Shown: piece after piece, positions 1 through 64,000 of the stretch | Layout of the letters: each line of letters begins with the position of its first letter | Position numbering within the stretch: the first letter of the stretch is position 1 | Source of the DNA: Nitrospinaceae bacterium | GTDB taxonomy: Bacteria; UBA8248 | Reading direction: 5' to 3' | DNA length: 64,000 nt | Assembly: GCA_018669005.1 (NCBI GenBank) | Contig: JABJAL010000020.1 | Coordinates: 3,117-67,116 of the forward strand | Program-made: the position numbers and the translations under genes | The notes under the pieces: generated by a model | The model's database searches: none | Told to the model about the DNA's origin: nothing | Seen by the model: only the letters and a program-made list of their open reading frames with translations

Positions 1-12
1 TAAAAAAAAACG

Positions 13-1668
13 CTATCGCGGTATCACCATCACATCGAGACTGGAGGCATCCCGGCCCTCAAGGACGGTGTTCTCCGCCCGAATAAGCAGGGTGTCATGA
101 AAGTTCCTTCTTTCGGCCGCCGAGGCGCAACTTGAAATCTCAAGCCGCAGCCTGTGGCCCGGCTGAAATACATTGCAGGTAGGAACGAGGCCGATCTCGA
201 ATACTTCCTCGGCTCCCGGTGTAAGGGACTTGGGGTTCGTGTGCGGGTGAAAGGGTCGACCCGGTTTTGAGCGCTCCGCGTCCAGCGCCCGGTGGGAGGC
301 GCGAAGCCAGCCGCTCGTTAAAATTCGAAAATCCCCATCCGGCCCCTCGTCTGCAAACGAGACGAGCCAATCGGTGTCCTCAGCAGAGGAGCGGGCCACA
401 AGCCGGAGCGAGAGCGGACCCGTGATTTCAAGCGGGGCGTCCACGGGCCCCGAGCGATAAACCAACCGAGGTTTGCCATATCGCCAGCCCTCGCCCAGGG
501 GATCGTTTACATAGCTTCGCTCTCCGCCGCCATCAGGAGACTCGGACAGCGTGCCCTCAAGTCCGCCCGCCGGGCCGCCAAGATGGAATCTGCGCCACTG
601 CCCCCGCGCGATGGGCCAGGTATCCTCGCCCCGCCAGCGCTCCTCGCCCTGAATGTAGAGCTGAATGGGCGGGCCCTCCATCACCCCGGTGTCCATGCCT
701 TTGAGCCATTGATCGTACCAGCGCAGTGCCTCCTCGTGGTAGGCGCTGAACGGTCGCCAGGGCCGGGGCCGGGGGCCGACAAGCATCTTCTTGGGGATGT
801 CCCCCACTCCCTCCCAGCCGTCGAACACGCCCGGCAGGTGGAGCCACCAGAAATCCCAGTCGCAGCCGAAATAGGTAGGAATCTTGATTTTATCAAGATC
901 ATAGAAGGGCGAGCGCGTCTTGTAGTAATCGCTGTCCAGCGGGCGCTCGAAACATATGCCCTCGCGGATCATCTTGTTGATGCCCGAGGGATCGGCCACC
1001 CGCTCGCCGCCGAGGTTTAGGTTCGCCACCGAGGAGAACCAGTTCCACATGAACCCGCTATAGGGGATCCCCCCGTGATAATTTCGGTTGCGATAGAGAT
1101 CGGTGAAAGCGTCATAGGGAAAGATCGCTTTGAGCGCATCGGGCTGATGCGTGGCTGCCAGCACCTGAGATTCTGCAAAATACGAGCAGCCCATCATACC
1201 GACCGAACCGTTTGACCAGGGCTGGGCAGCCGCCCATTCAATCAGATCGACATAATCGGCCTGCTCTTTTTCTCCCTTGTCGTCATAGCTTCCCCCGGAA
1301 TCGTTGGTGCCCCGAACGTCCACGATGAGGTGAACATATCCGCGGGGAACCCAGAACTGGGTGATGCCCGCCTCGTTTTGATTGAGCAGCACGTCGGTGA
1401 GCTGAAGCCCTCTCGTGTAGGGCGAGAGCGAAAGCAGAACGGGGAATTTTTGCCCCGAGCTGCGGGGGCGGTAAACGTCCGCCGCAAGATGAACGCCGTC
1501 GCGCATCGGAATGAGCAGGTCCATATCCGAGGTGATGGCATGGCGGGGCTCTGAGCGCTCTCTAACCTTGGGCGGCTCATCATAGGGCCATTGCGGCCAC
1601 GCGGCGGGATGTACCGTGCGGATACGATCAGGATCAACATCGGGCTCAATATTTCGGCTCATCGGCAC
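13..1668 (-). CDS. CocE/NonD family hydrolase (S15 X-Pro dipeptidyl-peptidase-like alpha/beta hydrolase)
   Basis: 551-aa ORF. The nucleophile-elbow motif GCSYFAESQ (G-x-S-x-G-like) and overall similarity pattern match the CocE/NonD family; the C-terminal part resembles a beta-sandwich domain. Confidence 0.8.
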   Translation of the reverse strand: MPMSRNIEPDVDPDRIRTVHPAAWPQWPYDEPPKVRERSEPRHAITSDMDLLIPMRDGVHLAADVYRPRSSGQKFPVLLSLSPYTRGLQLTDVLLNQNEAGITQFWVPRGYVHLIVDVRGTNDSGGSYDDKGEKEQADYVDLIEWAAAQPWSNGSVGMMGCSYFAESQVLAATHQPDALKAIFPYDAFTDLYRNRNYHGGIPYSGFMWNWFSSVANLNLGGERVADPSGINKMIREGICFERPLDSDYYKTRSPFYDLDKIKIPTYFGCDWDFWWLHLPGVFDGWEGVGDIPKKMLVGPRPRPWRPFSAYHEEALRWYDQWLKGMDTGVMEGPPIQLYIQGEERWRGEDTWPIARGQWRRFHLGGPAGGLEGTLSESPDGGGERSYVNDPLGEGWRYGKPRLVYRSGPVDAPLEITGPLSLRLVARSSAEDTDWLVSFADEGPDGDFRILTSGWLRASHRALDAERSKPGRPFHPHTNPKSLTPGAEEVFEIGLVPTCNVFQPGHRLRLEISSCASAAERRNFHDTLLIRAENTVLEGRDASSLDVMVIPR

Positions 1669-1707
1669 AGACCTCCCATTTGCCTAAATAAATCAGCATG
1701 CACCCTG

Positions 1708-2022
1708 CTAATTCATCTCCATCATTTGAGAAACACGCATTGTCCCGCCATTTTCCAAAAACGGATCTGATTTAGCTATTTCAATGGCAGCTTCAATGCT
1801 TTCTGCCTTAACAACCGCAAATCCTTTCATCGAATTTGGATCGTTATCATCTTCAACACTCCTTGATGTTACAATTTTTGAAACTGGCAGCGGTGTACCT
1901 GGATTAACGATAGTTTCACCAAGACCTGCTACCCATGCTTTCCATTTTTCCATTTGGGCCATGCCCTCTTCTTGTGAGCTTGGCTGGCTTCCTCCGTGAT
2001 AAGCAATCATGAAATTTGGCAT
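1708..2022 (-). CDS. YciI-like (YCII-related) small protein
   Basis: 104 aa, with the typical YciI fold signature (ferredoxin-like, ~100 aa, sequence resembling 'MFMIAYHGG...AESIEAAIEIAKSDPF'). Confidence 0.65.
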   Translation of the reverse strand: MPNFMIAYHGGSQPSSQEEGMAQMEKWKAWVAGLGETIVNPGTPLPVSKIVTSRSVEDDNDPNSMKGFAVVKAESIEAAIEIAKSDPFLENGGTMRVSQMMEMN

Positions 2023-2071
2023 CTTTCCTCCATTTTTTTAACATGGTTAATCCGGCGCTTAATTCGCCGTC

Positions 2072-3088
2072 CTACTCCCCCTCCCGGACCTTGGGCAGCA
2101 CGTCCTCGGCCAGAATATGCATCGTGTCGAGCACCAGGCTCTGCGGCATGCCCGGCCACTGAATGCTCATGATGAGATGATTCACGCCAAGCCCTTTAGA
2201 CAGCGACAAAATCTGCTCGGCCACCTCGTCCGGCGAGCCCAGCACGAAGCGGTCGCGGAGAAGCTCGTCGAATTCGAGACCGAGATTGTTGTCCCCCTCG
2301 GGCATAGCCTTGTCCTGGCCCCATTGGTGATAGGACTTGTATTTGATTTCGAGATAGGGCCGACAGATGCGAATGGCCTCCTCGCGCGAGGCAGCGACGA
2401 ATACCTCCCGGCGCATGGGAAGCTCCTCGGGAAACGGCTTGCCGAGTTCATCGAGCGCCTGCTTGTAGACGTCCATCTGCCGGAAGGTCGTGTCGAGACG
2501 ATTGTGCGGGTTGATGTACCAGCAGTCACCCAATTGGGCGGCGCGGCGAATGCCTGGGTCGCTGTTCGCACCAATCCATATCGGAGGGTGGGGCTTTTGA
2601 TGCGGCTTCAATGGGCACGAGGCCTCTAGCAACTCGAAATGAGACGCCTTCATCGATACTTTTTCCTCGGTCCAGAGCCGCTTGATGGCCTCTAAATTTT
2701 CGATAAAGCGCTGGACACGCTCGCCCTGCGTGCTCCCGAAGGCCCGGAACTCGACCTCGCGGTAGCCAAGGCCCGCCCCGAAAATAACCCTTCCTCCCGA
2801 CATCACATCCATCGAGGCGAGTTGTTCAGCCAAGTCGAGTGGCTTGTGGAGCGAGAGAAGGACGATCCCCGCGTTGAGGCGCACATTTGGTGCCTCGGCA
2901 GAAACACGGGTCAGAAAGGGGAGTTGCTGGAAATCCTGAAGCGGGTAGGCGCTGTAGTGCGAGCCCTTGGTGATTGAGGCATAACCCAATTTATCGGCAA
3001 CGCGCGCCTGCTCCATCAACTCCATAAAGCGCGCGCCCATGTCTTCACCCTGCTCGAACTGGCCGCGCAACATGAGACCAAATTCCAT
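2072..3088 (-). CDS. LLM class flavin-dependent oxidoreductase (luciferase-like monooxygenase)
   Basis: The ORF 2072..3154 was trimmed to the MEFGLMLRG start. It is a TIM-barrel luciferase-like family protein of ~338 aa. Confidence 0.8.
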   Translation of the reverse strand: MEFGLMLRGQFEQGEDMGARFMELMEQARVADKLGYASITKGSHYSAYPLQDFQQLPFLTRVSAEAPNVRLNAGIVLLSLHKPLDLAEQLASMDVMSGGRVIFGAGLGYREVEFRAFGSTQGERVQRFIENLEAIKRLWTEEKVSMKASHFELLEASCPLKPHQKPHPPIWIGANSDPGIRRAAQLGDCWYINPHNRLDTTFRQMDVYKQALDELGKPFPEELPMRREVFVAASREEAIRICRPYLEIKYKSYHQWGQDKAMPEGDNNLGLEFDELLRDRFVLGSPDEVAEQILSLSKGLGVNHLIMSIQWPGMPQSLVLDTMHILAEDVLPKVREGE

Positions 3089-3324
3089 AGCCCGCCTCCC
3101 TTCGCTGGGCGGGCCCGAAGATGTCCACCCTGGGCTTCCGCCTAAAATCCGCAACCCACATGAATCATTTTGAATGTAGCCATACTACAGGAAACCTCGG
3201 CATCCGCGCCATGCGGCGAGAGGAAGCAATGAGTGCGAATTGGCGTCAATCCCGCATGCAACCAGCAATATTTTTTGTACCAGAGTCGATGCGAGAAAGG
3301 GGGTGACCAGCAGAGAAAGGGGAG

Positions 3325-5193
3325 CTATTTCACTTCGATTTTCACAACGTGGGTCGAGAAATCACTGAATATTTCACGCCAGGTAAGTTTCTTCTTTGGT
3401 TCATTTTTAGCGATAATCTTGGACATAAGATGGGCCTTGCCGAGGGCGGTAGAGGCGGCGGATATTATCGAACCAAAATACACGTGTTTCGATTTCGGGC
3501 CATTTCGCCTGTTTCGTGAAATGCCAATGAGATGGCCAAAATCATCGATAATGGGCCCCCCGCCACTCGGCCCTTCGATGGGCGCAGTGACAGTGAAGCT
3601 AGATGCCATCATGTCGAGTCCGCTAATGGATGCGATGTCACCCGAGAGGATGCTGACCTTCGTCTCCACGGGAAACCCGATGGCGTGGACCCGCATGCCG
3701 GGTCGGGCCTTGGTGTCGGGATCTATGTGAAATCCCTTTTTTTCAGGGCCAAATTTCTCAAGCATCACTATGGCAATGTTGTTTTTCTGATCGCTCGCAA
3801 CAATTTCGCCTGAGAATGATTTCCCGCTGGGATAAATAGCGCGTATGTTCTTTGCCCCTATCACGAAATTCAGATTCGTCATTATGTGCGCCGTGCCTCC
3901 GAGATAGTATCCCAAGCCAGCAAAGCGCCATCCCGCCATTGTAGAAACATGTTCCCCCGCCCCTTTTTTGAGGGTGCCTAACCCTTCAACCGACTTTTTA
4001 TGGATCCACCCAATTTCTTTGCCACTCTCGGACACCTGAAGCCAGCCCCCGGGAATTGTGCCAACCACATGAATATTCTCACCCAGAGTACTGCGTTTTA
4101 GAGCACGGCCCGATTTTTCGGGTATGTCATATATTGCCGCCTCTTCAACAACACGATAGTCCTTATCTTCTTTTCGAATTTTTCCAAAAAGGGATTTCAT
4201 TCTGTCTGCTTGAATTTTTCGCGAGATGATGCGGGATATCTCAATATGATTACGTTTTAGAGCAACGATGAGAGCCGTTTCGCCAAATACGTTTTTGCTG
4301 AACAAATTGGCACCTGCGGCGACAAGCGCCTTGACGATTTCGATGGACTCCTTTTTATTGTGGTCAAGCCAATCGGAAACGGCAACGAGTAGAGCCGTGT
4401 CTCCGTCAAATTTTTTCGCATTCACATCGGCGCCCGCCCGGATGAGGGCCAGCGTTATCTCGGCGCGCCTTTGAGCAACCGCTCGAAGGAGCGGCGTGTC
4501 TTCGTTTTCGGTTTTCGCATTCAAATCGGCCCCGGCCTCAACCTGGGCGTTTACCGCTTTAATGTTATTATTATGAATTGCCAAAAAGAGAGGTGTATTA
4601 CCGGATGCGTCCCGCGTGCCCAGGTCCGCCCCCGCCTTGATGAGCATCTGCATGATCAATTGGTTCTTGCCTGTAATTGCCCGGCTCAGGGCGGTAGCGC
4701 CGCTCTTGCCCTTTGCATTGATATCAGCCCCGCCGTCTATCAATGTTTTCGCCATTTCGACATTGCCCTCCTGGACAACGCGAATAAGAGCCGTGTGGCC
4801 CTCTTCATTTCTGATGTTTAAGTCGGCACCTGCTTTTATCAGGAGGTTGGCAATTTCGCTGTCATCGTTTCGAACCGCCCAAATCAGAGCGGTGTCCCCA
4901 AGATCGGTTTTTTGATTGAGGTCGGCATTAGCTTTGATGAGTGCTTTAACAATTGAAGCATGTTTTTTATGCGCCGCCCAGATTAAAGGGGTAAAGTTGT
5001 CCTTGTCTTTTACATTCAAATCCGCCCCGGCCTGAATAAGAATATTAACGGCCTGAAGTTTGCCCCCCTGGGCGGCATCTATCAGGACGGATCTGGCGCT
5101 TCCACCACACCCGGCGACGAGACCGCAAATGAGAAATAAGCAAACAAAAAGCACAGAGGTTCGTTGCTTGCGAAATGAAACTAATGTTCTCAT
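3325..5193 (-). CDS. Lipoprotein with N-terminal ankyrin-repeat array and C-terminal trypsin-like (S1C/DegP-like) peptidase domain
   Basis: The signal peptide and lipobox are FLICGLVAGC. At least 8 ankyrin repeats match the consensus (TPLIWAA..G..ivkaLIkaGADLN). The C-terminus has a GTAHIM...GPSGGGPII serine-protease signature. An RBS AGGAG lies 5 nt upstream of the second ATG (5193). GC is ~45 %. Confidence 0.7.
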   Translation of the reverse strand: MRTLVSFRKQRTSVLFVCLFLICGLVAGCGGSARSVLIDAAQGGKLQAVNILIQAGADLNVKDKDNFTPLIWAAHKKHASIVKALIKANADLNQKTDLGDTALIWAVRNDDSEIANLLIKAGADLNIRNEEGHTALIRVVQEGNVEMAKTLIDGGADINAKGKSGATALSRAITGKNQLIMQMLIKAGADLGTRDASGNTPLFLAIHNNNIKAVNAQVEAGADLNAKTENEDTPLLRAVAQRRAEITLALIRAGADVNAKKFDGDTALLVAVSDWLDHNKKESIEIVKALVAAGANLFSKNVFGETALIVALKRNHIEISRIISRKIQADRMKSLFGKIRKEDKDYRVVEEAAIYDIPEKSGRALKRSTLGENIHVVGTIPGGWLQVSESGKEIGWIHKKSVEGLGTLKKGAGEHVSTMAGWRFAGLGYYLGGTAHIMTNLNFVIGAKNIRAIYPSGKSFSGEIVASDQKNNIAIVMLEKFGPEKKGFHIDPDTKARPGMRVHAIGFPVETKVSILSGDIASISGLDMMASSFTVTAPIEGPSGGGPIIDDFGHLIGISRNRRNGPKSKHVYFGSIISAASTALGKAHLMSKIIAKNEPKKKLTWREIFSDFSTHVVKIEVK

Positions 5194-5480
5194 TTGTTCT
5201 CCTTTCATAAGAAAATAAATATATCATCGGATAAAAGAGATGCCCACTCCATCAGGATGACCTCTCGCTCTCAGGATAGGCGGGGAAAAGGCAAATCCAA
5301 ATAAATTTCAATCACCAAGACTCTGGAAATTCGAGTTTACAGGATGTAACTTTAAGAAAGGCGATCTATAATTTGCCATAGGCAGTTTTTCCGGGTGCCC
5401 TCCCCATCTGCCAAATTATTCGATATGGGCCGCCATCCTGGGGAAAAAGTAAAAAGGAGCATTTCGTGCATATACAAAAA

Positions 5481-5936
5481 ATGAAATGGTGGATGATTCT
5501 ATTAGGCGCAATCATCGTCGGCAGCATCACCTTTTTGGGGAGTCCGTCAAATTCCACGGGCAATGAGATTACAGTTTACAAGAGCCCAACGTGAGGATGC
5601 TGTTCGGGGTGGGTGGGTCACCTACAATCAAAAGGCTTCAAAGTCACGACAAACAACGTTTCCAATAAACAGCTCAGAGTCCTCAAACAGGAGCTTGGGG
5701 TCCCCTCTCGACTGCAATCATGCCACACCGGGATGATCGGCAAATACATTATCGAGGGACATGTGCCGGGCGATGTCATTCTCAAATTCTTGAAGGAAAA
5801 ACCCGAGTTCGCTGGCCTTGGGGTGCCCGGCATGCCGCCCGGCTCGCCGGGGATGGGGAGCAAAGGCCGGCCCTATACCGTATTCAGTTTTGATAAAATT
5901 GGCGGTGTTAAGCCCTACCAGCAGATAAATCCCTAG
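5481..5936 (+). CDS. copG: CopG/DUF411 copper-binding protein with in-frame TGA (candidate selenocysteine) at 5592..5594
   Basis: ATG 5481 (alternative GTG 5466 with AGGAGC 5 nt upstream) is in frame through TGA 5592-5594 with the ORF 5613..5936. The translation MKWWMILLGAIIVGSITFLGS...ITVYKSPT-U-GCCSGWVGHL...SCHTG...EGHVP...GVPGMPPGSPGM matches DUF411/CopG. The conserved columns are VYKSPTCGCCxxW, SCHT, EGHVP and PGMPxGSPGM. The TGA sits on Cys1 of CxCC. Confidence 0.55.
5592..5594 (+). other. In-frame UGA codon, putative Sec codon of CopG
   Basis: It is in frame with the upstream ATG/GTG and the downstream ORF, and its position equals the first Cys of the CopG CxCC motif. Confidence 0.5.
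5609..5625 (+). other. Candidate bacterial SECIS hairpin (7-bp stem, apical GGU/GGGUC loop) starting 15 nt after UGA
   Basis: GUGGGUG-GGU-CACCUAC forms the pairs G5609-C5625, U-A, G-U, G-C, G-C, U-A and G-C. The apical loop contains G and U 22-24 nt downstream of the UGA. Confidence 0.4.
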
Positions 5937-5946
5937 TGACGGGCCC

Positions 5947-6642
5947 TTAGATTCCCTTGAAGCGCTTGTAGGCCACCGGAATCAGAGACAACACACCGAG
6001 CCCCACGAGGGCGGTGACAATCTCGGGCGTCATGATCCCCGAAAGAGAGAATTCGCCTCCCCCATCGAAGATGCTCCCGAGTCCCGCACCCACCGAGGCG
6101 AAGACAAAGGTGCCGGGGATGACCCCGACAAAGGTTCCGATAACATAGGTTGAGAGCCGTACCCCCAAAAAAGCGGGGACCAGGTTCACCACGAAAAACG
6201 GAAAAATCGGCACGAGCCTCAACACGAGCAGATAGCTCAGCGCGTCGCGCTGGAAACCGGCCTCCATTTTTTTCAGCCAGGGCCCCGCCTTCGCACGCAG
6301 AAAATCACCCAACACCGTTTTCGCGATGATGAAAAGAATCGTCGCCCCGACCGTCGCACCCACAACGATATAGAGCGTCCCCCAAAGGGCGCCGAAGAGA
6401 AATCCCCCGGAGATACTCATCACCAGCCCGCCGGGAATGGAAAAAGCGACGACAGCCGCGTAGAGAACCATGTACGCAACCGCCGCCGCAAAACCGTAGG
6501 CCTCGACCAGCCCGATGAGCAAAAAGCGATTCTCGCGCAACGCCCCAAAGCTCAGGTAGCGATCAAGCCCGAGCGCGAAAAAAGCGCCCAGCCCTGCCGC
6601 CAAAACCACTAGCGGCGCAAAGCGTTTTAAAAATTCCGGCAT
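5947..6642 (-). CDS. TVP38/TMEM64 (DedA-related, SNARE-associated) family membrane protein
   Basis: Multiple TM helices and a family-typical glycine-rich re-entrant region (GGFLFGALWGTLYIVVGATVGA). The start was chosen at MPEFLKRF. Confidence 0.7.
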   Translation of the reverse strand: MPEFLKRFAPLVVLAAGLGAFFALGLDRYLSFGALRENRFLLIGLVEAYGFAAAVAYMVLYAAVVAFSIPGGLVMSISGGFLFGALWGTLYIVVGATVGATILFIIAKTVLGDFLRAKAGPWLKKMEAGFQRDALSYLLVLRLVPIFPFFVVNLVPAFLGVRLSTYVIGTFVGVIPGTFVFASVGAGLGSIFDGGGEFSLSGIMTPEIVTALVGLGVLSLIPVAYKRFKGI

Positions 6643-6649
6643 AATTCCT

Positions 6650-7180
6650 TTATCCCCTCGCCACTTGTTCGGATACACCTGGAGCTTTAGCGACCAACTC
6701 GCCGCCGCCATCGTCTTTAGAATAAAACGCCGCTCCCGTATCTATCGCCCATACGATGACAAAAAATAACAGATGATTCCAGAGCGGATGGCCACTCGCC
6801 GGATTCAGCGGCCAGAGTTTCGCAGGAAATCCCTTGGCGGCAAGAATGCTTATGGTGATCTGAATGGCGGGCGCGGCGATAAGCGTTGTCAGCCAACCCA
6901 GAACCAGCGCCGCCGCGAGCAAAAGCGTACGATTCAAAACAAAATGGCGAGGCAATAGATAGACGGAAATAAGGGCCAACAAAAATGCATAAGACAACCC
7001 AACCCCGAGATGCACCCCCCAACCGAACACAGCAGGCGGAAGTGAATACCCACCCTGACGGACTATCTGCGCTCCGATAAAATTTGTAATTGTGGTGCCT
7101 TGAAAATTCACCTGGTAAACCCAAAAAAGAACGGCGCCCAGAACGCCCCCGGCGATTCCCGTGATCAAAATTCTTTTCAT
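6650..7180 (-). CDS. Hypothetical integral membrane protein
   Basis: A 176-aa hydrophobic protein with a start at MKRIL and a GGAGGAGAG RBS. It is translationally coupled (8-nt gap) to the downstream TVP38 gene. Confidence 0.5.
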   Translation of the reverse strand: MKRILITGIAGGVLGAVLFWVYQVNFQGTTITNFIGAQIVRQGGYSLPPAVFGWGVHLGVGLSYAFLLALISVYLLPRHFVLNRTLLLAAALVLGWLTTLIAAPAIQITISILAAKGFPAKLWPLNPASGHPLWNHLLFFVIVWAIDTGAAFYSKDDGGGELVAKAPGVSEQVARG

Positions 7181-7528
7181 GTGCAACTCTCCTCCAATAA
7201 TTGATTGCCTCGCCCTCATCGCCCATTTGCGGCGAGACATCACACCGGCGGCTATTACCATAACAAGCGTAAAGCGGATTCATTTGCATAAAATCTGCAC
7301 AAACTCCTTGAAGGTGGCACCGAAACCACCATATATCATTGAATATATATTAATTACGTCTTTATATTATTTTTTCATAAAGATGCGCAGCCAGGGGCGA
7401 AAAAGGGGGGCATGGCCTATAATCACCCCATCATTCGTTCAAACATTTTTTAAAATTTTCGGGGTCTTCAGATGGTACATATCTCAAAAAACGTCCAGAG
7501 CGTTGCCGGCGGCGAGCGGGCCAAATAT

Positions 7529-8617
7529 ATGACCACGCACCGCCCACCCGACATGGTCCGCCTCGAATCGGGCACACCTAACTTCCCCACCCCGCCGCAC
7601 ATCAATGAGGCGGCCAAGCAAGCTCTCGACGACGGCTTCACCTTCTACGCCCCCGGCTACGGGGACCCCGAGTTCCTCAAATCCGTCTGCGAGAAAATGT
7701 ACGCAGAGACGGGAGCGGAATACACGCCTAAAGATGTATTCGCCACCAACGGCGCAAGCTCAGGGATTTACACCGTAATGACAGCCTTCCTCGACCCGGG
7801 GGATGAGGCCATCTTCATGGACCCGACCTTCTCGCTTTATCTTCACGTTGTTCGCCAGCTCGGGGCCAAGCCCGTCCTCGTGCCCCACAACGCCGAATAC
7901 CAGCTCGATGTCGAGGCCGTGCGCGCCGCCATAACGGATAGAACGCGCCTCGTGCTCATCTGCAACCCGAACAACCCGACCGGCGTCGTCTACAAAAGAG
8001 AAGACCTTGCCGCTCTCGTCGAGCTATGCGCCGAAAAGGATATTCTCCTTGTATCGGATGAGGCCTATGAGAAAATCCTTCAGCCGGGCTACGAGCATGT
8101 GCCCCTTCTCTCGTTCACCGAGCACAAGGAGCGCCTCATCCTCCTCAATACGCTCTCGAAAACCTACTCGATGACCGGCTGGCGGGTGGGCTACATCGTC
8201 ACGCCGCCGGAGCTCACCTCGCTTCTTTTCGGCATCCATCGCTCGATCAACGGACCAATCTGCTCATTCGGCCAGCGCGCCGGGGCCGCCGCCCTCCGGG
8301 GCTCGCAGCAGTGCGTCGCCGACATGGCCACCGAATACTTCAAGCGCGGCAGCCTCATGCACAAAATGGCGCTGGATATCCCGGGCATGATCCCCGTCAC
8401 CCCACAGGGCGGTTTTTATCTTTGGGTGCGCTATGAATTCCCCCTCACCTCAAAAGAGGTGGCCCAGCTCGTCTGGGATGCGAACGTCGCCCTGCGAAGC
8501 GGCTCGGAATTTGGCGCCACAGGCGAGAACCATCTTCGCTTCACCTACTCGGTGGACGAGTCCACTATCGAGGAAGGGATGCGCATAGTCGGCGAAGTGT
8601 TCAAACAGCTGGGCTGA
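7529..8617 (+). CDS. Class I/II pyridoxal-phosphate-dependent aminotransferase (aspartate-aminotransferase-like)
   Basis: The conserved PLP-lysine region is SKTYSMTGWRVGY, with N-terminal substrate-binding motifs. The start is probably MTTHRPP. Confidence 0.8.
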   Translation: MTTHRPPDMVRLESGTPNFPTPPHINEAAKQALDDGFTFYAPGYGDPEFLKSVCEKMYAETGAEYTPKDVFATNGASSGIYTVMTAFLDPGDEAIFMDPTFSLYLHVVRQLGAKPVLVPHNAEYQLDVEAVRAAITDRTRLVLICNPNNPTGVVYKREDLAALVELCAEKDILLVSDEAYEKILQPGYEHVPLLSFTEHKERLILLNTLSKTYSMTGWRVGYIVTPPELTSLLFGIHRSINGPICSFGQRAGAAALRGSQQCVADMATEYFKRGSLMHKMALDIPGMIPVTPQGGFYLWVRYEFPLTSKEVAQLVWDANVALRSGSEFGATGENHLRFTYSVDESTIEEGMRIVGEVFKQLG

Positions 8618-8640
8618 CGATTAGCTTTACGGAGGAATCC

Positions 8641-10011
8641 ATGCCAAAACCGACCGCCCCATCGAGCCTCGAGAACAGTTACATCGAGGCGCTTCCCGCC
8701 TCCCAGGCGCTATTTGAACGCGCACAAAAGATATTCCCGGACGGCGTCACCCACGACAGCCGGCGAATGAAACCCTTTCCAATCTATGTCGAGCGGGCCG
8801 AGGGGGCCCTCAAGTGGGATGCCGACGGCAACCGCTACATAGATTATTGGATGGGCCACGGAGCGTTGCTGTTCGGCCAGAATCCGCCGCATGTTCGGGA
8901 CGCCGTACGCGATCAGGCCATGCGGGGCACCCACTACGGCGCCTGCCATGAAAAAGAGGTCGAGTGGGGCGAGTGGGTCTGCCGGTTGGTTCCCTGCGCC
9001 GAGCGGGTGCGCTTCACGGCCTCGGGCACCGAGGCCACCCACATGGCGCTGCGCCTCGCGCGAGCCTTCACCGGAAAATCGCGAGCCGTGAAATTCGCGG
9101 GCCACTTTCACGGCTGGCACGAGGGCCTTGAGATCGGGGTGCGCGCGCCCTACACGGCAGAGCCCGAGGCGGGCCAACTCTCAGGGGTGGTGGACGAGGT
9201 TACGGTATGTCCGCTGGACGATATCGGGGCCGTGCGCGGGGCCCTGTCGGGCAATGACGTTGCCGCTGTCATTCTAGAGCCCACGGGGCCGCATTTTGGG
9301 ACGGTGCCGGTTTCAAAAGAATACCTAGAGGCGCTTCGAGAGGAGACGACGAAAGCCGGGGCGGTTTTGATCTTCGATGAGGTGGTCACGGGCTTCCGAG
9401 TCGCCCCCGGCGGGGCGCAGGAATTTTATGGCGTCGTGCCCGACCTTTCGAGCTTTGCGAAAATTCTCGCGGGGGGACTTCCCGGCGGCTGCGTCGCAGG
9501 CCGGGCGGATATCATGCGCCACCTCGAAACAAAAGAAACACCTGAGGAGACGCACGCGACGAAAATCCCCCACCACGGCACTTTTAACGCCAATCCCCTC
9601 TCGGCCGCCGCCGGTGTGGCCATGCTCGCATCCATCGCCGATGGCTCGGCAATTCGCACCGCCAACGAGGCCGCCGCCGCCCTGCGGCGCGGGATGAACG
9701 AAATTCTCGCGCAGGAAAAAATCGCCTGGAAGGTGTACGGGGAGCACAGCGACTGGAAATTTTTCTTTGGCGCCGACGCGCCGCCCAAGGGCGGGGATGA
9801 TCAGTCCGTCGCCGATGTTCCCTGGGAAAAACTAAACGCCAAGTTCCCCGAGAAAAGCCGCACGCTCCGACAGGCCTTCATCCTTCACGGGATCGATTTT
9901 AATGGCGACCGCGCCCTCACCGGCACCGTCCACACACAGGGCATCGTCGAGGAGACGCTGGCCTGTTTTGCCGAGTCAGCGCGAATGCTGAAAAAGGAAG
10001 GTCTTGCTTAA
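8641..10011 (+). CDS. Class III aminotransferase, glutamate-1-semialdehyde 2,1-aminomutase-like
   Basis: The motifs DGNRYIDYWMGHG, FTASGTEA and IFDEVVTGFR are typical of the GSA-aminomutase/ornithine aminotransferase family. It is paralogous to 19840..21192. Confidence 0.8.
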   Translation: MPKPTAPSSLENSYIEALPASQALFERAQKIFPDGVTHDSRRMKPFPIYVERAEGALKWDADGNRYIDYWMGHGALLFGQNPPHVRDAVRDQAMRGTHYGACHEKEVEWGEWVCRLVPCAERVRFTASGTEATHMALRLARAFTGKSRAVKFAGHFHGWHEGLEIGVRAPYTAEPEAGQLSGVVDEVTVCPLDDIGAVRGALSGNDVAAVILEPTGPHFGTVPVSKEYLEALREETTKAGAVLIFDEVVTGFRVAPGGAQEFYGVVPDLSSFAKILAGGLPGGCVAGRADIMRHLETKETPEETHATKIPHHGTFNANPLSAAAGVAMLASIADGSAIRTANEAAAALRRGMNEILAQEKIAWKVYGEHSDWKFFFGADAPPKGGDDQSVADVPWEKLNAKFPEKSRTLRQAFILHGIDFNGDRALTGTVHTQGIVEETLACFAESARMLKKEGLA

Positions 10012-10785
10012 GTGAGCCCAATTCCTGAAAACTTTAAAAAGCTACATCAAGGGGAGGAATTTCTTAGAACGAAGACCTATGAAGCGATTGAAGCAGACGA
10101 AGACTTATCAAGACATGTAGCTGTCACTGAAAGAATCATGGATTTCTTAAACGTTTTATCGGCAAAACCTCCTTCCAAAGAAGATGAAGATACAAAGGCC
10201 GTCCGACTTCTCGGAATGCGTTTGTTTAACGGCTGCGCGGCTGCACTTCAACTCATCGTAACCGGCTACTACCAAAACGCAGCGATGATAATGCGGGATC
10301 TACTTGAGACAGTATTCTTACTGGGATTTTTGGGCCTTGACCGCACTAAAATTTCGGAATGGCGAACTGCTGACGATGCCACCCGAAAAAAAGTATTTGC
10401 TCCAATTAAAATTCGCACTGCACTCGATGAAAATGACGGCTTTACTGGAAAAAAACGCGCCGAAGCCTACAATATCCTTAGCGAACTCGCCTCTCATCCG
10501 ACTTACAAAGGATTTCGGATGCTTGCTCCTAAGGGATCGGAGCATCACTGTGGGCCGTTCTTCGATTTTTCCGTTTTAAAACCCCTGATCGAGCAATTGG
10601 CGAGCCTAGCCGTTCAGGCCGGGGCAAATATCAATCCTTTAATTGAGGATGAGACGAAAGAAATCGCGATGGCTAGCGTCGATTGCATAGAAGTCTCCGG
10701 GGAATGGTTCGAGCGCTACTTTGAGGTTCCTTTCGACCGAAAAAAAATTAAGGAAATGAAGGCACTGCTTAATCAGCGGGAATAA
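10012..10785 (+). CDS. Hypothetical protein, low-GC orphan gene
   Basis: 257 aa with no recognisable motif. The GTG start overlaps the stop of the upstream aminotransferase (TAAGTGAGC). GC is ~45 % against ~65 % for both neighbours. Confidence 0.5.
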   Translation: MSPIPENFKKLHQGEEFLRTKTYEAIEADEDLSRHVAVTERIMDFLNVLSAKPPSKEDEDTKAVRLLGMRLFNGCAAALQLIVTGYYQNAAMIMRDLLETVFLLGFLGLDRTKISEWRTADDATRKKVFAPIKIRTALDENDGFTGKKRAEAYNILSELASHPTYKGFRMLAPKGSEHHCGPFFDFSVLKPLIEQLASLAVQAGANINPLIEDETKEIAMASVDCIEVSGEWFERYFEVPFDRKKIKEMKALLNQRE

Positions 10786-10803
10786 AGGCACACAAATAAA
10801 ACC

Positions 10804-12051
10804 CTACTTCTTCCCGGCCATCCAGCTGTTGCGCGCTTCCATGAAGGCATCAACATTCGCGGGGATGCGCCCAAGTTCACCAAGCGCCTCGCCCGTCACC
10901 TCGGGGGCGTTCTTACCGGTGCCGGTGCCGATGCAGACTACGGTTTCATCGCGCTCGACCTTGGTTTTTCGCGCGCCTGAAAAAAGACTCGCCACACCTG
11001 CGGCAGACGCAGGCTGGAGGAAAAGACCTTCCTTTGCGCCAATCATGAACTCGGCCTGGAGGTTCATCTCGTCGGTCACCTCGACACCCTCGCCCTCGCT
11101 CTTTCTCACGATGTCCGCCACCCGGTCGCCACAAGCGGGCGCAGGGCTGGTGAGGCCGGCGGATTTCGTCGTGGGCGGCCCCCAGGGCTCGACCTTGCCG
11201 CCCGACTCCAATGCCCGGAGGATGGGCGCGCAGCCGTCGGTCTGCACGATGTCGATGCGCGGCATCCGATCGATCCAGCCAAGCTCGAAGATTTCTTTAA
11301 AGCCCTGCTCCATGGCGAGGGTCATCGTGCCGCCCGCCGTGGGGCAAATGACCCTATCAGGGGCCTGCCAGCCGAGCGCCTCGGCAATCTCAAACGCCGC
11401 CGTTTTTTTGCCTTCAACCCGGTAGAGATTTCGGGGCAGTGTGGCGTGAAGCGCACCCAATTCTTTTGAGGCCTCCTCGGCCAGCCGCGCGCCGTCCCTC
11501 ATATCGCCCTCGGCGATGAGTGTGAGCGAGCCATAGGCCCCCACCTGAACGCAGTGGACCATCGAGCTGTCGTCGCGCACGAGGCCGATGTACTCAAGCC
11601 CCCCCTTGGCACAATAGGCGGCAAAACACGCCGCCGCATTGCCCGATGAGGCGAGAATAATCTGCTCCACCCCCACCTCACGGCATTTACTGATCGTCAC
11701 CGAGCCGCCCCGGTCCTTGAACGAGCCTGTCGGGTTGCGGGATTCATCGAGAATGAATAGGCGATCGAGACCCAGCTCGGCCCCTAACCGCTCGGCATGG
11801 AGCAGCGGGGTATCTCCCTCGTGGAGCGAGACCACATTCTTCGGATCGCGCACCGGCAGAAGCTCGGACCAGCGCCAAATTCCCTTCGGGCGGCGGGCCA
11901 CCTCGTCGCGATCCACATTGGCGCCAATCCATTGGAGGTCATAGAGACCCTGAAGGGCTCCGCCCGTCTCGGGGCAGGTGAAGGGGTGCTCCAGGTCGTC
12001 CACCAGTTTTCCGGTCTCAAGGCTCTTATGCCCTTTTAGCGCGCTGAACAA
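10804..12051 (-). CDS. Threonine-synthase-like fold-type II PLP enzyme
   Basis: The PLP-lysine motif is SFKDRG, followed by glycine-rich loops typical of the TrpB/ThrC superfamily. Confidence 0.75.
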   Translation of the reverse strand: MFSALKGHKSLETGKLVDDLEHPFTCPETGGALQGLYDLQWIGANVDRDEVARRPKGIWRWSELLPVRDPKNVVSLHEGDTPLLHAERLGAELGLDRLFILDESRNPTGSFKDRGGSVTISKCREVGVEQIILASSGNAAACFAAYCAKGGLEYIGLVRDDSSMVHCVQVGAYGSLTLIAEGDMRDGARLAEEASKELGALHATLPRNLYRVEGKKTAAFEIAEALGWQAPDRVICPTAGGTMTLAMEQGFKEIFELGWIDRMPRIDIVQTDGCAPILRALESGGKVEPWGPPTTKSAGLTSPAPACGDRVADIVRKSEGEGVEVTDEMNLQAEFMIGAKEGLFLQPASAAGVASLFSGARKTKVERDETVVCIGTGTGKNAPEVTGEALGELGRIPANVDAFMEARNSWMAGKK

Positions 12052-12117
12052 TTTTTTTCTCTCTTTCGGGTTTTAAGTTTCGAACTAAAGATTTCAGGAT
12101 AGGGGTTACTAAAACTG

Positions 12118-13080
12118 CTACACATCTTCTGTAACAACGTTCTGGGGCGCACCTTTGAGGAACGCCTCGATATTGTCTACCGGCAAGGAAATAAACCGAC
12201 CCACCGTGCCATCGGTGTTCCAGGCCGAATGAGGCGAGAGCACGACGTTATCGAGTGAGCGCCAGGGCGAGTCTACGGGGAGCGGCTCGTCGGGCTCGAA
12301 TACATCGACGCCTGCGCCAGCAATTTTATTTTCGCGCAACGCCTCGATCAGCGCCCCCTCGTCCACCAGTGCCGCACGCGAGGTGTTGATGAAATAGGCA
12401 TGCGACTTCATCTTCGCTATCGCCTCGCGCGAAATGATTCCCCGCGTACCATCGTTGACATGGAGGTGGGCGGAAACAAAATCCGCAGCAAGACATTCAT
12501 CGAAGCTCACCGACTCGGCTCCCCACTCAGCGGCCCGCTCAGGGGTCATTGAGCGCGACCAGACGATAGGCCGCATTCCCAGCCCTGCCGCCTTGCGGCT
12601 CACCTTGGTGCCAATGTGGCCAAAGCCCAGGAGCCCTATCGTCTTGCCCTCAATCTCGGTGCCGTCGGCGCGGGGCCACTCGCCTGCCCGCATGCCGGGC
12701 ATGAGAACCGGCAGGCGCTTGGCCAGCGCGAGGACCATCATGATCGTGTGCTCGGCAATAGATACGCTACTTGCACCGGGGACACACGAGACGGTAACGC
12801 CTTTTGCATTGGCCACCTTCATGTTGACCTGCCTGGGCCTGGTGCCCATGACAGCAATCATCTTGAGGTCCGGCATGTGCTCAAGAAGATCTGTGGTTTT
12901 AAAATCAGTCTGATAGCGCGTGGTGATGATAATTTCGGCATCGCCCAGGCGCTCAAGCAAGGCTTCTCTATCCGGCGCGTTGTCCTCGTAGTGGCGCACA
13001 TCACCCAAGCCTTTAAGTCTTTCGAGCTGTGCAGTGCCGGTGAAGAGACTAAAATTGTCGTCTGGGATTACAATTCTCAT
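12118..13080 (-). CDS. D-isomer-specific 2-hydroxyacid dehydrogenase (phosphoglycerate-dehydrogenase-like)
   Basis: The NAD-binding motif is GLLGFGHIGTKV and the catalytic region is R/E/H (SPHSAW). Confidence 0.8.
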   Translation of the reverse strand: MRIVIPDDNFSLFTGTAQLERLKGLGDVRHYEDNAPDREALLERLGDAEIIITTRYQTDFKTTDLLEHMPDLKMIAVMGTRPRQVNMKVANAKGVTVSCVPGASSVSIAEHTIMMVLALAKRLPVLMPGMRAGEWPRADGTEIEGKTIGLLGFGHIGTKVSRKAAGLGMRPIVWSRSMTPERAAEWGAESVSFDECLAADFVSAHLHVNDGTRGIISREAIAKMKSHAYFINTSRAALVDEGALIEALRENKIAGAGVDVFEPDEPLPVDSPWRSLDNVVLSPHSAWNTDGTVGRFISLPVDNIEAFLKGAPQNVVTEDV

Positions 13081-13091
13081 GGGATAAAGTT

Positions 13092-13481
13092 CTACCTCTC
13101 ACTGTCGCGAACGGAAATGACAGACTCGGGCTCAATGGCGAGCCGCACCTTTGAGCCGGCCGTGAAGTAGTTGGCGGGATCGCCCCCGACGCGAAGCTCC
13201 TCATCAAGACCCGGCACTTTCACCAGATAGTCCGCCACGCTCCCGAGGAAGTAGGCGCGCGAAACATCACCGGCAATGATCTGAAGCACGTCATTAATGA
13301 AGATCATCGGCGGGGCAATGGGCCCGCCAAACGTGGAATCCGACTCATACCAATCTCGACTGGCCTCGACCCCCTCGAGGTGGGCCGCCACCATTTCGGG
13401 CAAGACGGTAATATCTCGCTCGCCCGCGACCATACCCACCTTGATGCTCTCCCACTTGAATTCCGGTTTTTCACTGGCCAT
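13092..13481 (-). CDS. Hypothetical protein (129 aa)
   Basis: An ORF with good coding GC, co-directional and tightly spaced with the dehydrogenase. No confident family assignment. Confidence 0.4.
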   Translation of the reverse strand: MASEKPEFKWESIKVGMVAGERDITVLPEMVAAHLEGVEASRDWYESDSTFGGPIAPPMIFINDVLQIIAGDVSRAYFLGSVADYLVKVPGLDEELRVGGDPANYFTAGSKVRLAIEPESVISVRDSER

Positions 13482-13499
13482 ATGGGTATCTTCTCATAG

Positions 13500-13895
13500 A
13501 TTAAATCTCCTTCCATTTACAAACAGCCGCCTATGCCCAGATATTTAACAAATCCTTAGATTCAAATGATACCTTTCCTCGAAAGTTCGAAAAGAATTTA
13601 TAATGATAATTAACAAGAAACCAAACAAAAATATTAAATATATTTTTATCTTAATTTCAAATCTCACCCGCTTTCATTATTTTAATTTTTTGTGATTTCG
13701 ATCTCTTGATACTCCTCTTCTAAGTCGTTAAAGTTTCAAGGGAAAACTTAGCTATTTAAAGTATTTAAGTAAAAATGACGAAACATTATAGAGAATTTAA
13801 TTTCAATTCTAATATATTCATTAGGGTACATTATTGGGATAACCCATTAATACATACCTCGCCATGATGTGGGGCCTCACCTGAGATAGAGAGGA
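13500..13895. promoter_or_regulatory. ~400-bp AT-rich (approx. 28 % GC) upstream region of the giant repeat-protein gene
   Basis: There is a sharp compositional drop relative to flanking genes and no ORF. It is likely a promoter/UP-element or xenogeneic-silencing target region. Confidence 0.5.
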
Positions 13896-16800
13896 ATGCA
13901 TAGCCGCCGAATCACAAGAAAACTCACAGGTTTTTTAGTATGTAGCATTTTGGCGCTTGGTGTATCGAATGCCAACGCGGCCAACAATGCTGCGGACTTA
14001 GCGATGGAGCTGGCCAAGGCGCTCAAAGTGTCGGCGGCCAATGCCCCAGCTGCGCTTAAAGCACTACAGGGACGAGGCATCATACCTGTCGAGGTTTTTT
14101 CAGGCGATCCGGTTACCTCCAACGTGGCGCAGACAATCGCCACTGGTCTAATTAAATCAGGCATCAAACCCCCGGAGGCGGCAAAAACGCTAGCCGCCGC
14201 CGCCGCTGCCGCATCAGTCCCCCTCCAGGATGCGGTGCAGGGTGCCGTCAAGGCCGCCATTGCTGCGGGGGCCGATGTCGCCGCCGTGACAAAGGCTGCC
14301 TCCGAGGGTGCCGTCAAGGGCTCAACGGCCCAGGTCTCAGGCCCTATGACCAAGGGCAGATATATCAAACGAAACTTTCTCAACAAGGACACGCGCTCTG
14401 ACGCCGCCGCCGCCTACGTTCCCAAGGGCAAGGCAAATTTTGAAGCTGTGGTGGCGGAAATTGCAGCCAAGGGAGAGAATAGCTTTGCTGGCAGCAAGGC
14501 CTCAGATCCCCTCACACGCGCCGACTTCCTGACCTTGAGATACCTTCAGGTAGGCGGCAAACCGGGCGCGGTCATCGGCGATAAAAAACGCCTCCTCAAG
14601 AAAAAAGGACTCATCGCCTCCGAGGACATCGGACAGGTCAAATCATTCCAGGGCGATGCTACCCTCACGCACCCCGGCTCAGAAAAATCAATCAAGATCA
14701 CGGGCAACGAGGCGATTCTCTATAAGGATGTAGGAGAAACTGAGCTCGACGCACGAATCGAACTGCTCTTCGACGATGGCAGCACACTCACCATCAGTGA
14801 GGACACAGCGCTCACCATCGACGAAATGATCTACAATCCGAAGACCAAATACCGCTCGATCAAGCTGCGAGTGAAGTCGGGAACAATTCACGTTAAGACG
14901 GCGAAGAACAGCAACCCGAAATCGAAATTCTCAATTGTCACACCGACCGTCGTTGCCGGACTCCGGGGAACAGACGTTTACATGAACGTCACCCCCACCG
15001 GCGCATCACGGGTCACTTCGAACACAGGCGCGAACGCGGGTAACGTTGTCATGCGAGCCGCCACCGTTTCCGACCGACCGCCACCAGCGACGACGCCAAC
15101 CCCTGGCACACCCCCGCTTGCAGCCACCCCGGCCCAGGCGCCGCCAGGGGTCACGGTCACCCCCGGCAACGGCTCCAGCGCCGCACCCGGCGCGACAACC
15201 GCCTCGCCCCCCGCGCCGCCCACCCCGGCGCAGAATCAGGCCGACGCCGCCGCGACAACCATTACAAATCCCGGCACGCCTCAGGCCGTATCGGTGGCAG
15301 GTGATGCCGCCGGGTCTGCTGCGCTAGCCGCAGCGAGCGGTGCCGTGCAGGCCGCCCAGGCGGCAGGCGTGAACGTTGGTCCTGTCGCTAATGCCGCTGC
15401 CCAAGGTGCGATGACAGGCGCGCAAGCCGCTGGCGCGGGTGGTGCCGCCGGTATCATCGCCAACGCATCCGCGAACGGCGCGGTCTCCGGCGCGCAAGTC
15501 TCAGGCGCCAACGTGGCAGCCGCCGCTAACGCCTCATCTCAAGGCTCGATTCAGGGCGCCCAAGCAGTAGGTGCGAACGCCAACGCCGCAGCCGCGGGCG
15601 CAAGCAACGGGGCCGTCCTCGGCGCACAGTCCTCCGGCGCCAACATGGCCGCCGTCGCCAACGCTTCCGCGCAGGGCGCGATGCAGGCGGCGCAATCCTC
15701 GGGCGCGAATTTGGCCGCCATCGCCAATGCCTCCGCGCAGGGCGCGATGCAGGGCGCCGAGGTCTCGGGCGCCAACGCAAGTGCCGTCGCGAATGCTGCG
15801 GCCCAGGGCTCGATGCAGGCCGCCGTCGCAGGTGGCTCGAACGTGGCAGCCATCGCCAACGCTACGGCGCAGGGCGTCGTTGCAGCGGCACAGGCCATGG
15901 GCGGCAACGCCGGAGCCATGTCACAAGCCGCATCAAGCGGCGCCATCGCGGCTGCCCAGGCAGCAGGCGCAAATGTAACCGTAATCGCCACCGCCGTCGC
16001 TTCAGGCGCCGTGGCATCCGCACAATTAAATAACGCCAACGTCGGGGCGATCGCCCAGGCGGCATCGTCAGGCGCGATGCAGGCCGCCTCACAGTTCGCT
16101 CCAGGCGCTCCTGGTGCCCCCGCGGGTGCGGCTAGCTTCGCGAGTGCTATCGCGAATGCGATGGCACAGGGTGCAATGGCCGGAGCGCAGGCAGGGGGCG
16201 CCAACATCGGCGCCGTCGCGCATGGAACCTCCGCCGGCAGCATCGCTGGTGCCCAAGCGGGCGGCATGGACGTTGGCAGCATCGCCCAGGCGATGTCCCA
16301 GGGCCTGACCCAGGGGGCCGGCGCGGCTAACGCTGGCGTCGTGGCTCAGGCCGCATTGACGGGGGCCGTGCAGGCCGCCGCCGCATCCGGCGCGAACGTG
16401 AACGCAATCGCCGCAGCGACATCGACCGGCTCCGTTCAGGCCGCCGCCGCTGCGGGAATCAACATTTCGGTAATAGTTCAGGCGTCATCGGCGGGCGTGG
16501 TATCGGGTGCCGCCTCCATCCAGCAGGCGCAGGCCCAGGGTCAGTCCCTTGCCGGGCTGTTTAGCGGCTCCACCGGAGCGGCTGGCGAACTCGGTGCCTC
16601 CGGTGCCCCCAATGTACCCGGTGCCCCCGGCGTACCCGGCGGACCGGGCGGTCCTCCCACGGCATTTACAATCAACACCACCGCCATCGCACAAGCAGCG
16701 ACTGGCGCAATGGTCCAGGCAATGATGCAGGCAGGACCAGGAGGTCCTGGTGGTCAAGGTGGACCAACGAATATAGCCGCTATCGTTCAAGCCGCCGCAC

Positions 16801-18164
16801 AGGGCGCGGCATCTGCGGCGGCATTTGCCGCAGCCGCAGGAGGCGGTCCGGGCGGTCCCGGTGGACCTGGCGGGCCGGGTAGTCCGGGCGGGCCGGGTGG
16901 ATTTGACGTTGCCTCGTTTGCCCAATCTATCGCCCAGGCGGGTGCTCAGGCATTTCAAGCAGGACCCGGCGGGCCGGGTGGTCCCGGCGGGCCAGTAAAT
17001 ATAGACATCGCCGCTATCACGAGTTCAGTAACCACTCAGACACAGGCGTTCGTCGCACAGGCCCAGGCGGCCGGTGCCTTCAGCGGTCCTGGTGGACCGG
17101 TTCCGGGTGGATTCGCCGGCCCACCACCACCAGGCACTAGCTTTGCCGGCCTTCCGGGAGATCCGGGCGGCGCTCCCGGCGAAGGCGGTGATCCCGGCGC
17201 CTTTATCGCACCTCCTCCTGGTGGCTTCGTCGGCCCTGCTCCCGACGGCTCGACATTTGTTCCGCTCGATTCCCTAGCGACGGACACCACCCTCATCAAT
17301 TTGATCATAGAGGGCGCCACTGCCGAGGAAATCGCTGCAAGCATCATCTCTGGGTCAGTAGGCGATAGCACACTCACCACCACTGTTCAGACAACTACGG
17401 TGGAGGCAGAAGAACCGCCGGTGATTCTCAGGGACTCCCTCGATCGGCAGATCGTGGGTGTTCTCCTCTCAACGGCGCCGGACGGCACCACCGCCGAGAT
17501 GTTCACCTATATATTCGTCAAGGACAGCAACGGGATTAGCACGGTAGATGTCAAAGTGACGGTGCCAAATTCCAACATTCCTATCCCTATTTTCCAAACC
17601 TTCCAGGCATTGGTTTTCCCGGAGGAGACATTTAAATTAGGCTCCCTCATGTCCGAAGACGTGCGGAAGGAGTTTTTCGAAAAAGATCTCACCAGTTCCC
17701 TGCTGGGAACGATTCCGACAACGGGCATTACCGGCACCTATAAATTTGAGGTCTTCGAGCCGAACACGTCCACCCCGAGCATTACGAGGACTGTGCTCTT
17801 CTCGGGCGTCGCGGCACTACTTCCGAATCCTTCGGCGCCGACCGTCTCGGGTTCGGGCACCACACCCACCATCATCGGCACCGCGCTGACATCGAGCCAG
17901 CTCACGGCCGTCGGAGCCTCGGCGGCGTACTACCAAATCATCGCCGAGAACATTACTACCGGAGCTATCGAGTTTATTTTCGACGGTGTGTCTGGACCCA
18001 CCATGGCAACCGCCACTCAGCTACAGTCCGGCATCCAGGTTCCCAGCGGTTTACTCATTAGCAGCAATAGCTACCGTTTCGCGGTCCTTGCATTTGATGC
18101 ATCAACTCTTTTGGGCGCAACAAGAACTTCCGAAAGCGCTGAAGCAAGCGCATTTACACCCTAA
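13896..18164 (+). CDS. Giant secreted protein (1422 aa): signal peptide, FecR domain, Pro/Thr linker, Ala-rich 11/22-residue repeat array, Gly/Pro-rich segments, Thr-rich C-terminal domain
   Basis: The signal peptide is FLVCSILALGVSNANA. The FecR-type segment is SIVTPTVVAGLRGTDVYMNV. There are about 18 tandem 22-aa units (GANxAAxANASAQGAMQxAQxS) and GPGGPGG runs. Confidence 0.8.
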   Translation: MHSRRITRKLTGFLVCSILALGVSNANAANNAADLAMELAKALKVSAANAPAALKALQGRGIIPVEVFSGDPVTSNVAQTIATGLIKSGIKPPEAAKTLAAAAAAASVPLQDAVQGAVKAAIAAGADVAAVTKAASEGAVKGSTAQVSGPMTKGRYIKRNFLNKDTRSDAAAAYVPKGKANFEAVVAEIAAKGENSFAGSKASDPLTRADFLTLRYLQVGGKPGAVIGDKKRLLKKKGLIASEDIGQVKSFQGDATLTHPGSEKSIKITGNEAILYKDVGETELDARIELLFDDGSTLTISEDTALTIDEMIYNPKTKYRSIKLRVKSGTIHVKTAKNSNPKSKFSIVTPTVVAGLRGTDVYMNVTPTGASRVTSNTGANAGNVVMRAATVSDRPPPATTPTPGTPPLAATPAQAPPGVTVTPGNGSSAAPGATTASPPAPPTPAQNQADAAATTITNPGTPQAVSVAGDAAGSAALAAASGAVQAAQAAGVNVGPVANAAAQGAMTGAQAAGAGGAAGIIANASANGAVSGAQVSGANVAAAANASSQGSIQGAQAVGANANAAAAGASNGAVLGAQSSGANMAAVANASAQGAMQAAQSSGANLAAIANASAQGAMQGAEVSGANASAVANAAAQGSMQAAVAGGSNVAAIANATAQGVVAAAQAMGGNAGAMSQAASSGAIAAAQAAGANVTVIATAVASGAVASAQLNNANVGAIAQAASSGAMQAASQFAPGAPGAPAGAASFASAIANAMAQGAMAGAQAGGANIGAVAHGTSAGSIAGAQAGGMDVGSIAQAMSQGLTQGAGAANAGVVAQAALTGAVQAAAASGANVNAIAAATSTGSVQAAAAAGINISVIVQASSAGVVSGAASIQQAQAQGQSLAGLFSGSTGAAGELGASGAPNVPGAPGVPGGPGGPPTAFTINTTAIAQAATGAMVQAMMQAGPGGPGGQGGPTNIAAIVQAAAQGAASAAAFAAAAGGGPGGPGGPGGPGSPGGPGGFDVASFAQSIAQAGAQAFQAGPGGPGGPGGPVNIDIAAITSSVTTQTQAFVAQAQAAGAFSGPGGPVPGGFAGPPPPGTSFAGLPGDPGGAPGEGGDPGAFIAPPPGGFVGPAPDGSTFVPLDSLATDTTLINLIIEGATAEEIAASIISGSVGDSTLTTTVQTTTVEAEEPPVILRDSLDRQIVGVLLSTAPDGTTAEMFTYIFVKDSNGISTVDVKVTVPNSNIPIPIFQTFQALVFPEETFKLGSLMSEDVRKEFFEKDLTSSLLGTIPTTGITGTYKFEVFEPNTSTPSITRTVLFSGVAALLPNPSAPTVSGSGTTPTIIGTALTSSQLTAVGASAAYYQIIAENITTGAIEFIFDGVSGPTMATATQLQSGIQVPSGLLISSNSYRFAVLAFDASTLLGATRTSESAEASAFTP
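15300..16530 (+). repeat. Tandem 66-bp (22-codon, internally 2x11) coding repeat array inside the giant gene
   Basis: The nucleotide unit gccaacgcctccgcgcagggcgcgatgcaggc... is visibly repeated. The protein units consist almost only of A, G, S, N, Q, M, V and I. Confidence 0.75.
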
Positions 18165-18224
18165 CATTGATTGCATTTCGGCTCTCCTTCCTCCCGGCTT
18201 AGTTGCCAAGGGGCGGGGGGGCCG

Positions 18225-18250
18225 GTTTTTTTTGCCCATCGAGAAAACCA
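18225..18250 (+). terminator. Possible intrinsic terminator after the giant gene (GC-rich segment followed by T8)
   Basis: The sequence reads ggggcgggggggccgg followed by tttttttt. The stem pairing is imperfect, so this is a weak call. Confidence 0.3.
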
Positions 18251-18336
18251 CTTTCAATCACAAGGGGTGATTAAGTAGTATGGACAGGTACGATCGGCGC
18301 ACGCTAATAAAAACCACCCGCGGGAGAATAAGAAGC

Positions 18337-19827
18337 ATGACATCAACACTAAAATTACTCGCGATACAAATAATCTCTGCGGGATTAATCACAGCCCCCG
18401 TATTTGCGGCTACCGGGCCTCTCACAGAGGCGAAACAACTCGAGGCCCAGGCAACTAAACACCTAAACGCCAAGAACATAGACACCGCAATACCCCTCCT
18501 GCGCCGCGCTCTCGAGCTTCTCGAGAAAAAACTCGGCCCCGCACATCCCCGCCTGGCATCGACCCTTGGTAACTTGGCAATTGTTCAGCAAATGAAAGGG
18601 CGCAATGCCGAGGCGCTCTCGTTATTCAGCCGCGCACTCAAGATTCGCGAGAAAGCGCTGGGCGCCGAGCATCCAAAAGTCGCCGACACTCTCAACAACA
18701 TCGGCGGCTTTCTTCAATCGCAGGGCAAACAAAAAAAAGCGGCTGCCTTTTTCCGGCGTGCCCTCGCCATCCGAGAAAAAAAGCTTGGTCGCTACCATCT
18801 CAAAGTGGGTCGGAGCCTCAAGAAATTAGCCGACATCTACCGACTTCAACAAAAATACAGCCAGGCCGAGCCTCTCTACCGGCGAGCCCTCGCGGTTTTT
18901 GACAAAACCCTGCCCCCCGGGCACACCAAGATCACCGAAACCCTCGAGTTCCTGACATTGTCGATGTTTCCGCAACGAAAATTCCTGTCCGCAGAACCTC
19001 TTCTTAAGCGCCTGCTCGCCTTACAGGAAAAATATCTGGGCAAGGAGCACATCGTGATTTCCAAGACTCTCAATAATCTGGCCATCTCCCTGAGAATCAA
19101 GGGAAATCTGCCAGTCGCCGAGGGACTCCTTCGGCGCTCTTTGGCTATCGTTCAGAAAAACCTGGGGCCCAACAATCTCCATGTCGCAGTAGGTCTGAAT
19201 AATCTCGCTGATATCTATCAGATACAAGGCTTACTGCCGAAGGCCGAACTTCTCTATATCGCTTCCATGAAAATGCGGGAAAAAATTCTGGGCGACAGGA
19301 GCCCGCAAGTGCTTTTTTCCCTGAATAATCTTACCAGTCTCTACCTCAAGCAAAGAAAATATGACAAGGCTGAACCTATCCTGAAGCGGGTACTCGACAT
19401 TCACACAAAAACACTTGGGCCCAAGCACCCTCGCGTCGCCTCAAGCCTCGCCTTTTTAGGGAACCTTTACCTGCGCAAGGGCGAATTCGAAAAATCCGTG
19501 GCACATCATCAGCGTGCCCTTGAAATTCGCGAGAAGATATATGGCTCAGATCATCCCGAGGTGGCCAAGAGTCTTCATCAACTGGCAACCAGCTACATTT
19601 TTCAGGTTGACCCCGGCAAATTCCGCGAGGCGGCAGATTTACTAAAACGAGCGCTGCGTATCCGGCAGAAAAAATTCAGCAAGAACCACCCGGCCATCGC
19701 TCTAACTCTCGAATCCTTAGCCCTTCTCTACAAAACCAACGAGAGGGACGGAAAACGATTTTCGGAAAGAGCCAAAATTATCCGGAGTAATATCAAGAAG
19801 AACAAAAAGAAAAAAACAAAACGCTAA
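18337..19827 (+). CDS. Secreted tetratricopeptide-repeat protein (TPR_10/TPR_12, kinesin-light-chain-like)
   Basis: The signal peptide is LLAIQIISAGLITAPVFAA. More than 10 repeats of the pattern A..L.nLa.lY..qGry.eAeplyrrALai.ek.lG..HP are present. Confidence 0.75.
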   Translation: MTSTLKLLAIQIISAGLITAPVFAATGPLTEAKQLEAQATKHLNAKNIDTAIPLLRRALELLEKKLGPAHPRLASTLGNLAIVQQMKGRNAEALSLFSRALKIREKALGAEHPKVADTLNNIGGFLQSQGKQKKAAAFFRRALAIREKKLGRYHLKVGRSLKKLADIYRLQQKYSQAEPLYRRALAVFDKTLPPGHTKITETLEFLTLSMFPQRKFLSAEPLLKRLLALQEKYLGKEHIVISKTLNNLAISLRIKGNLPVAEGLLRRSLAIVQKNLGPNNLHVAVGLNNLADIYQIQGLLPKAELLYIASMKMREKILGDRSPQVLFSLNNLTSLYLKQRKYDKAEPILKRVLDIHTKTLGPKHPRVASSLAFLGNLYLRKGEFEKSVAHHQRALEIREKIYGSDHPEVAKSLHQLATSYIFQVDPGKFREAADLLKRALRIRQKKFSKNHPAIALTLESLALLYKTNERDGKRFSERAKIIRSNIKKNKKKKTKR

Positions 19828-19839
19828 ACGCCCTACCCA

Positions 19840-21192
19840 TTGGAGATAACTGTAGTGAGCGATAATTTTGAGAGTACTCATGCGGGCTCAAAAGAGCTTT
19901 TCGCCAAAGCAGGCACCAGGCTCCCCGGTGGCCTCAATGGCGAGCTCCGCGCCGCCGACCCGTTTCCCCTCTTTATCGAGCGCGCCCAGGGCTCTCGCAA
20001 ATGGGACGCAGACGACAACGAGTACATCGACTATTCGATGGGCAGCGCCGCCCTGCTTCTCGGCCACGCCCACCCGGCCATCACCAGCGCCATCGTGCGC
20101 CAGGCCCCGCGGGGCACCCTCTATTCGGGCTTGACCGCCCTTGAGGTCGAATGGGCCACGCTCATCAGTGAACTCTACCCCTCGGCAAGACAGATACGCT
20201 TCACGGGCTCGGGCACCGAGGCCAACACCCTGGCCTTTCGCCTCGCCCGCGCCGCCACCGGCCGCGAGAAAATCCTCCGCTTCGAGGGCCACTTCCACGG
20301 CTGGGGCGATGACACCTCGGTCGGCATCAAGCTGCCCTTTGGTGAGCCCCACAGCCACGGCATCCTCCCCGCCGTGGACGCCGCCTCGGTCCTCTGCCAG
20401 GCCGACGCGGCAAGCGCAGCTGCCGCCATCGATGCCAACCCGGACATCGCCGCTATCGTGCTAGAGCCCTCTGGCGCCTCGTGGGGAACGGTGCCTATCC
20501 CCGATAATTTCCTCGAAGACCTGAGGCAGCTCGCCGATAAGAGCGGCGCGCTGCTCATTTTCGATGAAGTCATCACCGGCTTTCGCTGGAGCCCGGGCGG
20601 GATGCAGGCTTTATCCGGCGTAACCCCCGACATCACCACCCTGGCCAAGAACCTGACGGGCGGCCTGCCCGGCGGCGCCGTCGCCGGGAGCCCCGAGGTC
20701 ATGCGCCTCCTCGACCCAGCCGTTGAGTTCAAGGGCAAGCGCGCTGGCGTCTTCCACCGGGGCACCTTCAACGCCAATCCGCTATCGGCCGCCGCAGGCA
20801 TCGCCGCGCTCGGCATATTCAAAACCGGCGAGCCCCAGCGCCATGCCGACGCCATGGCGGCCCGCCTCCGCGAGGGAATGAACCGCGTCCTACTGCGCCG
20901 TGAAATCGCAGGCGCCGCCTACGGACCCTCGTCCACCTGCCACATCTATCTCGGCCCCGTGAAGCGCCCCGGCACCATCGATGGCCTCGGCGCCGCCGAG
21001 CTAAAAAGCATCCCGCCCAAAACGGTCGCGGCCCTCCAGCGCGCCCTCCGCGTTCGCGGCGTTGATCTGATGAGCTACACCGGGGGCGTCACCTCGGCAG
21101 CGCACACCGAGGCCGACATCGACAAAACGATAGACGTGTTTGATGAAGCTGCCAGCGCACTGGCAGAAAGCGGCACGGTCGAGCGGCTATAG
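19840..21192 (+). CDS. Class III aminotransferase, glutamate-1-semialdehyde aminomutase-like (paralog of 8641..10011)
   Basis: The motifs DDNEYIDYSMG, FTGSGTEA and IFDEVITGFR align with the first copy. Confidence 0.8.
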   Translation: MEITVVSDNFESTHAGSKELFAKAGTRLPGGLNGELRAADPFPLFIERAQGSRKWDADDNEYIDYSMGSAALLLGHAHPAITSAIVRQAPRGTLYSGLTALEVEWATLISELYPSARQIRFTGSGTEANTLAFRLARAATGREKILRFEGHFHGWGDDTSVGIKLPFGEPHSHGILPAVDAASVLCQADAASAAAAIDANPDIAAIVLEPSGASWGTVPIPDNFLEDLRQLADKSGALLIFDEVITGFRWSPGGMQALSGVTPDITTLAKNLTGGLPGGAVAGSPEVMRLLDPAVEFKGKRAGVFHRGTFNANPLSAAAGIAALGIFKTGEPQRHADAMAARLREGMNRVLLRREIAGAAYGPSSTCHIYLGPVKRPGTIDGLGAAELKSIPPKTVAALQRALRVRGVDLMSYTGGVTSAAHTEADIDKTIDVFDEAASALAESGTVERL

Positions 21193-21232
21193 TTTTTTTC
21201 AGAAAATAAATTACAGCAAGGAAAAGCGACGA

Positions 21233-22315
21233 TTACAACACCACAGGCTCGGTGTCTTTCAAGAGGGGCATTACCTCGCGGCCAAAAATTTCGGCCTCCT
21301 CCAAATGCGGCCAGCCCGAGAGGATAAACGTCCCGCACCCGGCCTCTACGTATTCGCGCAAAGCGCCCGCCACCATGTCGGGGGTGCCCACCAGGGTTGC
21401 CCCGGCCCCGGCCCTGACCGCGTTGACCCCCATCCAGAGCGTATCCGTCACCCAGAGAGAGTCCCTTGCGCCCAGCGCGTTCATGCGCCGCTGGCCCTCG
21501 CTCTCGGTCTTGTTGCGCATGTCGGACCACACCTGAATGTTCGAGATATCCGTCCCCTCAATCATCGCCTCGGCCGCCCGGCGGGCCTCGGCCTTTGTCT
21601 CGCGGCAGACGATGTGCATCCTTAAGCCAAGTGTTATCTCGTCCGCTCTTCCAAACTCGGCGGCGCGTTTTTTCATATCCTCTGCATCCTGCGCGGCCTC
21701 CTCGACCTCGCCCGTCCACATCATGTGCACATCGGCATGCCGCGCCCCGCAGCGCCGCCCGGCATCCGAGCTTGCGCCAAGGTAAATCGGCGGATAGGGC
21801 TTGTTGACGGGTTTTGCGTAGATCACAGCCCCCTCGACCTCGTACAAATCTCCTTTGTGATCAACCGGGCCCTCCCCGCGCCAGACAGATTTCACGATAT
21901 CGAGAAACTCATCGGTTCGCGCATAACGCTCATCGTGGTTCAAATAATCGCCATAGCGCTTTTGGTCCACCGCCGTTGAGCCCGTCACCACATTCACCGT
22001 GAGGCGGCCCCCCGTTATGATGTCGAACGTTGCCGCCTGCTGGGCCGTCAACACCGGGCTCATTAATCCGGGCCGGAACGCCACGCAGAATTTAATCTTG
22101 TCCGTTCGCTCCGCAATGGCCGCCGACATCACCCAGCCGTCCATGCAATGCGTCCCCGTGGGCACGAGCAGGTTCACGAACCCCGCCCCCTCGGCGGCTC
22201 TTGCCACCTCGCTCAGATATTCCACCGTCGGCGGGCGCTCGGCCACCTTGGCGTTAATCTTGTGGCCGTCCCCGTACTGCCCCGTTGGCAGGAACCAGGC
22301 GTATTCGGTCGGCAT
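21233..22315 (-). CDS. LLM class flavin-dependent oxidoreductase (second copy)
   Basis: A luciferase-like monooxygenase family pattern with a TIM-barrel and an alkanesulfonate/F420-type fold. Confidence 0.8.
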   Translation of the reverse strand: MPTEYAWFLPTGQYGDGHKINAKVAERPPTVEYLSEVARAAEGAGFVNLLVPTGTHCMDGWVMSAAIAERTDKIKFCVAFRPGLMSPVLTAQQAATFDIITGGRLTVNVVTGSTAVDQKRYGDYLNHDERYARTDEFLDIVKSVWRGEGPVDHKGDLYEVEGAVIYAKPVNKPYPPIYLGASSDAGRRCGARHADVHMMWTGEVEEAAQDAEDMKKRAAEFGRADEITLGLRMHIVCRETKAEARRAAEAMIEGTDISNIQVWSDMRNKTESEGQRRMNALGARDSLWVTDTLWMGVNAVRAGAGATLVGTPDMVAGALREYVEAGCGTFILSGWPHLEEAEIFGREVMPLLKDTEPVVL

Positions 22316-22396
22316 TAATAAGCCTCCGCGTTTATGAATCGGATGATTGTATGGGGAAAGGATAGCATGGCGGGGGGGATGGGAAGAACCGATGTT

Positions 22397-22417
22397 CCCT
22401 CTCCCCCCGGGAGAGGG
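22397..22417 (-). terminator. Perfect 9-bp stem / 3-nt loop hairpin (ccctctccc-ccc-gggagaggg) downstream of the DUF2971 gene
   Basis: The inverted repeat is seen directly. It lies in the 137-bp gap between DUF2971 and the LLM gene, and no U-tract follows it. Confidence 0.4.
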
Positions 22418-22452
22418 TTAGGGTGAGGGAAAAACGAGAACACCCATCTCCA

Positions 22453-23190
22453 TCAATCAACCGGATCGATATCGAGCCCGTATTCTTTTTCCTTGATTCG
22501 CGCCTCGTAAAATTGGAGTGGCGAACTTCTTTTCTTCTCCCATTCACGAAAAAGAATCTTGTAATCCTCTTCCATCCGACAACCAAAAATTATACCTTTC
22601 AAAAGTTCTTCTGGAAATTTCCGAGTAGTGCTTGCTAAATTAAACGCAAAAATTCTTCGTTCTTTTTCATATTCCCATTTCCTTGATTTAGATAAGAACA
22701 TATTTTCCAAATCTTTCTCGGGAGAATGAGAGAGAGGATCGACTATTGGATATTCATTTGAATAGTTAACCTTTCGGGCACTTCCAAAAAAAGAAGTTTC
22801 ATTTGGCACCTCGAACTCCAAACAGAATCCTTGGTGTGAACTTGAGTAATGCGAATACATTAAAATTTCATCATTAATTTCACTGAAACAACATAGACCT
22901 ACTCCCATATTTTCACATTCTTTTAAAAAATTATTTCTAATTGTCGTCTCTAATTTTGTCTTATCTATCATTGCCATGTGTTCGGGGGTAATTTCTATTA
23001 ATTCTCCAACAAATTTTTCTTTGTCTTCTTCTGTTTCTCCAATTCTAAATCCAGGCCGACAATCAAATGGATCGTTAAAATCCAGTGGCGAGGAAAAATA
23101 TATTTCACTATCACAGATCAGACTTCTGGCGTGTTTCAACTCTTCCGTTGTGCTCAATGACTTGTATTTATAAAGAGTTGAAATACTCAT
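22453..23190 (-). CDS. DUF2971 family protein
   Basis: The N-terminal signature is LYKYKSL...EIYFSSPLDFNDPFD (DUF2971: lYKYrs...lwfssp..fNDP.E). GC is ~35-40 % in a 65 % GC context. The start overlaps the upstream hydantoinase stop by 23 nt. Confidence 0.65.
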   Translation of the reverse strand: MSISTLYKYKSLSTTEELKHARSLICDSEIYFSSPLDFNDPFDCRPGFRIGETEEDKEKFVGELIEITPEHMAMIDKTKLETTIRNNFLKECENMGVGLCCFSEINDEILMYSHYSSSHQGFCLEFEVPNETSFFGSARKVNYSNEYPIVDPLSHSPEKDLENMFLSKSRKWEYEKERRIFAFNLASTTRKFPEELLKGIIFGCRMEEDYKILFREWEKKRSSPLQFYEARIKEKEYGLDIDPVD

Positions 23191-26100
23191 CTTGCCCCCC
23201 CCTCACCTTCCCCGTTGCCTTCTCATCAACTTCAAACGTCTCGGGGTCAACAACCACGCCATAATCCTCCCGCGCGCTTTTAACCGAAACAACTCCGTCT
23301 TTCACATCGGCAGCAACGGTCTCAAAGGGGCGATCAAATGGCTCGCCAAACCCGCCGCCACCCGGCCCCTCAATAAGGAGCCTGCCGGGGGGAAGATCGA
23401 CGTTGGCGTACTGGGGAAGGTCGGAAAGTTTGCCGTTTTCACCGAACATAACGCGCGCGATGGCGCCGGGGCCGCCGCCATGAAGACCAAAAGTCGTGAC
23501 CGTTCGGCAAGATTCCCCCCTCGTTGAGCACGAAACAGGGGCATCGATTTCGGCCTCATAGTAAACGCCCGTGCCCCCGCGCCAGCGGCCGGGGCCGCCC
23601 CCGTCCATGCGAAGCTCTTGCCTGATAAAGCGCACCGGGTAGTCTTGCTCGTAGTGCTCTAAGTTCGGAATGGTGAGCGCCCCCAGGGTGGGCATGTTCC
23701 CGATGAGGGGAAAGCCGTCGCGGCCCTCGACTGCCCCCGCGCCGGGGCCGCCCCCCCAGTGGTAGACAACAAAAAACTCGCCGCGCACATCAAAGCCCGC
23801 CGTTACCGGGTAGGCGGTTTTGGCCCAGGCCGCAGACACGCGGCCCGGCGCGACATCTGCCAGCGCCTTCCAGACGCACTGGGCAATCTCGTGCGAGGGA
23901 AAGACGGTGCAAAGCGTCACCGGGGCCGGAAACGAGGCGTTCACGACGGTGCCTGCGGGCGCAATGATTTTGATGGGCCGGTAGGTGCCCTCGTTGTGGG
24001 GAATGAGCGGGTCCATCATCGAGGAGAGGCCAACATAAAGGGCCGAGCAGGTGTTGGCGATGGGGCTGTTCTTGTAGCCCTTCATCTGGGGAGCCGAGCC
24101 CGTGAAATCTGCGGTGATGTCGGTGCCTTTTTTCGTGAGCGTGAGTTTTACGGGAATCTCGGCGGGCTCAAAACAATCGGTATTCATGTACTCGGTGGCG
24201 GTGTAAACACCGTCGGGTATCACCTCAAGCTCGGCGCGCATCAGGGCCTCGGAGTAATCCAAAAGCCCCGAGAGCCCGGCAACAAGCGCGGCCTGCCCCA
24301 TTTCCGCGCCAATCTCGGCAAGGCGTTTTGAGCCAATGTGGGTGCTCCCCACCATGGCGGCAAAATCGTGGGCAATCACCTCGGGGGCGCGGGTGTTGGC
24401 GAGGATAAGACGGATAAGATCGGCGCGCGCCTCGCCCCTCTCGTGGATTTTTACCGGGGTGATCCTGAATCCTTCGTGGAAAATTTCTGTGGCATCAGAA
24501 TTATAGGTCCCGATGACGCCGCCGCCCACATCGACCTGGTGCGCTCGATTCGAGACAAATCCGGCCAGATCGCCTCCCACGAACACCGGGGCGATGACGG
24601 TCCAGTCGGGCAGGTGGTTGCCGCCCCCCATGTAGGGATCGTTTAAGAGAAATAAATCGCCGGGATTAATGTCGCCTGCAAAATCTTTTAACACCCCCCG
24701 TACGGCAAAACCGCCGCTGCCGGTGTGGATGGGCAGGCCGTCGGCCTGGGAAACAAGGTGGCCCTCGGGGTCGCAAATAAAACATGAGAAATCGTGTGCC
24801 TGGCTAAAGATGGTCGAGCGGGCCGTGCGCTGCATGATGATGCCCATCTCGCGGGCAATGACGTCGAGGCGCTGCTGCAAGATGGCAAGGCTGATGGGGT
24901 CTGTGGCCCCGGTTTTCACATTTTTTGGGGACTCAACTTCGACGGCTTTAGCCGGGGCGGCCCCAACCGGGGCGACTTCGATAATGAATGCGCCACCGCC
25001 GCCCAGGCGAAGGGTATCGCCGGGCTCGATGAGAATCGTGGTGGTCGGCTCCTCGACGATGGCCGGGCCCTCGACAACGGAGGCGGCGATTAAATCACTT
25101 CCGCGCCAGACGGCGGCCTCCTCCCAGCTACCGGTTGCCTCGAAATAAGCGCGGCGATGAGATTGAGGCTGCGCCACGACGTCGGCACCGGGCGCTGTGT
25201 CAAAAACAAGGGGTGGTTGTTCGGCCTCGGCACGGACCCTGAAGCCGGTAATCTCGACGGGCTCGCCGGGGCGATGGTGGCCGTAGGTTGATTTGTGGGT
25301 CTCGTGAAAGCGCTCGGCAATGCTAGTGGCTGCACCATCGTTTAATGTGCACTCGACCTCAACAGAAAGGTGCCAGGCCTGGCCGGGGTAGCGCATGTCC
25401 AGGGCCGAGGTGAGGGTGAAATCCCCTGGGGCGCTTCCGGCGCTCTCAATATCGCGTGCGAGCTCTTCCCTGAGGGTATTGATTTCGCCCTCAAGGACCG
25501 AGGCGGGGGTCTCATCTAGCCGCAACGTTCGGCTTTTCAATCGGTTATATCGAATCGGGCTCCCCGCCATCCCGACGGCACACACCCCTGCCGCCTCGCG
25601 CGGAACGATGATGTGCGACATGTGGCAGTGGCGCGCCACCGCCGCCGCCGAGAGCCCTCCTGCCCCGCCGCCCGCGACGAGGGCCATCTGCCGGGGGTCG
25701 GCCCCGTGCCGCGCACATATTGTCTCGACTGCGCCCGCCATCTGGCGGCTCGCCAGTCGAACCGCGCCCGCCGCCGCCTCGGGGACGCTCATCCCCAGCG
25801 CCTCGGCCACCCTTGCGAAGGCTGACTCGGCTTTCTCCGCGCTCAACGGCATCTCGCCATCCAGCAGCCCGCGCGGGTCCAACCGACCCAGAATGAGATG
25901 GGCATCCGTGATGGTGGGCCGCTCACCACCTTTTCCATAGCTCGCAGGACCCGGCTCGGCTCCCGCGCTATCGGGCCCCACACGGAGCCCTCCGCCCGGA
26001 TCCGCCCAGACGATGGCGCCGCCCCCGGTGCCGATGGTGTGTACCTCAACAGAGGGAAGCGCCACGTGATAGCCGCCGACGGCGGACTGATCCACCATCC

Positions 26101-27028
26101 CCGGCTTTCCATCGCGCAGGAGGGTAACATCACAACTGGTACCGCCCATGTCGAAGAAAACGGCGCTTTTGACCCCGCCCGCCTCGGCATAAATTCGCCC
26201 CGCCGCCGCGCCCGCTGCAGGCCCGGAGAGAACAAGGGAGGCCGGATGACGGCGGCAGTGGGCCACGGTCGCCATCCCACCGTTGCTCTGAAGGAGCATG
26301 AGGGGCCCCTCATAGCCCATATTCCGAAGCGCATTTTCTAGTTCCTGGAGATAACCAGAAATGCGCGGGCCAAGAAAGGCGCTGACCGCCGCCGTCGAGG
26401 TGCGCTCGTACTCACCCATGATTGGCGCTGTGTGCGATGACAGGGTGATGTAGGCGTCCGGAAGCGCTTTGGCAAGAATTTCGCCAGCACGCTCTTCATG
26501 GGATGGGTTTAGATAGGCGTTGAACAGACAAACGGCTATGGCCTCGACTTTTTCACGCACAAAAATCTCCGCCGCCAGATCGACACTGGCCTCATCGAGC
26601 GGAGCTGTCTCCTCCCCTCCCCGGCCGATTCTCCCAACCACCGGAAGGCTGAGATGACGCGGAACCAGCAAGGGCGGATTGGGTGCCCGATGGTCCCAAA
26701 CATTTTCACGCAAACCCCTACGGATGGTCAGTGCGTCACGGAAACCCTCTGTCGTGAGTAGTCCGGCTCTAGCTCCCTTTCCGGTGAGCAGGGCATTCGT
26801 CGCAACCGTCGTGCCGTGGACGAAACACCCACAGGCACTAAGAAGTGTTTTCGTGTCGATATTCAACATGGCGGCAGCGCGCCCCAGAGCCTCGACAACA
26901 CCTTCCTCGGGGCTAAACGGGCGCGAGGCCGCCTTGGCCAGGCATATAATTCGCCCGCCGTCATCGGCGATGACAAGATCGGTAAACGTGCCACCAACAT
27001 CGACACCGATGCGGTAGGTAGGCCCCAT
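23168..27028 (-). CDS. Fused hydantoinase A / hydantoinase B (N-methylhydantoinase / 5-oxoprolinase / acetone-carboxylase family), 1286 aa
   Basis: The HyuA-type N-terminus is RIGVDVGGTFTDLV. The HyuB-type C-terminal half is DPISLAILQQRLDVIAREMG... The start was chosen at MGPTYRIG with an AAGGGA RBS. Confidence 0.85.
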   Translation of the reverse strand: MGPTYRIGVDVGGTFTDLVIADDGGRIICLAKAASRPFSPEEGVVEALGRAAAMLNIDTKTLLSACGCFVHGTTVATNALLTGKGARAGLLTTEGFRDALTIRRGLRENVWDHRAPNPPLLVPRHLSLPVVGRIGRGGEETAPLDEASVDLAAEIFVREKVEAIAVCLFNAYLNPSHEERAGEILAKALPDAYITLSSHTAPIMGEYERTSTAAVSAFLGPRISGYLQELENALRNMGYEGPLMLLQSNGGMATVAHCRRHPASLVLSGPAAGAAAGRIYAEAGGVKSAVFFDMGGTSCDVTLLRDGKPGMVDQSAVGGYHVALPSVEVHTIGTGGGAIVWADPGGGLRVGPDSAGAEPGPASYGKGGERPTITDAHLILGRLDPRGLLDGEMPLSAEKAESAFARVAEALGMSVPEAAAGAVRLASRQMAGAVETICARHGADPRQMALVAGGGAGGLSAAAVARHCHMSHIIVPREAAGVCAVGMAGSPIRYNRLKSRTLRLDETPASVLEGEINTLREELARDIESAGSAPGDFTLTSALDMRYPGQAWHLSVEVECTLNDGAATSIAERFHETHKSTYGHHRPGEPVEITGFRVRAEAEQPPLVFDTAPGADVVAQPQSHRRAYFEATGSWEEAAVWRGSDLIAASVVEGPAIVEEPTTTILIEPGDTLRLGGGGAFIIEVAPVGAAPAKAVEVESPKNVKTGATDPISLAILQQRLDVIAREMGIIMQRTARSTIFSQAHDFSCFICDPEGHLVSQADGLPIHTGSGGFAVRGVLKDFAGDINPGDLFLLNDPYMGGGNHLPDWTVIAPVFVGGDLAGFVSNRAHQVDVGGGVIGTYNSDATEIFHEGFRITPVKIHERGEARADLIRLILANTRAPEVIAHDFAAMVGSTHIGSKRLAEIGAEMGQAALVAGLSGLLDYSEALMRAELEVIPDGVYTATEYMNTDCFEPAEIPVKLTLTKKGTDITADFTGSAPQMKGYKNSPIANTCSALYVGLSSMMDPLIPHNEGTYRPIKIIAPAGTVVNASFPAPVTLCTVFPSHEIAQCVWKALADVAPGRVSAAWAKTAYPVTAGFDVRGEFFVVYHWGGGPGAGAVEGRDGFPLIGNMPTLGALTIPNLEHYEQDYPVRFIRQELRMDGGGPGRWRGGTGVYYEAEIDAPVSCSTRGESCRTVTTFGLHGGGPGAIARVMFGENGKLSDLPQYANVDLPPGRLLIEGPGGGGFGEPFDRPFETVAADVKDGVVSVKSAREDYGVVVDPETFEVDEKATGKVRGGQDEYFNSL

Positions 27029-27072
27029 GTTTTTCCCTTTCAAAAAATATCGACTGCAAGGTAGGTGACTGA

Positions 27073-27855
27073 CTACTGGAGAGTAAGTCCACCATCCATG
27101 ACGAAAAGGCCGCCCGTCACATAGGAAGAAGCTGGCGAGCAAAGATAGATCACTAGCGGAGGCATCTCCTCGGGCTGGCCAACACGGCCCATCGGCATTT
27201 TTTTCACATAAGCGGCAAGCGCCTCGGGATTGCTCATCAAGGGCTCTCCCATGTCAGTGTCAAACTGGCCAGGGACAATTGTATTTACCCTAATACCGAG
27301 TGGTGCCCAATCCACCGCCATGGCCTGAGTGAGGTTATGGACAGCGGCCTTGCTTGCCGCATAAACGGGCAGGCCGGGCCGGGCGCGGAGACCGGCAACG
27401 GAGCCGAAATTCACGATGCGCCCGCCGCCTGATTTTTGAACCTCCGGCTTTTGCATATGGGGAACCGCAGAAGTGCAAAGGCGAAAGGTGCCGTAAACAT
27501 TTACGGCAAATGTGCTCTCAAGTTCATCATCCGAGGTATCAAGAAGGCCTACCCGGGGACAGATTCCCGCCGCGTTAACGAGCACATCAAGGCGACCCAT
27601 CTCTCCCGCCACTTTTTCGACCGATTCCCTCGCCGAGACAGGATCCGCCACATCGAGCGGACAAACAAAAGCGCGACGGCCCAAAGCCCGGATTTCCCCG
27701 GCCACTTCCTCAAGAAGATCGGCTCTGGTTGCGCCCAAGGCAACATCGGCCCCGGCCTCTGCAAGCGCTAATGAAACGGCGCGCCCGAGACCACGACTCG
27801 CGCCTGTGACAAACGCGGCAGAACCACTCAAGTCAAACCCTTTCATTCCAGCCAT
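27073..27855 (-). CDS. SDR family oxidoreductase
   Basis: TGASRGLG Rossmann motif and YAASKAAV catalytic YxxxK. Confidence 0.85.
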   Translation of the reverse strand: MAGMKGFDLSGSAAFVTGASRGLGRAVSLALAEAGADVALGATRADLLEEVAGEIRALGRRAFVCPLDVADPVSARESVEKVAGEMGRLDVLVNAAGICPRVGLLDTSDDELESTFAVNVYGTFRLCTSAVPHMQKPEVQKSGGGRIVNFGSVAGLRARPGLPVYAASKAAVHNLTQAMAVDWAPLGIRVNTIVPGQFDTDMGEPLMSNPEALAAYVKKMPMGRVGQPEEMPPLVIYLCSPASSYVTGGLFVMDGGLTLQ

Positions 27856-27885
27856 TGTCTTTCACCCTTTCCGATGCACAAGAAA

Positions 27886-28434
27886 TTATTTCAGGGGATT
27901 TTCTTTTCCATCGGGAATTTCCACCTGGCAGGCGTTCAGCGTCATCGACACGCCTGTGTAGTGACCGATGAGTCCGATTACGTCGATCACACCATTTTGA
28001 CCGAACTGATCGAGGGCCTTTTGAAAAACGGCGTCACTCACTTCGTGAGTCTCATGCAGCGCGGTGCAAAAATCATAGAGCGCCTCCTCATCGGGCTGCA
28101 TGTTCTCGGGTCGCCGACTCTCGGAGATCGCTTTGATAATCTCGGGGTCAAGGCCGCCCTTCAGGGCATGAGGCTCATGAGCGAACCACTCGTATTGCGC
28201 CTTCCAGAAACGCGCTGTGATCAATATCGCCATTTCGCTAAGGCGCGGGGACAAGGCGCTATCGTAGCGCAGGAACCCCCCCACCTTTTCGAGAACATCG
28301 AGATAACCCGCGCTGTGGACCCACATATGAAAAGGCCCCCGAAATCCGCCGCGCTTGCCCGAAGTGATCCGGTCGTGAATTTTCCGTTGCTTGTCGCTGT
28401 ATTCATCAACTGACATAACTGGTAAACGTGACAT
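27886..28434 (-). CDS. Carboxymuconolactone decarboxylase (CMD/AhpD-like) family protein
   Basis: ~180 aa with an all-helical CMD pattern. Confidence 0.65.
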   Translation of the reverse strand: MSRLPVMSVDEYSDKQRKIHDRITSGKRGGFRGPFHMWVHSAGYLDVLEKVGGFLRYDSALSPRLSEMAILITARFWKAQYEWFAHEPHALKGGLDPEIIKAISESRRPENMQPDEEALYDFCTALHETHEVSDAVFQKALDQFGQNGVIDVIGLIGHYTGVSMTLNACQVEIPDGKENPLK

Positions 28435-28661
28435 TTCATCTCCTGATGGATGTGACCCTTCTCCACGGAACCGGCCTACAAGGCGTCCCTGCCCGTCTCA
28501 TAGCGGGCCGTCGAAGGATGAATCGTTGAATACCTACAAGGTAAATGGGAAGGCGAGGCGGGCGCAACCCTTGGAGGGAAAGTCTGCAAATCAAATTCAA
28601 ATAGGCTACATTTGAGCCTTGCAAATCAAGTTTTACTAATTTTCAGCCCAAGGAGATCACC

Positions 28662-28991
28662 ATGCAATATTTCTACGATTTAAACCAAATTGATGAGCAA
28701 GACATGCCGGGGCGAAAGCGCCAATTGGTCGTTGGTAAAGATGTCATGCTCGTCTATATCGAGCGGGAGGCGGGCACTACACAAGAACATACCCACGACA
28801 ACGAGCAGCTTGTCTATTTACAGAAAGGAAAAGCCCGCTTTACCGTCGAAGGCGAGACCCGCGAGATTGAGGCGCCCGGCGTGGTTCATATCCCCAAGGG
28901 GGTCCTCCACGGTGTCGAGGCGCTGACGCCGATAACCTATATTGGAATTTATACGCCCCCGCGAGAAGCTGTCATTAACGCAACGGCGTAG
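28662..28991 (+). CDS. Cupin domain protein
   Basis: 109 aa with the two cupin motifs G(x)5HxH...E and P.G..H. Confidence 0.65.
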   Translation: MQYFYDLNQIDEQDMPGRKRQLVVGKDVMLVYIEREAGTTQEHTHDNEQLVYLQKGKARFTVEGETREIEAPGVVHIPKGVLHGVEALTPITYIGIYTPPREAVINATA

Positions 28992-28998
28992 CTCAAGT

Positions 28999-29403
28999 TT
29001 ACTCGGGCGCCTCCCAGCCTTCGGCTTTTAGCTCCTCCATCGCCTCTAGCATGCAGGTGACGCCGTAGGTCAGCACCTTGGCCCCGCAAGGATTCACGCA
29101 CACCATCAGCGCCTCGCCAATCTCCTCGGGCTTAAGCCCGAGTTGCAAACCCTTTTTAAGGTGTTGGCGGAGGTGGGGCTGGTTATGGGGGTTCGAGCCC
29201 GCCACGGCGAGAGCGAGAATGTGAAACAGCTCGTGCATCCTCTCATCAAAGAGACGGTCTTTTTCGCGGATAACTTCGTCCAGATTGAGAAGCGCCTCCA
29301 TGTAGTCTGGAAATTTTTCTGCAATAAACTCGTGGGCCGGATAGCGCCTGCCGCGTTTTGCGGCGATTCTATCGGCGAGTGATTTAGCGCTCTCAGTGTT
29401 CAT
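28999..29403 (-). CDS. Carboxymuconolactone decarboxylase family protein (AhpD-like core)
   Basis: 134 aa with CMD-domain helices. Confidence 0.7.
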   Translation of the reverse strand: MNTESAKSLADRIAAKRGRRYPAHEFIAEKFPDYMEALLNLDEVIREKDRLFDERMHELFHILALAVAGSNPHNQPHLRQHLKKGLQLGLKPEEIGEALMVCVNPCGAKVLTYGVTCMLEAMEELKAEGWEAPE

Positions 29404-29441
29404 ACTCTCTCCTCATGAATGATTCATAAATAAATCCAACC

Positions 29442-30362
29442 CTAGAGCGTGTCCGGATCTTCATCAATAACCAATTCGGCGAATTTCATATCGACGCCCG
29501 CATCATATGGGATCCCCTCCCGGATCAGAGCGCCCGAAATGCACGATGCCCGGAGCCGCTCGTAGCCCTCGCGCTCCAGCATAGGTGTTTTGTTCCATAT
29601 ACCAAGTGACTTATAGCGAGCAATAGCCCGGGACAGAAGATCATGAGACATTTCGGGAAAGTAGGAAGCAATGCACCCGGCAAATGCCTCGGCGCTGTTG
29701 TTGTCAATCCATTTTTGGGTGCGGTACATGGCCCGGGTCATTTTCAAAAGCGCATCCGGCTCACGCTCCAAGAATTCTTTTGTTGTATTAAAGGCGGTGT
29801 ATGTCGTCAGCCCGCGAGAGGCCGCTGCAAACCATATCTGGAAATTCCCTTCTACAAGCAACTCCTCGGCAAAAGGCTGAAACACCTGGACCGCATCAAT
29901 TTCACCTGCGCGGAGGGCCTCGGCGTTCTCCGTCATTGAACGATCGGCTATACGCTCAAGAGCCCCCGGCTCCACTCCCGCTTGGAGAAGATCATGCTGA
30001 AAACACATCCATGGCGTTGGCACCTCGCTCACGGTGGCAATCCTCTTTCCGGCATATCCGGAAAACCCTCCCTCCGGCACCGCCCCGCGACCAACGAGAA
30101 AAAACGGGTCCCGCGCCACGACCTCGCAAAACGAGACAAGACCGCAATCAGGATTCGAATCTCCTGCCACGAGCACGCGCATGGGACCGCCCCAGAAGAC
30201 ATCCCCGTCTCCAGAAAGAACGGCCTTCGATGTCTGGGCAGGCCCGGAGGATTTTTTGTGCGCCACCTCGACGCCCTCGGCCTCATAGGCCCCAAGGGAA
30301 AATGCCGCATAGAAAGGCGCATAAAACACGGCCCGGAAATTTTCAATCAGACCGATGGCCAC
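29442..30362 (-). CDS. NMT1/THI5-like (SsuA/TauA-type) substrate-binding protein, no obvious signal peptide
   Basis: Resembles the periplasmic-binding-protein type-2 fold pattern of sulfonate/nitrate/HMP-binding proteins. Confidence 0.6.
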   Translation of the reverse strand: MAIGLIENFRAVFYAPFYAAFSLGAYEAEGVEVAHKKSSGPAQTSKAVLSGDGDVFWGGPMRVLVAGDSNPDCGLVSFCEVVARDPFFLVGRGAVPEGGFSGYAGKRIATVSEVPTPWMCFQHDLLQAGVEPGALERIADRSMTENAEALRAGEIDAVQVFQPFAEELLVEGNFQIWFAAASRGLTTYTAFNTTKEFLEREPDALLKMTRAMYRTQKWIDNNSAEAFAGCIASYFPEMSHDLLSRAIARYKSLGIWNKTPMLEREGYERLRASCISGALIREGIPYDAGVDMKFAELVIDEDPDTL

Positions 30363-30381
30363 CTATTTTCTCCCTTCAAAA

Positions 30382-30397
30382 GGTTTGAAACATCAAA
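30382..30397. promoter_or_regulatory. Perfect palindrome GTTTGA-AACA-TCAAAC in the divergent promoter region
   Basis: Seen directly. Confidence 0.4.
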
Positions 30398-30417
30398 CTA
30401 ATTGGCCATACGTCTGA

Positions 30418-30456
30418 CCGCAACCCCTATGGGGGCGCAACCCCTGTGGGGGCGCA
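30418..30456. repeat. 2.3 tandem copies of a 17-bp unit CGCAACCCCTRTGGGGG (each with internal CCCC-N3-GGGG dyad)
   Basis: Seen directly, 60-100 bp upstream of the DHH gene start. Confidence 0.6.
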
Positions 30457-30545
30457 ATTCCAGCAGGGGATAAAGTACATACCTGGGCATTGACATCCTA
30501 CCACCCTCCAGCGGATTGTATTCTGAAATGCCAGAGGATCGTAAT

Positions 30546-31478
30546 ATGAGCTACCAGAGGAAATTTCGCCTGATCACCCGCCATGACTTTGACGGCCTGG
30601 TAGGTGCGGTTCTTCTTAAAGAACTCGGAATGATCGATGAAATTGAATTCGCCCATCCCAAGGACATGCAAGATGGCAAGGTGAATGTCAGCGACCGCGA
30701 CATCATCACGAACCTTCCTTATACAGAAGGCGCCTACCTCGTTTTTGATCACCATCTAAGCGAGGCAAATCGCGTACCATCGAAGGGAAACTACATATTC
30801 GACCCAAATGCGCCATCAGCCGCCCAGGTGGTGTACGACCACTTTGGGGCAGAGTCCGTGTTTCCGGGCTATGTGCAAGAGATGCTCGCGGCCGTCAACA
30901 AGACGGACTCGGGTCTTTTTACGCGTGAAGAAATACTGCGTCCGCGCGGCTGGATACTTCTTCATTTCTTGCTCGACCCCAGAACCGGACTTGGGCGATT
31001 CAGGAATTTTGAGAAAACCGACCAGGCGCTAATGCTAAATCTGACAGACAATTGCCGCAAACAACCTATCGAGCAGGTGATGAATCATTTTGACGTAACC
31101 GAGCGCTCGGATCGCTACTTCGTTCTTGAGGAGAAATTCAAGGAGCAACTTGAGTCCTGTGCACGCCACAACGAAAAAACGCTTGTAATCGATCTTCGGG
31201 AGCAGGATGTAATCTTTGCGGGAAACCGCTTTTGGCCCTATGTCCTGTTTCCCGAGAGCAACATTTCGATTCATGTCATTTGGGGCCAGGGGAAAAAGAA
31301 CACAGTATTTGCTGTTGGAAAATCCATTTTTGATAGGAGCTCCCCATATAATATCGGGGTGCGAATGTTTGAGCGGGGCGGCGGCGGCCATGAGGCGGCC
31401 GGGACCTGCCAGGTCCCCAACGAGAGGGCAGATGAAATCCTGGAAGAAATTATCCGGGAAATATCCTCAACTAGCTGA
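30546..31478 (+). CDS. DHH family phosphoesterase (NrnA-like bifunctional oligoribonuclease/pAp phosphatase)
   Basis: The DHH motif is VFDHHLS, there are D..D metal ligands, and the DHHA1 motif is GGGGHEAAG. Confidence 0.75.
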   Translation: MSYQRKFRLITRHDFDGLVGAVLLKELGMIDEIEFAHPKDMQDGKVNVSDRDIITNLPYTEGAYLVFDHHLSEANRVPSKGNYIFDPNAPSAAQVVYDHFGAESVFPGYVQEMLAAVNKTDSGLFTREEILRPRGWILLHFLLDPRTGLGRFRNFEKTDQALMLNLTDNCRKQPIEQVMNHFDVTERSDRYFVLEEKFKEQLESCARHNEKTLVIDLREQDVIFAGNRFWPYVLFPESNISIHVIWGQGKKNTVFAVGKSIFDRSSPYNIGVRMFERGGGGHEAAGTCQVPNERADEILEEIIREISSTS

Positions 31479-31572
31479 AATCAAACCCAAAACACCACAT
31501 TTCATTTCCCTTGAAACACACTTTTCATCAACATGAAATTTCAATTCCCAGCTCAGATTCCATAAAAAAAAA

Positions 31573-31595
31573 GAGCGGGGCTCGGCGCCCCACTC
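31573..31595 (-). terminator. Rho-independent terminator on the minus strand
   Basis: GAGUGGGGCGCCGAGCCCCGCUC is followed by U9 (the plus-strand A-run at 31564-31572). Confidence 0.6.
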
Positions 31596-31946
31596 GGTGG
31601 CCAGGAAGGTTGTAAGGGAGGATTTGAGAAAAAATCTTGAGAACTACTTGGCAGGGTCCTAGGTGAGCGTTGACCACTGACAAGAATCCTAACAAACACC
31701 CCTTTTCAATATGTCTAGATCTTGTCATGGACATGTAATGAAGTAGTAATTTCCCCAATATTTGGCACCAAATATCACTTACCCCCTAAAACAAATGATG
31801 TTTTCAGGCATTGGGTTAAAGTATTTTATGTCTTGATTTCCACCTCATTTTGTATCAGGATTACTTAAACAATAAATCCGCCCAATATAAAAATTGCTGA
31901 TCGCACCTTTGCGTACCCTTTTTCCGCGCCCGGAAAGAGCCGCGAG

Positions 31947-32192
31947 ATGATGAACTATAGAAGAGAATTGTTCCGTGAAATGATCGGATCGACCACTGAA
32001 ACCACCCCGAACAAAGAACTCCGTGAATGGAGCCGTTTGATGCAGGATAGGGAACGGAGAATATTTGACCTCATGGACAAAGAGGCCTCTCAGCGCCTAT
32101 CGAGCGGCACCTCCCTCCCCACACATGAAGACAAGATGAACGAAACCATCAAAAAGGGAATGTGGGTGCCACCTACGAAATCGAATAAATAA
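31947..32192 (+). CDS. Small hypothetical ORF (81 aa)
   Basis: The only ORF in a 770-bp gap. It is charged and possibly helical, with no family assignment. Confidence 0.25.
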   Translation: MMNYRRELFREMIGSTTETTPNKELREWSRLMQDRERRIFDLMDKEASQRLSSGTSLPTHEDKMNETIKKGMWVPPTKSNK

Positions 32193-32245
32193 AAAAGAGA
32201 ATTCAAATCCAAGGATAATTACGCAAGACGAACTCCCCCTTCCGG

Positions 32246-32728
32246 CTACCCACCAGCGGCGGGGGGATTTTTTAGTTGCTCGTCTGCTTGCCTAAGCTTA
32301 CTGGAGAGCTGCAGTGCGATATTGCAGGCTATCTTAAATCCAAGAGCGGGCACTTTGGTTTCTAAAATTTCCCGAGACACGGAAAACACTTCGGCCTTTT
32401 CCGAAACACTGGCAGAGGCATTTCGTCCTTCATGTTCGAGAATGCCCATCTCACCGAATATTTGCCCCGTTCGCAAACGTGAGAATTCCTGCCCTCCGGC
32501 CGTGATAACGATTTCGCCCGAGAGAATAAGAAAAAAATCTTCAGCGTCATCTCCCTCATTGAAAATCGTGGCCCCCTCGTCAAATTCTTGCCGATGGCAT
32601 AAACGAAGAAATTGATAAATTTCATCATCCTGCATATCGGCAAAAAAACCGTAATTTCCCTTTAGATTGGCGATATAGTGAGGATGGTCTTGGATCGGAA
32701 CACCACTTCCATCAATTTCATCAGACAT
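32246..32728 (-). CDS. Stand-alone cyclic-nucleotide-binding (cNMP/CAP effector) domain protein
   Basis: The motif is FGEMGILEHEGRNASA (FGE..l.....R.Atv), and there is no HTH domain. Confidence 0.7.
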   Translation of the reverse strand: MSDEIDGSGVPIQDHPHYIANLKGNYGFFADMQDDEIYQFLRLCHRQEFDEGATIFNEGDDAEDFFLILSGEIVITAGGQEFSRLRTGQIFGEMGILEHEGRNASASVSEKAEVFSVSREILETKVPALGFKIACNIALQLSSKLRQADEQLKNPPAAGG

Positions 32729-33034
32729 TGGCGATTACTCCCCTCGTTCAGGGTGTTAGTCACAAGGTCGGCACCCTATATGCCGCTGCCACGCAACAAC
32801 ACCAAAAGGAATAAAAAGCTCGACTTCATCCAAATAACTGGCCGTATTCTAACATTAATTCTTTATTATAGTCATACATCTACTTTTAACGCTTTACATC
32901 TTTATTCTGAGGGGAGAGAAAAACAAGCTCCCGCTCAACCCCAAAGCCATACACCACGGGACTTTTATTTTTTTCATCCGATAACCAATCAATTTTCTTT
33001 ATCCAATATTTTTTTTGATCTCTTGAATTATGCT

Positions 33035-33733
33035 CTAAAGCAAGCTTCGAATGTCTATTCTTAATTTCTTCAAGGAATCAGGATCGTTGCTGTGATAATA
33101 ACCTCTAATTTGTGCCGACTGATCCACGAGAACAAAACGTGAACTGTGAGTAATTTCAACACCTAGTTTTTTATTTTCCCCATGGTCATGGTTTGCATGT
33201 GCAGAGGCTGTCGGAACCAGAATATTTCCAATTATCGTCGCCACGCTATTTTTTGAATTGAAAATCGGAAGATGAGAAGCGCCGCTAATCGCGATAGCCA
33301 GCCTGAACCCTTTCATAACAAGATTTTGAATTCTCTTCTTCTCCCCCGTAAGAAAGAACCATTTCTGGGGGTCTGCATTAAATCGTTCGGCATATTTCTT
33401 CAGGACAAGAGGGCTGTCGAAGTCCGGATCGGCGGTGATGCTGACGAGCCGGAAATTGAGTTCACTCTCAAAATCTTTCTGTAGACTGGCCATTTCTGCA
33501 GATTCGAGGGGGCATGTATCCTCGCAACGGGTAAAAATAAAATCAGATACCCATACCTTTCCTTTCAAAGTGCTTAATTCTACTGACTTCCCTTCCGAGT
33601 CGATCAAAGAAAAATCAGGGAGATCGCCATAGACGGGCAACCTTGAAAAATCCTTCTGGACAAACCAAAGGGCGCCCACCAGAAGGGTTAAAATAATTAC
33701 TGGAAATACGACAATCTTTCCGGGACTTTTCAC
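33035..33733 (-). CDS. SCO1/SenC family copper chaperone (thioredoxin-like)
   Basis: N-terminal TM anchor, an FIFTRCEDTCP (CxxxCP) motif and a distal His. It is low-GC. Confidence 0.75.
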   Translation of the reverse strand: MKSPGKIVVFPVIILTLLVGALWFVQKDFSRLPVYGDLPDFSLIDSEGKSVELSTLKGKVWVSDFIFTRCEDTCPLESAEMASLQKDFESELNFRLVSITADPDFDSPLVLKKYAERFNADPQKWFFLTGEKKRIQNLVMKGFRLAIAISGASHLPIFNSKNSVATIIGNILVPTASAHANHDHGENKKLGVEITHSSRFVLVDQSAQIRGYYHSNDPDSLKKLRIDIRSLL

Positions 33734-33781
33734 AAATCCTTCTCTTTCTTATTTTGAAGCAACACATGTCGCAAGTAACGA

Positions 33782-34966
33782 TTAGGCAGGGCTCTCCAAT
33801 GTATTCGCCGCCTCCAGCAAGGTGGCAGAATCCGTTCCATCCCCATGGAGGAACGTTAGGATGTCTCGCACAATTTTCTCACTCGGCCCTTCGCGCATTA
33901 TTCCCATTCCACCGAGAACATCGAGCCCCAGTTCGATGGTCTTCAGACCCACCTTATCGCTGAATACCTTGCCAGATCGGGTAAACCGAGAGGTGAATGT
34001 CTCGTCATTTTCAGCCCCCCAGCAGATTCGCCACATGAACTGTTCTGCCACCTCGATGTTCATGATCATCTCGGCAAGCATATGGCGAATCGTCAGGTGC
34101 TCGATGATGGGCTTGCCGCCCTGAACACGTTCCTTGGCATGTTCATAACAAATTTTGTAAAGACTGCGGGCAAGACCCGTATTACAGGCTGCGAGCTCGG
34201 CACTACCCCGGAAGGCATGGGCTCGGACGGCAGCGGCGCCGTTTACTTCTCCTAAAACGTTATCCCTATGAACACGTACGTTGTCGTAGTAACTCTCCCT
34301 ATTCGGGTAGAGGCGGTAGCCCATTTTGTTATGAGTTTGGCCAAAAGAAATTCCTTCCTCAGAGCCATCGAGAAGAAATGCGGTTACACCTTTATTCATC
34401 GGGGCATCGGGGTCGGTCCGCGCATAAAAAACAATCAACTTCGATTCGCCAATGAGTGAGGTGTAGCGTTTAGCACCGTTGATGACGAAATGATCTCCGT
34501 CTTTAACGGCTGTTGTCCGCATGCCGAGTTTGGGATCGCCGCCATGTAGGCGATTTTCGGTACTGTGGTCGGGTTCGGTCGAGGCGAGGGAGCAAACGGC
34601 ATTATCATCGGCGGCGAATTTCGGAAACCAATGGTCCTTCTGAGCCTTGGTGCCGGCCTTCGAGAGAATTGTTGTGGCTTTCCAGCACTGGCTCAGGCAT
34701 TTAATCGTTCCAACCTCTATCTGAGCGCCTTCCCAGAGGGCGAGCGTTTTTGTGAAGATATCAGCGTCCATCCCGCCATATTCCTCAGGCAACGCTATCG
34801 TGCGAAGCCCGAGCTTTGAGGCCTTGTTGATCAACTCTTTTGGATAGCAATCCTTGGGGTCCGGGCGGGCATCTATCTCACCGCCGACGGGGGCCACCTC
34901 GCGCTCCATAAAATTGCGGGCCAACTCTGCGATTGCCAGTTGTTCATCTGTAAATGGATATTGCAT
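33782..34966 (-). CDS. Acyl-CoA dehydrogenase family protein
   Basis: ACAD N/M/C domain pattern with a C-terminal helical domain carrying the catalytic Glu region. Confidence 0.85.
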   Translation of the reverse strand: MQYPFTDEQLAIAELARNFMEREVAPVGGEIDARPDPKDCYPKELINKASKLGLRTIALPEEYGGMDADIFTKTLALWEGAQIEVGTIKCLSQCWKATTILSKAGTKAQKDHWFPKFAADDNAVCSLASTEPDHSTENRLHGGDPKLGMRTTAVKDGDHFVINGAKRYTSLIGESKLIVFYARTDPDAPMNKGVTAFLLDGSEEGISFGQTHNKMGYRLYPNRESYYDNVRVHRDNVLGEVNGAAAVRAHAFRGSAELAACNTGLARSLYKICYEHAKERVQGGKPIIEHLTIRHMLAEMIMNIEVAEQFMWRICWGAENDETFTSRFTRSGKVFSDKVGLKTIELGLDVLGGMGIMREGPSEKIVRDILTFLHGDGTDSATLLEAANTLESPA

Positions 34967-35085
34967 GTGAGTGCTCCCCTCCCTAGAAAAAACGGATAAA
35001 AAAATTCGGTTTCAAACTTTAAAATTGGTATATTTCCGAATCGATATCAAACTCATCGAGCCTACAAACTTGCGCGACCGCGCCA

Positions 35086-36075
35086 TTATGCGAAGTCGCT
35101 TGCCCAGAGCCCGGCGAGGCGCTCAACAGATGCCTCTGAAAGGCCGGGAGCTCCTGAGCATGCGACCGTCTCCTCGACCTCGGCTACACTGGCGCAACCG
35201 GCCAGGGCAGCCGAGATTTCAGGCCGCATCAGTGCGAACCGGAAGGCCGCCTGGGAGAGGGAACAAGTCTCTGCCTCGGCAAGCCAGGCCAGCTTTTGGC
35301 CCCTTTCAACATCACGGGAATAACCAGAGCCCGGCGAGAGGGAGCGCGGCTCTTTTCCGCCGGTCTTCGGGCTAGCCACCAGGGCGCCCCGTGCAAGAAC
35401 GCGAATGGCAAAAATGCCCATCCCCTGCTCGGCGGCTTTTAGGAGGAGTCCACCGTAGTCGAGCGGCTCATAGCCCGCGGGGGCAGGATAGGCGGCTGTC
35501 GGGTTAAGCAAATTGTAGTAGACCTGGATTGAGTGCAACATGCCGCTCATAACGAGGACGTGGAGGGACTCGGGCCGCCCGAGGCCGGTGAAGCCGAAAA
35601 AACGGACTTTCCCTTTATCTTTCAATATCTTAAAGCCATCTACTACCCCGCCAGGATCAAGCACCTCCTCAGGCGTAATCGAGATATCCCCCCACTGGCC
35701 CTCGGGCGCCACATGGTCGTGGAGCTGGATGAGGTCCACAGATTTTCGCCGCAGGCGCGCGAGGCTCTCCTCGACCGAGGCAACCACTGCGCCTGCAATA
35801 TCCCCGGGCCTATCGGCCCCCAGACGCACCTTGGTTGAGAGCGTCACCTCCGCCTCCAGCTTTTCAAGTGCACGTCCCAAATTCGACTCCGAGCGCCCAT
35901 CGCCATAGGAGGACGCCGTATCGAAGTGGGTAATCCCCAGCTCCAACGCCCGCCTCACCACGCGAAAATGCTCCTCTTCCCGCTCATTGTCCGTCATCAG
36001 GCCGCCGACGGCCCCGCCGCCAAACGAAACTTCCGAAACTTTGAGACCCGTATTTCCCAGCTTCCGGTAGCGCAT
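35086..36075 (-). CDS. Aldo/keto reductase
   Basis: Starts MRYRKLGNTGLKVSEVSFG, with the AKR catalytic tetrad pattern. Confidence 0.85.
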   Translation of the reverse strand: MRYRKLGNTGLKVSEVSFGGGAVGGLMTDNEREEEHFRVVRRALELGITHFDTASSYGDGRSESNLGRALEKLEAEVTLSTKVRLGADRPGDIAGAVVASVEESLARLRRKSVDLIQLHDHVAPEGQWGDISITPEEVLDPGGVVDGFKILKDKGKVRFFGFTGLGRPESLHVLVMSGMLHSIQVYYNLLNPTAAYPAPAGYEPLDYGGLLLKAAEQGMGIFAIRVLARGALVASPKTGGKEPRSLSPGSGYSRDVERGQKLAWLAEAETCSLSQAAFRFALMRPEISAALAGCASVAEVEETVACSGAPGLSEASVERLAGLWASDFA

Positions 36076-36084
36076 TTCTTCACC

Positions 36085-36855
36085 TCAAACCATTGTGCTC
36101 CCGCCATTCACATCAAGCGTAACACCCGTTATATACCCACCCTCGCGGCTGCACAGAAATAAAATAGGCCATGCAATCTCCTCGGGCTCGCACATGCGCC
36201 GAAGAGGCGTTGTCTGCTCAATTTTCGCCGTCTGCGCCTCCGTTCGCATGGCCATCGTCCTCGGGGTGTTTACGCTTGCAGGCGCCACCGCGTTCACGGT
36301 AATCCCATTCGGGCCCAGTTCACGCGCAGCCTGCCGCGTCAGACCTAAAACCCCCGTTTTCGCCGAAGTATAGTGCGGAGAATGATTGCTCGATCGCGCC
36401 GCCGCGCTCGACAGCGTTACAATGCGCCCATACCCCGCCTTTATCATCAATGGCGCCGCCGCCTTGAGCAGATAAAACATCGACTTTAGATTGGCGTCCA
36501 TAACCCCTTCCCAATCCCCAACAGGCATGTCGATAAGGCTGATGTATCGCGGAAACCCGCCAGCGCTGTGAACCAGCACATCCAAACGCCCAACTCGGCT
36601 GTGAACCGCCTCCACCGCCTTCCGGGTCGCCTCAAAGTCGGTGAGATCCACTATCGATGTCGCAGCGTCTCCCCCCTTCCCCCGAATGTCGCCCGCAACA
36701 CGCTCGGCCCCCTTTTCATCAAAATCCATCACAGTGACAGAGGCGCCCTGCCGGGCGAAAAGATGCGAACACGACTCGCCAATACCCGTCGCCCCTCCTG
36801 TCACAATGACGCTTTGTCCATCAAAATTTAAAGTAGTGTTATCCACGGAACTCAC
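36085..36855 (-). CDS. SDR family oxidoreductase
   Basis: TGGATGIG motif and YTSAK (YxxxK). Confidence 0.85.
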   Translation of the reverse strand: MSSVDNTTLNFDGQSVIVTGGATGIGESCSHLFARQGASVTVMDFDEKGAERVAGDIRGKGGDAATSIVDLTDFEATRKAVEAVHSRVGRLDVLVHSAGGFPRYISLIDMPVGDWEGVMDANLKSMFYLLKAAAPLMIKAGYGRIVTLSSAAARSSNHSPHYTSAKTGVLGLTRQAARELGPNGITVNAVAPASVNTPRTMAMRTEAQTAKIEQTTPLRRMCEPEEIAWPILFLCSREGGYITGVTLDVNGGSTMV

Positions 36856-36860
36856 CTCCC

Positions 36861-37754
36861 CTATACAGCTCGATTATCCAGGCCCGCCATCTCGCGCAAC
36901 ACCTCATAGAAAGCGACAGAATCCTTCTCCGCCAGCCCTTTGTTGTAGGCGGCCTGCGCTACCTGAGACCACACGCTCGTCACCATCATCGGCGAGCCGA
37001 AACGCTGGCCCTGCTCAAGCATGAGCCGCGAGTCTTTGAGCGAGATGCGCACCAACCCTTGAGGCGAATAATCCGCATCAAGCATCTTGGGGCCCTTGTC
37101 GATCATCGTCTTCGAGCTGCAAGCGCCATCCTTTAGAACCGTAAGGAGAGTTTCCATATCCATCCCGGCCTTCGTTCCGAGCACCAACCCCTCTCCCAGT
37201 GCCAGGCGATTGGCAGCAAGAATCAAGTTGATGATCAATTTGCACACTGAACCCGAACCTATGGGGCCCATGTGGTAGGCCCCGCGGCTCATGGCGGAAA
37301 AATAAGGTTTACAGGCATCAAAATCCGCCTTATCACCACCTGCGATTATGATAAGATCTTTCTCCCAGGCCATCGTACTTGTACCGCTCACAGCAGAGTC
37401 AAGAAAATGGATTCCTCGCTCGGCGAGTTCTGCGCCAAGACGCTCGGAATCCTCGGGCCGCGAAGTCGACGCATCGCAAAGAATAAATCCCTCCCCAGCA
37501 GATTCGACGATACCCCCATCTCCAAAAACCACCTCCCTGACGATATCGCTCGTGGGGAGTGATGTGACCATCCACTTCGCCCCCTTGGCTGCCTCTGCGG
37601 GTGACGACACGGGGATGCCCCCCCGTTCGGCAAATTCATCCACTCTTTTACCGTCAACATCAAAGCCCTGAACCTCAAAACCCGCCTCTATAAGATGCGC
37701 AGACAATGCCGACCCCATGAGGCCAATTCCGGCTATCCCAACTCGCTCACCCAT
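36861..37754 (-). CDS. NAD(P)-dependent 3-hydroxyisobutyrate-dehydrogenase-like oxidoreductase
   Basis: The N-terminal Rossmann motif is GIAGIGLMGSAL, with a 6PGD-like C-terminal domain. Confidence 0.8.
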   Translation of the reverse strand: MGERVGIAGIGLMGSALSAHLIEAGFEVQGFDVDGKRVDEFAERGGIPVSSPAEAAKGAKWMVTSLPTSDIVREVVFGDGGIVESAGEGFILCDASTSRPEDSERLGAELAERGIHFLDSAVSGTSTMAWEKDLIIIAGGDKADFDACKPYFSAMSRGAYHMGPIGSGSVCKLIINLILAANRLALGEGLVLGTKAGMDMETLLTVLKDGACSSKTMIDKGPKMLDADYSPQGLVRISLKDSRLMLEQGQRFGSPMMVTSVWSQVAQAAYNKGLAEKDSVAFYEVLREMAGLDNRAV

Positions 37755-38027
37755 CACATACACCTCCTTCAAGAAAAAAAAGAATAAAACCCGACAAAAT
37801 GGCCGGGAGCAGATACAGGTCAACATCCAATATTATCGTCATAAAAAAGTGCAGGCCGCCTACCAAAAGGAGAACTACCGTCATTTTCATGATCATATTG
37901 GAAGCTGTATCGATAAGGTCAGATTACAATGGAGAATGAACCACCGGCAAGGCGTCCGTCGCATACAGAAGTGGAAAAATCGGACCCAGCTCAAGGTATC
38001 CGCCGGGCAATGAGCTTACTTACAATA

Positions 38028-38591
38028 CTATTTTGGCCATCCATCGGCCGTTTTATCATTTTCTTCGATATTTTTGGGAATAACGATATTTTCGTTTGCT
38101 TCCCGAAGCCTCGCCGACATCTGCTGGGCGACACCAAGCAAGACCTTGTAGGCCAAGGTGGGCATCCGGGTATTCAGAACTCGTACGGGGATAAAGAACA
38201 ATATCGTGGTCTCTGAAGCAGTAGCGGTTGCTGTGCGCGGAATGTTCTCCAAAAGCGCCATTTCGCCAAGCACTTCACCAGCATGAAGCCGCGCCACCTC
38301 CTTGTCATCCATTTCAATGACAACCTCACCCGACACAATGAGATAAAAATGGTCGGCAGAAGCGCCTTCCTTAAAAATAACAGCACTGGGCTCATAGGTT
38401 TCCTGTTTGCACATTCTAAGGAAATCACTGATTTCCCCCTCGCTCATTTCTGAGAAAAAATTATAATTTTTTTGAAGCTTATGAATCAGCTTCAATAAAT
38501 TAGCGGGAATGATAGGACGGGCTTTTAAGGTGCGTCCCTGGGGAGCTTTTGCTCCTGCAGGATCATTTTCGGTTTCAACGTTACCGCTCAT
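38028..38591 (-). CDS. Stand-alone cyclic-nucleotide-binding domain protein (second copy)
   Basis: The motif is GEVLGEMALLENIPRTATA. It is low-GC. Confidence 0.65.
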   Translation of the reverse strand: MSGNVETENDPAGAKAPQGRTLKARPIIPANLLKLIHKLQKNYNFFSEMSEGEISDFLRMCKQETYEPSAVIFKEGASADHFYLIVSGEVVIEMDDKEVARLHAGEVLGEMALLENIPRTATATASETTILFFIPVRVLNTRMPTLAYKVLLGVAQQMSARLREANENIVIPKNIEENDKTADGWPK

Positions 38592-38928
38592 GGAAACTAT
38601 CCCCTCTAGGGATTCGTTGAAATCATTCGCCACTCATCTCAGATTAAAACATCCGCGATAAAACTTAACAACAACATACTACAATCATACACCATAATGA
38701 CATATGTGACGGCGATCTCTTTTTTGAAATAAATTCATTTTGATATTTAAACTATTTTGATTATCTGAATTGAAAACATAAAGCCTGTCCTGAATTTCTT
38801 GCTACATTGTAATCGAGCATTTTCCATAGCAAAAGAAATTGCACTGACCGTATTCGTCTTCTTCTTCCTTATGCACAAAAACATTTCGCTTAGCAAGAAC
38901 ATGATACTCGAATAAATGGAGACGCCCG

Positions 38929-39294
38929 ATGCCTACAACGATAGAAGAAAGAGTTCACGAAAGAAAAAGCATTGACGCAAACACAGCAATATTCGATGCA
39001 CCTGCACTCAGCGGAAAAATCATTTCATACAAGGACATCAGTTTTGGCGGATTGATGATTGAGTCGTCTATTCCTCTTGAGGTTTGCACCACAATCCCAT
39101 GCTCGATTCAGATCAACGGCAACACCTTCATGGACTGCGAGGCTACGGTGGCGTGGATATCAGAAAACAAGACGACACCACCCGTATGGAAAATAGGTTT
39201 TTTGCTTCGAGTGCCTGAAAATCGGCGGAATGAATACGAAGACACCATTGAAGAGGCTTTTCCTTCCTACGAGACCCCGCCCTCGAGAGCCTAA
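38929..39294 (+). CDS. PilZ domain protein (c-di-GMP receptor-like)
   Basis: The N-terminal RxxxR motif is EERVHERK, and the D-I-S-F-G-G (DxSxGG) motif is present. Confidence 0.5.
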   Translation: MPTTIEERVHERKSIDANTAIFDAPALSGKIISYKDISFGGLMIESSIPLEVCTTIPCSIQINGNTFMDCEATVAWISENKTTPPVWKIGFLLRVPENRRNEYEDTIEEAFPSYETPPSRA

Positions 39295-39438
39295 AGTCAC
39301 AAAACCCCACCGGCAGGGAATTTTCAGCAGGAAAATTCCCTGCCAAATTCATCGATTTTTTGGTATTCTACCTCTGAAGCTAAGCGGGAAGGCCTGATAT
39401 TTGTGTATCAAATTGGCTTAACTGGGGAGCGTGGGGCG

Positions 39439-39885
39439 ATGAAGAAAATACTGTCTACCATTTTTTTTGCTGTACTTCTTATTGTTGTGATTTCGGCTGG
39501 CAGCGCGGAGGCCCGGCGTAGAACACATTTCGGCGTGGGACTACATTTTCTCTTTGCTCTGGGCCACTACGGGCATCATCATCACCATTACGGCCACTAC
39601 CCATACGCACCGAAGATATATCTTGAATACAGCGACCGTTTCCTTCTATCGGAGAATACCAATCACACACTCGAAACGGCCCGCTCGGGCGAGAAGGTGA
39701 GATGGACAAACCCAGAAACGGGAATTATGGGTTCGGTCGTCGCCAGACCTGCCTATAAAAATGCCAGGGGACAGTATTGCCGGGCATACGAGCAGAAGCT
39801 AAGAGACGCTAGGCTCATCCAGCGCGGCTACGACACCGCCTGCCGCCTCCCCGATGGAAAATGGGAGAACGACCCTCAGCGATAA
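39439..39885 (+). CDS. Secreted His-rich protein with C-terminal 17-kDa-surface-antigen-like domain
   Basis: It has a signal peptide, the His stretch HYGHHHHHYGHYPY and the motif GQYCRAY...DTACRLPDGKW. Confidence 0.5.
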   Translation: MKKILSTIFFAVLLIVVISAGSAEARRRTHFGVGLHFLFALGHYGHHHHHYGHYPYAPKIYLEYSDRFLLSENTNHTLETARSGEKVRWTNPETGIMGSVVARPAYKNARGQYCRAYEQKLRDARLIQRGYDTACRLPDGKWENDPQR

Positions 39886-39922
39886 GTTCCACAAAATCAG
39901 CTATTTTTTATCTCGCCTGAAA

Positions 39923-40306
39923 TTACTCTATAAACACCTTGCCGCTTTTATACGGATTCGAGCAGCCGCCGTAGCCGCCGACACCCTCGACGGGCTCGGT
40001 TGCGCTCTCCACTTCTGTACAGTGGACCTCGCCTCTCGGAATAAACATAAAATCTCCGGGCTCGGTCACGAATTTCTCCAGCTCCTCGCCGATATACCAA
40101 ACCGCCGTTCCCGAAATGCAATACCAGATCAAATCGCCATCGGTATGGTAGTGGCGCTTGCTTCTGCTCGCGGGAGGGAAATGGGTTTTCACCAACGTGG
40201 CGGTTTCGATTCCAGTCGTCTCGTCGGTGATTCCGAATGTGAGTTCGAAACCAGGCTCATATTTTTCGTCAACAGGAAGATTTTTTACACTCAATACCTT
40301 AGCCAT
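39923..40306 (-). CDS. Cupin domain protein (127 aa)
   Basis: Start at MAKVLSV with an AAAGGA RBS. The cupin motifs are HYHTDGDLIWY and GEVH. The longer 240-aa ORF extension has no RBS or codon signal. Confidence 0.65.
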   Translation of the reverse strand: MAKVLSVKNLPVDEKYEPGFELTFGITDETTGIETATLVKTHFPPASRSKRHYHTDGDLIWYCISGTAVWYIGEELEKFVTEPGDFMFIPRGEVHCTEVESATEPVEGVGGYGGCSNPYKSGKVFIE

Positions 40307-40368
40307 GAGAATTCCTTTCACCGAAAAAGAGAAAAGTACCAAACTTTCCAATCCAATCGAAAATAAAC

Positions 40369-41493
40369 CTAAAGCTCCGCTTCGATCTCCTCGGGAGAAA
40401 TGGGGAGCGACAATGGCTTCTTCCGCTTCGCCGAAAGATCGCAGGCCATTGTCATCATCAAATTGCGATGACCTTCCGCTCCGGTGGCGTGGGGGGTGTC
40501 CACACCGGTATAGAGCCGCGCGAGCCAGGCGTTCGATTCCTCGCGCATGGGACCCCAGAATTGACCATTGGACATATCGCCCGGCGGATAGCTGCACAAG
40601 AACGTCACGTTCTTCTGGTCGCTGCTGCCGCGATGACTCTGCCATGGTTTTTCGGAGGCCATCACCATATCCCGGTGGGTGTCGTCGATGGTTAACACGC
40701 CCTCGGTCCCGACAATCCCGATTTCAAGGCTGTAGGTCGAGGCAGGCCAGACTTTAGGCAGCGCCCAGCAACAGGACATACTCCAGAGGGTCCCGTCATC
40801 GAAGGTAAATATGCTGAAGGTCGAATCCTGGGTGCCCAAGCCGGCGAAGGATTTATCGACCGAGCGGGCATAGACCTCGGCAGGCTTTTTCCCCTCACCA
40901 AGCACCCAGAAAATTACGTCCAGCGCATGGGTGCCCGAGACCACCATCGGCGTGAGCCTCGAGCGGTCCTCGTTGGCCTCGAGGCGGGTGGGACCCGTCA
41001 ACCCGTTTAAAAAAGCGCGGGTCGTGGCCGAGGTAATATCGCCCAACATGCCCTGGGCGACCTGCTCGCGGGCGGTCAGCCAGCGGCGACGGAAACGCTG
41101 TGTGTAGCCCACAAGGAGATCGACGCCGGCCTTATCGGCGGCCTCGACTATCCCCGCGGACTCGACCACGTTGGTCGCCAGCGGTTTTTCCACGAGGATG
41201 CTGTGGCCGTGCTCGATGGCCGCCCATAGGGTTCCCGCGTGCTCGTTCTCATCTGTTGCAAGTACAGCGGCGTTGACCTCCGAGCGCCCCAGAAGCTCCT
41301 TATAGTCGGTGCAATAAAAATCGGCTCCCAGCTCCTCGGCAACCGCCTTGGCGCGCCCCTCGTCTATGTCGCAGCAGCCTATCCACTCGACTCCTGGATA
41401 TTCTGCCGCGCAACGTCCACGAATCTGCCCCACACGACCGCAGCCGACAATCGCCAAGCCGATAGGATTCTTTGTCAGCCCCTTGATGCCCAT
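40369..41493 (-). CDS. Gfo/Idh/MocA family oxidoreductase
   Basis: N-terminal Rossmann motif LAIVGCGRVGQ and a GFOR-like C-terminal domain. Confidence 0.8.
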   Translation of the reverse strand: MGIKGLTKNPIGLAIVGCGRVGQIRGRCAAEYPGVEWIGCCDIDEGRAKAVAEELGADFYCTDYKELLGRSEVNAAVLATDENEHAGTLWAAIEHGHSILVEKPLATNVVESAGIVEAADKAGVDLLVGYTQRFRRRWLTAREQVAQGMLGDITSATTRAFLNGLTGPTRLEANEDRSRLTPMVVSGTHALDVIFWVLGEGKKPAEVYARSVDKSFAGLGTQDSTFSIFTFDDGTLWSMSCCWALPKVWPASTYSLEIGIVGTEGVLTIDDTHRDMVMASEKPWQSHRGSSDQKNVTFLCSYPPGDMSNGQFWGPMREESNAWLARLYTGVDTPHATGAEGHRNLMMTMACDLSAKRKKPLSLPISPEEIEAEL

Positions 41494-41605
41494 TAGCGCC
41501 CCCATTTCCTTATTGCGTAAAAAGATGACAGATAAAATAACGTAATTTAAAACCCTGGCCCACTACAAATTGAGGCGGAATCTCCAAATGCTAAGGAGGC
41601 TCGCC

Positions 41606-42781
41606 CTACTCCTCATCCACGATGGCAAACATGGGGTCTGCCGCAGGCACATAGGTCTCGGGCACGCCCAGCTCCCGGCGGACGATGTTCGTGCCTCGGG
41701 CCAGAGCGACCATCTTATAAAAGGCATGCCGCCGGCCCATTCCCTCGCGCCCGAACCCCGTGTCGGTCGTAATACAAAGCCGCTCGGCAGGAATAACCTC
41801 AAGCGCCTTTCGTATCAAAGAAGCCACGTCCTCGGGACGCTCAACCTCAAGGGTGCGCGCATTGATGACGCCAATTCCGATCTTGGGCCCGGTGATGTGC
41901 TCGGCGATGGACGAAAGATCCATCCCACCGGTGCTCGCACACTCAAAGGTGAGCACATCCGCCTCAAGCTCGTTCATGTAGGCAAGGGCCGGCTCATAGC
42001 TTTCCTCAAAGCCCCCGCCGCGCTGCTGCGCAGGATTTCCCCAGCTTGTGTGAACCCAAAGCTCAAGTTTATCCCTGAGCCCGCGAACGCTTCGGTTGAA
42101 GAAGCCAATACTTTCCTGGGCCTCGGCCTCAATATTCGAGGATTGAAAATCCAAACGGTGGACCCAAGGCTCCTCAACCTGAAAAACGGTGGCGCCAGCC
42201 GCAGCCAACCCGTGAAACTCCGCGTTCATAATGTCGCAGAGAACGCCTATGAGCTCGGCTTTGTCTTCGTAGTAGACGTTGGGGATCATCCGGCCCACCT
42301 GCTCGGGGCTCACCATCCCAATTTTAACGGGTCGGGAGGTCATCTGCTGGGCACAGCGCCAAAGCTGGGTAAGCTCAATGTGGCCGGGGCCAATCTTTTC
42401 CATGACAATAGGGAGCACCCTCGAATTGTGCACTTCGTAGAGAAGGCTGCCCATCGCTTGTGAGTTCCGCCGTGGATATTTATATTGTGCGGAATGGTAA
42501 TCCGACACACCGTCGAGGCGCTCCATGACGTAGCTGACCCACGAGCGTCCACCCACGTCGTTGTCGAAGCGCGCATCGCCGTCCGAGACGATATCGAGAC
42601 CCGCACGTTCCTGGTCGCGAATGAAGCTCGAGACCGCATCAAGGTACTGCTCGCGGTGAAGACTATCGACCATCGCGGCGCGAAGGGGCTGGCCGGCTAG
42701 ATTTCTGTTGAACCAAGCTGGCCGCGGGAGCGAGCCAGCCATGGTGGTCGGAAGCACTTTGCCTTTTGTGGCGGTGTACAC
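41606..42781 (-). CDS. Cobalamin-independent methionine synthase (MetE C-terminal domain)-like protein
   Basis: A URO-D/MetE-like TIM-barrel pattern, with Zn ligands H/C/E/C implied. Confidence 0.7.
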   Translation of the reverse strand: MYTATKGKVLPTTMAGSLPRPAWFNRNLAGQPLRAAMVDSLHREQYLDAVSSFIRDQERAGLDIVSDGDARFDNDVGGRSWVSYVMERLDGVSDYHSAQYKYPRRNSQAMGSLLYEVHNSRVLPIVMEKIGPGHIELTQLWRCAQQMTSRPVKIGMVSPEQVGRMIPNVYYEDKAELIGVLCDIMNAEFHGLAAAGATVFQVEEPWVHRLDFQSSNIEAEAQESIGFFNRSVRGLRDKLELWVHTSWGNPAQQRGGGFEESYEPALAYMNELEADVLTFECASTGGMDLSSIAEHITGPKIGIGVINARTLEVERPEDVASLIRKALEVIPAERLCITTDTGFGREGMGRRHAFYKMVALARGTNIVRRELGVPETYVPAADPMFAIVDEE

Positions 42782-42926
42782 GTCTCGGGCTCCTATAATT
42801 GGGTCAGTCGAAAATTTTATTTAGTCCGATTATCATAAAGGAAGTTGGAGCCATCGGGAACCAGGACGGGCCTGATTAAGATGGTTTTACGAAATCGCCA
42901 TAAAACAGATATAAGGAGAAACGAAG

Positions 42927-43580
42927 ATGGCAAGAGTTCCGCTGCTAACCCCCGAGGATGCCCAAGGAGAGGTAGCGCGCACCTTCGAGATATTTGGCAA
43001 ATTCCAGAAGCGCAATGTCCACTCCGTGCGCGCAACGGCCAACTCGCCGTTTCTCGCCCGGATTTTCTACCCCCTCGTACAGACCTTGATGCGCGAGGGC
43101 CTGGGGACCGTCCTCTCCTCAAAGCTCAAGGAGATTGCCACCATCAAGACCAGCCAGCTAAACGGCTGCGACTACTGACTTCTCCACAACACCATGCTCG
43201 GCCGGGCGCTGGGCATCACCGATGAAATGGTCGAGGCCATTGGTTCCGATAACTATATGGACTCGCCCCTGCTCACTGATCGTGAAAAGGCCACCGTCCT
43301 ATGGGCCGAACACGTCACCCTCAACACAGCCAAACACCGCGACGACATCGCCGCCGAGGTGCAAAAACATTTCTCCGACCAAGAGTTTGTCGAGCTCACC
43401 TTCGTGACCAGCTACTTCAACATGCGTAACCGCTACCACGATTCGCTCCAGCTACCCCTCGATGAGGTCGAAGTTGCCGGGGACATCAGTCGCCTCCGGC
43501 CGGATCCAGACAAACTCAAATCATTTCTGCAAAATATTCTCGACAACTGGCCCGACAAATTCCCCGAGCCAAACGATTAA
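42927..43580 (+). CDS. AhpD-like / carboxymuconolactone-decarboxylase family selenoprotein (in-frame TGA at 43176..43178, CxxU motif)
   Basis: The ORFs 42927..43178 and 43194..43580 share one frame and are joined by the single TGA. The context ...QLNGCDY-U-LLHNT equals the CMD/AhpD C-x-x-C-x-x-H catalytic motif, with Cys2 replaced by U. Confidence 0.65.
43194..43216 (+). other. Candidate bacterial SECIS hairpin (9-bp stem incl. 2 G-U pairs, CGGGC loop) starting 15 nt after UGA
   Basis: AUGCUCGGC-CGGGC-GCUGGGCAU. Confidence 0.45.
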
Positions 43581-43622
43581 TTTTTTCACTCAATTTTCAG
43601 ACCTTATTAAAGGAGACTTCTG

Positions 43623-44339
43623 ATGGACCGAGGCATTTGGGCAATCTGGTACGATCTTCCCGAAGAGGGACGCGAGGAATATCTCGCCTGGCTTCATGAA
43701 GTGCACCTCCCCGCGGCTCTCAAGCGGCCCGGCTACCTATGGGCGGCCCATGTCGAAAATATCTGGGACGAGGCGCATGAAGCCCATAAAGCCAAAGTCC
43801 TCACCTGGACCGACGATCCCGCCATACCCACCGGAAACGACTACCTCCTCCTGTTCGGAGCCGAACTCCCCACCACTTTCCTCGACCCCAGCCCCGCCCA
43901 ACTCGCCGAGAAATGGGGCAGCGATGAGCGTGAAATGCTCACCCGGCGGATCGGCGCGCGCCAGTGCATCTTCATGGAGCGCGACCGCATCGAGGGCTAC
44001 GAGGTTAGCACCCGTGCGCCCGGCATCACGCCCGGCCCCGCCATCCAGGTCGGCACATTCAACACCCCTCTAGAGTACGAAGAAGAACTCGGCTCGTGGT
44101 ACTCCCAGGTGCGTATGCCGCGCCTGACGAAAATGGATGGTTGCATCGGAGCGCGAAATCTCATTTCGGTCGCCGGATGGGCCCATCATGCAATCATGTA
44201 CGAATGGACTTCCATCGAATCGCTACAAAAGAATTTCACCACTGAGGGCACGCCGCGCTCAAGAGAGGCTGTGAATAACCTCGTCCACGCACCGAAATCG
44301 CCCACCCTGGGACAGCGAATCTGGCCGCCGGTGGAATAA
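43623..44339 (+). CDS. Hypothetical protein (238 aa)
   Basis: An ORF with good coding potential and no confident family. Confidence 0.45.
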   Translation: MDRGIWAIWYDLPEEGREEYLAWLHEVHLPAALKRPGYLWAAHVENIWDEAHEAHKAKVLTWTDDPAIPTGNDYLLLFGAELPTTFLDPSPAQLAEKWGSDEREMLTRRIGARQCIFMERDRIEGYEVSTRAPGITPGPAIQVGTFNTPLEYEEELGSWYSQVRMPRLTKMDGCIGARNLISVAGWAHHAIMYEWTSIESLQKNFTTEGTPRSREAVNNLVHAPKSPTLGQRIWPPVE

Positions 44340-44376
44340 ACTACGTCTTTGGTATCGTATTGATAAGGAGCCCAGC

Positions 44377-45384
44377 TTGATCATCGACCATCACGCACAC
44401 ATCGTCCCGGAAGGGATTCTGGAAGACCTTCGCGCCGGAAAATACGCACCCATCCTACGCATCGAGCAGGGCGAGAAATGGGAAACCCTCGTCCGCGAAG
44501 ATGAACTCTCCAGCAAGGTTCGCCAGACCCAGAATCGCATCCCGCCCGAGGCAGTCGATCCCGAGATTCGCCTCTCGGACATGAAAAAGATGGACATCGA
44601 CCACCAGGTTCTCTCGGCCATTACCGGAATGACATTTTATCCTTTAGAGGCCGGAATGGCGGGAGAGATCGCCGCCTCGCAGAATGAGGGCCTCGCCGCC
44701 CTTGTCGATAAATACCCCGACAAGTTCAGCTGTATCGCCGCCGTCCCGCTGCAAGACCCGCCCGCCGCCGCCGCCGAGCTTGATCGCGCGGTAAAACTTG
44801 GCCACAAGGGCGTAAAAATTGGCACGAACATCCGGGGGGAAAACCTCGACGATCCGGCGCTGGATGTTTTCTGGGACAAGGTAGTCTCACTCGACGTTCC
44901 GATTCTGCTTCATCCGGGCGACATCATTGGCCGGGAAAATCGGATGAAGGACTACTACCTCCACAACCTAATCTCGAACCCGCTCGACACCACCATCGCC
45001 GCCGCCTGCCTGATGTTCGGCGGGGTTTTTGACCGGTTTCCGAATCTCAAGATCATTCTTGCCCATCTGGGCGGCTTCACCCCGTGGATCAGGGGCCGCT
45101 GGGATCACGGATGGGAAGTGCGCGGGGAGCCGAGGGCCAAAGGCGCTAAATCGCCCGATGAATATCTATCGAAATTTTATTACGACACCGTGATTCACAA
45201 TGCCGATTGCCTGGAGTTTGCCGTCAAAACCATTGGCGCGGATCAGATACTCTACGGCACCGACGCCCCCTGGGACGTGGGCGACCTGGGCCCCGCGCGG
45301 GAGGTTCCCGGCCTCTCGGGCCTCTCCCCAGAAGATCAGGAGAAAATCCTCTCGGGCAACGCGAAGAAGCTTTTTAAGATTTAG
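44377..45384 (+). CDS. Amidohydrolase-2 (ACMSD-like metal-dependent hydrolase/decarboxylase) family protein
   Basis: The N-terminal HxH motif is IIDHHAHIVPE, with a TIM-barrel metal-ligand pattern. The start is TTG. Confidence 0.75.
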   Translation: MIIDHHAHIVPEGILEDLRAGKYAPILRIEQGEKWETLVREDELSSKVRQTQNRIPPEAVDPEIRLSDMKKMDIDHQVLSAITGMTFYPLEAGMAGEIAASQNEGLAALVDKYPDKFSCIAAVPLQDPPAAAAELDRAVKLGHKGVKIGTNIRGENLDDPALDVFWDKVVSLDVPILLHPGDIIGRENRMKDYYLHNLISNPLDTTIAAACLMFGGVFDRFPNLKIILAHLGGFTPWIRGRWDHGWEVRGEPRAKGAKSPDEYLSKFYYDTVIHNADCLEFAVKTIGADQILYGTDAPWDVGDLGPAREVPGLSGLSPEDQEKILSGNAKKLFKI

Positions 45385-45560
45385 GTGAAGAACTCTGAAG
45401 ATGGAAGGCAAGAGAACCAACGATGGCACCAAGTGACCGAGACGACCCGCGTGATATTCGCTATATGTCCGAAGCCGAACTAGCGGCAGAACTCTCCGTT
45501 TAGCAAAAATGCGCCCCCGGGGCGACGCATAGAGGGCGGCGATGCACCGGGGGTGAACGG

Positions 45561-46442
45561 CTAGAAAATGCGCCAGGAGATGATTCCCACTCCGAGGACG
45601 ATGAGCAAGGTGCCCGCGACGATGATGAACGTCACGCGCTCGTCCTCCTTGAGCACAAACCGGCTCAGCAGCAATGAAAACAGCGGCGCCGTCGCCGAGA
45701 GCGGGGTCACGATGGTCAGATCCCCGTAGCTGAGCCCGACAAAAAGAAAAAACATCGCGAGCGCGTTAATCGCCCCGCTCGCCGTGTAAAAGCGCCAGGC
45801 CTCCGGGCGGTCGAGCTGAGGCCGCTGGCCGGCGGGCAATAGCCGCGCGAGCAGGGCGAGAAACACCATCCCCGAGGCGCTCATCACCGTGATCGCCATC
45901 AGGGGCGAGCCCACCATCTCGACCCCCGCTTTGCGGAAAACGAGGGAGGTCGAGAACATCATCACCCCCAGAATCGGAATCCACAGGTGGCCCCGGCTCC
46001 AGCTTTTATCGCCTGCCTTTTTGTGGGTGATGACAATGCAGCCCAGCACGATGAGAAACGTGCCCGCCCAGATAAACGGCCCGGGCCGCTCGCCCAGCAT
46101 CCCCACCCCGAAGATCGCCGCGAATAGGGGCATCGTCGAGAGCAGCGGCATCGCCCGCGCCACCCCCAGGTGGTGAATCGCCGAGAAGTAGAGCACCCGC
46201 GCGATGGCCGGGCCCAGCAATCCCCCCGCCGCGAGGAGCACCCACACCCTCGGGTTCCACCAGCCGGGCTCCCAGAGCGCCCAACACAGCGCCGCCAGCG
46301 GCGGCACCGTCACCATAAGCCCGATCAAAACACCCGTGACCGCGTTGGCGTGGTGGCCCCCCCGCCGCACGATTACCGAGAACGTTCCCGTGGACATCGC
46401 CGTGAAGATCGAGAACATCCCCGCCAGCGCCGTCTCGTTCAT
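45561..46442 (-). CDS. DMT (EamA-like) family transporter
   Basis: 10 TM helices with two EamA-like halves. Confidence 0.65.
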   Translation of the reverse strand: MNETALAGMFSIFTAMSTGTFSVIVRRGGHHANAVTGVLIGLMVTVPPLAALCWALWEPGWWNPRVWVLLAAGGLLGPAIARVLYFSAIHHLGVARAMPLLSTMPLFAAIFGVGMLGERPGPFIWAGTFLIVLGCIVITHKKAGDKSWSRGHLWIPILGVMMFSTSLVFRKAGVEMVGSPLMAITVMSASGMVFLALLARLLPAGQRPQLDRPEAWRFYTASGAINALAMFFLFVGLSYGDLTIVTPLSATAPLFSLLLSRFVLKEDERVTFIIVAGTLLIVLGVGIISWRIF

Positions 46443-46548
46443 GAATTTTGTGTCATGGATAGGTCCCGGAAAAGGAGAGCTACTAGAAGGGCATTTTACC
46501 ACTGATGTGGGTTATACTAGTTAGCCTTTCATCATGAATATCAAAATC

Positions 46549-47772
46549 TCACTTCACAACGTGAATCTCTCGTATCGGGTATTTCTGAAAATTCTCGGCA
46601 CCATTATCAGTGACGAGGCAGACGTCCCCTAGCCAGATGCCCATTTTCTCATCCTCCGTCGAGGGCCAGCCCGTCACGCTGAGACAGGTATTTCTCCGGA
46701 ATACGAAATCGGGGTCCGTCACGGTGTCCCCCGCGCCCCGCACATCGGGGGGCTCGTTCCAGGTGGACCAGCCGGTAATGCTGGTCTTGGCCTTGTAGCC
46801 CGCCTTTTGGGTGTCGTCTAGACAAATTGATGTGAGATCCCCGACCCGGACCCCCGGCTTGATGGCCGCATGAAGATCGTGACTGGTCTTGGTCCCTAGT
46901 TGAAAAAGTTTTTCGTACTCAGGGGTGGGGTCGCCCATGAAGAAAGTCCCCCAAATTTTTCCGTAGTAGCCGCCGATGCCCGCCGATACTTCTGTCATCA
47001 CCACATCGCCCATTTCGATGGGCGTGGTGAGTGGATAGTAATGAGGGTAATCCATGTCGGGATCGCTCATCGGGGTGCGGCCCACGTGGCCCAGCGTCAG
47101 CCGGGCGTCCATGCCCAGCGCGGTTTGGCCCATGAGTTTATACAGATCGCAGGGACGAACTCCCGGGCGCGCCGCCGTCACCATGACATCGTAGACGGCG
47201 TCGGTGACGGCCGCCGACCGGCGCATGCGCTCGATTTCCTCCTCGCTCTTCGGCAGGCGAAGGTTCTCATACCAATTGGTAACAACCTCGAATTCGGCTG
47301 TGGGAAGTGCCCCAGTGATGAGCACATGCGCCTCGTGGGGCAAATTGATATTCAGCCAGCCCGTGTCGCCGACGATTCCGATACGCTTATTTTCAAGCCC
47401 GAGTTCTTTGAGGCGCTCGGCCACCGGGCCCGCGGAACCGCCCATGCCGCCTGTGCGCGTGAACATGCCGCCGGGCCTGACGTCCTTTATGACCGAGTTG
47501 TCACGAATATTTTTGACCTGGTTCGAACTCATGATAAACATGGTCGGGTCCTCGTTTAGGGGAAATACGAGGTAGGTCTGGCTCCACGAGGCCACACTGG
47601 TGAGGTAGACTAGGTTCGTCTGGCCGGGCTCCATGCCCATACCCCGACTGACGCCGTAGACGAGGAGGCAGTCAAGACCCTCAGCCGCCATGCCCTCACG
47701 GATGAGCGTGTAGCGTCTTTGATATTCTTCCTCGGAAAACCAGGGCCAAAAATAATTTGGACACTCGGCCAT
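46549..47772 (-). CDS. M24 family metallopeptidase (creatinase/Xaa-Pro aminopeptidase-like)
   Basis: A creatinase-like N-domain plus a pita-bread fold with a metal-ligand pattern. Confidence 0.75.
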   Translation of the reverse strand: MAECPNYFWPWFSEEEYQRRYTLIREGMAAEGLDCLLVYGVSRGMGMEPGQTNLVYLTSVASWSQTYLVFPLNEDPTMFIMSSNQVKNIRDNSVIKDVRPGGMFTRTGGMGGSAGPVAERLKELGLENKRIGIVGDTGWLNINLPHEAHVLITGALPTAEFEVVTNWYENLRLPKSEEEIERMRRSAAVTDAVYDVMVTAARPGVRPCDLYKLMGQTALGMDARLTLGHVGRTPMSDPDMDYPHYYPLTTPIEMGDVVMTEVSAGIGGYYGKIWGTFFMGDPTPEYEKLFQLGTKTSHDLHAAIKPGVRVGDLTSICLDDTQKAGYKAKTSITGWSTWNEPPDVRGAGDTVTDPDFVFRRNTCLSVTGWPSTEDEKMGIWLGDVCLVTDNGAENFQKYPIREIHVVK

Positions 47773-47829
47773 ACTCTTCTCCTTATTAAAAAAATGAATG
47801 TTCGCAGGAAAATTCGAAGCCCGTTGAAA

Positions 47830-49269
47830 TTAATTGTTGCCAGAAGCTCTCTCAGGGGTCGGCGTCGCGCCGGCGGGCTGGTTCATGATGGCATCGCGGC
47901 CACCATGCCGCTCGACCAGTGCCGCCTGGTCCGCCTTCGCCTGCTGATCCACCTCTTCGGGATCGAGAATTTCTCTGAGTTCCGCCTCCATCTCCTTGAG
48001 CGTCGCCTGATGCTCAGGGCTCGATGAGAGATTATTCAACTCCTCGGGGTCGGCCTCGAGATCAAAAAGCTCGGGCTCGTAATTCACATAGTAATTAAAT
48101 TTAAACTTCCCGCGGCGAATCATAAATGAGCCGGTATCGGCACCGGCGGCATGGTATTCGCTGAAGACCACCCGATCCGGGTTATCGGGCCCTTGAACGA
48201 AACCGTAAAGGGATTCACCCGGAAGCGAGGTGTCATAATCATCGAGTTCGACCCCAACCGCCTCAAGAATTGTCGGATAAAAATCGGCGAGTGACACCGG
48301 GGTCGAAACCACCTTTCCCTCGGGAACATCCGGCCCGGATAATATGAGCGGGATGGCGGCGGATTCCTCATACATCGTCCCCTTGCCCCAGGTGCCCCGG
48401 GCGCCCAGATTCTCGCCGTGATCCGAGACGTAGACAATGCGGGTGTTATCTGCTTGACCCGATTTTTCGAGGCTATCGAGCACGAGGCCGATGTTGTGAT
48501 CAAGGAACGTGCAGAGACCAAAATATGAGGCGATGGCGATTCGGCGCTTTTCGTCGTCAAAGTAATAGTCTGAGTCAATGCAATTTCTGAACGCATCGAC
48601 CCAAGGGTGGCGCTCGCCTTCCCTGGCCGGATGCATCTTGGGCATCGGAATCTCATCCACCGGATACATGTCATAAAACTCTTGCGGCGCCTTCATCGGA
48701 AAATGGGGGCTCACCATCGAGACGAACGTCATCCAGGGCCTGTCTGTTTGCGTGGGCGCCACGTTCTCGAGCCAGTGGCAGGATTTCTCTACAATATCGA
48801 GATCGTAGTTCGAATAGCTCGTTGGCCCGCCTCCAATCTCGCGGGCAAGCGCCTTGGCGCCCTGCACCGGCAGTGGGTCACGCACCGAGCCCGGCAGGCT
48901 GCCCACCCCCTCGCGCACGTGCATGGGCACCACCTGCTCATCGAAACCCGTGGGGTCCTCGGTGTTGCGGTAGTGGAGCTTTCCGATGGATATGACGGGA
49001 ACATCATTGTCCTGAAGACGGTGCCCCCAGCTTGGCACCTCTCCCATATAGGGATGCGCGTTGTCCCAGTTTCCAATTTCGTGGATGTAGCGCCCGGTAG
49101 CGAATCCGGCGCGCGCCGGCGTGCAAATGGGACAGTTCGTGTAGGCGTTCTCAAAGCGAGTGCCCGAGGCAGCTAGCCGGTCGATGTTCGGCGTTTTCAC
49201 GATCGGATGACCGTAGCAGCCCGACGCCTTGACGCTGTGCTCATCCGACATGATGAAGAGCAGATTCAT
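47830..49269 (-). CDS. Sulfatase (Cys-type arylsulfatase family)
   Basis: The motif is CPICTPARAGFATGRY (C-x-P-x-R formylglycine motif), with MSDEHS metal ligands. Confidence 0.85.
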   Translation of the reverse strand: MNLLFIMSDEHSVKASGCYGHPIVKTPNIDRLAASGTRFENAYTNCPICTPARAGFATGRYIHEIGNWDNAHPYMGEVPSWGHRLQDNDVPVISIGKLHYRNTEDPTGFDEQVVPMHVREGVGSLPGSVRDPLPVQGAKALAREIGGGPTSYSNYDLDIVEKSCHWLENVAPTQTDRPWMTFVSMVSPHFPMKAPQEFYDMYPVDEIPMPKMHPAREGERHPWVDAFRNCIDSDYYFDDEKRRIAIASYFGLCTFLDHNIGLVLDSLEKSGQADNTRIVYVSDHGENLGARGTWGKGTMYEESAAIPLILSGPDVPEGKVVSTPVSLADFYPTILEAVGVELDDYDTSLPGESLYGFVQGPDNPDRVVFSEYHAAGADTGSFMIRRGKFKFNYYVNYEPELFDLEADPEELNNLSSSPEHQATLKEMEAELREILDPEEVDQQAKADQAALVERHGGRDAIMNQPAGATPTPERASGNN

Positions 49270-49425
49270 TGGCTCCAAAATAATCCCTCCAACCAGCTAA
49301 AAGATACCGCACCCTTGAACACACCAAAAACAGCCCTTTTCTTGCGGCATAAAACAACAAACCGGTTGCAACCGCCCGGCTCATCGAAATGAGAATTATC
49401 TAACTCAAACAATCCCCATTATTCT

Positions 49426-49845
49426 TCAATCTTTCAGTTCAATGCGAACGCCCTCGAAAGGCCGAGTATCGATATTCTCGACCGCGTGGATGCCCTCGGG
49501 CTCTATCCAGTGGGGCACCCCTTCCCGCCTCCCGCCGGTGCGCGGGGTGGAGGAGCCGTCCTCAAGATAATAATTAACCTCCGGAAAGCTATTGATGATG
49601 AAAACACTCGACCACCTATGGGTGTGCATATTCTCGCGCTCGCCCGGCTTCACCAGGACATTAACCACCCGGACCTTATCGTTTTCAAAAACCACTTCGT
49701 GATGCTCGGGCGCGGCGATAACCGCGTCATAATTCTCGGGCGTGCCTAGAATGAATGGCGGCCTCCCGGGCCTGTCGTCTTTTGTAGCCGATTCTTCTCC
49801 CAAAATACTCCCCTTTTTTAAAATCTTCCCCCCCGTGGGCACCAT
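49426..49845 (-). CDS. Cupin-like hypothetical protein
   Basis: HTHRW and HAVEN motifs. The start is uncertain. Confidence 0.4.
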   Translation of the reverse strand: MVPTGGKILKKGSILGEESATKDDRPGRPPFILGTPENYDAVIAAPEHHEVVFENDKVRVVNVLVKPGERENMHTHRWSSVFIINSFPEVNYYLEDGSSTPRTGGRREGVPHWIEPEGIHAVENIDTRPFEGVRIELKD

Positions 49846-49897
49846 AAAAACGCCGCCAAACGTATGAAAACTATGGGACACGAGGATCAAATTGATG

Positions 49898-50737
49898 TCA
49901 GACTGAGGCACCAGCGGTGCGCGTCTCCTTGTTTACGGGGGCGCGCGAGTGGCCTATCTCATTATTCTTAGCTCGCGTTCTGAAAAGAACCGAAATTTTC
50001 TTTCCCGTCTGAACAACCTTTCGAATAATCTGATCCTGGCGACTTTTCGATATTCCCGTATAGGGCATCGCCGCCACGAGTATTGCCAGCAAATTACCAT
50101 TTGGACACAAAATGGGCGCGGCAACACCGAAGATATCGGGATAATGCTCCCCCTTACTCACGGCATAGCCCTGCTTTCGAATCCGCACCAACTCCTTTTC
50201 AACATCCTCTCTTCGCGTAATTGAATTTTCAGTGTATCGGCGCAGACCATGTTCCCGGATTAATCGATCAAGCCTATCGAAGGGCAAGTAGGCCGAGAAA
50301 AGCTTGGCCCCTGAGCCAACGAAATGCCACGTCCGCCGATTACCATGGAGCGAGTGCACACGGAGCCTGCCAGGGCTCTCGATGGTCTCGACAACCACAG
50401 TCACATCACCGTCCTCCACACGAATGGAAACGGTTGCCTGAATCTCAGAAGCCAGATTTTCAAGAAGGGGTCGCGCCTCGGGAACCAGATTGATGCGCCT
50501 TCCCGCCTCAACCCCGAGTTCAAACGCGCCAAAGCCAAGTGAATACTTGGTCGAGTCCGGACACATCTGAAGGAAACCGGCATCCACCAGGGTCTTGAGG
50601 GTGCGGTGAACCTGATTTTTATGCAGGCCCAACTCCCGGGCTATATCGCTCACCCCCCACTCAGGCTGATGCTCCTTGAAGATACCGAGTATTTCGAGCC
50701 CCCGTCTAAGGCCCTCGGAGCGATTCGCCTCTCCCAT
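49898..50737 (-). CDS. IclR family transcriptional regulator
   Basis: An N-terminal wHTH (LEILGIF...VSDIARELGLHKNQVHRTLKTL) and a C-terminal IclR effector domain. Confidence 0.8.
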   Translation of the reverse strand: MGEANRSEGLRRGLEILGIFKEHQPEWGVSDIARELGLHKNQVHRTLKTLVDAGFLQMCPDSTKYSLGFGAFELGVEAGRRINLVPEARPLLENLASEIQATVSIRVEDGDVTVVVETIESPGRLRVHSLHGNRRTWHFVGSGAKLFSAYLPFDRLDRLIREHGLRRYTENSITRREDVEKELVRIRKQGYAVSKGEHYPDIFGVAAPILCPNGNLLAILVAAMPYTGISKSRQDQIIRKVVQTGKKISVLFRTRAKNNEIGHSRAPVNKETRTAGASV

Positions 50738-51002
50738 ACCAAAACTCCTGTCATGCCGTTCACATTATGTGTACATCATCAATCTATATGTGTAAGTTCA
50801 GTTTCCGACTTCAACTACCATGAGTCAACCTATCCTCGGGCAAAATACCTTATCTTATTCAGTAACAATAACTTACGCTTCACATCTACCTACGACAGAT
50901 TCCCGGCTGTAGGATATGGTATGATAAACCATACTTATAAGGCGAGCGTCTTCGTCTCGATGTTTTCTAGCCTAATCTTTCTATTTAACGGAGACCTTAA
51001 AA

Positions 51003-53288
51003 GTGGCAGATCACGATATTCTCGGAAAAAGATATGCCCGCGATGATGGGAACGATATGGTCTCTGGTGATGCACTCTTCGTTGAGGACATCGAACCAGG
51101 CAGGCTCCTTTACGGTGCAGTGGTTCGTGCCGGTAGGCCCCATGCACGCATCCTCAACGTGGATACCGCCAAGGCCGCTCGTGCAAAGGGCGTCGTATGT
51201 GTCCTTACCGCCGAGGACATCCCCAACAATCGCTACGGACCCTCCTTTCCCGATCAACGACTCCTCTGTGATGATAAGGTGCGCTACGAGGGAGACCCCG
51301 TTGTCGCCCTTTGTGCCGAGAGTTGGGAGGAGGCCGAAGAGGCGGCCCGTCTGGTCAACGTCAAATACGAAGACCTGCCCGCCGTGCTGACCGCAGAGCA
51401 AGCCTTGGAGGAGGGCAGCCCCCTTGTCCACGAAACGCATCCCACGGGCAACCTCGTTACCGAGGGAAAAGTAATTCGGGGCGACGTTGAGGCCGGATTT
51501 GCCGAGGCCGACATCGTTGTCGAGGAGTGCTACCACTCGCAGGCGCAGGAGCATGCCTCGATAGAGCCACATCTTTGCATGGCACAGTTGGAAAGCAACG
51601 GTCGCCTGACGATCCACGTATCGACCCAAACTCCGTTTCGTATCCGGGGCGATCTGGCCAAGGTTCTTGGCCTGCCCCTCACGAAGGTTCGCGTCCTGAG
51701 CGCCACCGCTGGCGGCGCCTTCGGCGGCAAACACGAAATTATGCTTGAGGCCTTCGCCTCGATATGCGCCATGCGCACCCGGCGACCCGTGAAATTTCGC
51801 ATGTCTCGCGAGGAGGAATTCACCGCCTCGACCGTACGCCACCCCTTCAAGATGAACTACAAGACCGGTGTGACGCGGGACGGAAAGATCACCGCCGTCG
51901 AGATCAAACTGCTTCTGAACGGCGGGGCCTATGCCTCGGCAGGTGGTGGCGTGGCCGCCAAAGCGGCGCTCATGGGACCGGGCCCCTACAAGATAGACAA
52001 CATTCGCGCCGAATTCGCTCTCACCTATACCAACAACGGTTTCGCCGGCGCCGTCAGGGGATTCGGCGCCACCCAAACGTGCTACGCCTGCGAGCGCCAC
52101 ATGGACCTCATAGCACGCAAGTTGAACATGGACCCGCTTGAGCTAAGACGTCGCAACGCCATGAAAACAGGCGACCCGGCCCATAGTGGCGATGCCATCA
52201 CGAGTTGCGGACTAGGCGAGACGATGGACACCGCCACGAAGGCGGTGGACTGGGACAACATTGGTCGCGGCGCAAAATCCGCCTGCGGCACGAAACGACG
52301 GGGACGCGGAATGGCCGCGATGATTTATCCGGTTGCCGGTTTCGGCAATGCCACACCCAGCGCCGCCTTCTCCCGCGTGAACGAAGACGGCACCCTGACC
52401 GTCATCGTCGGCATCACAGACGTTGGCCAGGGCTCGAACGTTGTCCTCCGACAAGTGGCCGCAGAGGAATTAGGCATCCCGATGGAGCATGTCTCACTTA
52501 TCAACGGTGACACTTCAGTTTCTCCGTTTGATCCGGGCTCAACGGGCAGCCGCATTTCCCATCTCGGCGGCAAGGCAGTCAAAATTGCGGTAAGCAAGGT
52601 GAAAGCGCAGCTTCTAGACAAAGCCGCCGGCATGATGGAGGCCGCCCCCGAGGATTTACGTATCAGAAACAGCATGGTCTATGTCGAGGGCTCGCCAGAT
52701 CGAAAGATTCCGCTTAAAGAGGTCGCCCTAGCCTGCCACAAGGCATCCGAATTAGTTGTCAGCGAGGGCACCCACAAGTCGCAAGACCTCGGCGTGGACA
52801 AGACAACCCATCAGGGCAAGGGCTTTGAGTGCTATGTTTTCGCTACACAGTGTGCCGAGGTCGAGGTGGATATAGAAACAGGTGAATACCGCGTTCTACA
52901 TCTTGCCGCCTCGCATGACGTGGGAACCGCCATCAACCCGATGAACGTTGAAGGGCAAATAGAAGGCGGTGCGAGCATGGGCTACGGCTTGGGGCTTATG
53001 GAAGAGATCCAGATGAAGGATGGGCGTGTGCAAAACCCCTATTTCATGGATTATCACATTCCAACACCGACAGACATGCCGGAAAAATTCACCTCAATAA
53101 TTGTCCAAACCAACGAGCCAAGAGGCCCCTTCGGGGTCAAGGGCGTGGCAGAGCCATCCGTAAACCCAACGGCTCCTGCTGTTGTAAACGCGCTGTGCGA
53201 CGCCATCGGCGCGGAGATCACCGATCTTCCGGCAACGCCTGAGGCTGTTTTAAGGGCTTTGCAGAACAAAACTAAGACTATTTCGTAA
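51003..53288 (+). CDS. Xanthine dehydrogenase / aldehyde oxidase family molybdopterin-binding large subunit
   Basis: 761 aa with the Ald_Xan_dh_C and C2 pattern (GGAFGGK, the AQ..EVE active-site Glu region). Confidence 0.85.
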   Translation: MADHDILGKRYARDDGNDMVSGDALFVEDIEPGRLLYGAVVRAGRPHARILNVDTAKAARAKGVVCVLTAEDIPNNRYGPSFPDQRLLCDDKVRYEGDPVVALCAESWEEAEEAARLVNVKYEDLPAVLTAEQALEEGSPLVHETHPTGNLVTEGKVIRGDVEAGFAEADIVVEECYHSQAQEHASIEPHLCMAQLESNGRLTIHVSTQTPFRIRGDLAKVLGLPLTKVRVLSATAGGAFGGKHEIMLEAFASICAMRTRRPVKFRMSREEEFTASTVRHPFKMNYKTGVTRDGKITAVEIKLLLNGGAYASAGGGVAAKAALMGPGPYKIDNIRAEFALTYTNNGFAGAVRGFGATQTCYACERHMDLIARKLNMDPLELRRRNAMKTGDPAHSGDAITSCGLGETMDTATKAVDWDNIGRGAKSACGTKRRGRGMAAMIYPVAGFGNATPSAAFSRVNEDGTLTVIVGITDVGQGSNVVLRQVAAEELGIPMEHVSLINGDTSVSPFDPGSTGSRISHLGGKAVKIAVSKVKAQLLDKAAGMMEAAPEDLRIRNSMVYVEGSPDRKIPLKEVALACHKASELVVSEGTHKSQDLGVDKTTHQGKGFECYVFATQCAEVEVDIETGEYRVLHLAASHDVGTAINPMNVEGQIEGGASMGYGLGLMEEIQMKDGRVQNPYFMDYHIPTPTDMPEKFTSIIVQTNEPRGPFGVKGVAEPSVNPTAPAVVNALCDAIGAEITDLPATPEAVLRALQNKTKTIS

Positions 53289-53291
53289 GGA

Positions 53292-54128
53292 TTATTTGAG
53301 CGCGGGACCCACTGGCCACTCAAGGGCCGAAACGCCTATGAACCATTTGGGCTCCGGGCGATAACAGAGAAGCTTCGCCTTCGTGTCACCTGCCATAGCG
53401 GCGGCGGATAGCCAGTTTCGTAGCTCGTTTCCACCGTTTCCCCCAGCATCGATTTGCTCCTGGCTCCATCCGGCAAGGCTCTTGGCATCACCCGCCTCAA
53501 GCGGCCGGATGACCGACATGTCCCACTCTTCATCAATACGGCCAAGCTCCGGGGTGCCAATCCAATGCGCTGGCGCGCCGGTTGCCAGAACGGCCACGCG
53601 CTCCACCTTATCGTAGGCCTCAACCGCATGGCGCACGGCAATTCCGAGTTGATAGGCCCGGCGGGCCGGAGCAAGAGGCGGCGCAACGGTATTTTGCAGT
53701 ATCGGCACCAACGGAATTGCCGGGTCGCCCATCAGGACAAGCGGCGAGACTATCGAATGATCGAGATCTATTTCCTGGCACATCGCCGGATCGAAGTCGC
53801 TTTCAAGTAGCGATTCCACTAAATGTAGACCGAGATCGGGATCTCCCCTCCGGCCGCCATCCGGCTCTGGCATATACGCCTCGCTCGCCACATTACGAAA
53901 CACGGGTTGCACACCAACCGCCAGCGAGGGATGCCGATCCAGGAAAAGTGAGTGGAGGTGATCGTTTTCGAAAACGATTAGCGCCTGGGCGCCCCGATCC
54001 AGCATCGCCTTTCCGATACCCTCGTAGCAGGCGAAAACCTCATCGCGCACCTCTTGCGAAGGCTCATCATGCCGCAAAAGGAAAAGAGGGGTATGGGTAG
54101 CTGCATAAACACCGACAACCTCAGCCAT
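53292..54128 (-). CDS. ligB: Class III extradiol ring-cleavage dioxygenase, LigB family catalytic subunit
   Basis: LigB-type His/Glu ligand pattern at ~278 aa. Confidence 0.7.
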   Translation of the reverse strand: MAEVVGVYAATHTPLFLLRHDEPSQEVRDEVFACYEGIGKAMLDRGAQALIVFENDHLHSLFLDRHPSLAVGVQPVFRNVASEAYMPEPDGGRRGDPDLGLHLVESLLESDFDPAMCQEIDLDHSIVSPLVLMGDPAIPLVPILQNTVAPPLAPARRAYQLGIAVRHAVEAYDKVERVAVLATGAPAHWIGTPELGRIDEEWDMSVIRPLEAGDAKSLAGWSQEQIDAGGNGGNELRNWLSAAAMAGDTKAKLLCYRPEPKWFIGVSALEWPVGPALK

Positions 54129-54424
54129 CAGCTCACACCTCCCTGCGGCTCATAAAAAGAGAGCCCCTCAAGCGCAGCCCTGTATTCATCGTCGCTAATT
54201 CCCTTCCAGATTTGATAAACCCGGAGAAGGTAAGGATTCACACCCATGTTCCAGAGCGCACGAACATCCCCGTCTTTTACGGCGGAAAGCTCCTTGGCCG
54301 AGAGATTGAACGTTTCGATAAACGCTTCGGGATCCTGATCGAAGAGGGCCCGCTTGTCGGGAAACTGAATTTCGTGGACCAGTTTATTCAACTGATAATG
54401 AAGCATTATACGCCTCATACGCAC
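54128..54424 (-). CDS. ligA: LigA-like small subunit of aromatic ring-opening dioxygenase
   Basis: 98 aa, in a column pattern similar to protocatechuate 4,5-dioxygenase alpha (LN...F.D..A....NL.....AV...D......G.N.Y.L). It is translationally coupled to ligB (overlap at 54128). Confidence 0.6.
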   Translation of the reverse strand: MRMRRIMLHYQLNKLVHEIQFPDKRALFDQDPEAFIETFNLSAKELSAVKDGDVRALWNMGVNPYLLRVYQIWKGISDDEYRAALEGLSFYEPQGGVS

Positions 54425-54566
54425 AAGAAACGCGCCAGCCCGAAAATGGGAAGCTTAAAAAAATCACCCCCCCCTGGCGGGAAGGAACAAACATCAATTA
54501 TCCAGCAAAAAAAACCAGAGACTGCCTAGCTATGAAATTCCAGGACAGCGCCCCGAGGCATACTGC

Positions 54567-55820
54567 CTAGACGGAAACTTTCTCGCCGCCTGTTCCCGAA
54601 CCGAGACCCGCATCAAGACTCAGGCCTCGCATTACTTTGAGCTTTTTCATGATGATGCCGCCGTCGCTGTGGAGCATGTTGTAGGCGTTTCGTAGATACA
54701 TTTCGATGGGCAACTCGCGCATGACGCCCATGCCGCCATGAATCTCCATCGCGTCCCGCGTCACATCACAGGCCGCCTCGTGGGCGAAATAACTCGCCGA
54801 GCCTGCCATCTTCAAGTCGACAGGCAACTTGTCGCGATCGTCGATTTGCCGTGACGCCTGCCAGATATAGGCCCGCGCGGCGTTGATCTGGGTATACATC
54901 TCGACGAGTTTGAGGCCGATAGCCTGGTGGTGAATGAGCAGCTTCCCACTCGCCTTGCGGTTGCTCGCATACTCCAGGGTCGCCTCATAGGCCGCACGCG
55001 CCAGCCCCACCATCGCCGCCGCATTTATCAGGCTGTCTCCGCCCCGGAGGTGGCTGTTGATATTCACGATGCCGTAATTCTCAGGGCCAAGACGGTTCGC
55101 AACGGGTACCTTGGCGTCCGTGAATATCATCTCCCGGTTGAGGTTCAGACGATAACCCATCTTGTCATGCACCCGCCCAAAAGAGAGCCCCGGGGTGTCG
55201 ATCGGCACCATAAGCAGGGTCGAGCCCTCGAGGATATTTTTAGTCGGGTCAGTACGGACATAAACAAAGTTCAGCTTGGCGTAGCCGACATTCGAGATAA
55301 AGCGTTTGCGACCGTTCAAAATATAATGGTCGCCCTCGCGCACCGCCCGCGTACGGAAACCACCGTCCACCCCGTCGTAGGGCAATAGGTTTTCCGAGCC
55401 CGTGTCGTCCTCGGTCATGGCCTGGGTGATCAGAAATGTGGGATCGTCAACAAAAGCCTTGAGCCATTTATCGCGCTGCTCCTTGGTGGCCAGCGCTTCG
55501 GCCATGAGGAGATGGGATATTTTCGCGCACGAGAGGAGCATGCCCACCACGCCCCGGTCGCCCCAACCAAGCTCCTCGCCAACGACACAATGGGTGAACA
55601 AGCTAGTAATGCCGCCACCGCCATATTCCTCGGGGATGGTCATCGTCCGAAAACCCGCCGCGTCAGCTTTCTCAAGCAAGGTATCCATGAAGGCGCTCTT
55701 TGCCGGATCGGGATTATGGTCCAAATCCATGGCGACGGGACGAATTTCCTTTACCGCGAATTCATGGGCCAGTTTTTGTAGTGCCAACTGCTCTTCAGTC
55801 ATATACGCATCAACAAACAT
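54567..55820 (-). CDS. Acyl-CoA dehydrogenase family protein
   Basis: ACAD domains. Confidence 0.85.
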   Translation of the reverse strand: MFVDAYMTEEQLALQKLAHEFAVKEIRPVAMDLDHNPDPAKSAFMDTLLEKADAAGFRTMTIPEEYGGGGITSLFTHCVVGEELGWGDRGVVGMLLSCAKISHLLMAEALATKEQRDKWLKAFVDDPTFLITQAMTEDDTGSENLLPYDGVDGGFRTRAVREGDHYILNGRKRFISNVGYAKLNFVYVRTDPTKNILEGSTLLMVPIDTPGLSFGRVHDKMGYRLNLNREMIFTDAKVPVANRLGPENYGIVNINSHLRGGDSLINAAAMVGLARAAYEATLEYASNRKASGKLLIHHQAIGLKLVEMYTQINAARAYIWQASRQIDDRDKLPVDLKMAGSASYFAHEAACDVTRDAMEIHGGMGVMRELPIEMYLRNAYNMLHSDGGIIMKKLKVMRGLSLDAGLGSGTGGEKVSV

Positions 55821-55934
55821 TTACGCCTCCCACCCAGCGACAAAAACCAAACCATCTCCCGCCGCATCGGGTAATTAAAAAAATCAAAAGATGATTTCTG
55901 TTGTACCGAGCTTTATCTCTTTCTTCATCAGCAA

Positions 55935-57089
55935 TTAATTCACAACTGCGATTTCTTCATCGCAATCATTCAACATCTCAAGCCTATCGGCATGAAGGAA
56001 ATACGACTCTCCCACAAAAAGCTGGCGCCAGTCCCCGGTGGCCGTCATCGGATGCACAGTAAGGAGCAACCCCGGCTCAATGATACGCTTGTTGTCGAGA
56101 TTCATGATGGACTCGCTCAGATCAAGCCCTGTGGTGTGTGCGCTGCCGACTCCCTTCATGGGATAGCCGTGCTTCTCAAACGCCTCGGTTATCACCTCAG
56201 CCACCGAAGTGAATGTCTCGCCTGTTTTAATCTGCGCCAGGGCGACCCGTTTGGCATCGAGACAGGCCTCATGCGCCTTTTGAATATACTCGGGCGGCTC
56301 GCCAAAGGACACCAGACGCACCACCTGATTCCAATAGCCCTCGACACGCGGCGTAATTTCAAGAAGAGCGAGATCCCCTTTTTGGAATTTCCGCGCCGTT
56401 GGAGAGACAACAAATCCTCTAAAAATATCATCTTCCTCATCTGGTCGTCCGGCATCAGGGCGACCGGCGCCCAGCATGTTGAAATACCCGTCCGCACCCT
56501 CAGCGGTCATAACCCGTTCAAGTTCAGCCTTCCACTCAAACTCGCTCAACCCGGGCCGGAGTATTTCGAGCGAGCGCCGCCAGCCTAAATCACCAACCCG
56601 TGCGCCCCGCCGGGCCGCCTCTAATTCCTCTTCGCTCTTTTTCTCGCGAGCATCAAAAACAGCGAAAACGCCATCGACAAGCTCCGCACCAGATAACTTC
56701 CCGCGAATCTCGTTCATATCCTCTGAGGGAATGGCAGAGAAACTCGAAATGCCGATTTTGCCGCTCGCAGCTTTTAAGCTGCTCACGTGGGCACACAACT
56801 CCCCAACCGGATTCCCGGTAAGACGCATGTCCTCAATCCAACCAGGACGCCGAGCGTCGAGAAGCTGATTCTCGCCCGGAATAAACGCCACGGGCTCACC
56901 CTCAAGAGGAAAATAAACAGCCGCCGAGGCGAAGATCGGACAATAATCAGTAAGATAGGAGAAGTTTCCCCGCCATTGGCCACCAACGCCCGTGCTTCCA
57001 TAGACAATAAGGGCATCGAGACCTGCTGTTTCCATGCTGACGCGGACGGCCTGGTAGCGACGGTCACGTTCATTTAAAGAAAATCCCAA
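55935..57089 (-). CDS. M24 family metallopeptidase (creatinase/prolidase-like), second copy
   Basis: Creatinase N-domain plus pita-bread domain. Confidence 0.7.
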   Translation of the reverse strand: MGFSLNERDRRYQAVRVSMETAGLDALIVYGSTGVGGQWRGNFSYLTDYCPIFASAAVYFPLEGEPVAFIPGENQLLDARRPGWIEDMRLTGNPVGELCAHVSSLKAASGKIGISSFSAIPSEDMNEIRGKLSGAELVDGVFAVFDAREKKSEEELEAARRGARVGDLGWRRSLEILRPGLSEFEWKAELERVMTAEGADGYFNMLGAGRPDAGRPDEEDDIFRGFVVSPTARKFQKGDLALLEITPRVEGYWNQVVRLVSFGEPPEYIQKAHEACLDAKRVALAQIKTGETFTSVAEVITEAFEKHGYPMKGVGSAHTTGLDLSESIMNLDNKRIIEPGLLLTVHPMTATGDWRQLFVGESYFLHADRLEMLNDCDEEIAVVN

Positions 57090-57265
57090 GACTAAAGCTC
57101 CTTAATTTATTCAGAATTTGGTATGGATGTGCAGTTCATATTTAAGGCCTCTGCGTCTATAATCATAATACTTCAGATACTTTGGTTCAAACCAATTCGA
57201 GGCCAGAGGCCCCAGAATAAGGTATCGCCCCAGCCGAGCACGTTATTTAAGGAAAGGCGAGATAA

Positions 57266-58270
57266 ATGACAAACGAGGTTTCAGAAAATCAAATCTATTT
57301 GGCGCTGGCCGGAGACATCGAAATTCACCGCGAAGACCCCGAGAAGGTATTCGATCTCATCCTTCCCGAACTGAATAAAGCCGACATCCGCTTCGGCGGC
57401 CTTGAGGCTTCGATGTCCGAGAAGGGCACAGCCACGACAGGTAAAATCACCATGCGCCACCATCCAGATATGATAGAGGGCTACATCGCAGGAGGATTCG
57501 ACACGGTTGCCTTCGCCAGCAATCATTGTATGGATTATGGGCTGGAGCCCTTCGTCGAGACGATGGAGCTGTTGGAGAAACGCGGCATCGCCTTCTCCGG
57601 CTCGGGACGAGACATCGCCGAAGCGCGCACCCCGGTCATCATCGAGCGCAAAGGCGTGCGGGTCGGCTTTCACACCTATGTACTCAACTTGCCCATGGGC
57701 TGGGGTGCGAATCCAAGAAAACCGGGCGTCGCACCTATCCGCCAAGACCCCCTCTTTGGTCCCCCCTATGTCGACGAAGACGAACTTGAGGCCATGGCCG
57801 AGGACATAAAGAAAACGCGGAGCCATGTTGATGTCCTCCTCACGACCTTCCATTGGGGATCGAGCCAAAGCCGCACCATGACCCTCTCGCAGCAGGCAGC
57901 GGCACACACCGCTATCGATGCCGGGGCAGACCTTATCATTGGCCAACACCCGCATATTCTCCAAGGAATCGAAATCTACAAGGGAAAAGCGATATGCCAT
58001 GCCCTGGGCAACCTTGTTCTCGATCACGATCATCCCATGTTCCTGCCCACGGTGAAGGAATCGATTCTCGTAAAATGCATAATCGAGGACAAGAAGATCA
58101 GCCGCCTTTCTTTTGTACCTGTCATGATCGGCGAGGATGGGCGCCCCTCTATTCAAAACGAGGGGGACGAGATGTGCGGGGTGATTCTCGGAACGATGGA
58201 CAGAATTTCTAAAAAGCTGGGCACCAACCTTAAAATATCAGGGAACGAGGCTACAATCTTAGGTGATTAG
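57266..58270 (+). CDS. CapA family protein (PGA_cap metallophosphatase-like)
   Basis: The N-terminal portion matches PGA_cap (AGDIEIH...FASNHCMDYG). Confidence 0.7.
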   Translation: MTNEVSENQIYLALAGDIEIHREDPEKVFDLILPELNKADIRFGGLEASMSEKGTATTGKITMRHHPDMIEGYIAGGFDTVAFASNHCMDYGLEPFVETMELLEKRGIAFSGSGRDIAEARTPVIIERKGVRVGFHTYVLNLPMGWGANPRKPGVAPIRQDPLFGPPYVDEDELEAMAEDIKKTRSHVDVLLTTFHWGSSQSRTMTLSQQAAAHTAIDAGADLIIGQHPHILQGIEIYKGKAICHALGNLVLDHDHPMFLPTVKESILVKCIIEDKKISRLSFVPVMIGEDGRPSIQNEGDEMCGVILGTMDRISKKLGTNLKISGNEATILGD

Positions 58271-58297
58271 TATTTCTCTTTTCGAGGAGCCGGCGCT

Positions 58298-59512
58298 TTG
58301 GACCTTCTAACAATCACCGCTCGGCCTGAAATACATAAAGAGAAGTTTTCGCTGCTCGTCCACGGATTTCGTCCATTTTTCCTTCTCACGAGCATCTACG
58401 GTTCGGTGTTCCTGAGCGCCTGGCTGGCGATCTTTTTTGAGGCCGCACCAAACCCGGTAAATATCCGACCGGTTATCTGGCATGGCCACGAGATGGTCTT
58501 CGGTTTCGCCTTCGCAGCCGTTTGCGGATTTCTCCTCTCGGCGACCCCGACATGGAGCGGGGGGCAGCCCATCAAGGGGCGCCAGCTCGGCATCATTGTC
58601 GGCGCATGGATTGCCGGGCGCGCCGCCATGTGGCTCGATGCCACGCTTCACACCTGGCTCGTCGCCCTGTTTGACCTTGCACTGATTCCGGCGCTAACCG
58701 TTGCCCTCTGGCCCGTGCTTACCTCGCCAAAAAGCCGTAAGAATTTAATTTTCCTCATCGTCCTCGGCGCTTTTTTCGCCGCCAATTTGATGTTCCACTT
58801 TGAAACATCCGCCCTCAGCGAAGGCACCGCTCTCGGCGGCCTCACGCTCGGGGTGCATCTTCTCGCGCTTTTAATCGTTATCGTCATCGGGCGCATCGTC
58901 CCTACCTTCATTGCCGTCGAACGCCTTGCCACGGAAGGACCCAAGCCCCCCTTATCTAGCCCTGCACTTGAATGGCTGGCCATCGTCTCTGTTGCGCTTG
59001 TTCTCGCATCAGATTTAATCGACCACGAGGCCGCCTGGGTCGGCCTCCTTGCCCTCGCGGCGGCGGCGATTCAGATTGTGCGGATTTTAAAATGGAGGGC
59101 AGGCCGCTTACTTTTCAAGCCACAACTCGCCGCACTTCATGTAGGATATGCATGGATCATCACTGGCCTCGCTCTCATGGGATTCGCTTACCTCGATGGT
59201 CCCGTCCCTGTGGTAAGCGCCCTTCACGCGATAACGGTTGGCGGAGTCGGGACTATAATTCTGGCCGTTATGTCAATCGTTTCACTTCTTCACACGGGAC
59301 GACCCGCTAAAATTCACCCACTTGTGATTCTCGCCTACATGCTCGTGTCGTCAGCGGCCCTCCTCCGGACATTGGCACCCATAATTTTCTTTGAGAGCTA
59401 CCAAGAGGCGTTGATCATTTCCGGGGCTCTCTGGGCATGCGCTTTTGGTATTTTTGTGGCCGTCTACTGGAAAATTCTCACCACACCACGACCAGACGGC
59501 ATTCCTGGTTAA
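58298..59512 (+). CDS. nnrS: NnrS family membrane protein
   Basis: ~400 aa with 12 TMs and NnrS-typical His (WHGHEMVFGF). The start is TTG. Confidence 0.65.
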   Translation: MDLLTITARPEIHKEKFSLLVHGFRPFFLLTSIYGSVFLSAWLAIFFEAAPNPVNIRPVIWHGHEMVFGFAFAAVCGFLLSATPTWSGGQPIKGRQLGIIVGAWIAGRAAMWLDATLHTWLVALFDLALIPALTVALWPVLTSPKSRKNLIFLIVLGAFFAANLMFHFETSALSEGTALGGLTLGVHLLALLIVIVIGRIVPTFIAVERLATEGPKPPLSSPALEWLAIVSVALVLASDLIDHEAAWVGLLALAAAAIQIVRILKWRAGRLLFKPQLAALHVGYAWIITGLALMGFAYLDGPVPVVSALHAITVGGVGTIILAVMSIVSLLHTGRPAKIHPLVILAYMLVSSAALLRTLAPIIFFESYQEALIISGALWACAFGIFVAVYWKILTTPRPDGIPG

Positions 59513-59740
59513 CAAGAAAATCTCTTAAAGACAATATTTTCAATATCTGCGGCAGATGTTTTCTAAATAAGACCTCACCCTTTGCCCAGCACGCAACACA
59601 CTCCCATTAAATATCTACTTAAAAATACATCCTCGAAATAAAAATCAAGGAAATCCAAAGAAAATTCAATAATTATTATGCTAGACTATTGATACCCAGA
59701 AATTGTTTGCGGAAGAACAACTCAACTCTAGGAGACAGAC

Positions 59741-60844
59741 ATGCACAGATTGGTAAGAGCAATTCCGCTTATCGCCCTGGCGGCTTTTTTCACCTCCGCC
59801 ATCGTAGCGACGGCAAGCCCCATTACGCCCCAGGAGCAAAAGCTTATCCGGGCCGCCAAAAAAGAGGGTGCAGTCACACTGCTGAACCCTCTTTTCAGTG
59901 ACGGCACAGCTACAAAAATGGGCCCCGCGTTCATTAAGCGCTACGGCCTCGGCTCAGATTTCAAGTTCCAAAACGTCAGAAAACGCACCGGCGATGTCAT
60001 TGGAACGGCCCGCGCCGAGATGAAGGCAGGCAAGTATTCCTTCGATACCTTTGTTGTTATCAATCCGGGCTTCTTCGCCGCAGCGACCAAGCGCGGCTAT
60101 TTCTCGAAACTTGACCTCGGCCAGTGGAAATACCACGTCAAGGCGGTTGAGCGGGCCGGTCAGTACCACCATTACCCTGAAGTTCCTGTTGTTCTCGCCT
60201 ACACCTTTCAGCCCGTATGGAACACGGCGTGCCCCGGCATGAAAGACGTGAAGGTAGCCTCTTACTGGGATACGGTTAGGCCTGAATTCAAGGGCAAGAC
60301 CATCGTGAGCCGGATTCCGGTCAGCACAAGCTATACCCTCACCACTCTTGGCATGCAGGAGTCAGGTTTCGATCTCTTCGGTTTCTGGAAAAAACTTAAA
60401 GCAACAGACCCTGTTGTCGAGGCGAGGACCGAGCCTAAAATGCAGATGCTCATCGCCTGCGAGCGGGGCATGGACATGTGGAACATGGCCGGTCGCGTAT
60501 TCCAGAACGTCAAGAAAAAACCCAGCCTGGCCAAGGTGCTCCGCGTGGGCTCCTACAAAGAGGGACAGGTCATGCTCGGCAACCAGGCAGCCGTGCCCAA
60601 GGGTGCGCCGCACCCGAACGCGGGCAAACTCTTCCTCGACTTTCTTCTCTCGAAAGAGGGCGCGGACATTTTTGTCGGCGGCGAGGCGGTCTACACATTC
60701 CGGGAAGGCTACACGGCGCCTGCTCATGTGAGGCCCTACCTGCTGGACCTCAGCAAGACCAAGCTATTGGGCTTGAAAGATTGGCTCGGGGCCTCAAAGA
60801 AAGTCAAAGGCATCCGCGGCAAATGGAAGAATCAGTTCAAATAG
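59741..60844 (+). CDS. ABC transporter periplasmic substrate-binding protein (Fe3+/polyamine-type SBP fold)
   Basis: Signal peptide and type-2 PBP pattern. No permease or ATPase gene is adjacent. Confidence 0.6.
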   Translation: MHRLVRAIPLIALAAFFTSAIVATASPITPQEQKLIRAAKKEGAVTLLNPLFSDGTATKMGPAFIKRYGLGSDFKFQNVRKRTGDVIGTARAEMKAGKYSFDTFVVINPGFFAAATKRGYFSKLDLGQWKYHVKAVERAGQYHHYPEVPVVLAYTFQPVWNTACPGMKDVKVASYWDTVRPEFKGKTIVSRIPVSTSYTLTTLGMQESGFDLFGFWKKLKATDPVVEARTEPKMQMLIACERGMDMWNMAGRVFQNVKKKPSLAKVLRVGSYKEGQVMLGNQAAVPKGAPHPNAGKLFLDFLLSKEGADIFVGGEAVYTFREGYTAPAHVRPYLLDLSKTKLLGLKDWLGASKKVKGIRGKWKNQFK

Positions 60845-60949
60845 GAAAATCGCAGCAAAAAAACGGAGACTAGGCGACGGATAATCCGCCCCTGGTCTCC
60901 GTTTTTTATTTTAAAAAATATTCGAAAAATCCTTTGACCTACGAGAAAT

Positions 60950-61876
60950 CTACCAACCCCTAGGCTCGCTCTCCATGATGCCAAGAGATTCGAGCGTTTC
61001 AAGGGTATGGGCCTTCGCCTCGTCATTTAAGGGCAACACCGGCTTTCTCGTTCCACCAACCGGACGCCCCAAAAGCTCCATCGCGTATTTCACCGTAGCC
61101 GGATAGTTCGTCTGCAGCAGCTTCAGCAAAATCCCCACCTTGTACTGAAGCGGCCTGGCCGTCTCATAGTCACCCTTCATGCAGGCATCGAAAAGGCTCA
61201 AGATCATTTTCGGGGCCACCTCGGCACAATTTGAAAACGAGCCCGACCCACCCACAGGAATCGACGTGAGCAGCCACTCGATGCCCGTGAAAACGGAAAA
61301 ATTATCTCGCACACCTGAGGCAACCCGGCAGGCCCCTGTGAAGAAGTTCATATCAAATGAGGCGTCTTTGAGAGCAACCAGATTGGGAAGCTTTTCGATC
61401 ATCTCACCCAGCATATCGTGAGAAATTCCCACCTGCACCCGCCTCGGGTTGTTGTAGGCAATCATTTTCAAGTCAACACTGTTGCCAATGGTGAAGAAAT
61501 GATCCAGATGAGCCTCGCGTTCAGGCTCCCAGTGGTAGGGCGAGAGGACAACCATGCCCGTCGCCCCGGTGGTTTCAACGTGGCTCGCCATATCAAGCAT
61601 ATTGTCGGTACCGTGCATGCTCACATTCACGAAAGTGGGAACACGTCCCCCCGCCGCCTTAACCAAGCAGGTGGCCAAATCCTTGCGCTCTTGCACGGTC
61701 AAATTGGGAGACTCACCAATGTGCATCGGATGAGCAATGAAAGGAAGCCCTGCATCAATCAAAAAATTGACCTGTTTTTCAAAAGTTTCGTAATCTACGC
61801 TGCCATCGCCATGAAAAGCGGTGACGAGAGCGCCCATGATTCCTTGAAGTTTACTTTCCACCTGATTACCCCCCAA
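60950..61876 (-). CDS. Dihydrodipicolinate synthase / N-acetylneuraminate lyase family (class I aldolase) protein
   Basis: DHDPS-family TIM barrel with a Schiff-base Lys region. Confidence 0.7.
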   Translation of the reverse strand: MGGNQVESKLQGIMGALVTAFHGDGSVDYETFEKQVNFLIDAGLPFIAHPMHIGESPNLTVQERKDLATCLVKAAGGRVPTFVNVSMHGTDNMLDMASHVETTGATGMVVLSPYHWEPEREAHLDHFFTIGNSVDLKMIAYNNPRRVQVGISHDMLGEMIEKLPNLVALKDASFDMNFFTGACRVASGVRDNFSVFTGIEWLLTSIPVGGSGSFSNCAEVAPKMILSLFDACMKGDYETARPLQYKVGILLKLLQTNYPATVKYAMELLGRPVGGTRKPVLPLNDEAKAHTLETLESLGIMESEPRGW

Positions 61877-61897
61877 TTACTAAATAGCCGCCCTTTA

Positions 61898-62983
61898 CTA
61901 CTCTTTCGATAGTTGAACAACTTTTTCGCAAAGATAATCTCCTACGCCTTTTGTATTCAGCTCACCGCCCAAATCACCGGTTACTTTATTGTCATTGACG
62001 GCACTCTGAACCGCACCCCAAATCAAATCGGCCGGACGCCGGTGCCCAAGAGTGTCGAGCATAATGCGACCCGTGAGGACAGCAGCAAAGGGATTCGCGA
62101 TTCCCTTTAAGGCTATCGTGGGGGCTGTGCCGTGCACGGGCTCGAACATGCACACCCTGCCCGGATGGATGCAGCCCGAGGCGGCAACACCTACACCACC
62201 CACCAGGCTCGCGCAAAGGTCGCTCAGGATATCGCCGTACATGTTGTTCGTCACAATGACGCCAAAATGCTCCGGGAACTGAACAAGGTCCATGCACAGG
62301 GTATCGATGAAATAATGCTCACCCTCGATATCGGGAAACTCTTCGGACATCTGCCAGAAAACCCGTTGCCAGAGCCCGTGTGCGTGGATGAGCGATACGT
62401 GCTTATCGGCCATCGTCACTTTCGAGTAGCCGTGCGAGCGGGCGTACTCGAAGGCGTAGCGGCAAATACGCTCGACGCCCTTATAGGTATTTATGTCTTC
62501 TTGAATCGCCACCTCATCGGTCGTCCCCTTCTTGAAGTTGCCGCCCATACGAACATTCACACCCTCGGTATTCTCGCGGACCACAACGAGGTCGATGGGC
62601 ACATCCTTTTTGAGAGGACAAAACCGATGATCCAACAAGGACGCGGGCCGAAGATTAACAAAAAGATCAAGTTCCCAACGAAGCCCGACGAGCAGATCCC
62701 TGCAATTGATGCCCGCAGGAACCCTGGGATCATCACCTGCACTACCGAACATTATCGCATCATGCTTGTCGGCCAGATCGTGAACCAAGGCAGGAACGTC
62801 CTCGGGTAAAGGCGTACCCTCCTCGACATAACGCTGGGCCCCGTAGCCGAACACTTCGTGGGTCACCTCAACCCCGCATGCGGCTGCGGCCTCGGTAACC
62901 ACTTGAGTTGAAACAGGTAAAATATCGTGTCCTACACCATCACCGAGAATAACGGCGAGATGTATTTTATTTTCTGCCATCAC
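61898..62983 (-). CDS. Isocitrate/isopropylmalate dehydrogenase family (tartrate dehydrogenase / 3-IPM dehydrogenase-like)
   Basis: The N-terminus is IAVILGDGVGHD, and the metal-ligand pattern is GSAGDD...DxxxD. Confidence 0.85.
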   Translation of the reverse strand: MMAENKIHLAVILGDGVGHDILPVSTQVVTEAAAACGVEVTHEVFGYGAQRYVEEGTPLPEDVPALVHDLADKHDAIMFGSAGDDPRVPAGINCRDLLVGLRWELDLFVNLRPASLLDHRFCPLKKDVPIDLVVVRENTEGVNVRMGGNFKKGTTDEVAIQEDINTYKGVERICRYAFEYARSHGYSKVTMADKHVSLIHAHGLWQRVFWQMSEEFPDIEGEHYFIDTLCMDLVQFPEHFGVIVTNNMYGDILSDLCASLVGGVGVAASGCIHPGRVCMFEPVHGTAPTIALKGIANPFAAVLTGRIMLDTLGHRRPADLIWGAVQSAVNDNKVTGDLGGELNTKGVGDYLCEKVVQLSKE

Positions 62984-63056
62984 TCTTTCCTTTAGAGGCT
63001 CGCCGGAGCGCCATCACGCAAAAATCAACAGACCGGACAAACCAATAAATTAAAGT

Positions 63057-64000
63057 TTATCTAAGTTTCGCGGCCGCCTTGAGACTCATAATCGAGTCCG
63101 CAGCCAGGTGCGGGAACACGCTGGCATCGCGCAGGAGCTTTTCAACCGGGGCGTCCCGCATGACACCCGAGCCGCCAAAGATTTCCACCGCATTCCTCGT
63201 TATCGAAAGCGCAGCCTCGGTGGCGAATACTTTCATCATTTGCTTCGAGGCCGACTCGAACTCGGCATTGCCCGATTCGGCGCTCTCAACAACCTGAAAG
63301 AGATAGCTTCTCGCCGCCTCAAGACGCATATACATATCTGCGAGCTTAATGGCTATCGACTGATGCTCGATAATAGGCTTACCACCCTGTATGCGGTTTC
63401 TGGCATGGTCGACAGCGTGCTCAAATGCAGCCGTCGAAATGCCAATAACGTTCGCGGCAAGCTCCACATCGTTGAAACTGACATAGCGCTCCGAGCTATC
63501 CTGTTTGCCCATATTGAGCTCGCCCAGCATGTTTTCTTGAGGCAACCGGCAATCCTGGAAAATCAGTTCGGCATTTTGATAAAAACGCCAGCCGATCTTG
63601 TCGTGCCGCCTGCCGATGGTGAATCCAGGCGTGTCTGAGGGGACAAAGAACATCGTGGTCCCCTCGCTAATGGGCACATTTGGGTTAGTCCGGGTCCGAA
63701 GGATGTATAGCTTGGCAACACCGCCGTTGGCGATGAAGTGCTTCATCCCATTTATTACCCATTCATTGCCATCCTGAACGGCCGCTGTCTTCCATCCCGC
63801 CGTGGGGTCTCCGGGAGGGGGCATCCGGTTATCAGAGCCAGCGCCCGGCTCGGAGCCACCCATCGCAAGCAAGTAGAGATCATCTTCCATGAACTGGGGC
63901 AAAAAGCGCTCGCGCTGCTCTTTCGTCGCCAGGCGACAGAGCATGGGCGTCCACTTCCAACACTGGCTGAAAGTCTTGGCCACCCCACCATCGCCGCGCG
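63057..64000 (-). CDS. Acyl-CoA dehydrogenase family protein (N-terminus beyond window edge)
   Basis: ACAD middle and C-terminal domains. The reading frame stays open up to the window end at 64000. Confidence 0.75.
   Translation of the reverse strand, partial: RGDGGVAKTFSQCWKWTPMLCRLATKEQRERFLPQFMEDDLYLLAMGGSEPGAGSDNRMPPPGDPTAGWKTAAVQDGNEWVINGMKHFIANGGVAKLYILRTRTNPNVPISEGTTMFFVPSDTPGFTIGRRHDKIGWRFYQNAELIFQDCRLPQENMLGELNMGKQDSSERYVSFNDVELAANVIGISTAAFEHAVDHARNRIQGGKPIIEHQSIAIKLADMYMRLEAARSYLFQVVESAESGNAEFESASKQMMKVFATEAALSITRNAVEIFGGSGVMRDAPVEKLLRDASVFPHLAADSIMSLKAAAKLR

Follow-up and report, generated by a model that had tools for sequence, protein, structure and literature searches.

The gene at positions 3325..5193 (minus strand) of the window, by which the whole analysed stretch of 64,000 nucleotides is meant, is listed among the open reading frames as a complete coding sequence of 622 amino acids plus stop, and its product is carried by NCBI as 'hypothetical protein HOJ95_02070 [Nitrospinaceae bacterium]'. 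A longer reading frame in the same list begins at ATG 5208; the start at ATG 5193 is preferred because a Shine-Dalgarno sequence, AAAGGAG (5199..5205, minus strand), lies 5 nt upstream, and because the public gene calls likewise use 622 residues. A tentative promoter-like site with an extended −10 TG (TGGGCA, 17-nt spacer, TATATT; 5218..5246, minus strand) lies further upstream; the number of such sites in the region was not above shuffle expectation, nor was the terminator signal above chance. The gene stands head-to-head with a divergent DUF411/CopG-like gene, which may encode selenocysteine, and its neighbours are metabolic genes; no secretion-system or effector context was seen in this neighbourhood, and neither an active paralog of the family nor any tRNA or Rfam feature was found in the 64-kb window. 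Its GC content is 49.7% (GC3 54%); the flanks have 58-63% (GC3 70-77%). The genomic slot is variable: L011 and L018 carry different genes there, and in none of the Nitrospinota relatives that a GTDB scan reached through the neighbouring monooxygenase does the slot contain a gene for ankyrin repeats or a protease-like protein. The closest relatives by flanking gene are water-column Nitrospinota MAGs, whose names (ODZ, ETNP, OC6_4000m) suggest samples from oxygen-deficient zones or deep water.

The domain order, from the N-terminus, is a lipobox signal peptide, nine ankyrin repeats, an SH3-like domain, an HtrA/S1C fold and a 57-aa tail. The signal peptide (residues 1-29; 5107..5193, minus strand) has the basic residues R2, R8, K9 and R11 in its n-region, followed by a hydrophobic core and the sequence L-V-A-G-C29. 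The lipobox, LFLICGLVAGC with Gly at position +2, matches the lipoprotein pattern after PROSITE PS51257, which asks for [LVI][ASTVI][GAS]C, a Cys somewhere in residues 15-35 and an n-region that is basic; export, lipidation at Cys29 and location in the cell envelope are accordingly predicted. The ankyrin array (residues 36-335; 4189..5088, minus strand) is recognised by Pfam Ank in 8 stretches (E 1e-48) and by Ank_2 (E 1.1e-48, 164 bits; cut-off 27.3), and matches ankyrin and DARPin entries of the PDB with E down to 1e-99. Nine repeats can be set in register, repeat 8 with a 7-aa insertion and repeat 9 as the C-terminal cap, and the AlphaFold2 model shows the paired helices expected of such repeats, though at low pLDDT for want of alignment depth in this region. 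The SH3-like domain, with the motif IPGGWLQVSESGKEIGWIH, follows at residues 338-405 (3979..4182, minus strand). In the AlphaFold2 model residues 340-404 form an all-beta domain of high confidence (pLDDT 91-94), and the same module precedes the active proteases of three metagenomic relatives (P0038, P0047 and P0051).

Most of this architecture had been anticipated in the preliminary description, and its succession of lipoprotein signal, ankyrin array, SH3-like segment and S1-type fold is right. The lipobox is where it had been placed, within a recognisable signal peptide, the estimate of eight or more repeats is borne out by the count of nine, and the divergent arrangement with the CopG-like gene is as described; the GC content had been put too low, at about 45%. 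The SH3-like assignment is confirmed in part: the model speaks for it, as do the homologous segments of the family, 6/6 of which match SH3_3 (PF08239; best E 4.7e-7), whereas the window's own segment, at 17.9-22.5 bits, remains below the Pfam cut-off of 27. The fusion had furthermore been called rare, and this is indeed so: among 1.84 billion representative proteins, ankyrin repeats and this protease-like module are combined only in the window protein and its decayed ortholog. An anti-phage defence system, for which PADLOC was consulted, was considered and rejected, as only domain-level matches to ankyrin- or protease-containing models were obtained, the neighbours are metabolic, and a protein with such a signal peptide is expected outside the cytoplasm.

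The protease-like domain (residues 419-565; 3499..3939, minus strand) has the fold of the HtrA/S1C peptidases without their catalytic residues. Pfam Trypsin_2 covers residues 432-563 with 44.6 bits against a cut-off of 27.6, a family HMM built with the window sequence left out scores the protein at 196 bits, and the AlphaFold2 model of the domain, with pLDDT of about 90-97, was matched by Foldseek to the protease domains of DegS, HtrA1 and DegQ at TM about 0.70, rmsd about 2.6 Å and probability 1.00. By the Trypsin_2 score and the Foldseek matches, the domain belongs to the HtrA-homologous chymotrypsin-like double beta-barrels; the full-length model has a pTM of 0.41, too low to place the domains against one another. 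The S1-type assignment of the preliminary description stands for the fold, and fails for the triad. The position of the catalytic His, found in 100% of the aligned relatives, is taken by Asn442 (3868..3870, minus strand; TNLNF against the family's TNxHV), and that of the catalytic Asp, as judged from alignments to relatives, by Asn472 (3778..3780, minus strand; KNNIAIV against xNDxAxx). In the serine loop, Pro542-Ser543-Gly544 (3562..3570, minus strand) replaces Gly-Asn-Ser according to the ungapped family-HMM alignment (INeGNSGGP in the family, IEGPSGGGP in the window) and to the column counts, so that the oxyanion-hole Gly has become Pro542. None of the S1C triad motifs TNxHV, D(L/I/V)A and GNSGGP is present as such in the window protein. 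The stretch GTAHIM, which had been taken for the catalytic His motif, contains His436, a conserved non-catalytic residue that is found in active relatives beside the true catalytic His, and GPSGGGP, read earlier as the nucleophile motif, has Pro and Gly at the Gly and Ser positions of GNSGGP.

These losses are sharply focused. The His-Asp-Ser triad is present in 29/29 aligned relatives and in 263/281 domain hits overall, and of the 17 columns without any variation among the relatives the window protein departs in only four, by H442N, D472N, G542P and S544G, with the invariant structural Gly, Pro and Phe all kept. An assembly error is not a plausible origin of the substitutions, because the identical 622-aa protein is present on 15 public contigs from independent assemblies; six of these copies are identical at the nucleotide level as well. 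Since His, Asp, Ser and the oxyanion-hole Gly are all lost, the domain, as far as the sequence tells, cannot work as a serine protease, and the protein is a non-peptidase homologue in MEROPS terms. A degenerate triad together with replacement of the oxyanion-hole Gly (position 193 in chymotrypsin) is the combination by which pseudoproteases of the MamO type are recognised.

The tail (residues 566-622; 3328..3498, minus strand), ending in the strand VVKIEV, is specific to the subfamily. Homolog matches reach the last residue, the consensus in relatives reads ...IFxExSPxVVLIE, and the tail is conserved in the active members; AlphaFold2 models it as helices and a terminal strand (pLDDT 72-96). 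It occupies the place of the PDZ domains in classical HtrA proteins, and the Pfam scan returned no PDZ family match in the window protein at E up to 1. The family itself was found by an exhaustive HMMER search, a word-indexed search with the C-terminal 297 aa having given two matches only; in a profile search with alignment A1 the matches were so dominated by ordinary DegP proteins of Caulobacteraceae that no census of architectures could be drawn from them, and the scan of GTDB genomes gave no match to the C-terminal module. The relatives form an uncharacterised S1C (Trypsin_2) subfamily from metagenomes (P0004-P0037 and P0038/P0047/P0051), 29-45% identical to the window protein from the protease domain through the tail. 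Variable N-terminal repeats, namely TPR, Sel1, MORN and HEAT, are common in it, and by eye P0008, P0038 and P0047 share with the window protein a lipoprotein-like N-terminus with a Cys after the hydrophobic leader. All members retain the intact His-Asp-Ser triad and none has ankyrin repeats, whereas the window protein is a dead, ankyrin-bearing offshoot. The closest active relative, P0004, sits on a contig of 963 bp.

The sole ortholog of the gene, syntenic and from a sister lineage (L001), is a pseudogene with 10 disabling lesions (6 frameshifting indels, a 299-nt deletion included, and 4 stops), against 0 in the window copy. It has Arg at the catalytic His position and has lost the nucleophile Ser (GRSVGG), and the Asp is still there; its lipobox is broken, while that of the window copy is intact. 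Because the ortholog, too, lacks His and Ser, the loss of catalysis predates the separation of the lineages, and we infer that His and the nucleophile Ser went before the split and Asp later, in the window lineage. Pairwise dS between the two copies is 0.72 (0.61 in the flank), and the dN/dS ratio ω, which derives from a single pair with a pseudogene as one member, amounts to 0.32 for the whole gene, with 0.22 for the ankyrin repeats and 0.47 for the protease-like domain. The last value is well above the 0.07-0.12 of the flanking genes, and constraint on the protease-like domain is therefore weak. Equal-rate neutral decay of both copies would produce the 0/10 split of lesions with a chance of 0.5^10, about 0.001; together with the overall dN/dS, this asymmetry indicates that the intact copy is maintained, and we argue that it is kept as a non-catalytic envelope protein. 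Any function must be dispensable, because the sister lineage does without the gene and the cargo of the slot in other Nitrospinota is unrelated.

The preferred reading, which we hold to be probable, is that of a non-catalytic binder or scaffold lipoprotein, descended from active proteases, in the envelope of a marine Nitrospinaceae bacterium, which is a relative of nitrite oxidisers. The protein would be exported through Sec and Lsp and tethered in the cell envelope, presenting three binding modules in series, i.e., the nine-repeat ankyrin array, the bacterial SH3 domain and the dead HtrA-type fold, which keeps its structural core. In this arrangement, and in the manner of other S1C pseudoproteases, it may hold an envelope protein or peptide client without cleaving it, or tune the work of an active protease; it would have originated within the active-protease family with variable N-terminal repeats, some members of which carry the same SH3 domain. 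This binding or scaffold role has to be weighed against the view that the gene is a non-functional relic, acquired in a variable slot, deprived of catalysis and drifting towards a pseudogene, with no stop or frameshift yet. The fate of the only ortholog, the divergent base composition, the changing content of the slot, ω values 3-5 times those of the flanking genes, and promoter and terminator signals at chance level would all agree with such a relic. It is nevertheless unlikely, given that the 1,869 nt of the window copy are free of lesions where equal neutral decay predicts otherwise, that ω is clearly below 1 even with a pseudogene as one partner, that losses are limited to the catalytic residues while the structural residues of the fold persist, and that a good Shine-Dalgarno sequence and an intact lipobox have been kept.

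Two further readings were weighed. The eukaryote-like ankyrin array could be exposed at the cell surface and act on a eukaryotic partner, such as an animal host or a grazing protist, with the dead protease domain as adhesin or decoy. Ankyrin arrays are characteristic of bacteria that interact with hosts, the gene is an accessory one of atypical composition, and the Gly at +2 after the Cys predicted to be lipidated is, by the rule known from E. coli, compatible with outer-membrane sorting. The literature that pairs ankyrin with Nitrospin*, as far as it could be surveyed, consists mostly of sponge and coral microbiome studies. On the other hand, Sec-exported ankyrin proteins can remain periplasmic, as exemplified by RARP-1, and the metabolic neighbourhood offers no secretion system or effector. 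A host protein as target, as the preliminary description had considered, is unlikely because the closest relatives come from the water column rather than from host tissue, to judge by their names, and because the signal directs the protein to the bacterium's own envelope; we regard the eukaryotic partner as decidedly improbable. Least credible of all is the active, ankyrin-directed protease of that description, which would have to work in a non-canonical manner, for instance with Ser543 as nucleophile and His436 or another residue as base. Ser543 adjoins the canonical nucleophile position, G-x-S-G-G is restored once the loop is aligned with a deletion and an insertion (APIE-GPSGGGP against APINEGNSGG-P), fold and glycine-rich loop are preserved, and active relatives with N-terminal repeat modules do exist. 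HMMER, however, favours the ungapped alignment of the serine loop, which leaves Pro at the oxyanion-hole Gly, and the ungapped and unambiguous comparison of GLGYYLGGTAHIMTNLNFV with GSGFxLxGTxHIxTNxHVV shows the general base His replaced by Asn, as is the Asp further on. A rescue of catalysis by His436 and Ser543 was rejected; His436 is no substitute base, because active relatives have it alongside the true catalytic His. At sequence level, N442, N472, P542 and G544 place the domain among the pseudoproteases, an outcome that the preliminary description had itself named as speaking against its reading; the other such outcome, a missing signal peptide, does not apply, as the lipobox pattern is there.

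A survey of known systems places the non-catalytic binder or scaffold lipoprotein among several partial counterparts. MamO, a non-catalytic S1C domain that activates MamE and binds metal (PMC4794232), and the inactive MamE duplicates of magnetotactic bacteria share with the window protein the HtrA fold, the degenerate triad and the non-Gly residue at the oxyanion position, a pseudoprotease hallmark described for MamO (PMC4794232). Both MamO and the window protein are envelope proteins, and MamO has been kept for non-catalytic roles; it belongs, however, to a different clade, is encoded in the magnetosome island beside active MamE, and possesses a di-His metal site and a TauE-like membrane domain, whereas the window protein has the ankyrin array, the SH3-like domain, a predicted lipid anchor and replacements of all three triad residues. 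With the classical HtrA proteins (DegP, DegQ, DegS and HtrA1; MEROPS S1, S1C) the fold of the protease domain is common, and sequence matches to Deg1 and HhoA reach E 3.5e-7, yet the window protein lacks PDZ domains and triad and has a different C-terminal extension. For the ankyrin part, Pseudomonas AnkB, from an unrelated lineage, is a Sec-exported periplasmic protein with bacterial partners, lacking a protease-like or SH3 module. The same absence, and an unrelated lineage, distinguish Rickettsia RARP-1, a Sec-exported periplasmic ankyrin protein that is kept in the bacterial envelope and acts there on bacterial partners (bioRxiv 10.1101/2022.02.23.481736). RsgI9 from Clostridium thermocellum (PDB 7sjy), a Foldseek match to the window protein, illustrates that an extracytoplasmic S1C fold can be used for ligand binding, as its protease-like domain can bind cellulose (PMC12203970); it is a Gram-positive anti-sigma factor with an NTF2 partner domain and neither ankyrin nor SH3 module, i.e., kin at the level of the fold with 20% identity.

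A bolder proposal, to which we give little credence, is a purpose-built envelope 'substrate trap', in which a specific envelope protein would be caught by the ankyrin groove together with the SH3 domain, its unfolded tail would rest in the catalytically silent HtrA cleft, and this client would be shielded from an active HtrA paralog or passed on to it. Even more speculative is a variant in which the protein takes part in metalloprotein handling, prompted by the divergent CopG-like copper protein with its possible selenocysteine. If true, the trap would add a novel type of holdase or protease regulator to the periplasm of nitrite-oxidising bacteria, and would show how loss of the active site, together with gain of a new recognition module, the ankyrin array, can give rise to a novel binding protein of the envelope. 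Since the organism is uncultured and the gene, an accessory one, is restricted to a single lineage, the practical impact is limited. The locus does offer a clean example of a bacterial HtrA-family pseudoprotease outside the magnetotactic bacteria, for which the order of events can be reconstructed: His and Ser would have been lost, then Asp, the sister lineage dropped the gene, and the window lineage kept it under purifying selection. It also calls for caution in annotation, as the scan label 'Trypsin_2' leads one to expect an active protease where nothing of the catalytic machinery is left.

The long minus-strand ORF at 3325..5208 in the ORF listing carries AAAGGAG 5 nt upstream of an ATG at 5193, and translation from this ATG, from which residues are numbered here, gives a product of 622 aa, as in the public gene calls (NCBI name 'hypothetical protein HOJ95_02070 [Nitrospinaceae bacterium]'). 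In a pattern test the N-terminus, MRTLVSFRKQRTSVLFVCLFLICGLVAGC, matches the lipoprotein signal, with Cys29 and a basic n-region, in line with the lipobox of the preliminary description. Independent assemblies (NCBI MAGs, ENA, Logan) yield the identical protein on 15 public contigs, so that the gene is not an artefact; the six public copies compared are all nucleotide-identical to the window.

The domain architecture described at the outset is real. The ankyrin repeats (Pfam, E 1e-48), put at eight or more, form an array of nine in-register units across residues 36-335, the eighth with a 7-residue insertion. For the SH3-like middle segment, residues 340-404 are an all-beta domain in the full-length AlphaFold2 model (pLDDT 91-94), and a segment common to five relatives conserves the motif (L/I)PxGW(L/M/F)QV...G(E/K)x(I/F)GW(I/V)H. 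Six of six such segments match SH3_3 (best E 4.7e-7), the window protein's own with 22.5 bits; its Pfam match, at residues 365-407, stays below the threshold, and the segment is best called a putative SH3 domain.

The C-terminal region was described as an S1-type serine peptidase, which holds for the fold and fails for the catalytic machinery. Trypsin_2 matches residues 432-563 with 44.6 bits (Pfam cut-off 27.6), the protease domain and tail are modelled with pLDDT of about 90-97, and Foldseek superimposes the protease domains of DegS, HtrA1 and DegQ (TM about 0.70, rmsd about 2.6 Å, roughly 170 residues), PDB 7sjy also being present among the structural matches; the modelled S1C fold is thus intact. 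Aligned to solved HtrA proteases, the window protein has TNLNF where the catalytic-His motif TNxHV lies, and its NNIAIV takes the place of D(V/L)A(V/L), the catalytic-Asp motif. When 1.84 billion representative proteins were searched exhaustively with HMMER, a subfamily emerged that matches residues 420-622 up to the C-terminus. His, Asp and Ser occur in 29 of 29 aligned relatives (22-45% identity) and in 263 of 281 domain hits (269 proteins); the residues of the window protein at these positions are N442, N472 and G544. It scores 196 bits against a family HMM made without its sequence, and this HMM aligns the nucleophile loop ungapped (INeGNSGGP in the family, IEGPSGGGP in the window protein), which places Pro542 at the oxyanion-hole Gly, Ser543 at Asn and Gly544 at Ser. 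Seventeen columns are 100% invariant among the relatives; the window protein departs from them at only four (H442N, D472N, G542P and S544G), and retains all invariant structural Gly, Pro and Phe residues. The His of GTAHIM, first taken for the catalytic residue, is the conserved non-catalytic H436, since active relatives have it together with the true catalytic His (GTxHIMTNLHVV). In an alternative gapped alignment Ser543 could fall on the nucleophile position; even so, general base and Asp are both unambiguously Asn, which excludes the charge-relay mechanism. Judged at sequence level, the domain is catalytically dead, with His, Asp and Ser all replaced; this is the pseudo-protease outcome that the preliminary description itself named as refuting, and it overturns the proposal that the ankyrins target an active protease.

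In the active relatives the protease domain is preceded by TPR, Sel1, MORN, HEAT or PDZ modules, and some of them have the same SH3 module or lipoprotein-like N-termini, so that the family ground plan is a variable recognition module followed by an S1C domain, with or without SH3, and a conserved tail. Among the 269 retrieved proteins only the window protein has ankyrin repeats, and among close members it alone has a sole protease domain that is dead; several two-domain relatives combine one degenerate with one intact domain. Such pairings are seen in relatives with two or more protease domains (P0042, P0055, P0064, P0075, P0087 and P0096), where a degenerate triad (e.g. LRA, TGV, VNV, QDA, HNA) adjoins an intact H-D-S domain; the subfamily seems to have lost catalysis repeatedly following duplication. 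The window protein is an S1C pseudoprotease of unique ankyrin/SH3/lipoprotein architecture, restricted to one Nitrospinaceae lineage.

Its sole ortholog, with the same neighbours, lies on a sister-lineage metagenome contig (L001; JGI 3300009706, Ga0115002_10006219; 683..2254) and has decayed to a pseudogene: six frameshifting indels, among them a 299-nt deletion that took out three ankyrin repeats, and four stop codons. Read in the original frame (GGTAHIMTNLRLL, KNDIAIVML, GRSVGGT), it has Arg at the His site, the Asp, the same displaced Ser and a non-Ser residue at the nucleophile position. His and nucleophile Ser had therefore been lost in the common ancestor already, with the Asp following on the branch of the window copy. 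At 0.72, pairwise dS is close to that of the flanking monooxygenase (0.61), as expected under vertical inheritance at this site. In this one pairwise comparison of window copy and pseudogene, omega is 0.32 for the whole gene (ankyrin array 0.22, SH3 region 0.26, protease-like domain 0.47, C-terminal tail 0.37) against 0.07-0.12 for flanking genes; constraint is relaxed yet clearly present, even with a pseudogene as one partner. The copies carry 0 and 10 disabling lesions, which by our own calculation has a probability of about 0.001 under equal decay. We infer that the window copy is maintained as a non-catalytic protein, whose function was dispensable enough for the sister lineage to lose the gene.

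The gene occupies a variable slot, in the window 3089..5946, between a VTT-domain gene and a luciferase-like monooxygenase whose best matches (84-87%) are in marine Nitrospinota MAGs. The flanking order of aminotransferases, VTT-domain gene, slot (about 2.6 kb) and monooxygenase is conserved in two Nitrospinota relatives, but the slot contents are unrelated: an isochorismatase-like gene and an EamA-like transporter in one (L011, 7340..10000), a disulfide oxidoreductase and a PEP-mutase-like gene in the other (L018, 7390..10000). Unrelated gene sets, much alike in total length (about 2.6-2.9 kb), thus occupy the slot in three marine lineages. Neither half of the protein has a homolog in any of 79 related loci, the 64-kb window contains no second ankyrin gene or other member of the protease subfamily, and no tRNA or Rfam feature was seen anywhere in it. 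The GC3 of the gene is 54% and that of the flanks 70-77%, which gives it the look of lineage-specific cargo; its GC is 49.7% rather than the roughly 45% first estimated. Markedly low values also occur in a YCII-like gene (1708..2022 (-), 42%) and a 257-aa ORF (10012..10785 (+), 45.5%), the window having 55.5%; the region is compositionally mosaic and the ankyrin gene not the sole case. Tandem paralogous Peptidase_S15/PepX_C (X-Pro dipeptidyl-peptidase-like) genes lie downstream of the monooxygenase (13..1668 (-) and past the window edge; L002, 13532..16870); L001 has a single copy at the corresponding place, which makes the S15 dS (1.99) an unreliable calibrator. As initially noted, the ankyrin gene stands head-to-head with a DUF411/CopG-like gene (5481..5936 (+)), which is divergently transcribed and encodes a signal peptide. 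There an in-frame TGA at 5592-5594, which may be a selenocysteine codon, replaces the first Cys of the family CxCC motif (VYKSPT*GCCSGW); public gene calls shorten the product to 107 aa (start 5613).

The best-supported role for the window protein is that of a non-catalytic binder or scaffold. We infer that it is exported and lipidated, probably a Sec/Lsp lipoprotein tethered in the diderm envelope, where it would offer three binding surfaces (ankyrin groove, SH3 domain, and the silent HtrA cleft with its tail). Its task could be to hold a client or to modulate an active protease. Each element has a precedent: the HtrA-family pseudoprotease MamO activates MamE and binds metal (PMC4794232), the S1C-like domain of RsgI9 (PDB 7sjy, the structural match named above) binds cellulose (PMC12203970), and RARP-1 is an ankyrin protein that works in the periplasm (bioRxiv 10.1101/2022.02.23.481736).

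That the gene is instead a relic, not yet broken, would suit an ortholog in decay, a low GC, a raised omega and a variable slot, but is unlikely: the lesions are asymmetric, omega stays below 1 and structural residues have been selectively retained. A surface protein directed at a eukaryote is considerably less probable, as the relatives, judged from isolate names, are from the water column and the neighbourhood genes are metabolic. Less credible still is a non-canonical active protease, which would have to work with Asn at both the His and Asp positions and Pro at the oxyanion hole. A component of a defence system was also considered and rejected.

Pieces of the L001 pseudogene are reported as proteins by gene callers, namely P0001 (232 aa) and probably P0123 (106 aa, MTNLRLLK...), an example of how pseudogene fragments enter protein databases.

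Follow-up and report, generated by a model that had tools for sequence, protein, structure and literature searches.

The copper protein CopG of Pseudomonas aeruginosa, a member of the DUF411 family, binds, according to secondary sources, a tetranuclear copper cluster through a CxCC motif and two methionines (PMC7558416), and its proposed activity is the interconversion of Cu(I) and Cu(II) (PMC7558416 and PMC8456105). In the window analysed here (the whole stretch of DNA, 64 kb long), a gene resembling CopG has an in-frame TGA at the codon for the first cysteine of this motif, and the question raised by the locus is how this UGA is read: as selenocysteine (Sec), as another amino acid, as a stop, or as a sequencing error for a Cys codon. 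Based on the comparison of the gene with its homologs and with the DNA of related loci, we consider it very likely that UGA 5592-5594 encodes Sec in an exported, thioredoxin-fold CopG/DUF411 protein, with U-G-C-C standing for C-x-C-C.

Results

A CopG-type reading frame with a single UGA

The initial annotation had proposed a frame running from GTG 5466, or from the alternative in-frame start ATG 5481, through the TGA into the downstream ORF, and its coordinates were confirmed by direct reading: on the + strand, the TGA is the sole interruption between GTG 5466 and the TAG at 5934-5936 (Table 1). The GTG is favoured as the start because one of the related loci (L014) has ATG at the equivalent codon. 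Read from this GTG to the TAG, the conceptual product has 156 residues, with U as residue 43. The product reading given in the same annotation, a signal or transmembrane segment followed by the family motifs, was also correct, the order being WWMILLGAIIVGSITFLG, ITVYKSPT-[UGA]-GCCSGWVGHL, SCHT, EGHVP and GVPGMPPGSPGM; in the relatives, the hydrophobic stretch corresponding to the first of these elements is conserved and under purifying selection.

Table 1. Features of the candidate Sec-DUF411 gene, and the second gene of the window with an in-frame TGA.
Feature	Coordinates	Strand	Basis or remark
Shine-Dalgarno-like AGGAG	5455..5459	+	6 nt upstream of GTG 5466; read from sequence
Full CDS, proposed Sec-containing DUF411/CopG protein	5466..5936	+	open frame; Pfam DUF411; PDB 6WIS alignment; homologs open across TGA
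Hydrophobic N-terminal segment WWMILLGAIIVGSITFLG, residues 8-25; putative signal peptide or signal anchor	5487..5540	+	read from sequence
In-frame UGA, proposed Sec codon, residue 43	5592..5594	+	conserved TGA; invariant-Cys column; TGC in L107
U-G-C-C motif; counterpart of CopG CxCC copper-cluster motif and of thioredoxin-fold UxxC	5592..5603	+	aligned to C13-G-C-C16 of 6WIS
Candidate bacterial SECIS hairpin, 7 bp	5609..5625	+	RNAfold; stem 5609-5615/5619-5625, apical loop GGU 5616-5618
S-C-H-T motif, residues 85-88; C86-H87-T88 invariant	5718..5729	+	70-sequence alignment
E-G-H-V-P motif, residues 97-101	5754..5768	+	70-sequence alignment
PGMPPGSPGM methionine motif, residues 121-130; M123 and M130 invariant	5826..5855	+	70-sequence alignment
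AhpD/CMD-like gene, in-frame TGA 43176-43178 in C-D-Y-U (CxxU)	42927..43580	+	hairpin 43194-43216, loop CGGGC

The assignment to DUF411/CopG, made from the start on the basis of motifs, is upheld by profile and structure matches. With Cys put for the stop, the product matches Pfam DUF411 (PF04214) with 78.6 bits (cut-off 27, E = 2.9e-22), and the CopG structure 6WIS aligns over residues 35-144 (E = 3.3e-26). In this alignment the UGA stands opposite C13, the first Cys of the CGCC motif of CopG, and in an alignment of 70 sequences the residue-43 column is Cys in all 69 homologs. Also invariant among the 70 sequences are the neighbouring G44, C45 and C46, and further downstream C86, H87, T88, E97, G98, H99, P101, G122, M123, P128, G129 and M130. 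The earlier placement of the TGA exactly on the first metal-ligand Cys is thus supported both by the homologs and by the CGCC motif of 6WIS; in place of the CxCC of the family the gene has U(TGA)-G-C-C, with the UGA codon first and Cys at the third and fourth positions, so that the family motif would be complete only if the UGA is read as Sec or Cys.

The AF2 model used for structural comparison is that of a Cys sibling (P0010) and not of the window protein itself (pLDDT 89.4). In Foldseek it matches CopG 6WJE/6WIS with TM 0.89-0.90 and an rmsd of 1.5-1.7 A, the next matches after the CopG structures being thioredoxins. In this model the first Cys lies between strand 1 and helix 1, at the position of the nucleophilic Cys of the thioredoxin CxxC, and because of this placement UGCC would combine a UxxC motif with the copper-cluster motif CxCC. 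Judged from the alignments and from the sibling model, the window protein is predicted to be a CopG-type thioredoxin-fold protein. It has in common with Pseudomonas aeruginosa CopG (6WIS/6WJE) the SCHT, EGHVP and PGMPxGSPGM motifs, an N-terminal export segment and (via the P0010 model) a thioredoxin domain with a C-terminal extension; it differs in the UGA that replaces the first Cys of CxCC, and in that the gene is not within a cop/cus/cueO cluster.

TGA and Cys codons at the same position in related loci

A stop at the residue-43 codon was found in 32 related metagenomic loci, and in every one of them this stop is TGA. These loci comprise 15 DNA variants that are 57-98% identical and fall into about 9 lineages and 3 subclades, the lineage counts overstating independence since the Sec lineages are related to one another. 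Subclade A includes the window together with L001, L008, L014, L018, L019 and others, subclade B includes L021 and L034, and subclade C includes L031 and L033, which come from different sample series. The contigs were taken from ENA, JGI, Logan and NCBI, and represent independent samples and assemblers. The remaining 72 motif matches (57 distinct variants) have TGC or TGT at the same codon. A scan of genome contigs returned four distant Cys forms only, with no close relative among them.

Near-identical orthologs that carry TGA on one side and TGC on the other, at a conserved Cys, are the classical signature of Sec. A Sec/Cys interchange had been suggested for this gene from the position of the TGA, and a sibling with the Cys codon was found: L107, the gene of the Cys protein P0010, has TGC and shares 93% nucleotide identity with L034, which has TGA, as does L021 (89%). 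In a rough neighbor-joining (NJ) tree, P0010 is placed inside Sec subclade B. The L107/L034 pair appears, from these comparisons, to be a recent natural Sec/Cys swap in which L107 is the revertant. The Sec forms are not monophyletic in the same tree, which we do not take as evidence for multiple origins, as the alignment has 149 columns only.

A SECIS-like hairpin specific to the Sec forms

Bacterial SECIS elements have been modelled with an apical loop of 3-9 nt, an upper stem of 4-16 bp, a distance of 16-37 nt between UGA and loop, a G in the first two loop positions and a minimum free energy of at most -7.5 kcal/mol (PMC13188914). A 7-bp hairpin at 5609-5625, with spacing appropriate for such an element, was part of the initial annotation. 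RNAfold does predict it, but its outermost pair (5609/5625) is not conserved in the relatives, where just 7 of the 12 distinct rows retain it. The conserved core is a helix of 6 bp (5610-5615/5619-5624, UGGGUG/CACCUR), which is intact in all 13 Sec-form segments of a gapless alignment. The loop reads GAU, GAC, GGG, GGC or GGA in the relatives, and the UGA-to-loop spacing is 21 nt in the window gene, inside the published range, as had been expected. With a loop of 3 nt starting GG or GA, a stem of 6-7 bp and this spacing, the hairpin has the geometry of the SECIS model. The close relatives were examined for the TGA together with the hairpin, and both are present.

The signal that does inform on the helix lies in the synonymous sites of the codons that form it. 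Among the 42 degenerate codons of invariant residues, four are single-codon columns, and half of these belong to the stem (GTG for Val and CAC for His). For Leu in the stem, the Sec forms use CTA or CTG, both of which pair, and the third base of the loop codon and the Gly codon preceding the stem vary freely among the same forms. In Cys homologs with the same W-V-x-H-L residues, GTG is used in 4 of 45 cases, CAC in 18 of 38 and CTT in 18 of 29. Overall, a complete 6-bp helix is present in every Sec variant (11/11) but in just 2/59 Cys variants, and one of these two is the revertant L107. Together with the uniform TGA in the 32 loci, it is this comparative signal that exceeds chance.

Covariance and folding checks, which the initial annotation had called for, gave a divided outcome: the synonymous stem sites are fixed, but compensatory changes are absent and the folding energy is unexceptional. 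Five of the seven pairs never vary among the 13 Sec-form segments, no compensatory base change was seen in the hairpin, and the sole variation within the helix is from U-A to U-G; because the helix pairs do not vary, covariation is uninformative either way. The hairpin alone has -7.5 kcal/mol in the window and -4.6 to -6.5 kcal/mol in the relatives, that is, at or above the -7.5 threshold, and the 45 nt after the UGA have -9.0 to -13.3 kcal/mol, the outcome against the threshold depending on the sequence length counted. The RNAfold energy is no better than that of shuffled sequences (z = -0.34) and does not differ between the Sec forms and the same stretch in Cys homologs (p = 1.0), and we have accordingly dropped folding energy as an argument. 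Rfam returned zero matches, for the window at the gathering threshold and for 5560-5680 at E <= 10, bacterial SECIS elements being poorly modelled there. RNAalifold favours a different, overlapping helix (9-14/20-25 plus 1-5/30-35). This alternative was rejected as a Sec-specific element: at least 5 of 6 pairs are also present in 29 of the 59 Cys forms, and we judge the helix to be mostly a by-product of the amino acid sequence, although it may still form part of the real structure.

Probable Sec decoding in the lineage, and read-through by other means

The window contains a second gene with an in-frame TGA, the AhpD/CMD-like gene of Table 1. The initial annotation had pointed to this gene and to the similarity of its hairpin; on inspection the gene is real and its type is that of an established selenoprotein family (Table 1 of PMC13188914 includes AhpD-like CxxU), and a comparable hairpin was located in it. 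Its NCBIfam matches to "(seleno)protein" AhpD-type models are weak, all under their cut-offs. The two genes share a hairpin that begins 15 nt after the UGA and has a G-containing loop, and they stand in the same window; the AhpD-like gene differs from the DUF411 gene in its fold and chemistry and in belonging to a family already listed. Further candidates of this type were found in the relatives. In L001, whose gene order matches that of the window, the catalytic Cys codon of an OsmC-like gene is TGA, and in L014 the Sec-DUF411 gene is immediately followed by a TlpA/redoxin-like gene with WTTW-U-PWC. In the DUF411, AhpD-like, OsmC-like and TlpA-like genes alike, the hairpin starts 15-18 nt after the UGA and has a G within the first two loop positions.

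Taken together, the AhpD-like, OsmC-like and TlpA-like genes are indirect evidence that the lineage would decode UGA as Sec. The best named relatives of one window protein are from Nitrospinota and Tectomicrobia MAGs (72-76% identity), and BSepDB lists 48-54 selenoprotein genes in "Nitrospinota" UBA8248 MAGs (PMC13326102); these counts fit Sec decoding here, and we take them only as a hint.

The most durable of the alternatives is read-through of the UGA independent of the Sec machinery: Trp, Cys or Arg would be inserted by a near-cognate or suppressor tRNA, giving a full-length, selenium-free protein. That both halves of the gene are conserved calls for read-through but not for Sec in particular, and is compatible with this alternative. 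So is the lack of Sec machinery in the 64-kb window: no tRNA was detected there (tRNA-Sec is also absent from 27 Sec-form loci), and selA, selB and selD were not found by Pfam annotation among 30 large ORFs of the window or in the fetched loci. Insertion by such a tRNA leaves several observations aside, however. The position is an invariant Cys that is swapped with TGC in a near-identical relative, a hairpin specific to the Sec forms obeys the SECIS geometry, and genes of known selenoprotein families, in this genome and in its relatives, have TGA where the catalytic Cys is otherwise encoded. General suppression is also countered by the number of affected genes, a systematic scan having yielded just two credible read-through genes in 64 kb (DUF411 and AhpD-like). 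We therefore judge machinery-free read-through to be improbable. A global reassignment of UGA (codes 4 or 25) was rejected on the same count together with the use of TGA as terminator of 9 of the 57 long ORFs in the window; since TGA still terminates ORFs and the read-through candidates are just two, the standard code with local recoding applies.

Selection on the frame upstream of the UGA

The ten closest database relatives of the product (62-98% identity) are all called as proteins of 107-108 aa, whose coverage of the query is confined to its C-terminal 69%, as would be expected of a gene caller faced with a TGA inside a gene. In their DNA, TGA is found at exactly the same codon in every one, and the frame upstream of it is open, with a conserved basic n-region, a hydrophobic segment and [IV]xV[YI]K/ANPT. 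The spacing and the frame between the upstream and downstream parts are fixed in all fetched loci. Over the 36 codons that precede the TGA, dN/dS (Nei-Gojobori) is 0.15-0.67, and downstream it is 0.08-0.29, with synonymous divergence (pS) between subclades of up to about 0.8. Because dN/dS upstream of the TGA is purifying at such a synonymous divergence, the N-terminal part has, as far as these substitution patterns tell, been translated in frame with the rest over long evolutionary time.

Long in-frame translation upstream of the TGA would rule out a pseudogene, a sequencing error and a combination of a short ORF with a truncated DUF411 protein. These bear on the reading in which the TGA is a true stop, so that the locus is a pseudogene or encodes a 42-aa leader peptide and a 107-aa truncated DUF411 protein from GTG 5613. 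Such a GTG does exist, every gene caller gave a product of 107-108 aa, and the hairpin energy is unremarkable; the truncated product, on the other hand, would be deprived of the signal segment and of the entire CxCC motif, the 36 upstream codons hold their frame under purifying selection to the divergence given above, and about 9 lineages have kept the TGA without acquiring another lesion, the distance and frame between the two supposed ORFs being constant at every locus. True termination is in our estimation even less probable than machinery-free read-through. An error of sequencing or assembly, with TGC or TGT as the true codon, is scarcely credible: a single base separates TGA from a Cys codon, but the same TGA recurs in 32 contigs that stem from independent samples and were built by independent assemblers. 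Two of these, L007 and L037, match the window exactly in the 105 nt compared around the TGA.

Discussion

Proposed decoding and role

With Sec as the preferred reading of the UGA, the following mechanism can be proposed. SelB carrying Sec-tRNA(Sec) would bind the stem-loop at 5609-5625 while the ribosome is on the UGA, so that Sec is inserted and termination does not occur, and the N-terminal hydrophobic segment would then export the mature DUF411/CopG protein. The selenolate, at the N-terminal position of a thioredoxin-type UxxC, could serve as copper ligand, as redox nucleophile, or as both. Together with C45, C46 and the methionines of PGMPxGSPGM, it may bind copper and/or cycle its redox state, as proposed for CopG.

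The initial annotation had emphasised that Sec would sit directly in a copper-cluster site. The UGA is indeed within CxCC, but the same position is also that of the common thioredoxin-fold UxxC, which makes the arrangement less exotic than it had seemed. On balance, and with only modest confidence, we favour the wider proposal that DUF411/CopG constitutes a selenoprotein family not recognised before, and that in its Sec forms a selenolate takes the place of the first bridging thiolate, giving a natural Cu-Se cluster in an exported copper redox protein of selenoprotein-rich marine and groundwater lineages, outside the classical copper-resistance operons.

DUF411/CopG genes are frequently associated with copper-resistance clusters, with no strict requirement for this in the family. 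In the window, L001 and L017/L018, the neighbours encode a VTT/DedA membrane protein, aminotransferases and an ankyrin-trypsin protein; the Sec-DUF411 gene of L008 is next to cytochrome b and c genes, and L034 and L107 have a DsbA-like gene as neighbour. Copper genes (copA, cusCBA, cueO/cutO) were not among the neighbours in the window, L001, L008, L014, L031 and L034. As this context is not that of classical copper resistance, it suggests, speculatively, a more general role in periplasmic redox or in cuproprotein maturation.

Relation to known selenoproteins

The supposition that DUF411 is not among the described selenoprotein families agrees with the sources searched. DUF411, PF04214, CopG, UxCC and COG3019 are absent from the table and text of the 119-family prokaryotic inventory of May 2026 (Table 1/text of PMC13188914), and the same DUF411/CopG terms are absent from the article texts on BSepDB, deep-Sep, GOS 2008 and ISME J 2016. 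In the searchable literature, DUF411 and selenoprotein have no co-mention, and the co-mentions of CopG and selenocysteine are unrelated. NCBIfam release 20, including its curated selenoprotein models, gave 0 matches, and the protein is neither GOS_B (NF041374) nor GOS_C (NF045500). Sec-DUF411 is a very probable and apparently undescribed selenoprotein family, of the well-known thioredoxin-fold UxxC kind.

That kind includes thioredoxins, glutaredoxins, DsbA-like and TlpA-like proteins and thiol:disulfide interchange proteins, and UxxC occurs more often than any other motif in Table 1 of PMC13188914. In these proteins, as proposed for the window gene, Sec replaces the N-terminal Cys of CxxC at the junction of strand 1 and helix 1, a SECIS-type hairpin lies in the coding region, and Cys homologs are far more numerous. 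The DUF411 motif differs in being UxCC, with an extra Cys, and its equivalent in the characterised CopG bridges a Cu4 cluster, beyond a dithiol/disulfide couple (PMC7558416).

If the Sec reading is true, a structurally characterised copper protein joins the selenoproteome. The CopG crystal structures, with their Cys-bridged Cu4 cluster, would give a Sec variant a defined place at which the effect of selenium on copper can be studied, with regard both to copper binding and to Cu(I)/Cu(II) redox chemistry. The codon choices specific to the Sec forms would likewise offer a clean system, supplied by nature, in which to test how bacteria recognise SECIS elements. The public gene calls for this clade would all be wrong, being 107-108-aa truncations that have neither the signal segment nor the metal motif, and because of this truncation, pipelines and selenoprotein databases limited to known families miss Sec-DUF411.

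Selenoproteins predicted to handle metals include heavy-metal ATPases (UxxC), the SO_0444 Cu/Zn efflux transporter (UxC), YHS-domain proteins (GxU), CopZ-family (2Fe-2S)-binding proteins and MerT-like proteins (PMC13188914). As proposed for the DUF411 gene, Sec replaces a metal-ligand Cys in copper or heavy-metal proteins; the folds and families are unrelated to DUF411, for none of them has a polynuclear Cu cluster been solved at the corresponding Cys, and DUF411 is not included among them. Sec in metal-handling proteins is already an established theme, to which the UGCC variant would add.

The cysteine form and RNA structure at the UGA

At the metagenomic locus L107, the DUF411 gene has TGC where its selenocysteine-type relatives have TGA (the coordinates of this and the other features are collected in the table), and it shares 93% nucleotide identity with the TGA form at locus L034. 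The hairpin is still intact in L107, and the gene is flanked by transposase genes (DDE_Tnp_1 and rve_3). A different RNA structure was returned by RNAalifold for columns 1-35 of alignment A2 (window 5592-5626), with pairings 9-14/20-25 plus 1-5/30-35, in which the UGA itself is base-paired. This alternative fold and the GGU-loop hairpin (the candidate bacterial SECIS at window 5609-5625) are mutually exclusive, and the former would also account for the invariant TGC at codon +2.

Genes split by TGA and other features in the window and related loci
Feature	Locus and position	Strand	Remarks
DUF411, Cys (TGC) version	L107 5001-5468		538-kb contig ERZ28763718:ctg123088
OsmC-like gene	L001 4615-5040	-	single gene, TGA at catalytic Cys (LSGLGA-U-MMGN)
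TlpA/redoxin-like gene	L014 924-1553	+	TGA splits frame in WTTW-U-PWC (UxxC)
AhpD/CMD-like gene	window 42927-43580	+	in-frame TGA 43176-43178 within C-D-Y-U (CxxU)
Ankyrin-repeat/trypsin-like protein	window 3325-5208	-	627 aa
FecR-domain protein	window 13896-18164	+	1422 aa; FecR domain is the sole Pfam match
TPR-repeat protein	window 18280-19827	+	515 aa; follows the FecR-domain protein

Further genes split by TGA

The OsmC-like gene of locus L001 is annotated as two ORFs of 86 and 54 aa, but is in fact one gene; because L001 is syntenic with the left end of the window, this gene is probably also present in the window's organism, just beyond the window edge. At locus L014, the TlpA/redoxin-like gene lies immediately downstream of the Sec-DUF411 gene, and the two may constitute a neighbouring pair of exported selenoprotein genes in one operon. 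Within the window, the AhpD/CMD-like gene has a 9-bp hairpin (loop CGGGC, 43194-43216) 3' of its TGA and is of a selenoprotein family type already known, the NCBIfam AhpD-type "(seleno)protein" models matching it weakly, every one under cut-off. Among the stops of the long ORFs in the window (n=57; 25 TAG and 23 TAA), TGA is the least frequent, with nine, in a genome that bears selenoprotein genes.

Sequence variants and neighbouring genes

Three of the related loci (L009, L012 and L030) differ from L008 in having GCCSEW for GCCSGW (GGG to GAG) immediately 5' of the hairpin, which is a population variant inside a single lineage. In locus L017 (around 100-130), the N-terminal region contains a stop (INI*MLLG) at a position where the close relative L018 encodes Trp; if real, this stop would force the start to the next Met, with a shorter n-region. 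The JGI protein P0002 (230 aa) is a tandem DUF411 protein, in which a first copy without N-terminus is joined to a complete second copy having CACC in place of CGCC. Adjoining the window's DUF411 gene, in divergent orientation, is the ankyrin/trypsin-like gene, whose product has a long array of ankyrin repeats and, at its C-terminus, a trypsin-like peptidase domain.

Follow-up and report, generated by a model that had tools for sequence, protein, structure and literature searches.

A repeat-rich FecR-domain protein of Nitrospinaceae: a possible fibrous component of the cell envelope

The characterized FecR proteins work in the periplasm by way of cleavage cascades, and in Escherichia coli FecR the self-cleavage bond has been mapped to G181↓T182 (PMC12036975). 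Secreted LysM–FecR proteins (COG4254), in which another module likewise precedes the FecR domain, pair with CHASE2 histidine kinases (PMC5192318). In Leptospira, LipL45, Lsa33 and Lsa19 (NF033165, NF047849, NF047876) are envelope FecR-domain proteins that stand outside any anti-sigma context, and two of them, Lsa33 and Lsa19, carry an adhesin annotation.

The protein described here is encoded in a stretch of 64,000 nucleotides from a Nitrospinaceae bacterium, hereafter the window. Like FecR, FoxR and PupR it has an extracytoplasmic PF04773 beta-domain with Gly-Thr where E. coli FecR has its cleavage bond, but it has no anti-sigma domain, transmembrane anchor or C-terminal transducer-binding domain, adds about 1000 residues of repeats, Gly/Pro tracts and FN3, and no ECF sigma factor or TonB-dependent transducer gene was found nearby. 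Unlike the LysM–FecR proteins it gives no LysM match, the flanking genes tested are without CHASE2, and its size and C-terminal architecture are entirely different. From the Leptospira proteins it differs in having no lipobox and no shared region beyond FecR; these families are nevertheless its best NCBIfam matches, at 25–46 bits against cut-offs of 250–420 and over the FecR domain only.

Layout of the gene

The open reading frame at 13896..18164 (+) encodes 1422 aa and, as had been claimed, is the largest in the window, the next longest encoding 1324 aa. The gene and its flanks divide as follows.

13482..13895, + strand: AT-rich 5' intergenic region, presumed promoter and leader (GC content)
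13896..13979, + strand: signal peptide, aa 1–28, predicted Sec (SPase I), ANA↓A cleavage motif
13980..14330, + strand: N-terminal helical module (N-module), aa 29–145
14331..14660, + strand: pre-FecR conserved module, ~110 aa, containing ...DPLTRADFLTLRYL...
14661..15065, + strand: FecR-type beta domain, aa 256–390 (Pfam match aa 281–373)
14967..14972, + strand: Gly358-Thr359, candidate autoproteolytic (N-O acyl shift) site, from alignment to E. coli FecR
15066..15296, + strand: Pro/Thr/Ala-rich spacer, aa 391–467 (composition)
15297..16094, + strand: main array of 12 contiguous 22-residue units, aa 468–733
16128..16535, + strand: second 22-residue block, 3 + 2 units separated by an irregular 20-aa segment, aa 745–880
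16536..17258, + strand: Gly/Pro-rich tracts ((GPG)n and similar) alternating with ~4 isolated amphipathic units, aa 881–1121
17259..17813, + strand: short helical segment (DSLATDTTLINLIIEG...) then first beta-rich region, aa 1122–1306
17814..18164, + strand: C-terminal FN3-fold domain and stop codon, aa 1307–1422
18178..18233, + strand: intrinsic terminator, GC-rich hairpin then U8 (folding)
18280..19827, + strand: secreted TPR_12/TPR_10 protein with signal peptide (Pfam TPR_12, E=1e-99)

Direct reading, composition and Pfam searches bear out every part that the first-pass annotation had recognized (signal peptide, Ala-rich segment, FecR domain, linker, repeats, Gly/Pro tracts and Thr-rich end). 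Read directly, the signal peptide (MHSRRITRKLTGFLVCSILALGVSNANA↓A) has a basic n-region, a hydrophobic core and an AxA motif; that of the orthologue L003 ends AQA↓A without Cys, and the protein is therefore not a lipoprotein. The following residues (aa 29–160) are 27% Ala. The N-module is all-helical in AF2 (pLDDT 75–87) and is present in two copies in L003; its last ~45 residues already show the pattern of the 22-residue unit (GADVAAVTKAASEGAVKGSTAQ), aa 124–145 scoring 50 in the unit scan. The pre-FecR module is kept in six relatives, the distant L014 among them; it found no match in Pfam and nothing significant in the PDB, where a C39-like peptidase (E=0.24) was the sole match up to E=10. 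AF2 confidence is low for this module and only pLDDT ~30 for the FecR domain itself, the models being poor because the alignments held only three sequences.

At the other end, aa 1136–1422 are non-repetitive and 15% Thr. AF2 models aa 1122–1306 as helices followed by strands (pLDDT below 50); the region is homologous to L013/P0005 at ~40% identity, and a DSLATD motif in it is common to the relative P0010. The FN3-fold domain ends in a conserved S-x-[FY]-T-P.

The 22-residue array

About 17 in-register units lie between aa 468 and 874, those of the main array with gaps of 0–2 aa, and about four more sit singly between the Gly/Pro tracts. The 22-residue unit has conserved Gly2, Asn4 and Gly15. 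Self-identity at lag 22 is 0.49 over aa 481–720 and 0.37 over aa 481–960, and Asp, Glu, Lys and Arg together make up 0.6% of the latter stretch; with the unit scan, these values agree with the earlier description of some 400 aa of uncharged tandem units. At the DNA level TRF reports a 66-bp period with only 72% matches. The spacer ahead of the array (27% Ala, 21% Pro and 16% Thr over aa 391–480) retains its motifs between orthologues. The array is orthologous unit by unit with L003 and L013, at 61–74% identity and with a dN/dS of ~0.19–0.29 in the main array; conservation of this kind, at a dN/dS of ~0.2, argues for a folded, selected element and not junk.

Its periodicity carries both a 3.67-residue and a 2-residue signal and, judged from sequence and models, the rod may be either an alpha-helix with an Ala seam or a beta-solenoid. 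Spider flagelliform and MaSp2 silks combine GPGGX or GPGQQ motifs with poly-Ala, and honeybee silk is made of Ala-rich coiled coils. As in the silks, Ala-rich ordered blocks alternate here with Gly-Pro-Gly-X tracts in a nearly uncharged sequence, and a helical array would bring with it an Ala-rich seam like that of the honeybee silk coiled coils. The likeness is one of composition and layout only, with no homology, and the 22-residue unit with its fixed Gly and Asn positions, the bacterial origin, Sec export and the FecR and FN3 flanks all set this protein apart.

A beta-solenoid array would make the protein a subunit of a fibre or adhesin, either functional-amyloid-like (curli-like) or beta-helical, a reading that we consider unlikely but the most serious of the alternatives. 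Curli repeats are also ~22 residues long and, as in CsgA and other beta-solenoid fibres, Gly, Ala, Gln and Asn are abundant here. AF2 lays strands across the array in a solenoid-like form, one coil per 22 residues, and the best-ranked shapes in Foldseek are beta-helical tailspikes and curli CsgA (8c50_A, the second match, E=0.7); in the units of the window, moreover, polar residues alternate with Ala (ANASAQGAMQ), and the periodicity peaks at 180°. However, pLDDT is just 55–62, the Foldseek E-values (0.4–0.7) are non-significant, and AF2 is documented to over-predict beta-solenoids on repeat sequences (PMC11795689). The array is 34% Ala, and every orthologue shows a stripe of Gln with a period of 3.67 residues per turn. 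AF2 makes helices of the array-like units that lie within the N-module (pLDDT 75–81), and the isolated units between the Gly/Pro tracts have the a/d seam of an amphipathic helix and would be unable to stack singly. Pfam gave no Curlin_rpt match for the array, comparison with PDB sequences up to E=10 brought none either, and no CsgG, CsgE or CsgF domain was found in the flanking genes tested.

FecR domain, relatives and integrity of the repeats

The PF04773 match (aa 281–373, nt 14736–15014; E=3.3e-12, 47 bits against a cut-off of 24) falls within the span, about 14660–15070, originally assigned to this domain, which is the most constrained region of the protein (dN/dS ~0.09–0.10 against two more distant orthologue pairs). 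By BLASTP, aa 292–349 pair with residues 123–172 of E. coli FecR, a match weak on its own (E=0.07), and its ungapped extension sets G358-T359 on G181-T182. The dipeptide is kept in all close relatives and is GS in L014. Since this Gly-Thr self-cleaves in FecR and FoxR, maturation into two fragments is likely, although self-cleavage is not known for every PF04773 protein. Because in P0010, a relative without FecR, the N-module runs directly into the 22-aa repeats, the FecR block is, on this comparison of sequences, an insertion interrupting the repeat array.

The conserved cleavage site and the strong constraint would also suit a periplasmic sensor whose FecR domain relays a signal by regulated proteolysis to a distant kinase or sigma factor, the repeats serving as spacer, and there is precedent in the periplasmic cleavage cascades of characterized FecR proteins (PMC12036975) and in the LysM–FecR/CHASE2 pairs (PMC5192318). 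We think this improbable. Neither an anti-sigma domain nor a membrane anchor, DUF4974 or LysM is present in the protein; ten neighbouring genes were tested and gave no domain of a sigma factor, TonB, a TonB-dependent receptor or CHASE2, and none of these was apparent in the ORFs beside the orthologues. About 1000 conserved, fibrous, elastomer-like residues are hard to account for as a spacer, and P0010 does without FecR entirely. The narrower identification as a FecR-type anti-sigma factor, already set aside in the first-pass annotation, is rejected, its defining domains (the cytoplasmic anti-sigma domain among them) not having been found in the protein, nor its partner genes among the flanking genes tested.

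The order of the parts is the same in the full-length orthologues, which measure 1342, 1685, 1620 and 1613 aa. All relatives found come from Nitrospinaceae/Nitrospinota MAGs or unclassified metagenome contigs and have a gene for a secreted TPR protein and one for a class-III aminotransferase as common neighbours; the protein, conserved and exported, has so far been found only in marine nitrite-oxidizing Nitrospinota. No S-layer or other routine family was matched, and the defining features of curli, SLH proteins, the LipL45 lipoprotein and collagen were each looked for and not found.

GPGGPGG tracts occupy aa ~900–1120, with G-X-Y runs of at most 7 triplets (10 in L003). In L013, near-perfect 24-bp repeats encode an 8-residue GPGFV[DG]PG unit in place of (GPG)n. 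Orthologues, and even near-identical strains, differ from one another in the length and period of these tracts, whereas the array stays constant; linkers would be expected to behave in this way.

That the repeats are an assembly artefact, a concern raised at the outset, or unconstrained disordered filler in an ordinary FecR-domain protein is very improbable. Most public copies are indeed cut off within the repeats or shortly ahead of them (P0001, P0002, P0003, P0011), and the copy number of the L013 24-bp repeat differs among the near-identical sequences of 1685, 1620 and 1613 aa, which could reflect real polymorphism or assembly collapse. The 22-aa units, however, are diverged (~72% DNA identity), so that collapse is unlikely; they align one to one over three species-level lineages under purifying selection; and the independent assemblies P0001, P0011 and P0004 agree fully (100% identity) at the two ends and in the first repeat units, P0011 repeating the first three units and P0004 the C-terminus. 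The repeat protein is real. A collagen-like triple-helical surface protein hardly deserves consideration: the (GPG)n tracts are formally Gly-X-Y, so that the early statement that strict G-X-Y is missing does not hold, but its rejection of collagen does, the runs being short and interrupted, Pfam Collagen giving no match and the L013 octamer being unable to hold Gly at every third position.

The gene appears to be transcribed largely alone, from an AT-rich leader to its own terminator. The upstream intergenic region, previously put at 400 bp and 28% GC, measures 414 bp at 30% (minimum 25% in 300-bp windows; 55.5% for the whole window) and contains three sigma-70-like matches on the + strand. 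The orthologues' upstream regions are also long and ~20 GC points under the contig average (L003, 0.45 vs 0.64; L013, 0.42 vs 0.65); their sequence is poorly conserved among loci, and no credible Rfam family was matched. Downstream, an 86-nt stretch (18160–18245) folds at -34.2 kcal/mol (z -1.9), its inner hairpin (18178–18225) immediately followed by U8, and a hairpin and U-run just past the stop codon recur in L003, L013 and L015 (four loci in all). The secreted TPR gene is co-directional, as noted before, although this conserved terminator separates the two and weakens the case for strict co-expression; its product is 53% identical to the L003 neighbour, and the same TPR gene also follows the L013 orthologue and P0010.

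A working model

Our tentative preference, based on sequence, is for a Sec-exported, lineage-restricted fibrous protein of the Nitrospinaceae cell envelope or cell surface. The surface or extracellular structural or adhesive role first proposed is plausible given the Sec signal, fibrous repeat, elastomer-like composition and FN3 domain; no outer-membrane secretion system, export route or anchor was found, however, so that a periplasmic location is equally possible. We hypothesize that the N-module, pre-FecR module and FecR beta-domain form a globular head, which the Pro/Thr/Ala spacer would join to a stiff rod of ~17 uncharged units; beyond the rod, four single units would be carried on Gly/Pro tracts acting as flexible or elastic linkers, with the distal FN3 domain as the likely binding end. 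Self-cleavage of the FecR domain would probably give fragments of about aa 29–358 and aa 359–1422, held together non-covalently as a latch that could open on proteolysis or under force, and the conserved secreted TPR neighbour may be a chaperone or assembly partner.

New relative to the first-pass annotation are the candidate Gly-Thr self-cleavage site, the apparent insertion of FecR into the array, the terminator before the TPR gene and the differing Gly/Pro tract lengths among near-identical strains. To our knowledge, all characterized FecR-domain proteins are regulators or of unclear role, and not structural; in Nitrospinaceae, the domain may form part of a fibrous envelope protein.

Anatomy, neighbourhood and spread of the repeat protein

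The 1422-aa ORF at 13896–18164 (+), put forward by the first-pass annotation as the largest gene, is the longest ORF of the window and has no paralogue there. The anatomy that had been read into it was recovered. The product begins with a Sec-type signal peptide ending ANA-A (read directly from the sequence), an Ala-rich segment (27% Ala across aa 29–160) and a FecR-type domain matching PF04773 at aa 281–373 (E=3.3e-12, 47.1 bits against a cut-off of 24), and runs through a linker of Pro, Thr and Ala (aa 391–467) into tandem 22-aa units with a lag-22 self-identity of 0.49 over aa 481–720. The array is virtually uncharged, as had been described (Asp, Glu, Lys and Arg together make up 0.6% of aa 481–960), Gly/Pro tracts of the GPGGPGG kind lie at aa ~900–1120, and the Thr-rich C-terminus is non-repetitive. 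A seed-unit scan placed ~17 in-register units in aa 468–874 and ~4 isolated ones between the Gly/Pro tracts, and picked out aa 124–145 as a further array-like unit. Across 64 units from three orthologues the consensus is x-G-A-N-V-[AG]-A-[IV]-A-Q-A-A-[AS]-Q-G-A-[VM]-Q-[AG]-A-Q-A, with Gly2 in 75%, Asn/Asp4 in 77% and Gly15 in 90%. The C-terminal 115 aa were assigned an FN3 beta-sandwich fold, and a PDB sequence search with the N-terminal 390 aa gave no meaningful match. The FecR and FN3 domains and the TPR neighbour are individually known, the 22-residue unit is unmatched in Pfam and among PDB sequences, and the combination of domains has so far been annotated only as partial FecR-domain or hypothetical proteins.

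Four full-length relatives share this arrangement; they are listed below with the identities between the window and L003, the locus of one orthologue.

Full-length relatives of the repeat protein, and identity of proteins encoded in the window to their counterparts at L003
L003, MAG ODZ_NOB7a: full-length orthologue, 1342 aa
L013, metagenome contig MPMF02109896.1: full-length orthologue, 1685 aa
P0017 and P0019: full-length relatives, 1620 and 1613 aa
Repeat protein, 13896–18164 (+): 63% identity
TPR neighbour, 18280–19827 (+): 53% identity
Class-III aminotransferase beyond the TPR gene: 79% identity

In the L003 orthologue (ODZ_NOB7a, 9998–14026) the N-terminal helical module is doubled (aa ~70–195) and both C-terminal beta domains are lost, yet the protein ends in SPFTPN; the extreme C-terminus is conserved as S-x-[FY]-T-P (SAFTP, SPYTP). 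Synteny is also conserved: a hotdog-fold/MaoC-like gene (−) is followed by the repeat protein gene, the predicted co-directional gene for a secreted TPR_12/TPR_10 protein and the class-III aminotransferase. A scan of ten flanking genes assigned eight to metabolic enzyme families and left two without a match, and the ORFs flanking the L003 and L013 orthologues, read as translations, look metabolic. The second-largest gene of the window, at 23168–27142 (−), encodes a 1323-aa fused hydantoinase A/hydantoinase B (oxoprolinase-type), and related ORFs occur close to the L003 and L013 orthologues.

The low-GC region reported upstream is the intergenic stretch 13482–13895 (30% GC against 55.5% for the window). 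Further low-GC stretches (0.31–0.36) occur at 22500–23200, ~32800–33150 and ~38600–39000, so AT-rich spacers are not peculiar to this gene. Against Rfam the upstream region gave only a chance-level Ocean-V RNA match at 13685–13748 (+) (18 bits against a gathering threshold of 75, E=0.66), which lies in the AT-rich leader and is probably fortuitous, and its alignment showed no conserved element beyond the L003/L013 pair. At the other end, a GC-rich bulged hairpin followed directly by U8 starts 14 nt past the stop codon (18178–18233), and the 86-nt stretch 18160–18245 folds at −34.2 kcal/mol; a consensus terminator scan missed this copy because the stem is bulged. An equivalent hairpin and U-run stand past the stop codon at L003 14038–14071, at L013 5479–5518 and at ~2079–2110 of L015, the locus of the FecR-less relative P0010; the stem sequences differ among the four loci and the structure is kept. 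For the most part, therefore, the repeat protein gene forms a transcription unit by itself, with the TPR gene as a conserved neighbour and not a proven operon partner.

All named relatives among the matches listed come from Nitrospinaceae or Nitrospinota MAGs or from ODZ_NOB7a, whose record reads only 'bacterium'; the other genomic matches listed are only stand-alone secreted FecR proteins of Rhodospirillales (225–258 aa, ~30% identity, FecR domain only). The Rhodospirillales/Magnetovibrio loci (L005–L012), carrying only such small proteins, were uninformative on architecture. At one of them, L009 6573–10468 on a Rhodospirillales chromosome, the small secreted FecR protein lies directly downstream of two TPR-containing proteins, an arrangement that may echo the FecR–TPR adjacency described here. 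A word-indexed search for the 22-residue unit gave at least 8000 candidates; an exhaustive representative search used the C-terminal domain as query and recovered P0004 and P0005, while P0006–P0008, unrelated tandem-repeat or FN3-like proteins matching the last domain only, were set aside. The distant relative L014 ends just past the Pro-rich linker; at ~2500–2724 (frame 0), after its short FecR-domain ORF, a different reading frame reads ...EVIEFLRDPKRFSRLGARI, resembling what we take to be an FtsH-type protease motif, and L014 is therefore probably without the repeat array. Our literature search found no paper tying Nitrospina to the repeat protein or to FecR.

Fold of the array and setting of the FecR domain

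We tentatively read the product, at somewhat less than even confidence, as a Sec-exported, lineage-specific fibrous protein of the envelope or cell surface, whose functional steps we infer; what the data show directly is the anatomy and its conservation, the selection acting on it, the GT-site alignment and the terminator. One rival, which overlaps with this reading on function, is a curli-like beta-solenoid fibre, and we consider it rather unlikely. An AF2 model of aa 29–900, built on a three-sequence alignment, has one strand-turn-strand coil per 22 residues (pLDDT 55–62); Foldseek searches of the PDB returned beta-helical tailspikes and curli CsgA (8c50_A) as the best shapes, at non-significant E-values of 0.4–0.7 (0.7 for CsgA); and polar residues alternate with Ala in the window units (ANASAQGAMQ), which also have a 180° peak. 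Periodicity overall is mixed alpha/beta. However, mean pLDDT in the same model is 47 and the FecR domain, at ~30, is not resolved, and because a three-sequence model is this weak we treat its strands in the array as a hypothesis only; AF2 is, moreover, known to over-predict beta-solenoids for repeat sequences (PMC11795689). The array matches no Pfam family, the Curlin repeat PF07012 included, and no PDB sequence at E up to 10, and no CsgG/E/F secretion domain occurs in the ten flanking genes scanned.

Other features speak for a helix. Ala makes up 34% of the array, and Gln10, 14, 18 and 21 make a stripe; each of the four sequences tested has its strongest Fourier peak at 98° (3.67 residues per turn). 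Val5, Ile8, Ala9, Ala12, Ala16, Ala/Gly19 and Ala20 fall on one seam of a helical wheel, flanked by Gly2 and Gly15, and the array-like units of the N-module are modelled as helical (pLDDT 75–81, AF2). An a/d seam can be read directly in the isolated units between the Gly/Pro tracts (for example FDVASFAQSIAQAGAQAFQA), and a single isolated unit could not make a solenoid alone. On balance we lean slightly towards a helical rod or bundle, allow a beta-solenoid a smaller but appreciable chance, and hold a disordered array to be improbable.

The FecR block is inserted into this array, since aa 98–145 already show the 22-residue pattern and P0010 (556 aa; L015 370–2040), which has the same signal peptide and N-module and is without a FecR domain, passes directly from the N-module into 22-residue units. 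After its units P0010 has the common DSLATD motif and then a different, Ser/Thr-rich C-terminus, and its gene is followed by one for a secreted TPR_12-like protein (L015 2259–2678). P0010 points to a small family, within Nitrospinota, in which array protein and TPR genes are paired.

FecR of Escherichia coli cleaves itself between Gly181 and Thr182, and the report describing this cites self-cleavage of FoxR via an N–O acyl shift (PMC12036975). BLASTP aligned aa 292–349 of the repeat protein with E. coli FecR 123–172, weakly (E=0.07) and inside the significant Pfam match, and by ungapped extension of that alignment G358-T359 (AGLRGTDVYM) falls on G181-T182 of FecR (TALGTEFTV). The GT dipeptide is invariant among close relatives and is GS in the distant L014. 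The Gly-Thr self-cleavage dipeptide is thus conserved in this FecR domain, cleavage itself being a prediction.

With PF04773, this dipeptide is common to the repeat protein and the FecR anti-sigma regulators, and both would suit a periplasmic signalling role, which we nevertheless judge unlikely. FecR regulators have a cytoplasmic anti-sigma domain and a transmembrane anchor, whereas the repeat protein starts with a cleavable Sec signal, has no hydrophobic span beyond it and has no Pfam anti-sigma domain. Pfam reports no DUF4974/STN-like C-terminal domain in the whole protein (E up to 1) or in sub-segments (E up to 10), and none of the ten flanking genes scanned encodes an ECF sigma factor, a TonB-dependent transducer or any sigma- or TonB-related domain; the view that this is not a FecR anti-sigma factor therefore stood. 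The LysM–FecR (COG4254)/CHASE2 arrangement was likewise rejected, as the protein matches no LysM model and the flanking genes scanned carry no CHASE2 domain.

Nor did Pfam, NCBIfam and PDB searches make the protein a routine member of any family tested. The Leptospira LipL45, Lsa33 and Lsa19 models of NCBIfam scored 46.1 against 420, 39.4 against 350 and 24.9 against 250 bits, the FecR domain alone aligning. A lipoprotein was rejected, as FLVC has a non-canonical Val at −1 and the L003 signal peptide has no Cys. Even at E up to 10 Pfam did not report an SLH domain (PF00395), which DPLTRAEF and GIIP motifs had suggested, and SLH structures were absent from the PDB profile search results.

Integrity of the repeats and the Gly/Pro tracts

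That the repeats might be an assembly artefact or disordered filler was a concern, because most other public copies of the gene end at or within them, which is why annotations call the product no more than 'FecR domain-containing protein, partial', and because Gly/Pro copy number varies among near-identical proteins of the L013 type. This explanation is very improbable. The array units (66-bp period) are only ~72% alike in DNA, which makes collapse unlikely, and independent public assemblies agree with the window: P0001 is 100% identical over the first 435 residues, P0011 over the first 541, which takes in part of the third contiguous main-array unit, and P0004 over the last 123. The L003 protein can be aligned with that of the window one unit at a time, the window copy having two units more. 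Nei–Gojobori estimates, for which dS is saturated, put dN/dS at ~0.19–0.29 for the array and at 0.09–0.10 for the FecR domain in two more distant pairs. Unit-by-unit orthology and dN/dS thus mark the array as structured and under selection.

The orthologue at L001 9559–11562 (JGI contig, sample 3300003702) carries two or more frameshifts and breaks off within the array. The frameshifts account for the wrong-frame Arg/Pro-rich tail of P0003, the protein called from it, and are probably sequencing or assembly errors, not the mark of a pseudogene.

The Gly/Pro tracts are hypervariable. The longest (GPG)n run has 7 triplets in the window and 10 in L003. At L013 2617–2994 (aa ~735–860) there are ~15 copies of a 24-bp unit with TRF consensus GGPGFVDP, which appears in the protein as GPGFV[DG]PG; this tract is reminiscent of elastin or flagelliform silk. 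Length differences among the near-identical L013, P0017 and P0019 proteins are confined to the Gly/Pro tracts and reflect either true population polymorphism or assembly collapse. A collagen is scarcely credible, as the first-pass annotation had held: G-X-Y runs in the window protein do not exceed 7 triplets, there is no Pfam Collagen match and the L013 tract has an 8-residue period. The accompanying statement that there is no strict G-X-Y holds for long runs; short (GPG)n tracts do reach 7 triplets.

A possible fibre of the nitrite-oxidiser envelope

In the fibrous reading that we prefer, the head (N-module, pre-FecR module and FecR domain) probably cleaves itself between G358 and T359, by analogy with FecR, and the two fragments would stay joined non-covalently, as they do there. 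Reach and elasticity would come from the spacer of Pro, Thr and Ala, the 22-residue rod and the units linked by Gly/Pro tracts. Binding may fall to the FN3 domain together with the conserved C-terminal peptide, and the secreted TPR neighbour may serve as a chaperone or assembly factor.

It is tempting to go further, and to picture a bacterial silk-like block-copolymer fibre of the envelope in which rigid Ala-seam blocks alternate with elastic GPG blocks, equipped with a FecR latch and a TPR partner, though we rate this a long shot. The self-cleaving FecR domain would then be a non-covalent latch, sensitive to force or proteolysis and governing attachment or release, and a dedicated periplasmic TPR partner would recognize the S-x-[FY]-T-P C-terminus. 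If so, the FecR autoproteolytic module would have been re-used outside signalling in globally abundant marine nitrite oxidisers.

Nitrite oxidation in the ocean interior and in oxygen-deficient zones is mainly the work of Nitrospinaceae, whose cell envelope is, to our knowledge, almost unstudied. Returning to the fibrous reading, a conserved protein of 1300–1700 residues with a long leader and a strong terminator is a candidate major component of the envelope or matrix. In most short-read assemblies the gene is broken, so that it is under-represented and wrongly labelled a partial FecR protein. Giant repeat proteins confined to one lineage are common among bacteria; because the uncharged 22-residue unit finds no Pfam or PDB sequence counterpart, it would define a new repeat family, with Ala-seam helix against beta-solenoid as its fold problem. 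We know of the self-cleaving FecR module only from trans-envelope signalling, and if self-cleavage works here the module would have been re-used in a structural setting, which is the part most worth testing.

Follow-up and report, generated by a model that had tools for sequence, protein, structure and literature searches.

The window analyzed here, a 64,000-nucleotide stretch of a Nitrospinaceae contig, contains a 66-nucleotide coding repeat whose product is virtually free of charge, and the question raised by this locus is what such a repeat folds into and what it does. A sequence-only reading had regarded the array as a continuous 11/3 helix encoded by near-identical DNA units. Our results point instead to helix-turn units of 22 residues that probably stack as alpha-solenoid rods and form the central shaft of a secreted envelope protein of the FecR family.

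A Charge-Depleted Repeat of 22 Residues

The position and size of the repeat had been read correctly. Positions 15300-16532 code for aa 469-879 of a 1,422-aa protein in the plus frame of ORF 13896..18164, and a unit HMM identified 18 consecutive 22-aa units (aa 472-875), arranged as 12 units, the linker APGAPGAPAG, and 6 units; about 18 had been expected. Compared with shuffles, the protein autocorrelation was high at lags 22 (z = 12.5-15.7) and 44 (z = 10.6-14), while z at lag 11 was -0.1 to 1.3, whether scored by identity or with BLOSUM62. Thus, the 22-mers are not pairs of related 11-mers, as had been proposed. Minor peaks at lags 9 and 13 arise because Gly occupies unit positions 1 and 14.

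The 411 residues of aa 469-879 include Ala (157), Gly (62), Ser (41), Gln (37), Val (32), Asn (28), Ile (17), and Met (12). Only two Asp, one Glu, and one His were found and no Lys or Arg, which confirmed the charge-free description. This depletion is wider than the array, considering that aa 394-1125 (732 aa) contain 1 K/R and 12 D/E. The consensus of array 1 is G-A-N-[VI]-[GA]-A-[IV]-A-[NQ]-A-[AS]-[AS]-Q-G-A-[VMI]-Q-[GA]-A-Q-[AS]-[SA], in which G1 and G14 are near-invariant, position 3 is N/D, and Ala is patterned without long runs. The leftover acidic residues lie mostly at position 3 and the basic ones at positions 9 and 13, and prolines in the arrays of four orthologues are confined to positions 4, 6, and 22, corresponding to helix start or loop. 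On a helical wheel, the hydrophobic face is opposite to the N/Q face; the hydrophobic moment is maximal at 98-100 degrees, and the hydropathy spectrum has its maxima at 10.96 and 3.64 residues (22/2 and 22/6).

The repeat (aa 465-880) matched no Pfam family even at E values up to 1 and none in NCBIfam, and a PDB sequence search gave no match, leaving it with no sequence relative of solved structure. Our literature search returned nothing relevant on FecR in Nitrospina or on 22-residue alanine-rich helical repeats.

The Host Protein and Its Genomic Setting

The layout of the host protein is given in table 1. Its N-terminus reads, by eye, as a basic start, a hydrophobic core (LTGFLVCSILALGV), and an A-x-A site, and the alignment indicates that this signal-peptide-like sequence is kept in orthologues. 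The 22-mer copy in the N-terminal module was detected by the unit HMM with an E value of 1.2e-3; in P0011 and P0046, this module runs straight into low-charge 22-mers and the FecR domain is absent. The match to PF04773 (47.1 bits against a gathering cut-off of 24, E = 3.3e-12) makes this a FecR-domain protein, a property of the whole protein, with the repeat itself lying outside the domain. Downstream of the arrays, aa 880-1125 are 26% Gly and 15% Pro with zero K/R and have 9/18-bp tandem repeats in the DNA; the unit HMM matches weakly at aa 927-938 and aa 959-975. The AlphaFold2 (AF2) model of the C-terminal region had a mean pLDDT of 48.9, rising to 70-87 across model residues 180-293, and every Foldseek match was an FN3-type cytokine-receptor ectodomain (best E = 2.5e-4). 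We tentatively assign an FN3/Ig-like sandwich on this model, restricted to the last ~114 residues because the rest is of low confidence. The word-indexed search with the C-terminal region gave zero matches, missing even the sister-species orthologues that align at 44% identity.

Table 1. Features of the FecR-repeat gene and its downstream neighbor, in positions of the window
Feature	Positions	Strand	Basis
Whole gene, 1,422-aa secreted FecR-family protein with the repeat	13896..18164	+	ORF call, Pfam FecR, orthologues
Probable Sec signal peptide, aa 1-28 (...SNANA/AN)	13896..13979	+	Judged by eye
Ala-rich N-terminal helical module with at least one charged 22-mer copy (aa 125-142, GADVAAVTKAASEGAVKG)	13980..14345	+	Unit HMM
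FecR beta domain, aa 281-373	14736..15014	+	Pfam PF04773
Pro/Thr/Ala-rich linker, aa 394-468, 25% Pro, 2 charged residues	15075..15299	+	Composition; kept in orthologues
Repeat array 1, 12 x 22-aa units, aa 469-734	15300..16097	+	Unit HMM, AF2
Short Gly/Pro inter-array linker (APGAPGAPAG...)	16098..16130	+	AF2 pLDDT, alignments
Repeat array 2, 6 units, aa 746-879	16131..16532	+	Unit HMM, AF2
GPGGPGG-type linkers and about four isolated Ala-rich helical units, aa 880-1125	16533..17270	+	Composition, tandem-repeat scans, unit HMM
C-terminal beta-rich region; last ~114 aa (aa 1309-1422, nt 17820-18161) tentatively FN3/Ig-like	17271..18161	+	AF2, Foldseek
TPR_12/TPR_10 protein gene, downstream	18280..19827	+	Pfam

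The downstream TPR gene is probably cotranscribed with the FecR-repeat gene, and no terminator-like site was found on the plus strand of the 116-bp gap between them. A TPR gene 51-53% identical follows the orthologue at L003 and L004 and is not found at P0003; this conserved neighbor says little about the function of the FecR-repeat protein. The flanking genes scanned with Pfam encode TOBE_2-domain, dehydrogenase, TPR, aminotransferase, luciferase-like, DUF2971, and hydantoinase proteins. FecR-type anti-sigma factors have an N-terminal cytoplasmic anti-sigma domain and a TM helix, with adjacent genes for an ECF sigma factor and a TonB-dependent transducer. This assignment was rejected, given that the protein starts with a probable signal peptide and an Ala-rich module and that the flanking Pfam set does not fit. 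The other ORFs of the window do not carry the 22-residue unit, and antisense ORFs in the array (e.g., minus-strand 15551-16282 and 15526-15780) are by-products of GCN-rich codons and not genes.

Divergence and Length Stability of the Array

At the DNA level, identity at lag 66 was 0.51 versus 0.29 in shuffles (z = 16). Two 66-bp units were on average 0.54 identical and at most 0.80, and no exact direct repeat was longer than 22 bp. Tandem Repeats Finder recovered only 3.8 copies (72% match), and repeat families at this level were 60-76% identical. The units share 27-77% identity with one another, and the two quoted in the sequence-only reading, which had described the array as near-identical, are its most similar pair.

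Orthologues P0001-P0003 bear the name "FecR family protein [Nitrospinota bacterium]," and a Nitrospinaceae MAG supplied P0004, which is partial and matches at 100% identity. The word-indexed homologue search found six proteins in all, in candidate lists probably saturated by low-complexity words, so that absence there is weak evidence. Orthologously placed units were 54-66% identical, compared with 41-45% for nonorthologous ones. Three of the four orthologues have the same unit count, and the fourth (L004) lacks exactly two units through a single in-register indel of 44 aa, equivalent to one helix pair; the minor indels are located in turns. Lineages with just 53-62% overall identity keep the number and order of the units. 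Moreover, the arrays of three near-identical sister-species alleles are identical, and their length differences are confined to the adjoining Gly-Pro linkers, where the repeats account for differences as large as 90 and 187 aa. The inter-array linker has grown to 48-138 aa of GPGFV repeats in sister species, and aa 880-1125 vary in length among near-identical alleles. Assembly duplication was ruled out by the diverged units and by colinear arrays in four independent assemblies of relatives. What appears in the DNA as a 66-bp period reflects, in our reading, a protein repeat that is old and has diverged.

Relatives of the Repeat

An exhaustive profile search, a check that the sequence-only reading had suggested, gave 51 matches, nearly all with a best lag of 22. 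About 45 unannotated relatives share the motif G-x-D-[VL]-x-x-V-A-[KR]-x-A-x-x-G-A-[IV]-E-A-A (P0007, P0009, P0010, P0012, P0015, P0020, P0027, and others). They have the same period and the same Gly, N-cap, hydrophobic, and Ala positions, but consist of 4-9 units with 12-26% D/E/K/R, compared with 18 units and ~1% charge here; the uncharged version is thus unusual, as had been supposed. The charged positions of the relatives correspond to the N/Q/S/T positions of this repeat (Spearman rho = 0.58, P = 0.005), with the reservation that the regular expression used for unit extraction fixed positions 1, 3, 4, 7, and 14-16 and imposes part of the profile agreement. P0007 and P0020 likewise have a Pfam FecR domain followed by repeats; the same layout was recognized by eye alone in P0010, which has no Pfam match, and P0027. 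Many charged relatives are small and basic, have no signal peptide, and are therefore probably cytoplasmic. Membrane features occur in the orthologue P0003, which has a C-terminal TM helix, and in P0011, which has an outer-membrane beta-barrel (BBP2_2). All relatives are annotated as "hypothetical," with no characterized homologue among them. The repeat is a charge-depleted variant of an undescribed helical-repeat family.

Several matches were set aside. P0032 and P0040 are leucine-rich repeats of period 22 from which the G1/N3/G14 motif is absent, and P0013 (a phage-like 22-mer protein) and P0033 (eukaryotic, Ser/Asp-rich) also do not have it. The Rhodospirillales loci L005-L011 matched the FecR domain only; L008, the sole one examined, encodes a 226-aa FecR protein with no repeats.

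Predicted Structure

The best AF2 model of the repeat region had a pLDDT of 87 and a pTM of 0.83 and contained 18 helices of 16-23 residues. Model residue 1 corresponds to aa 465, the input alignment contained three sequences, and the five models ranged from pLDDT 72 to 87; AF2 tends to favor idealized helical repeats on Ala-rich periodic sequence. The helices of array 1 span aa 467-489, 494-511, 515-535, 540-557, 562-580, 584-602, 606-624, 628-646, 650-667, 672-690, 694-711, and 716-732, and those of array 2 span aa 745-767, 771-788, 793-808, 810-831, 835-853, and 857-879. Nonhelical residues fall exactly on unit positions 1-3, leaving one ~19-residue helix per unit, and the inter-array linker has a pLDDT <50 at model residues 273-279. 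Independently of the model, Gly1, Asn/Asp3, and Pro at position 4 or 6 argue for a helix break every 22 residues.

The top Foldseek matches were designed helical-repeat proteins, including 8cwy_A (E = 7.3e-7, TMq 0.63) and DHR4 (5cwb; rmsd 2.7 Å across 174 columns, TMt 0.67). The next were weak matches to ARM/HEAT-type solenoids such as beta-catenin and importins (E = 0.08-1, TM scores 0.12-0.25), and no natural solved structure fitted the model well. The repeat is accordingly predicted by these models to be a helix-turn solenoid of 22-residue units, belonging to the alpha-solenoid structural class.

Proposed Architecture

In the architecture that we consider probable, each unit would consist of a ~19-residue amphipathic alpha-helix (positions 4-22) and a G-A-N turn (positions 1-3), in which Gly1 probably caps the preceding helix (C-cap) and Asn3, Asp in relatives, the next one (N-cap). 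The putative buried stripe comprises positions 4, 7/8, 11, 15/16, 19, and 22, occupied by V/I/M and Ala, and a small-residue ridge of A10, G14, and G/A18 (GxxxG/A-like) may permit very close helix packing. The putative exposed stripe (positions 9, 13, 17, 20, and 21) would bear Asn, Gln, and Ser here and Lys, Arg, Glu, and Asp in relatives. Consecutive antiparallel helices would stack as two alpha-solenoid rods, one with 12 helices and one with 6, and a flexible Gly/Pro hinge between them; by the spacing common in solenoids, we estimate that the 12-helix rod would measure roughly 8-10 nm. From the N-terminus, the order would be signal peptide, helical module, FecR beta domain, Pro-rich linker, solenoid rods, elastic GPGG linkers with single helices, and FN3-like C-terminus. 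The rods would serve this secreted multidomain protein as a central shaft without charge.

Such an architecture seems typical for an envelope protein of Nitrospinaceae that is extracytoplasmic and has a structural, spacer, or adhesive role. We infer an envelope or surface location because of the signal-peptide-like start, the FecR domain, the relatives with a TM helix or beta-barrel (P0003 and P0011), and the FN3-like C-terminus; the rod itself may be a spacer or a binding element, and its uncharged, amide-rich face may offer a neutral surface for binding or self-association. A more specific and rather unlikely extension is that the Asn/Gln/Ser stripes (positions 9, 13, 17, and 20) in every helix of a charge-free natural alpha-solenoid form a flat, regularly spaced amide lattice with a role in binding or assembly. 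One role of such a lattice might be to bind a periodic uncharged substrate, for example ice, a mineral surface, or a glycan of the cell wall or of exopolysaccharide; another might be homotypic "polar-zipper" contacts through which a surface layer or sheath of Nitrospinaceae would assemble. On this view, the rod would descend from an older, cytoplasmic family of repeats whose charged surface was recoded.

Alternative Explanations

The array could also be a continuous 11/3 (hendecad) amphipathic helix, ~60 nm long, that forms a right-handed coiled-coil fiber or binds along the surface of lipid, ice, or polysaccharide, in the manner of apolipoprotein, perilipin, or synuclein 11-mers or of type I antifreeze proteins. 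The two hydropathy peaks and the Ala-rich, strongly helical nature of the region agree with this, and since 22 residues make six turns at 3.67 per turn, the hydrophobic phase would be carried between units. Nevertheless, we regard it as improbable, considering that no 11-residue sequence periodicity exists, that the spectral peaks are harmonics of 22, that Gly1 and Asn/Asp3 recur in every unit with Pro4 or Pro6 in some, that AF2 gives turns and compact stacking, and that the protein has no Apolipoprotein, Perilipin, Synuclein, or LEA match in Pfam; Thr, needed for an antifreeze type, is scarce (9 of 411 residues). The helical, periodic, and amphipathic character proposed in the sequence-only reading was therefore retained, but its 11/3 character was not, and a stacked alpha-solenoid is predicted in place of the fibrous coiled coil or lipid-surface helix.

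Little probability is likewise left for a low-complexity, silk- or amyloid-like protein, disordered or transiently helical as a monomer, that assembles into beta-rich fibers or matrix, comparable to the poly-Ala and GPGGX modules of spidroins or the ~22-residue Q/N/G/A/S-rich repeats of curli/Fap. The almost chargeless A, G, S, N, Q, and V composition recalls such proteins, as do the GPGGPGG linkers after the array and the signal peptide. But AF2, which had been named as the check between disorder and a periodic helix, gave confident helices and no strand-loop-strand units, Ala is patterned without long runs, the same positional pattern recurs in 12-26%-charged relatives resembling ordinary soluble amphipathic helices, and neither the curli motif in the unit consensus nor a curli-type gene among the Pfam-scanned neighbors was found. 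As for the DNA, a contingency or phase-variation locus, tuning protein length through fast copy-number change by recombination or slippage, would be in keeping with a tandem in-frame repeat and an L004 orthologue two units short. It is nonetheless very improbable, because the near-identical DNA units and copy-number differences in close strains that characterize VNTR or contingency loci were not observed: mean unit identity is 54%, exact repeats reach 22 bp at most, unit number and order persist in lineages 53-62% identical, and three alleles have identical arrays despite their large Gly-Pro differences. The recombination-driven length variation anticipated earlier for the array is contradicted by these data; the length differences seen among the three alleles lie in the linkers.

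Implications

If the prediction holds, this repeat would be a natural counterpart close to idealized designed helical repeats, with an unusually short one-helix unit, an Ala/Gly core (GxxxG-like), and almost no ionizable surface groups. Such a combination is rare in soluble proteins and raises the questions of what keeps a 400-residue rod in solution without charge and what the rod binds. The amide lattice, if true, would introduce a binding principle new to helical repeat proteins. The undescribed 22-residue family, with ~45 metagenome protein clusters lacking Pfam, NCBIfam, and PDB coverage, could be added to domain databases, and a distinctive envelope protein is added to the sparse knowledge of uncultured marine nitrite-oxidizing Nitrospinaceae. 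Nothing points to a new catalytic or genetic mechanism, and the biological role is one that we infer.

Comparison with Known Systems

The Leptospira FecR lipoproteins (Lsa33/LIC11834, LipL45, and Lsa19) share a FecR domain in a secreted, non-anti-sigma context, but a 22-mer array is absent from them, they are far shorter and belong to another phylum, and the similarity is far under the family cut-offs (46 bits vs. 420 and 39 vs. 350). LIC11834 is described as a FecR-domain lipoprotein in a study on the interaction of leptospiral proteins with plasminogen and the extracellular matrix of the host (PMC3444417).

Three helical or fibrous classes were compared with the repeat. Type I antifreeze proteins are Ala-rich helices in which Thr every 11 residues forms the ice-binding face; this class was rejected on the Thr count and the absence of period 11. 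The curli/Fap unit is a strand-loop-strand with the motif S-x5-Q-x-G-x-G-N-x-A-x3-Q, encoded with a csg/fap secretion operon, and was rejected because the unit consensus differs, AF2 predicts helices, and the scanned neighbors include no csg/fap-type gene. Repeats of the apolipoprotein A-I type have a 22-residue period of amphipathic helices punctuated at unit boundaries, but their punctuation is Pro and not Gly-x-Asn, their 22-mers are highly charged tandem 11-mers, and they form a lipid-bound belt in contrast to the compact solenoid predicted here.

Natural alpha-solenoids (ARM/HEAT, including beta-catenin and importin-beta, and TPR) are likewise tandem helical units in an elongated superhelix; their units are longer (34-42 residues, 2-3 helices), they are mostly cytoplasmic scaffolds, and no HEAT, ARM, TPR, or Sel1 profile in Pfam or NCBIfam matched the repeat. 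The designed helical repeats, DHR4 and the crystal protein 8cwy, share short helices, loops of 2-4 residues, a regular two-layer solenoid, and small-residue cores. These proteins are artificial and at most 12-22% identical in sequence; they have two distinct helices per sequence repeat and highly charged surfaces, whereas the Nitrospinaceae repeat has a single 22-residue helix-turn unit and an uncharged surface.

Periodicity and Composition of the Array

Self-similarity of the FecR-repeat protein was maximal at a lag of 22 residues (z = 12.5–15.7), with a further peak at lag 44, and lag-66 DNA identity in the array region was 0.51 versus 0.29 in shuffled sequence. A unit HMM found 18 consecutive units, arranged as 12 units, an APGAPGAPAG hinge and 6 units, and one extra, charged copy of the 22-mer in the N-terminal module. 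The 411 residues of the repeat region contained 2 Asp, 1 Glu, 1 His, and no Lys or Arg, while the 732 residues from 394 to 1125 contained 1 Lys/Arg and 12 Asp/Glu. The sequence-only reading had thus correctly recognized a periodic coding repeat of about 18 units that is virtually free of charged residues. Its description of each 22-mer as two related 11-mers has to be abandoned, since autocorrelation at lag 11 gave no signal (z = −0.1 to 1.3); smaller peaks, at lags 9 and 13, arise because Gly occupies unit positions 1 and 14. Nor were the 66-bp units near-identical, as had been stated. Their pairwise identity averaged 0.54 at the DNA level and 0.45 at the protein level, the DNA repeat families in the array shared 60–76% identity, the longest exact direct repeat was 22 bp, and Tandem Repeats Finder reported just 3.8 copies (72% match). 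The two units cited in that reading were the most similar pair (80% DNA and 77% protein identity).

Long open reading frames also cover the array on the opposite strand and in other frames (15526–16282, minus; 15046–15978, plus). Such ORFs (e.g., 15551–16282, minus, 243 aa) were rejected as genes and regarded as Ala/Pro/Arg-rich by-products of GCN-rich periodic codons.

Features of the repeat-carrying gene and its surroundings (nt, window positions; aa, residues of the 1422-aa protein)
Feature	Position	Strand	Basis or remark
Repeat-carrying ORF	nt 13896–18164	+	1422 aa
Signal-peptide-like N-terminus, then Ala-rich module	start of protein	+	sequence
FecR domain PF04773	aa 281–373	+	E 3.3e-12, 47 bits vs. 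cut-off 24
Pro/Thr-rich linker	between FecR domain and repeat region	+	composition
Repeat region	aa 469–879, nt 15300–16532	+	22-aa units
GPGGPGG linkers with intervening single Ala-rich helices	C-terminal to repeat region, nt 16533–17270	+	composition; GGNCCN DNA repeats
Tandem 9/18-bp repeats	nt 16600–16639 and 16842–16898, within 16533–17270	+	GGNCCN, coding for GPGGPGG
Beta-rich C-terminus	end of protein	+	sequence
TPR_12-type gene	nt 18280–19827	+	downstream of FecR-repeat gene; 515 aa, almost all TPR_12/TPR_10
Hydantoinase A + hydantoinase B/oxoprolinase fusion	nt 23168–27142	minus	1323 aa, single gene; syntenic with orthologous locus L003

Predicted Structure of the Repeat

Residues 465–880 and two orthologous segments (a shallow alignment) were given to AlphaFold2, and the model (mean pLDDT 87, pTM 0.83) contained 18 helices of 16–23 residues, mostly separated by 3–4 non-helical residues, with disorder limited to the inter-array hinge. 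In the unit register, the helix ran from position 4 to 20–22 and G1-A2-N3 was non-helical. In the best reading of this model, every 22 residues would form one helix and one turn, stacked into an alpha-solenoid. AlphaFold2 may be over-confident on a shallow alignment of Ala-rich periodic sequence, and support for helix-turn units that is independent of the model came from the sequences. G1 and G14 were near-invariant, and position 3 was Asn in the window array and Asp in relatives, both typical N-cap residues. Prolines in four orthologous arrays occurred at positions 4, 6, and 22 only, small indels were located at turns, and the sole large indel removed one helix pair. On a helical wheel, Val/Ile/Met and Ala at positions 4, 7, 8, 11, 15, 16, 19, and 22 made up one broad face, opposite N9, Q13, Q17, and Q20. 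Moreover, the hydrophobic moment of the array peaked at 98–100 degrees, and A10, G14, and G/A18 formed a GxxxG-like ridge of small residues. The top Foldseek matches in the PDB were designed helical-repeat proteins (8cwy_A, E 7.3e-7, TMq 0.63; DHR4, 5cwb, rmsd 2.7 Å over 174 columns), and natural ARM/HEAT solenoids matched only weakly.

Age and Stability of the Array

In an alignment of the window protein and three orthologues, identity was 54–66% between units at equivalent positions and 41–45% between units at different positions, so the divergence of the units predates the split of these lineages. Unit number was equal in the window protein, P0001/P0002, and P0003; a further orthologue, in the MAG ODZ_NOB7a (L004 5998–10026), lacked, in register, 44 aa corresponding to exactly two units. 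The latter protein also has a duplicated N-terminal Ala-rich module and no FN3-like domain at its end. Three independently assembled alleles of a sister species (P0001, P0002, and the L016 ORF 416–5473; 1416, 1517, and 1685 aa) had 0–2 residue differences in the N- and C-terminal regions and identical arrays (267 + 135 aa). Their length differences (up to 269 aa) were confined to Gly-Pro GPGFV/GPGG linkers, which measured 48, 138, and 130 aa in the inter-array segment and 162, 173, and 349 aa downstream of the second array. These reflect either true hypervariability or assembly collapse; whatever its origin, the length variation lies outside the 66-bp array. The earlier proposal that the array is a substrate for recombination-driven length variation, with strain copy number as the check, is therefore contradicted by these alleles.

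Full-length relatives carry the database name "FecR family protein [Nitrospinota bacterium]". A partial protein from a Nitrospinaceae MAG (P0004, 435 aa, 2905-bp contig) was 100% identical to the window protein and represents an independent assembly of an identical or nearly identical organism. It ends at residue 435, inside the Pro/Thr-rich linker and about 34 residues short of the array, where short-read assemblies evidently tend to break.

Gene Neighborhood and Probable Cell-Envelope Setting

No terminator-like site was seen between the FecR-repeat gene and the TPR gene, whose product has a hydrophobic N-terminal segment. The TPR gene was kept downstream in three lineages (L003 and L004 copies 51–53% identical) and was not present after the P0003 gene; at L004, TPR and aminotransferase genes follow as in the window. 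The remaining flanking genes scanned were mostly metabolic, and the hydantoinase fusion belongs to ordinary metabolism without relation to the repeat.

Several features suggest an envelope or cell-surface location for the window protein. Besides the signal-peptide-like N-terminus, a TM helix replaces the beta domain at the C-terminus of P0003, and in P0011 the N-module and three low-charge units are joined to a BBP2_2 outer-membrane beta-barrel (E 4.5e-8), an arrangement that suggests outer-membrane use of the repeat module. The last ~114 residues (aa 1309–1422, window 17820–18161) were modeled as an FN3/Ig-like beta sandwich (pLDDT 70–87) and matched FN3 ectodomains in Foldseek (E ~3e-4), the model of the other ~180 C-terminal residues (aa 1130–1308) being unreliable. 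The FecR domain also resembled, below family thresholds, that of the Leptospira surface lipoproteins Lsa33 and LipL45 (PMC3444417). A word-indexed search with the C-terminal region gave no match, despite 44% identity to the sister-species C-terminus on alignment. P0011 (L013 2620–3675), whose barrel terminates in GMQY, and P0046 share the N-terminal module and low-charge 22-mers and have no FecR domain. Most likely, the window protein has a structural, spacer, or adhesive role outside the cytoplasm, in which two rigid uncharged rods would be tied to terminal binding domains through flexible Pro/Gly linkers.

Relatives of the 22-mer and Comparison with Known Systems

Searches of Pfam, NCBIfam, and PDB sequences with the repeat gave no match. 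When 1.84 billion representatives were searched exhaustively with a profile, 51 proteins had E below 1e-3, and the strongest lag in the range 15–30 was 22 in all but one of them. P0032 and P0040 were rejected as leucine-rich repeats, and P0013 and P0033 as obvious non-relatives. The remaining matches shared the motif G-x-[DN]-[VL]-x-x-[VI]-A-x-x-A-x-x-G-[AT]-[IV]-x-[AG]-A, and none has a name. Four (P0007, P0010, P0020, and P0027) combine a signal peptide and FecR-like domain, confirmed by Pfam in P0007 and P0020, with 6–8 units and an acidic tail; the 22-mers are fused to a weak, sub-threshold receiver-domain match in P0015 and to a YihY membrane domain in P0034, and many relatives are small basic proteins (150–300 aa). 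One small charged protein lacking a signal peptide (P0017, L012 6001–6792) is encoded after DUF5132 and HMA_2 (heavy-metal-associated) genes and before a P-type cation ATPase, neighbors that may be a hint that the cytoplasmic branch of the family has a metal-related role.

Asp/Glu/Lys/Arg made up 12–26% of the relatives versus 0.6–5% of the Nitrospinota-type proteins (window protein, P0003, P0008, P0011, and P0046). Positions 3, 9, 13, 17, 20, and 21, charged in relatives, were Asn/Gln/Ser in the window array (Spearman rho 0.58, p 0.005, some positions being preset by the extraction pattern). Therefore, the window array represents a previously undescribed family of helical repeats in an expanded form depleted of charge.

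The array belongs to none of the hendecad, apolipoprotein, and antifreeze families, the first of these being the class originally proposed, nor to HEAT/ARM/TPR repeats, curli-type amyloids, or contingency repeats; for each of these, a defining feature was looked for and was absent from the array. The array is relevant chiefly to the structure and design of repeat proteins and to the annotation of domains, and would be of greater interest if the amide lattice of its uncharged surface were a specific binding or self-assembly surface. The alpha-solenoid is a well-known fold class, and the 22-mer is unannotated as a sequence family. Even compared with its own relatives, the window array is unusual in its almost complete lack of charge.
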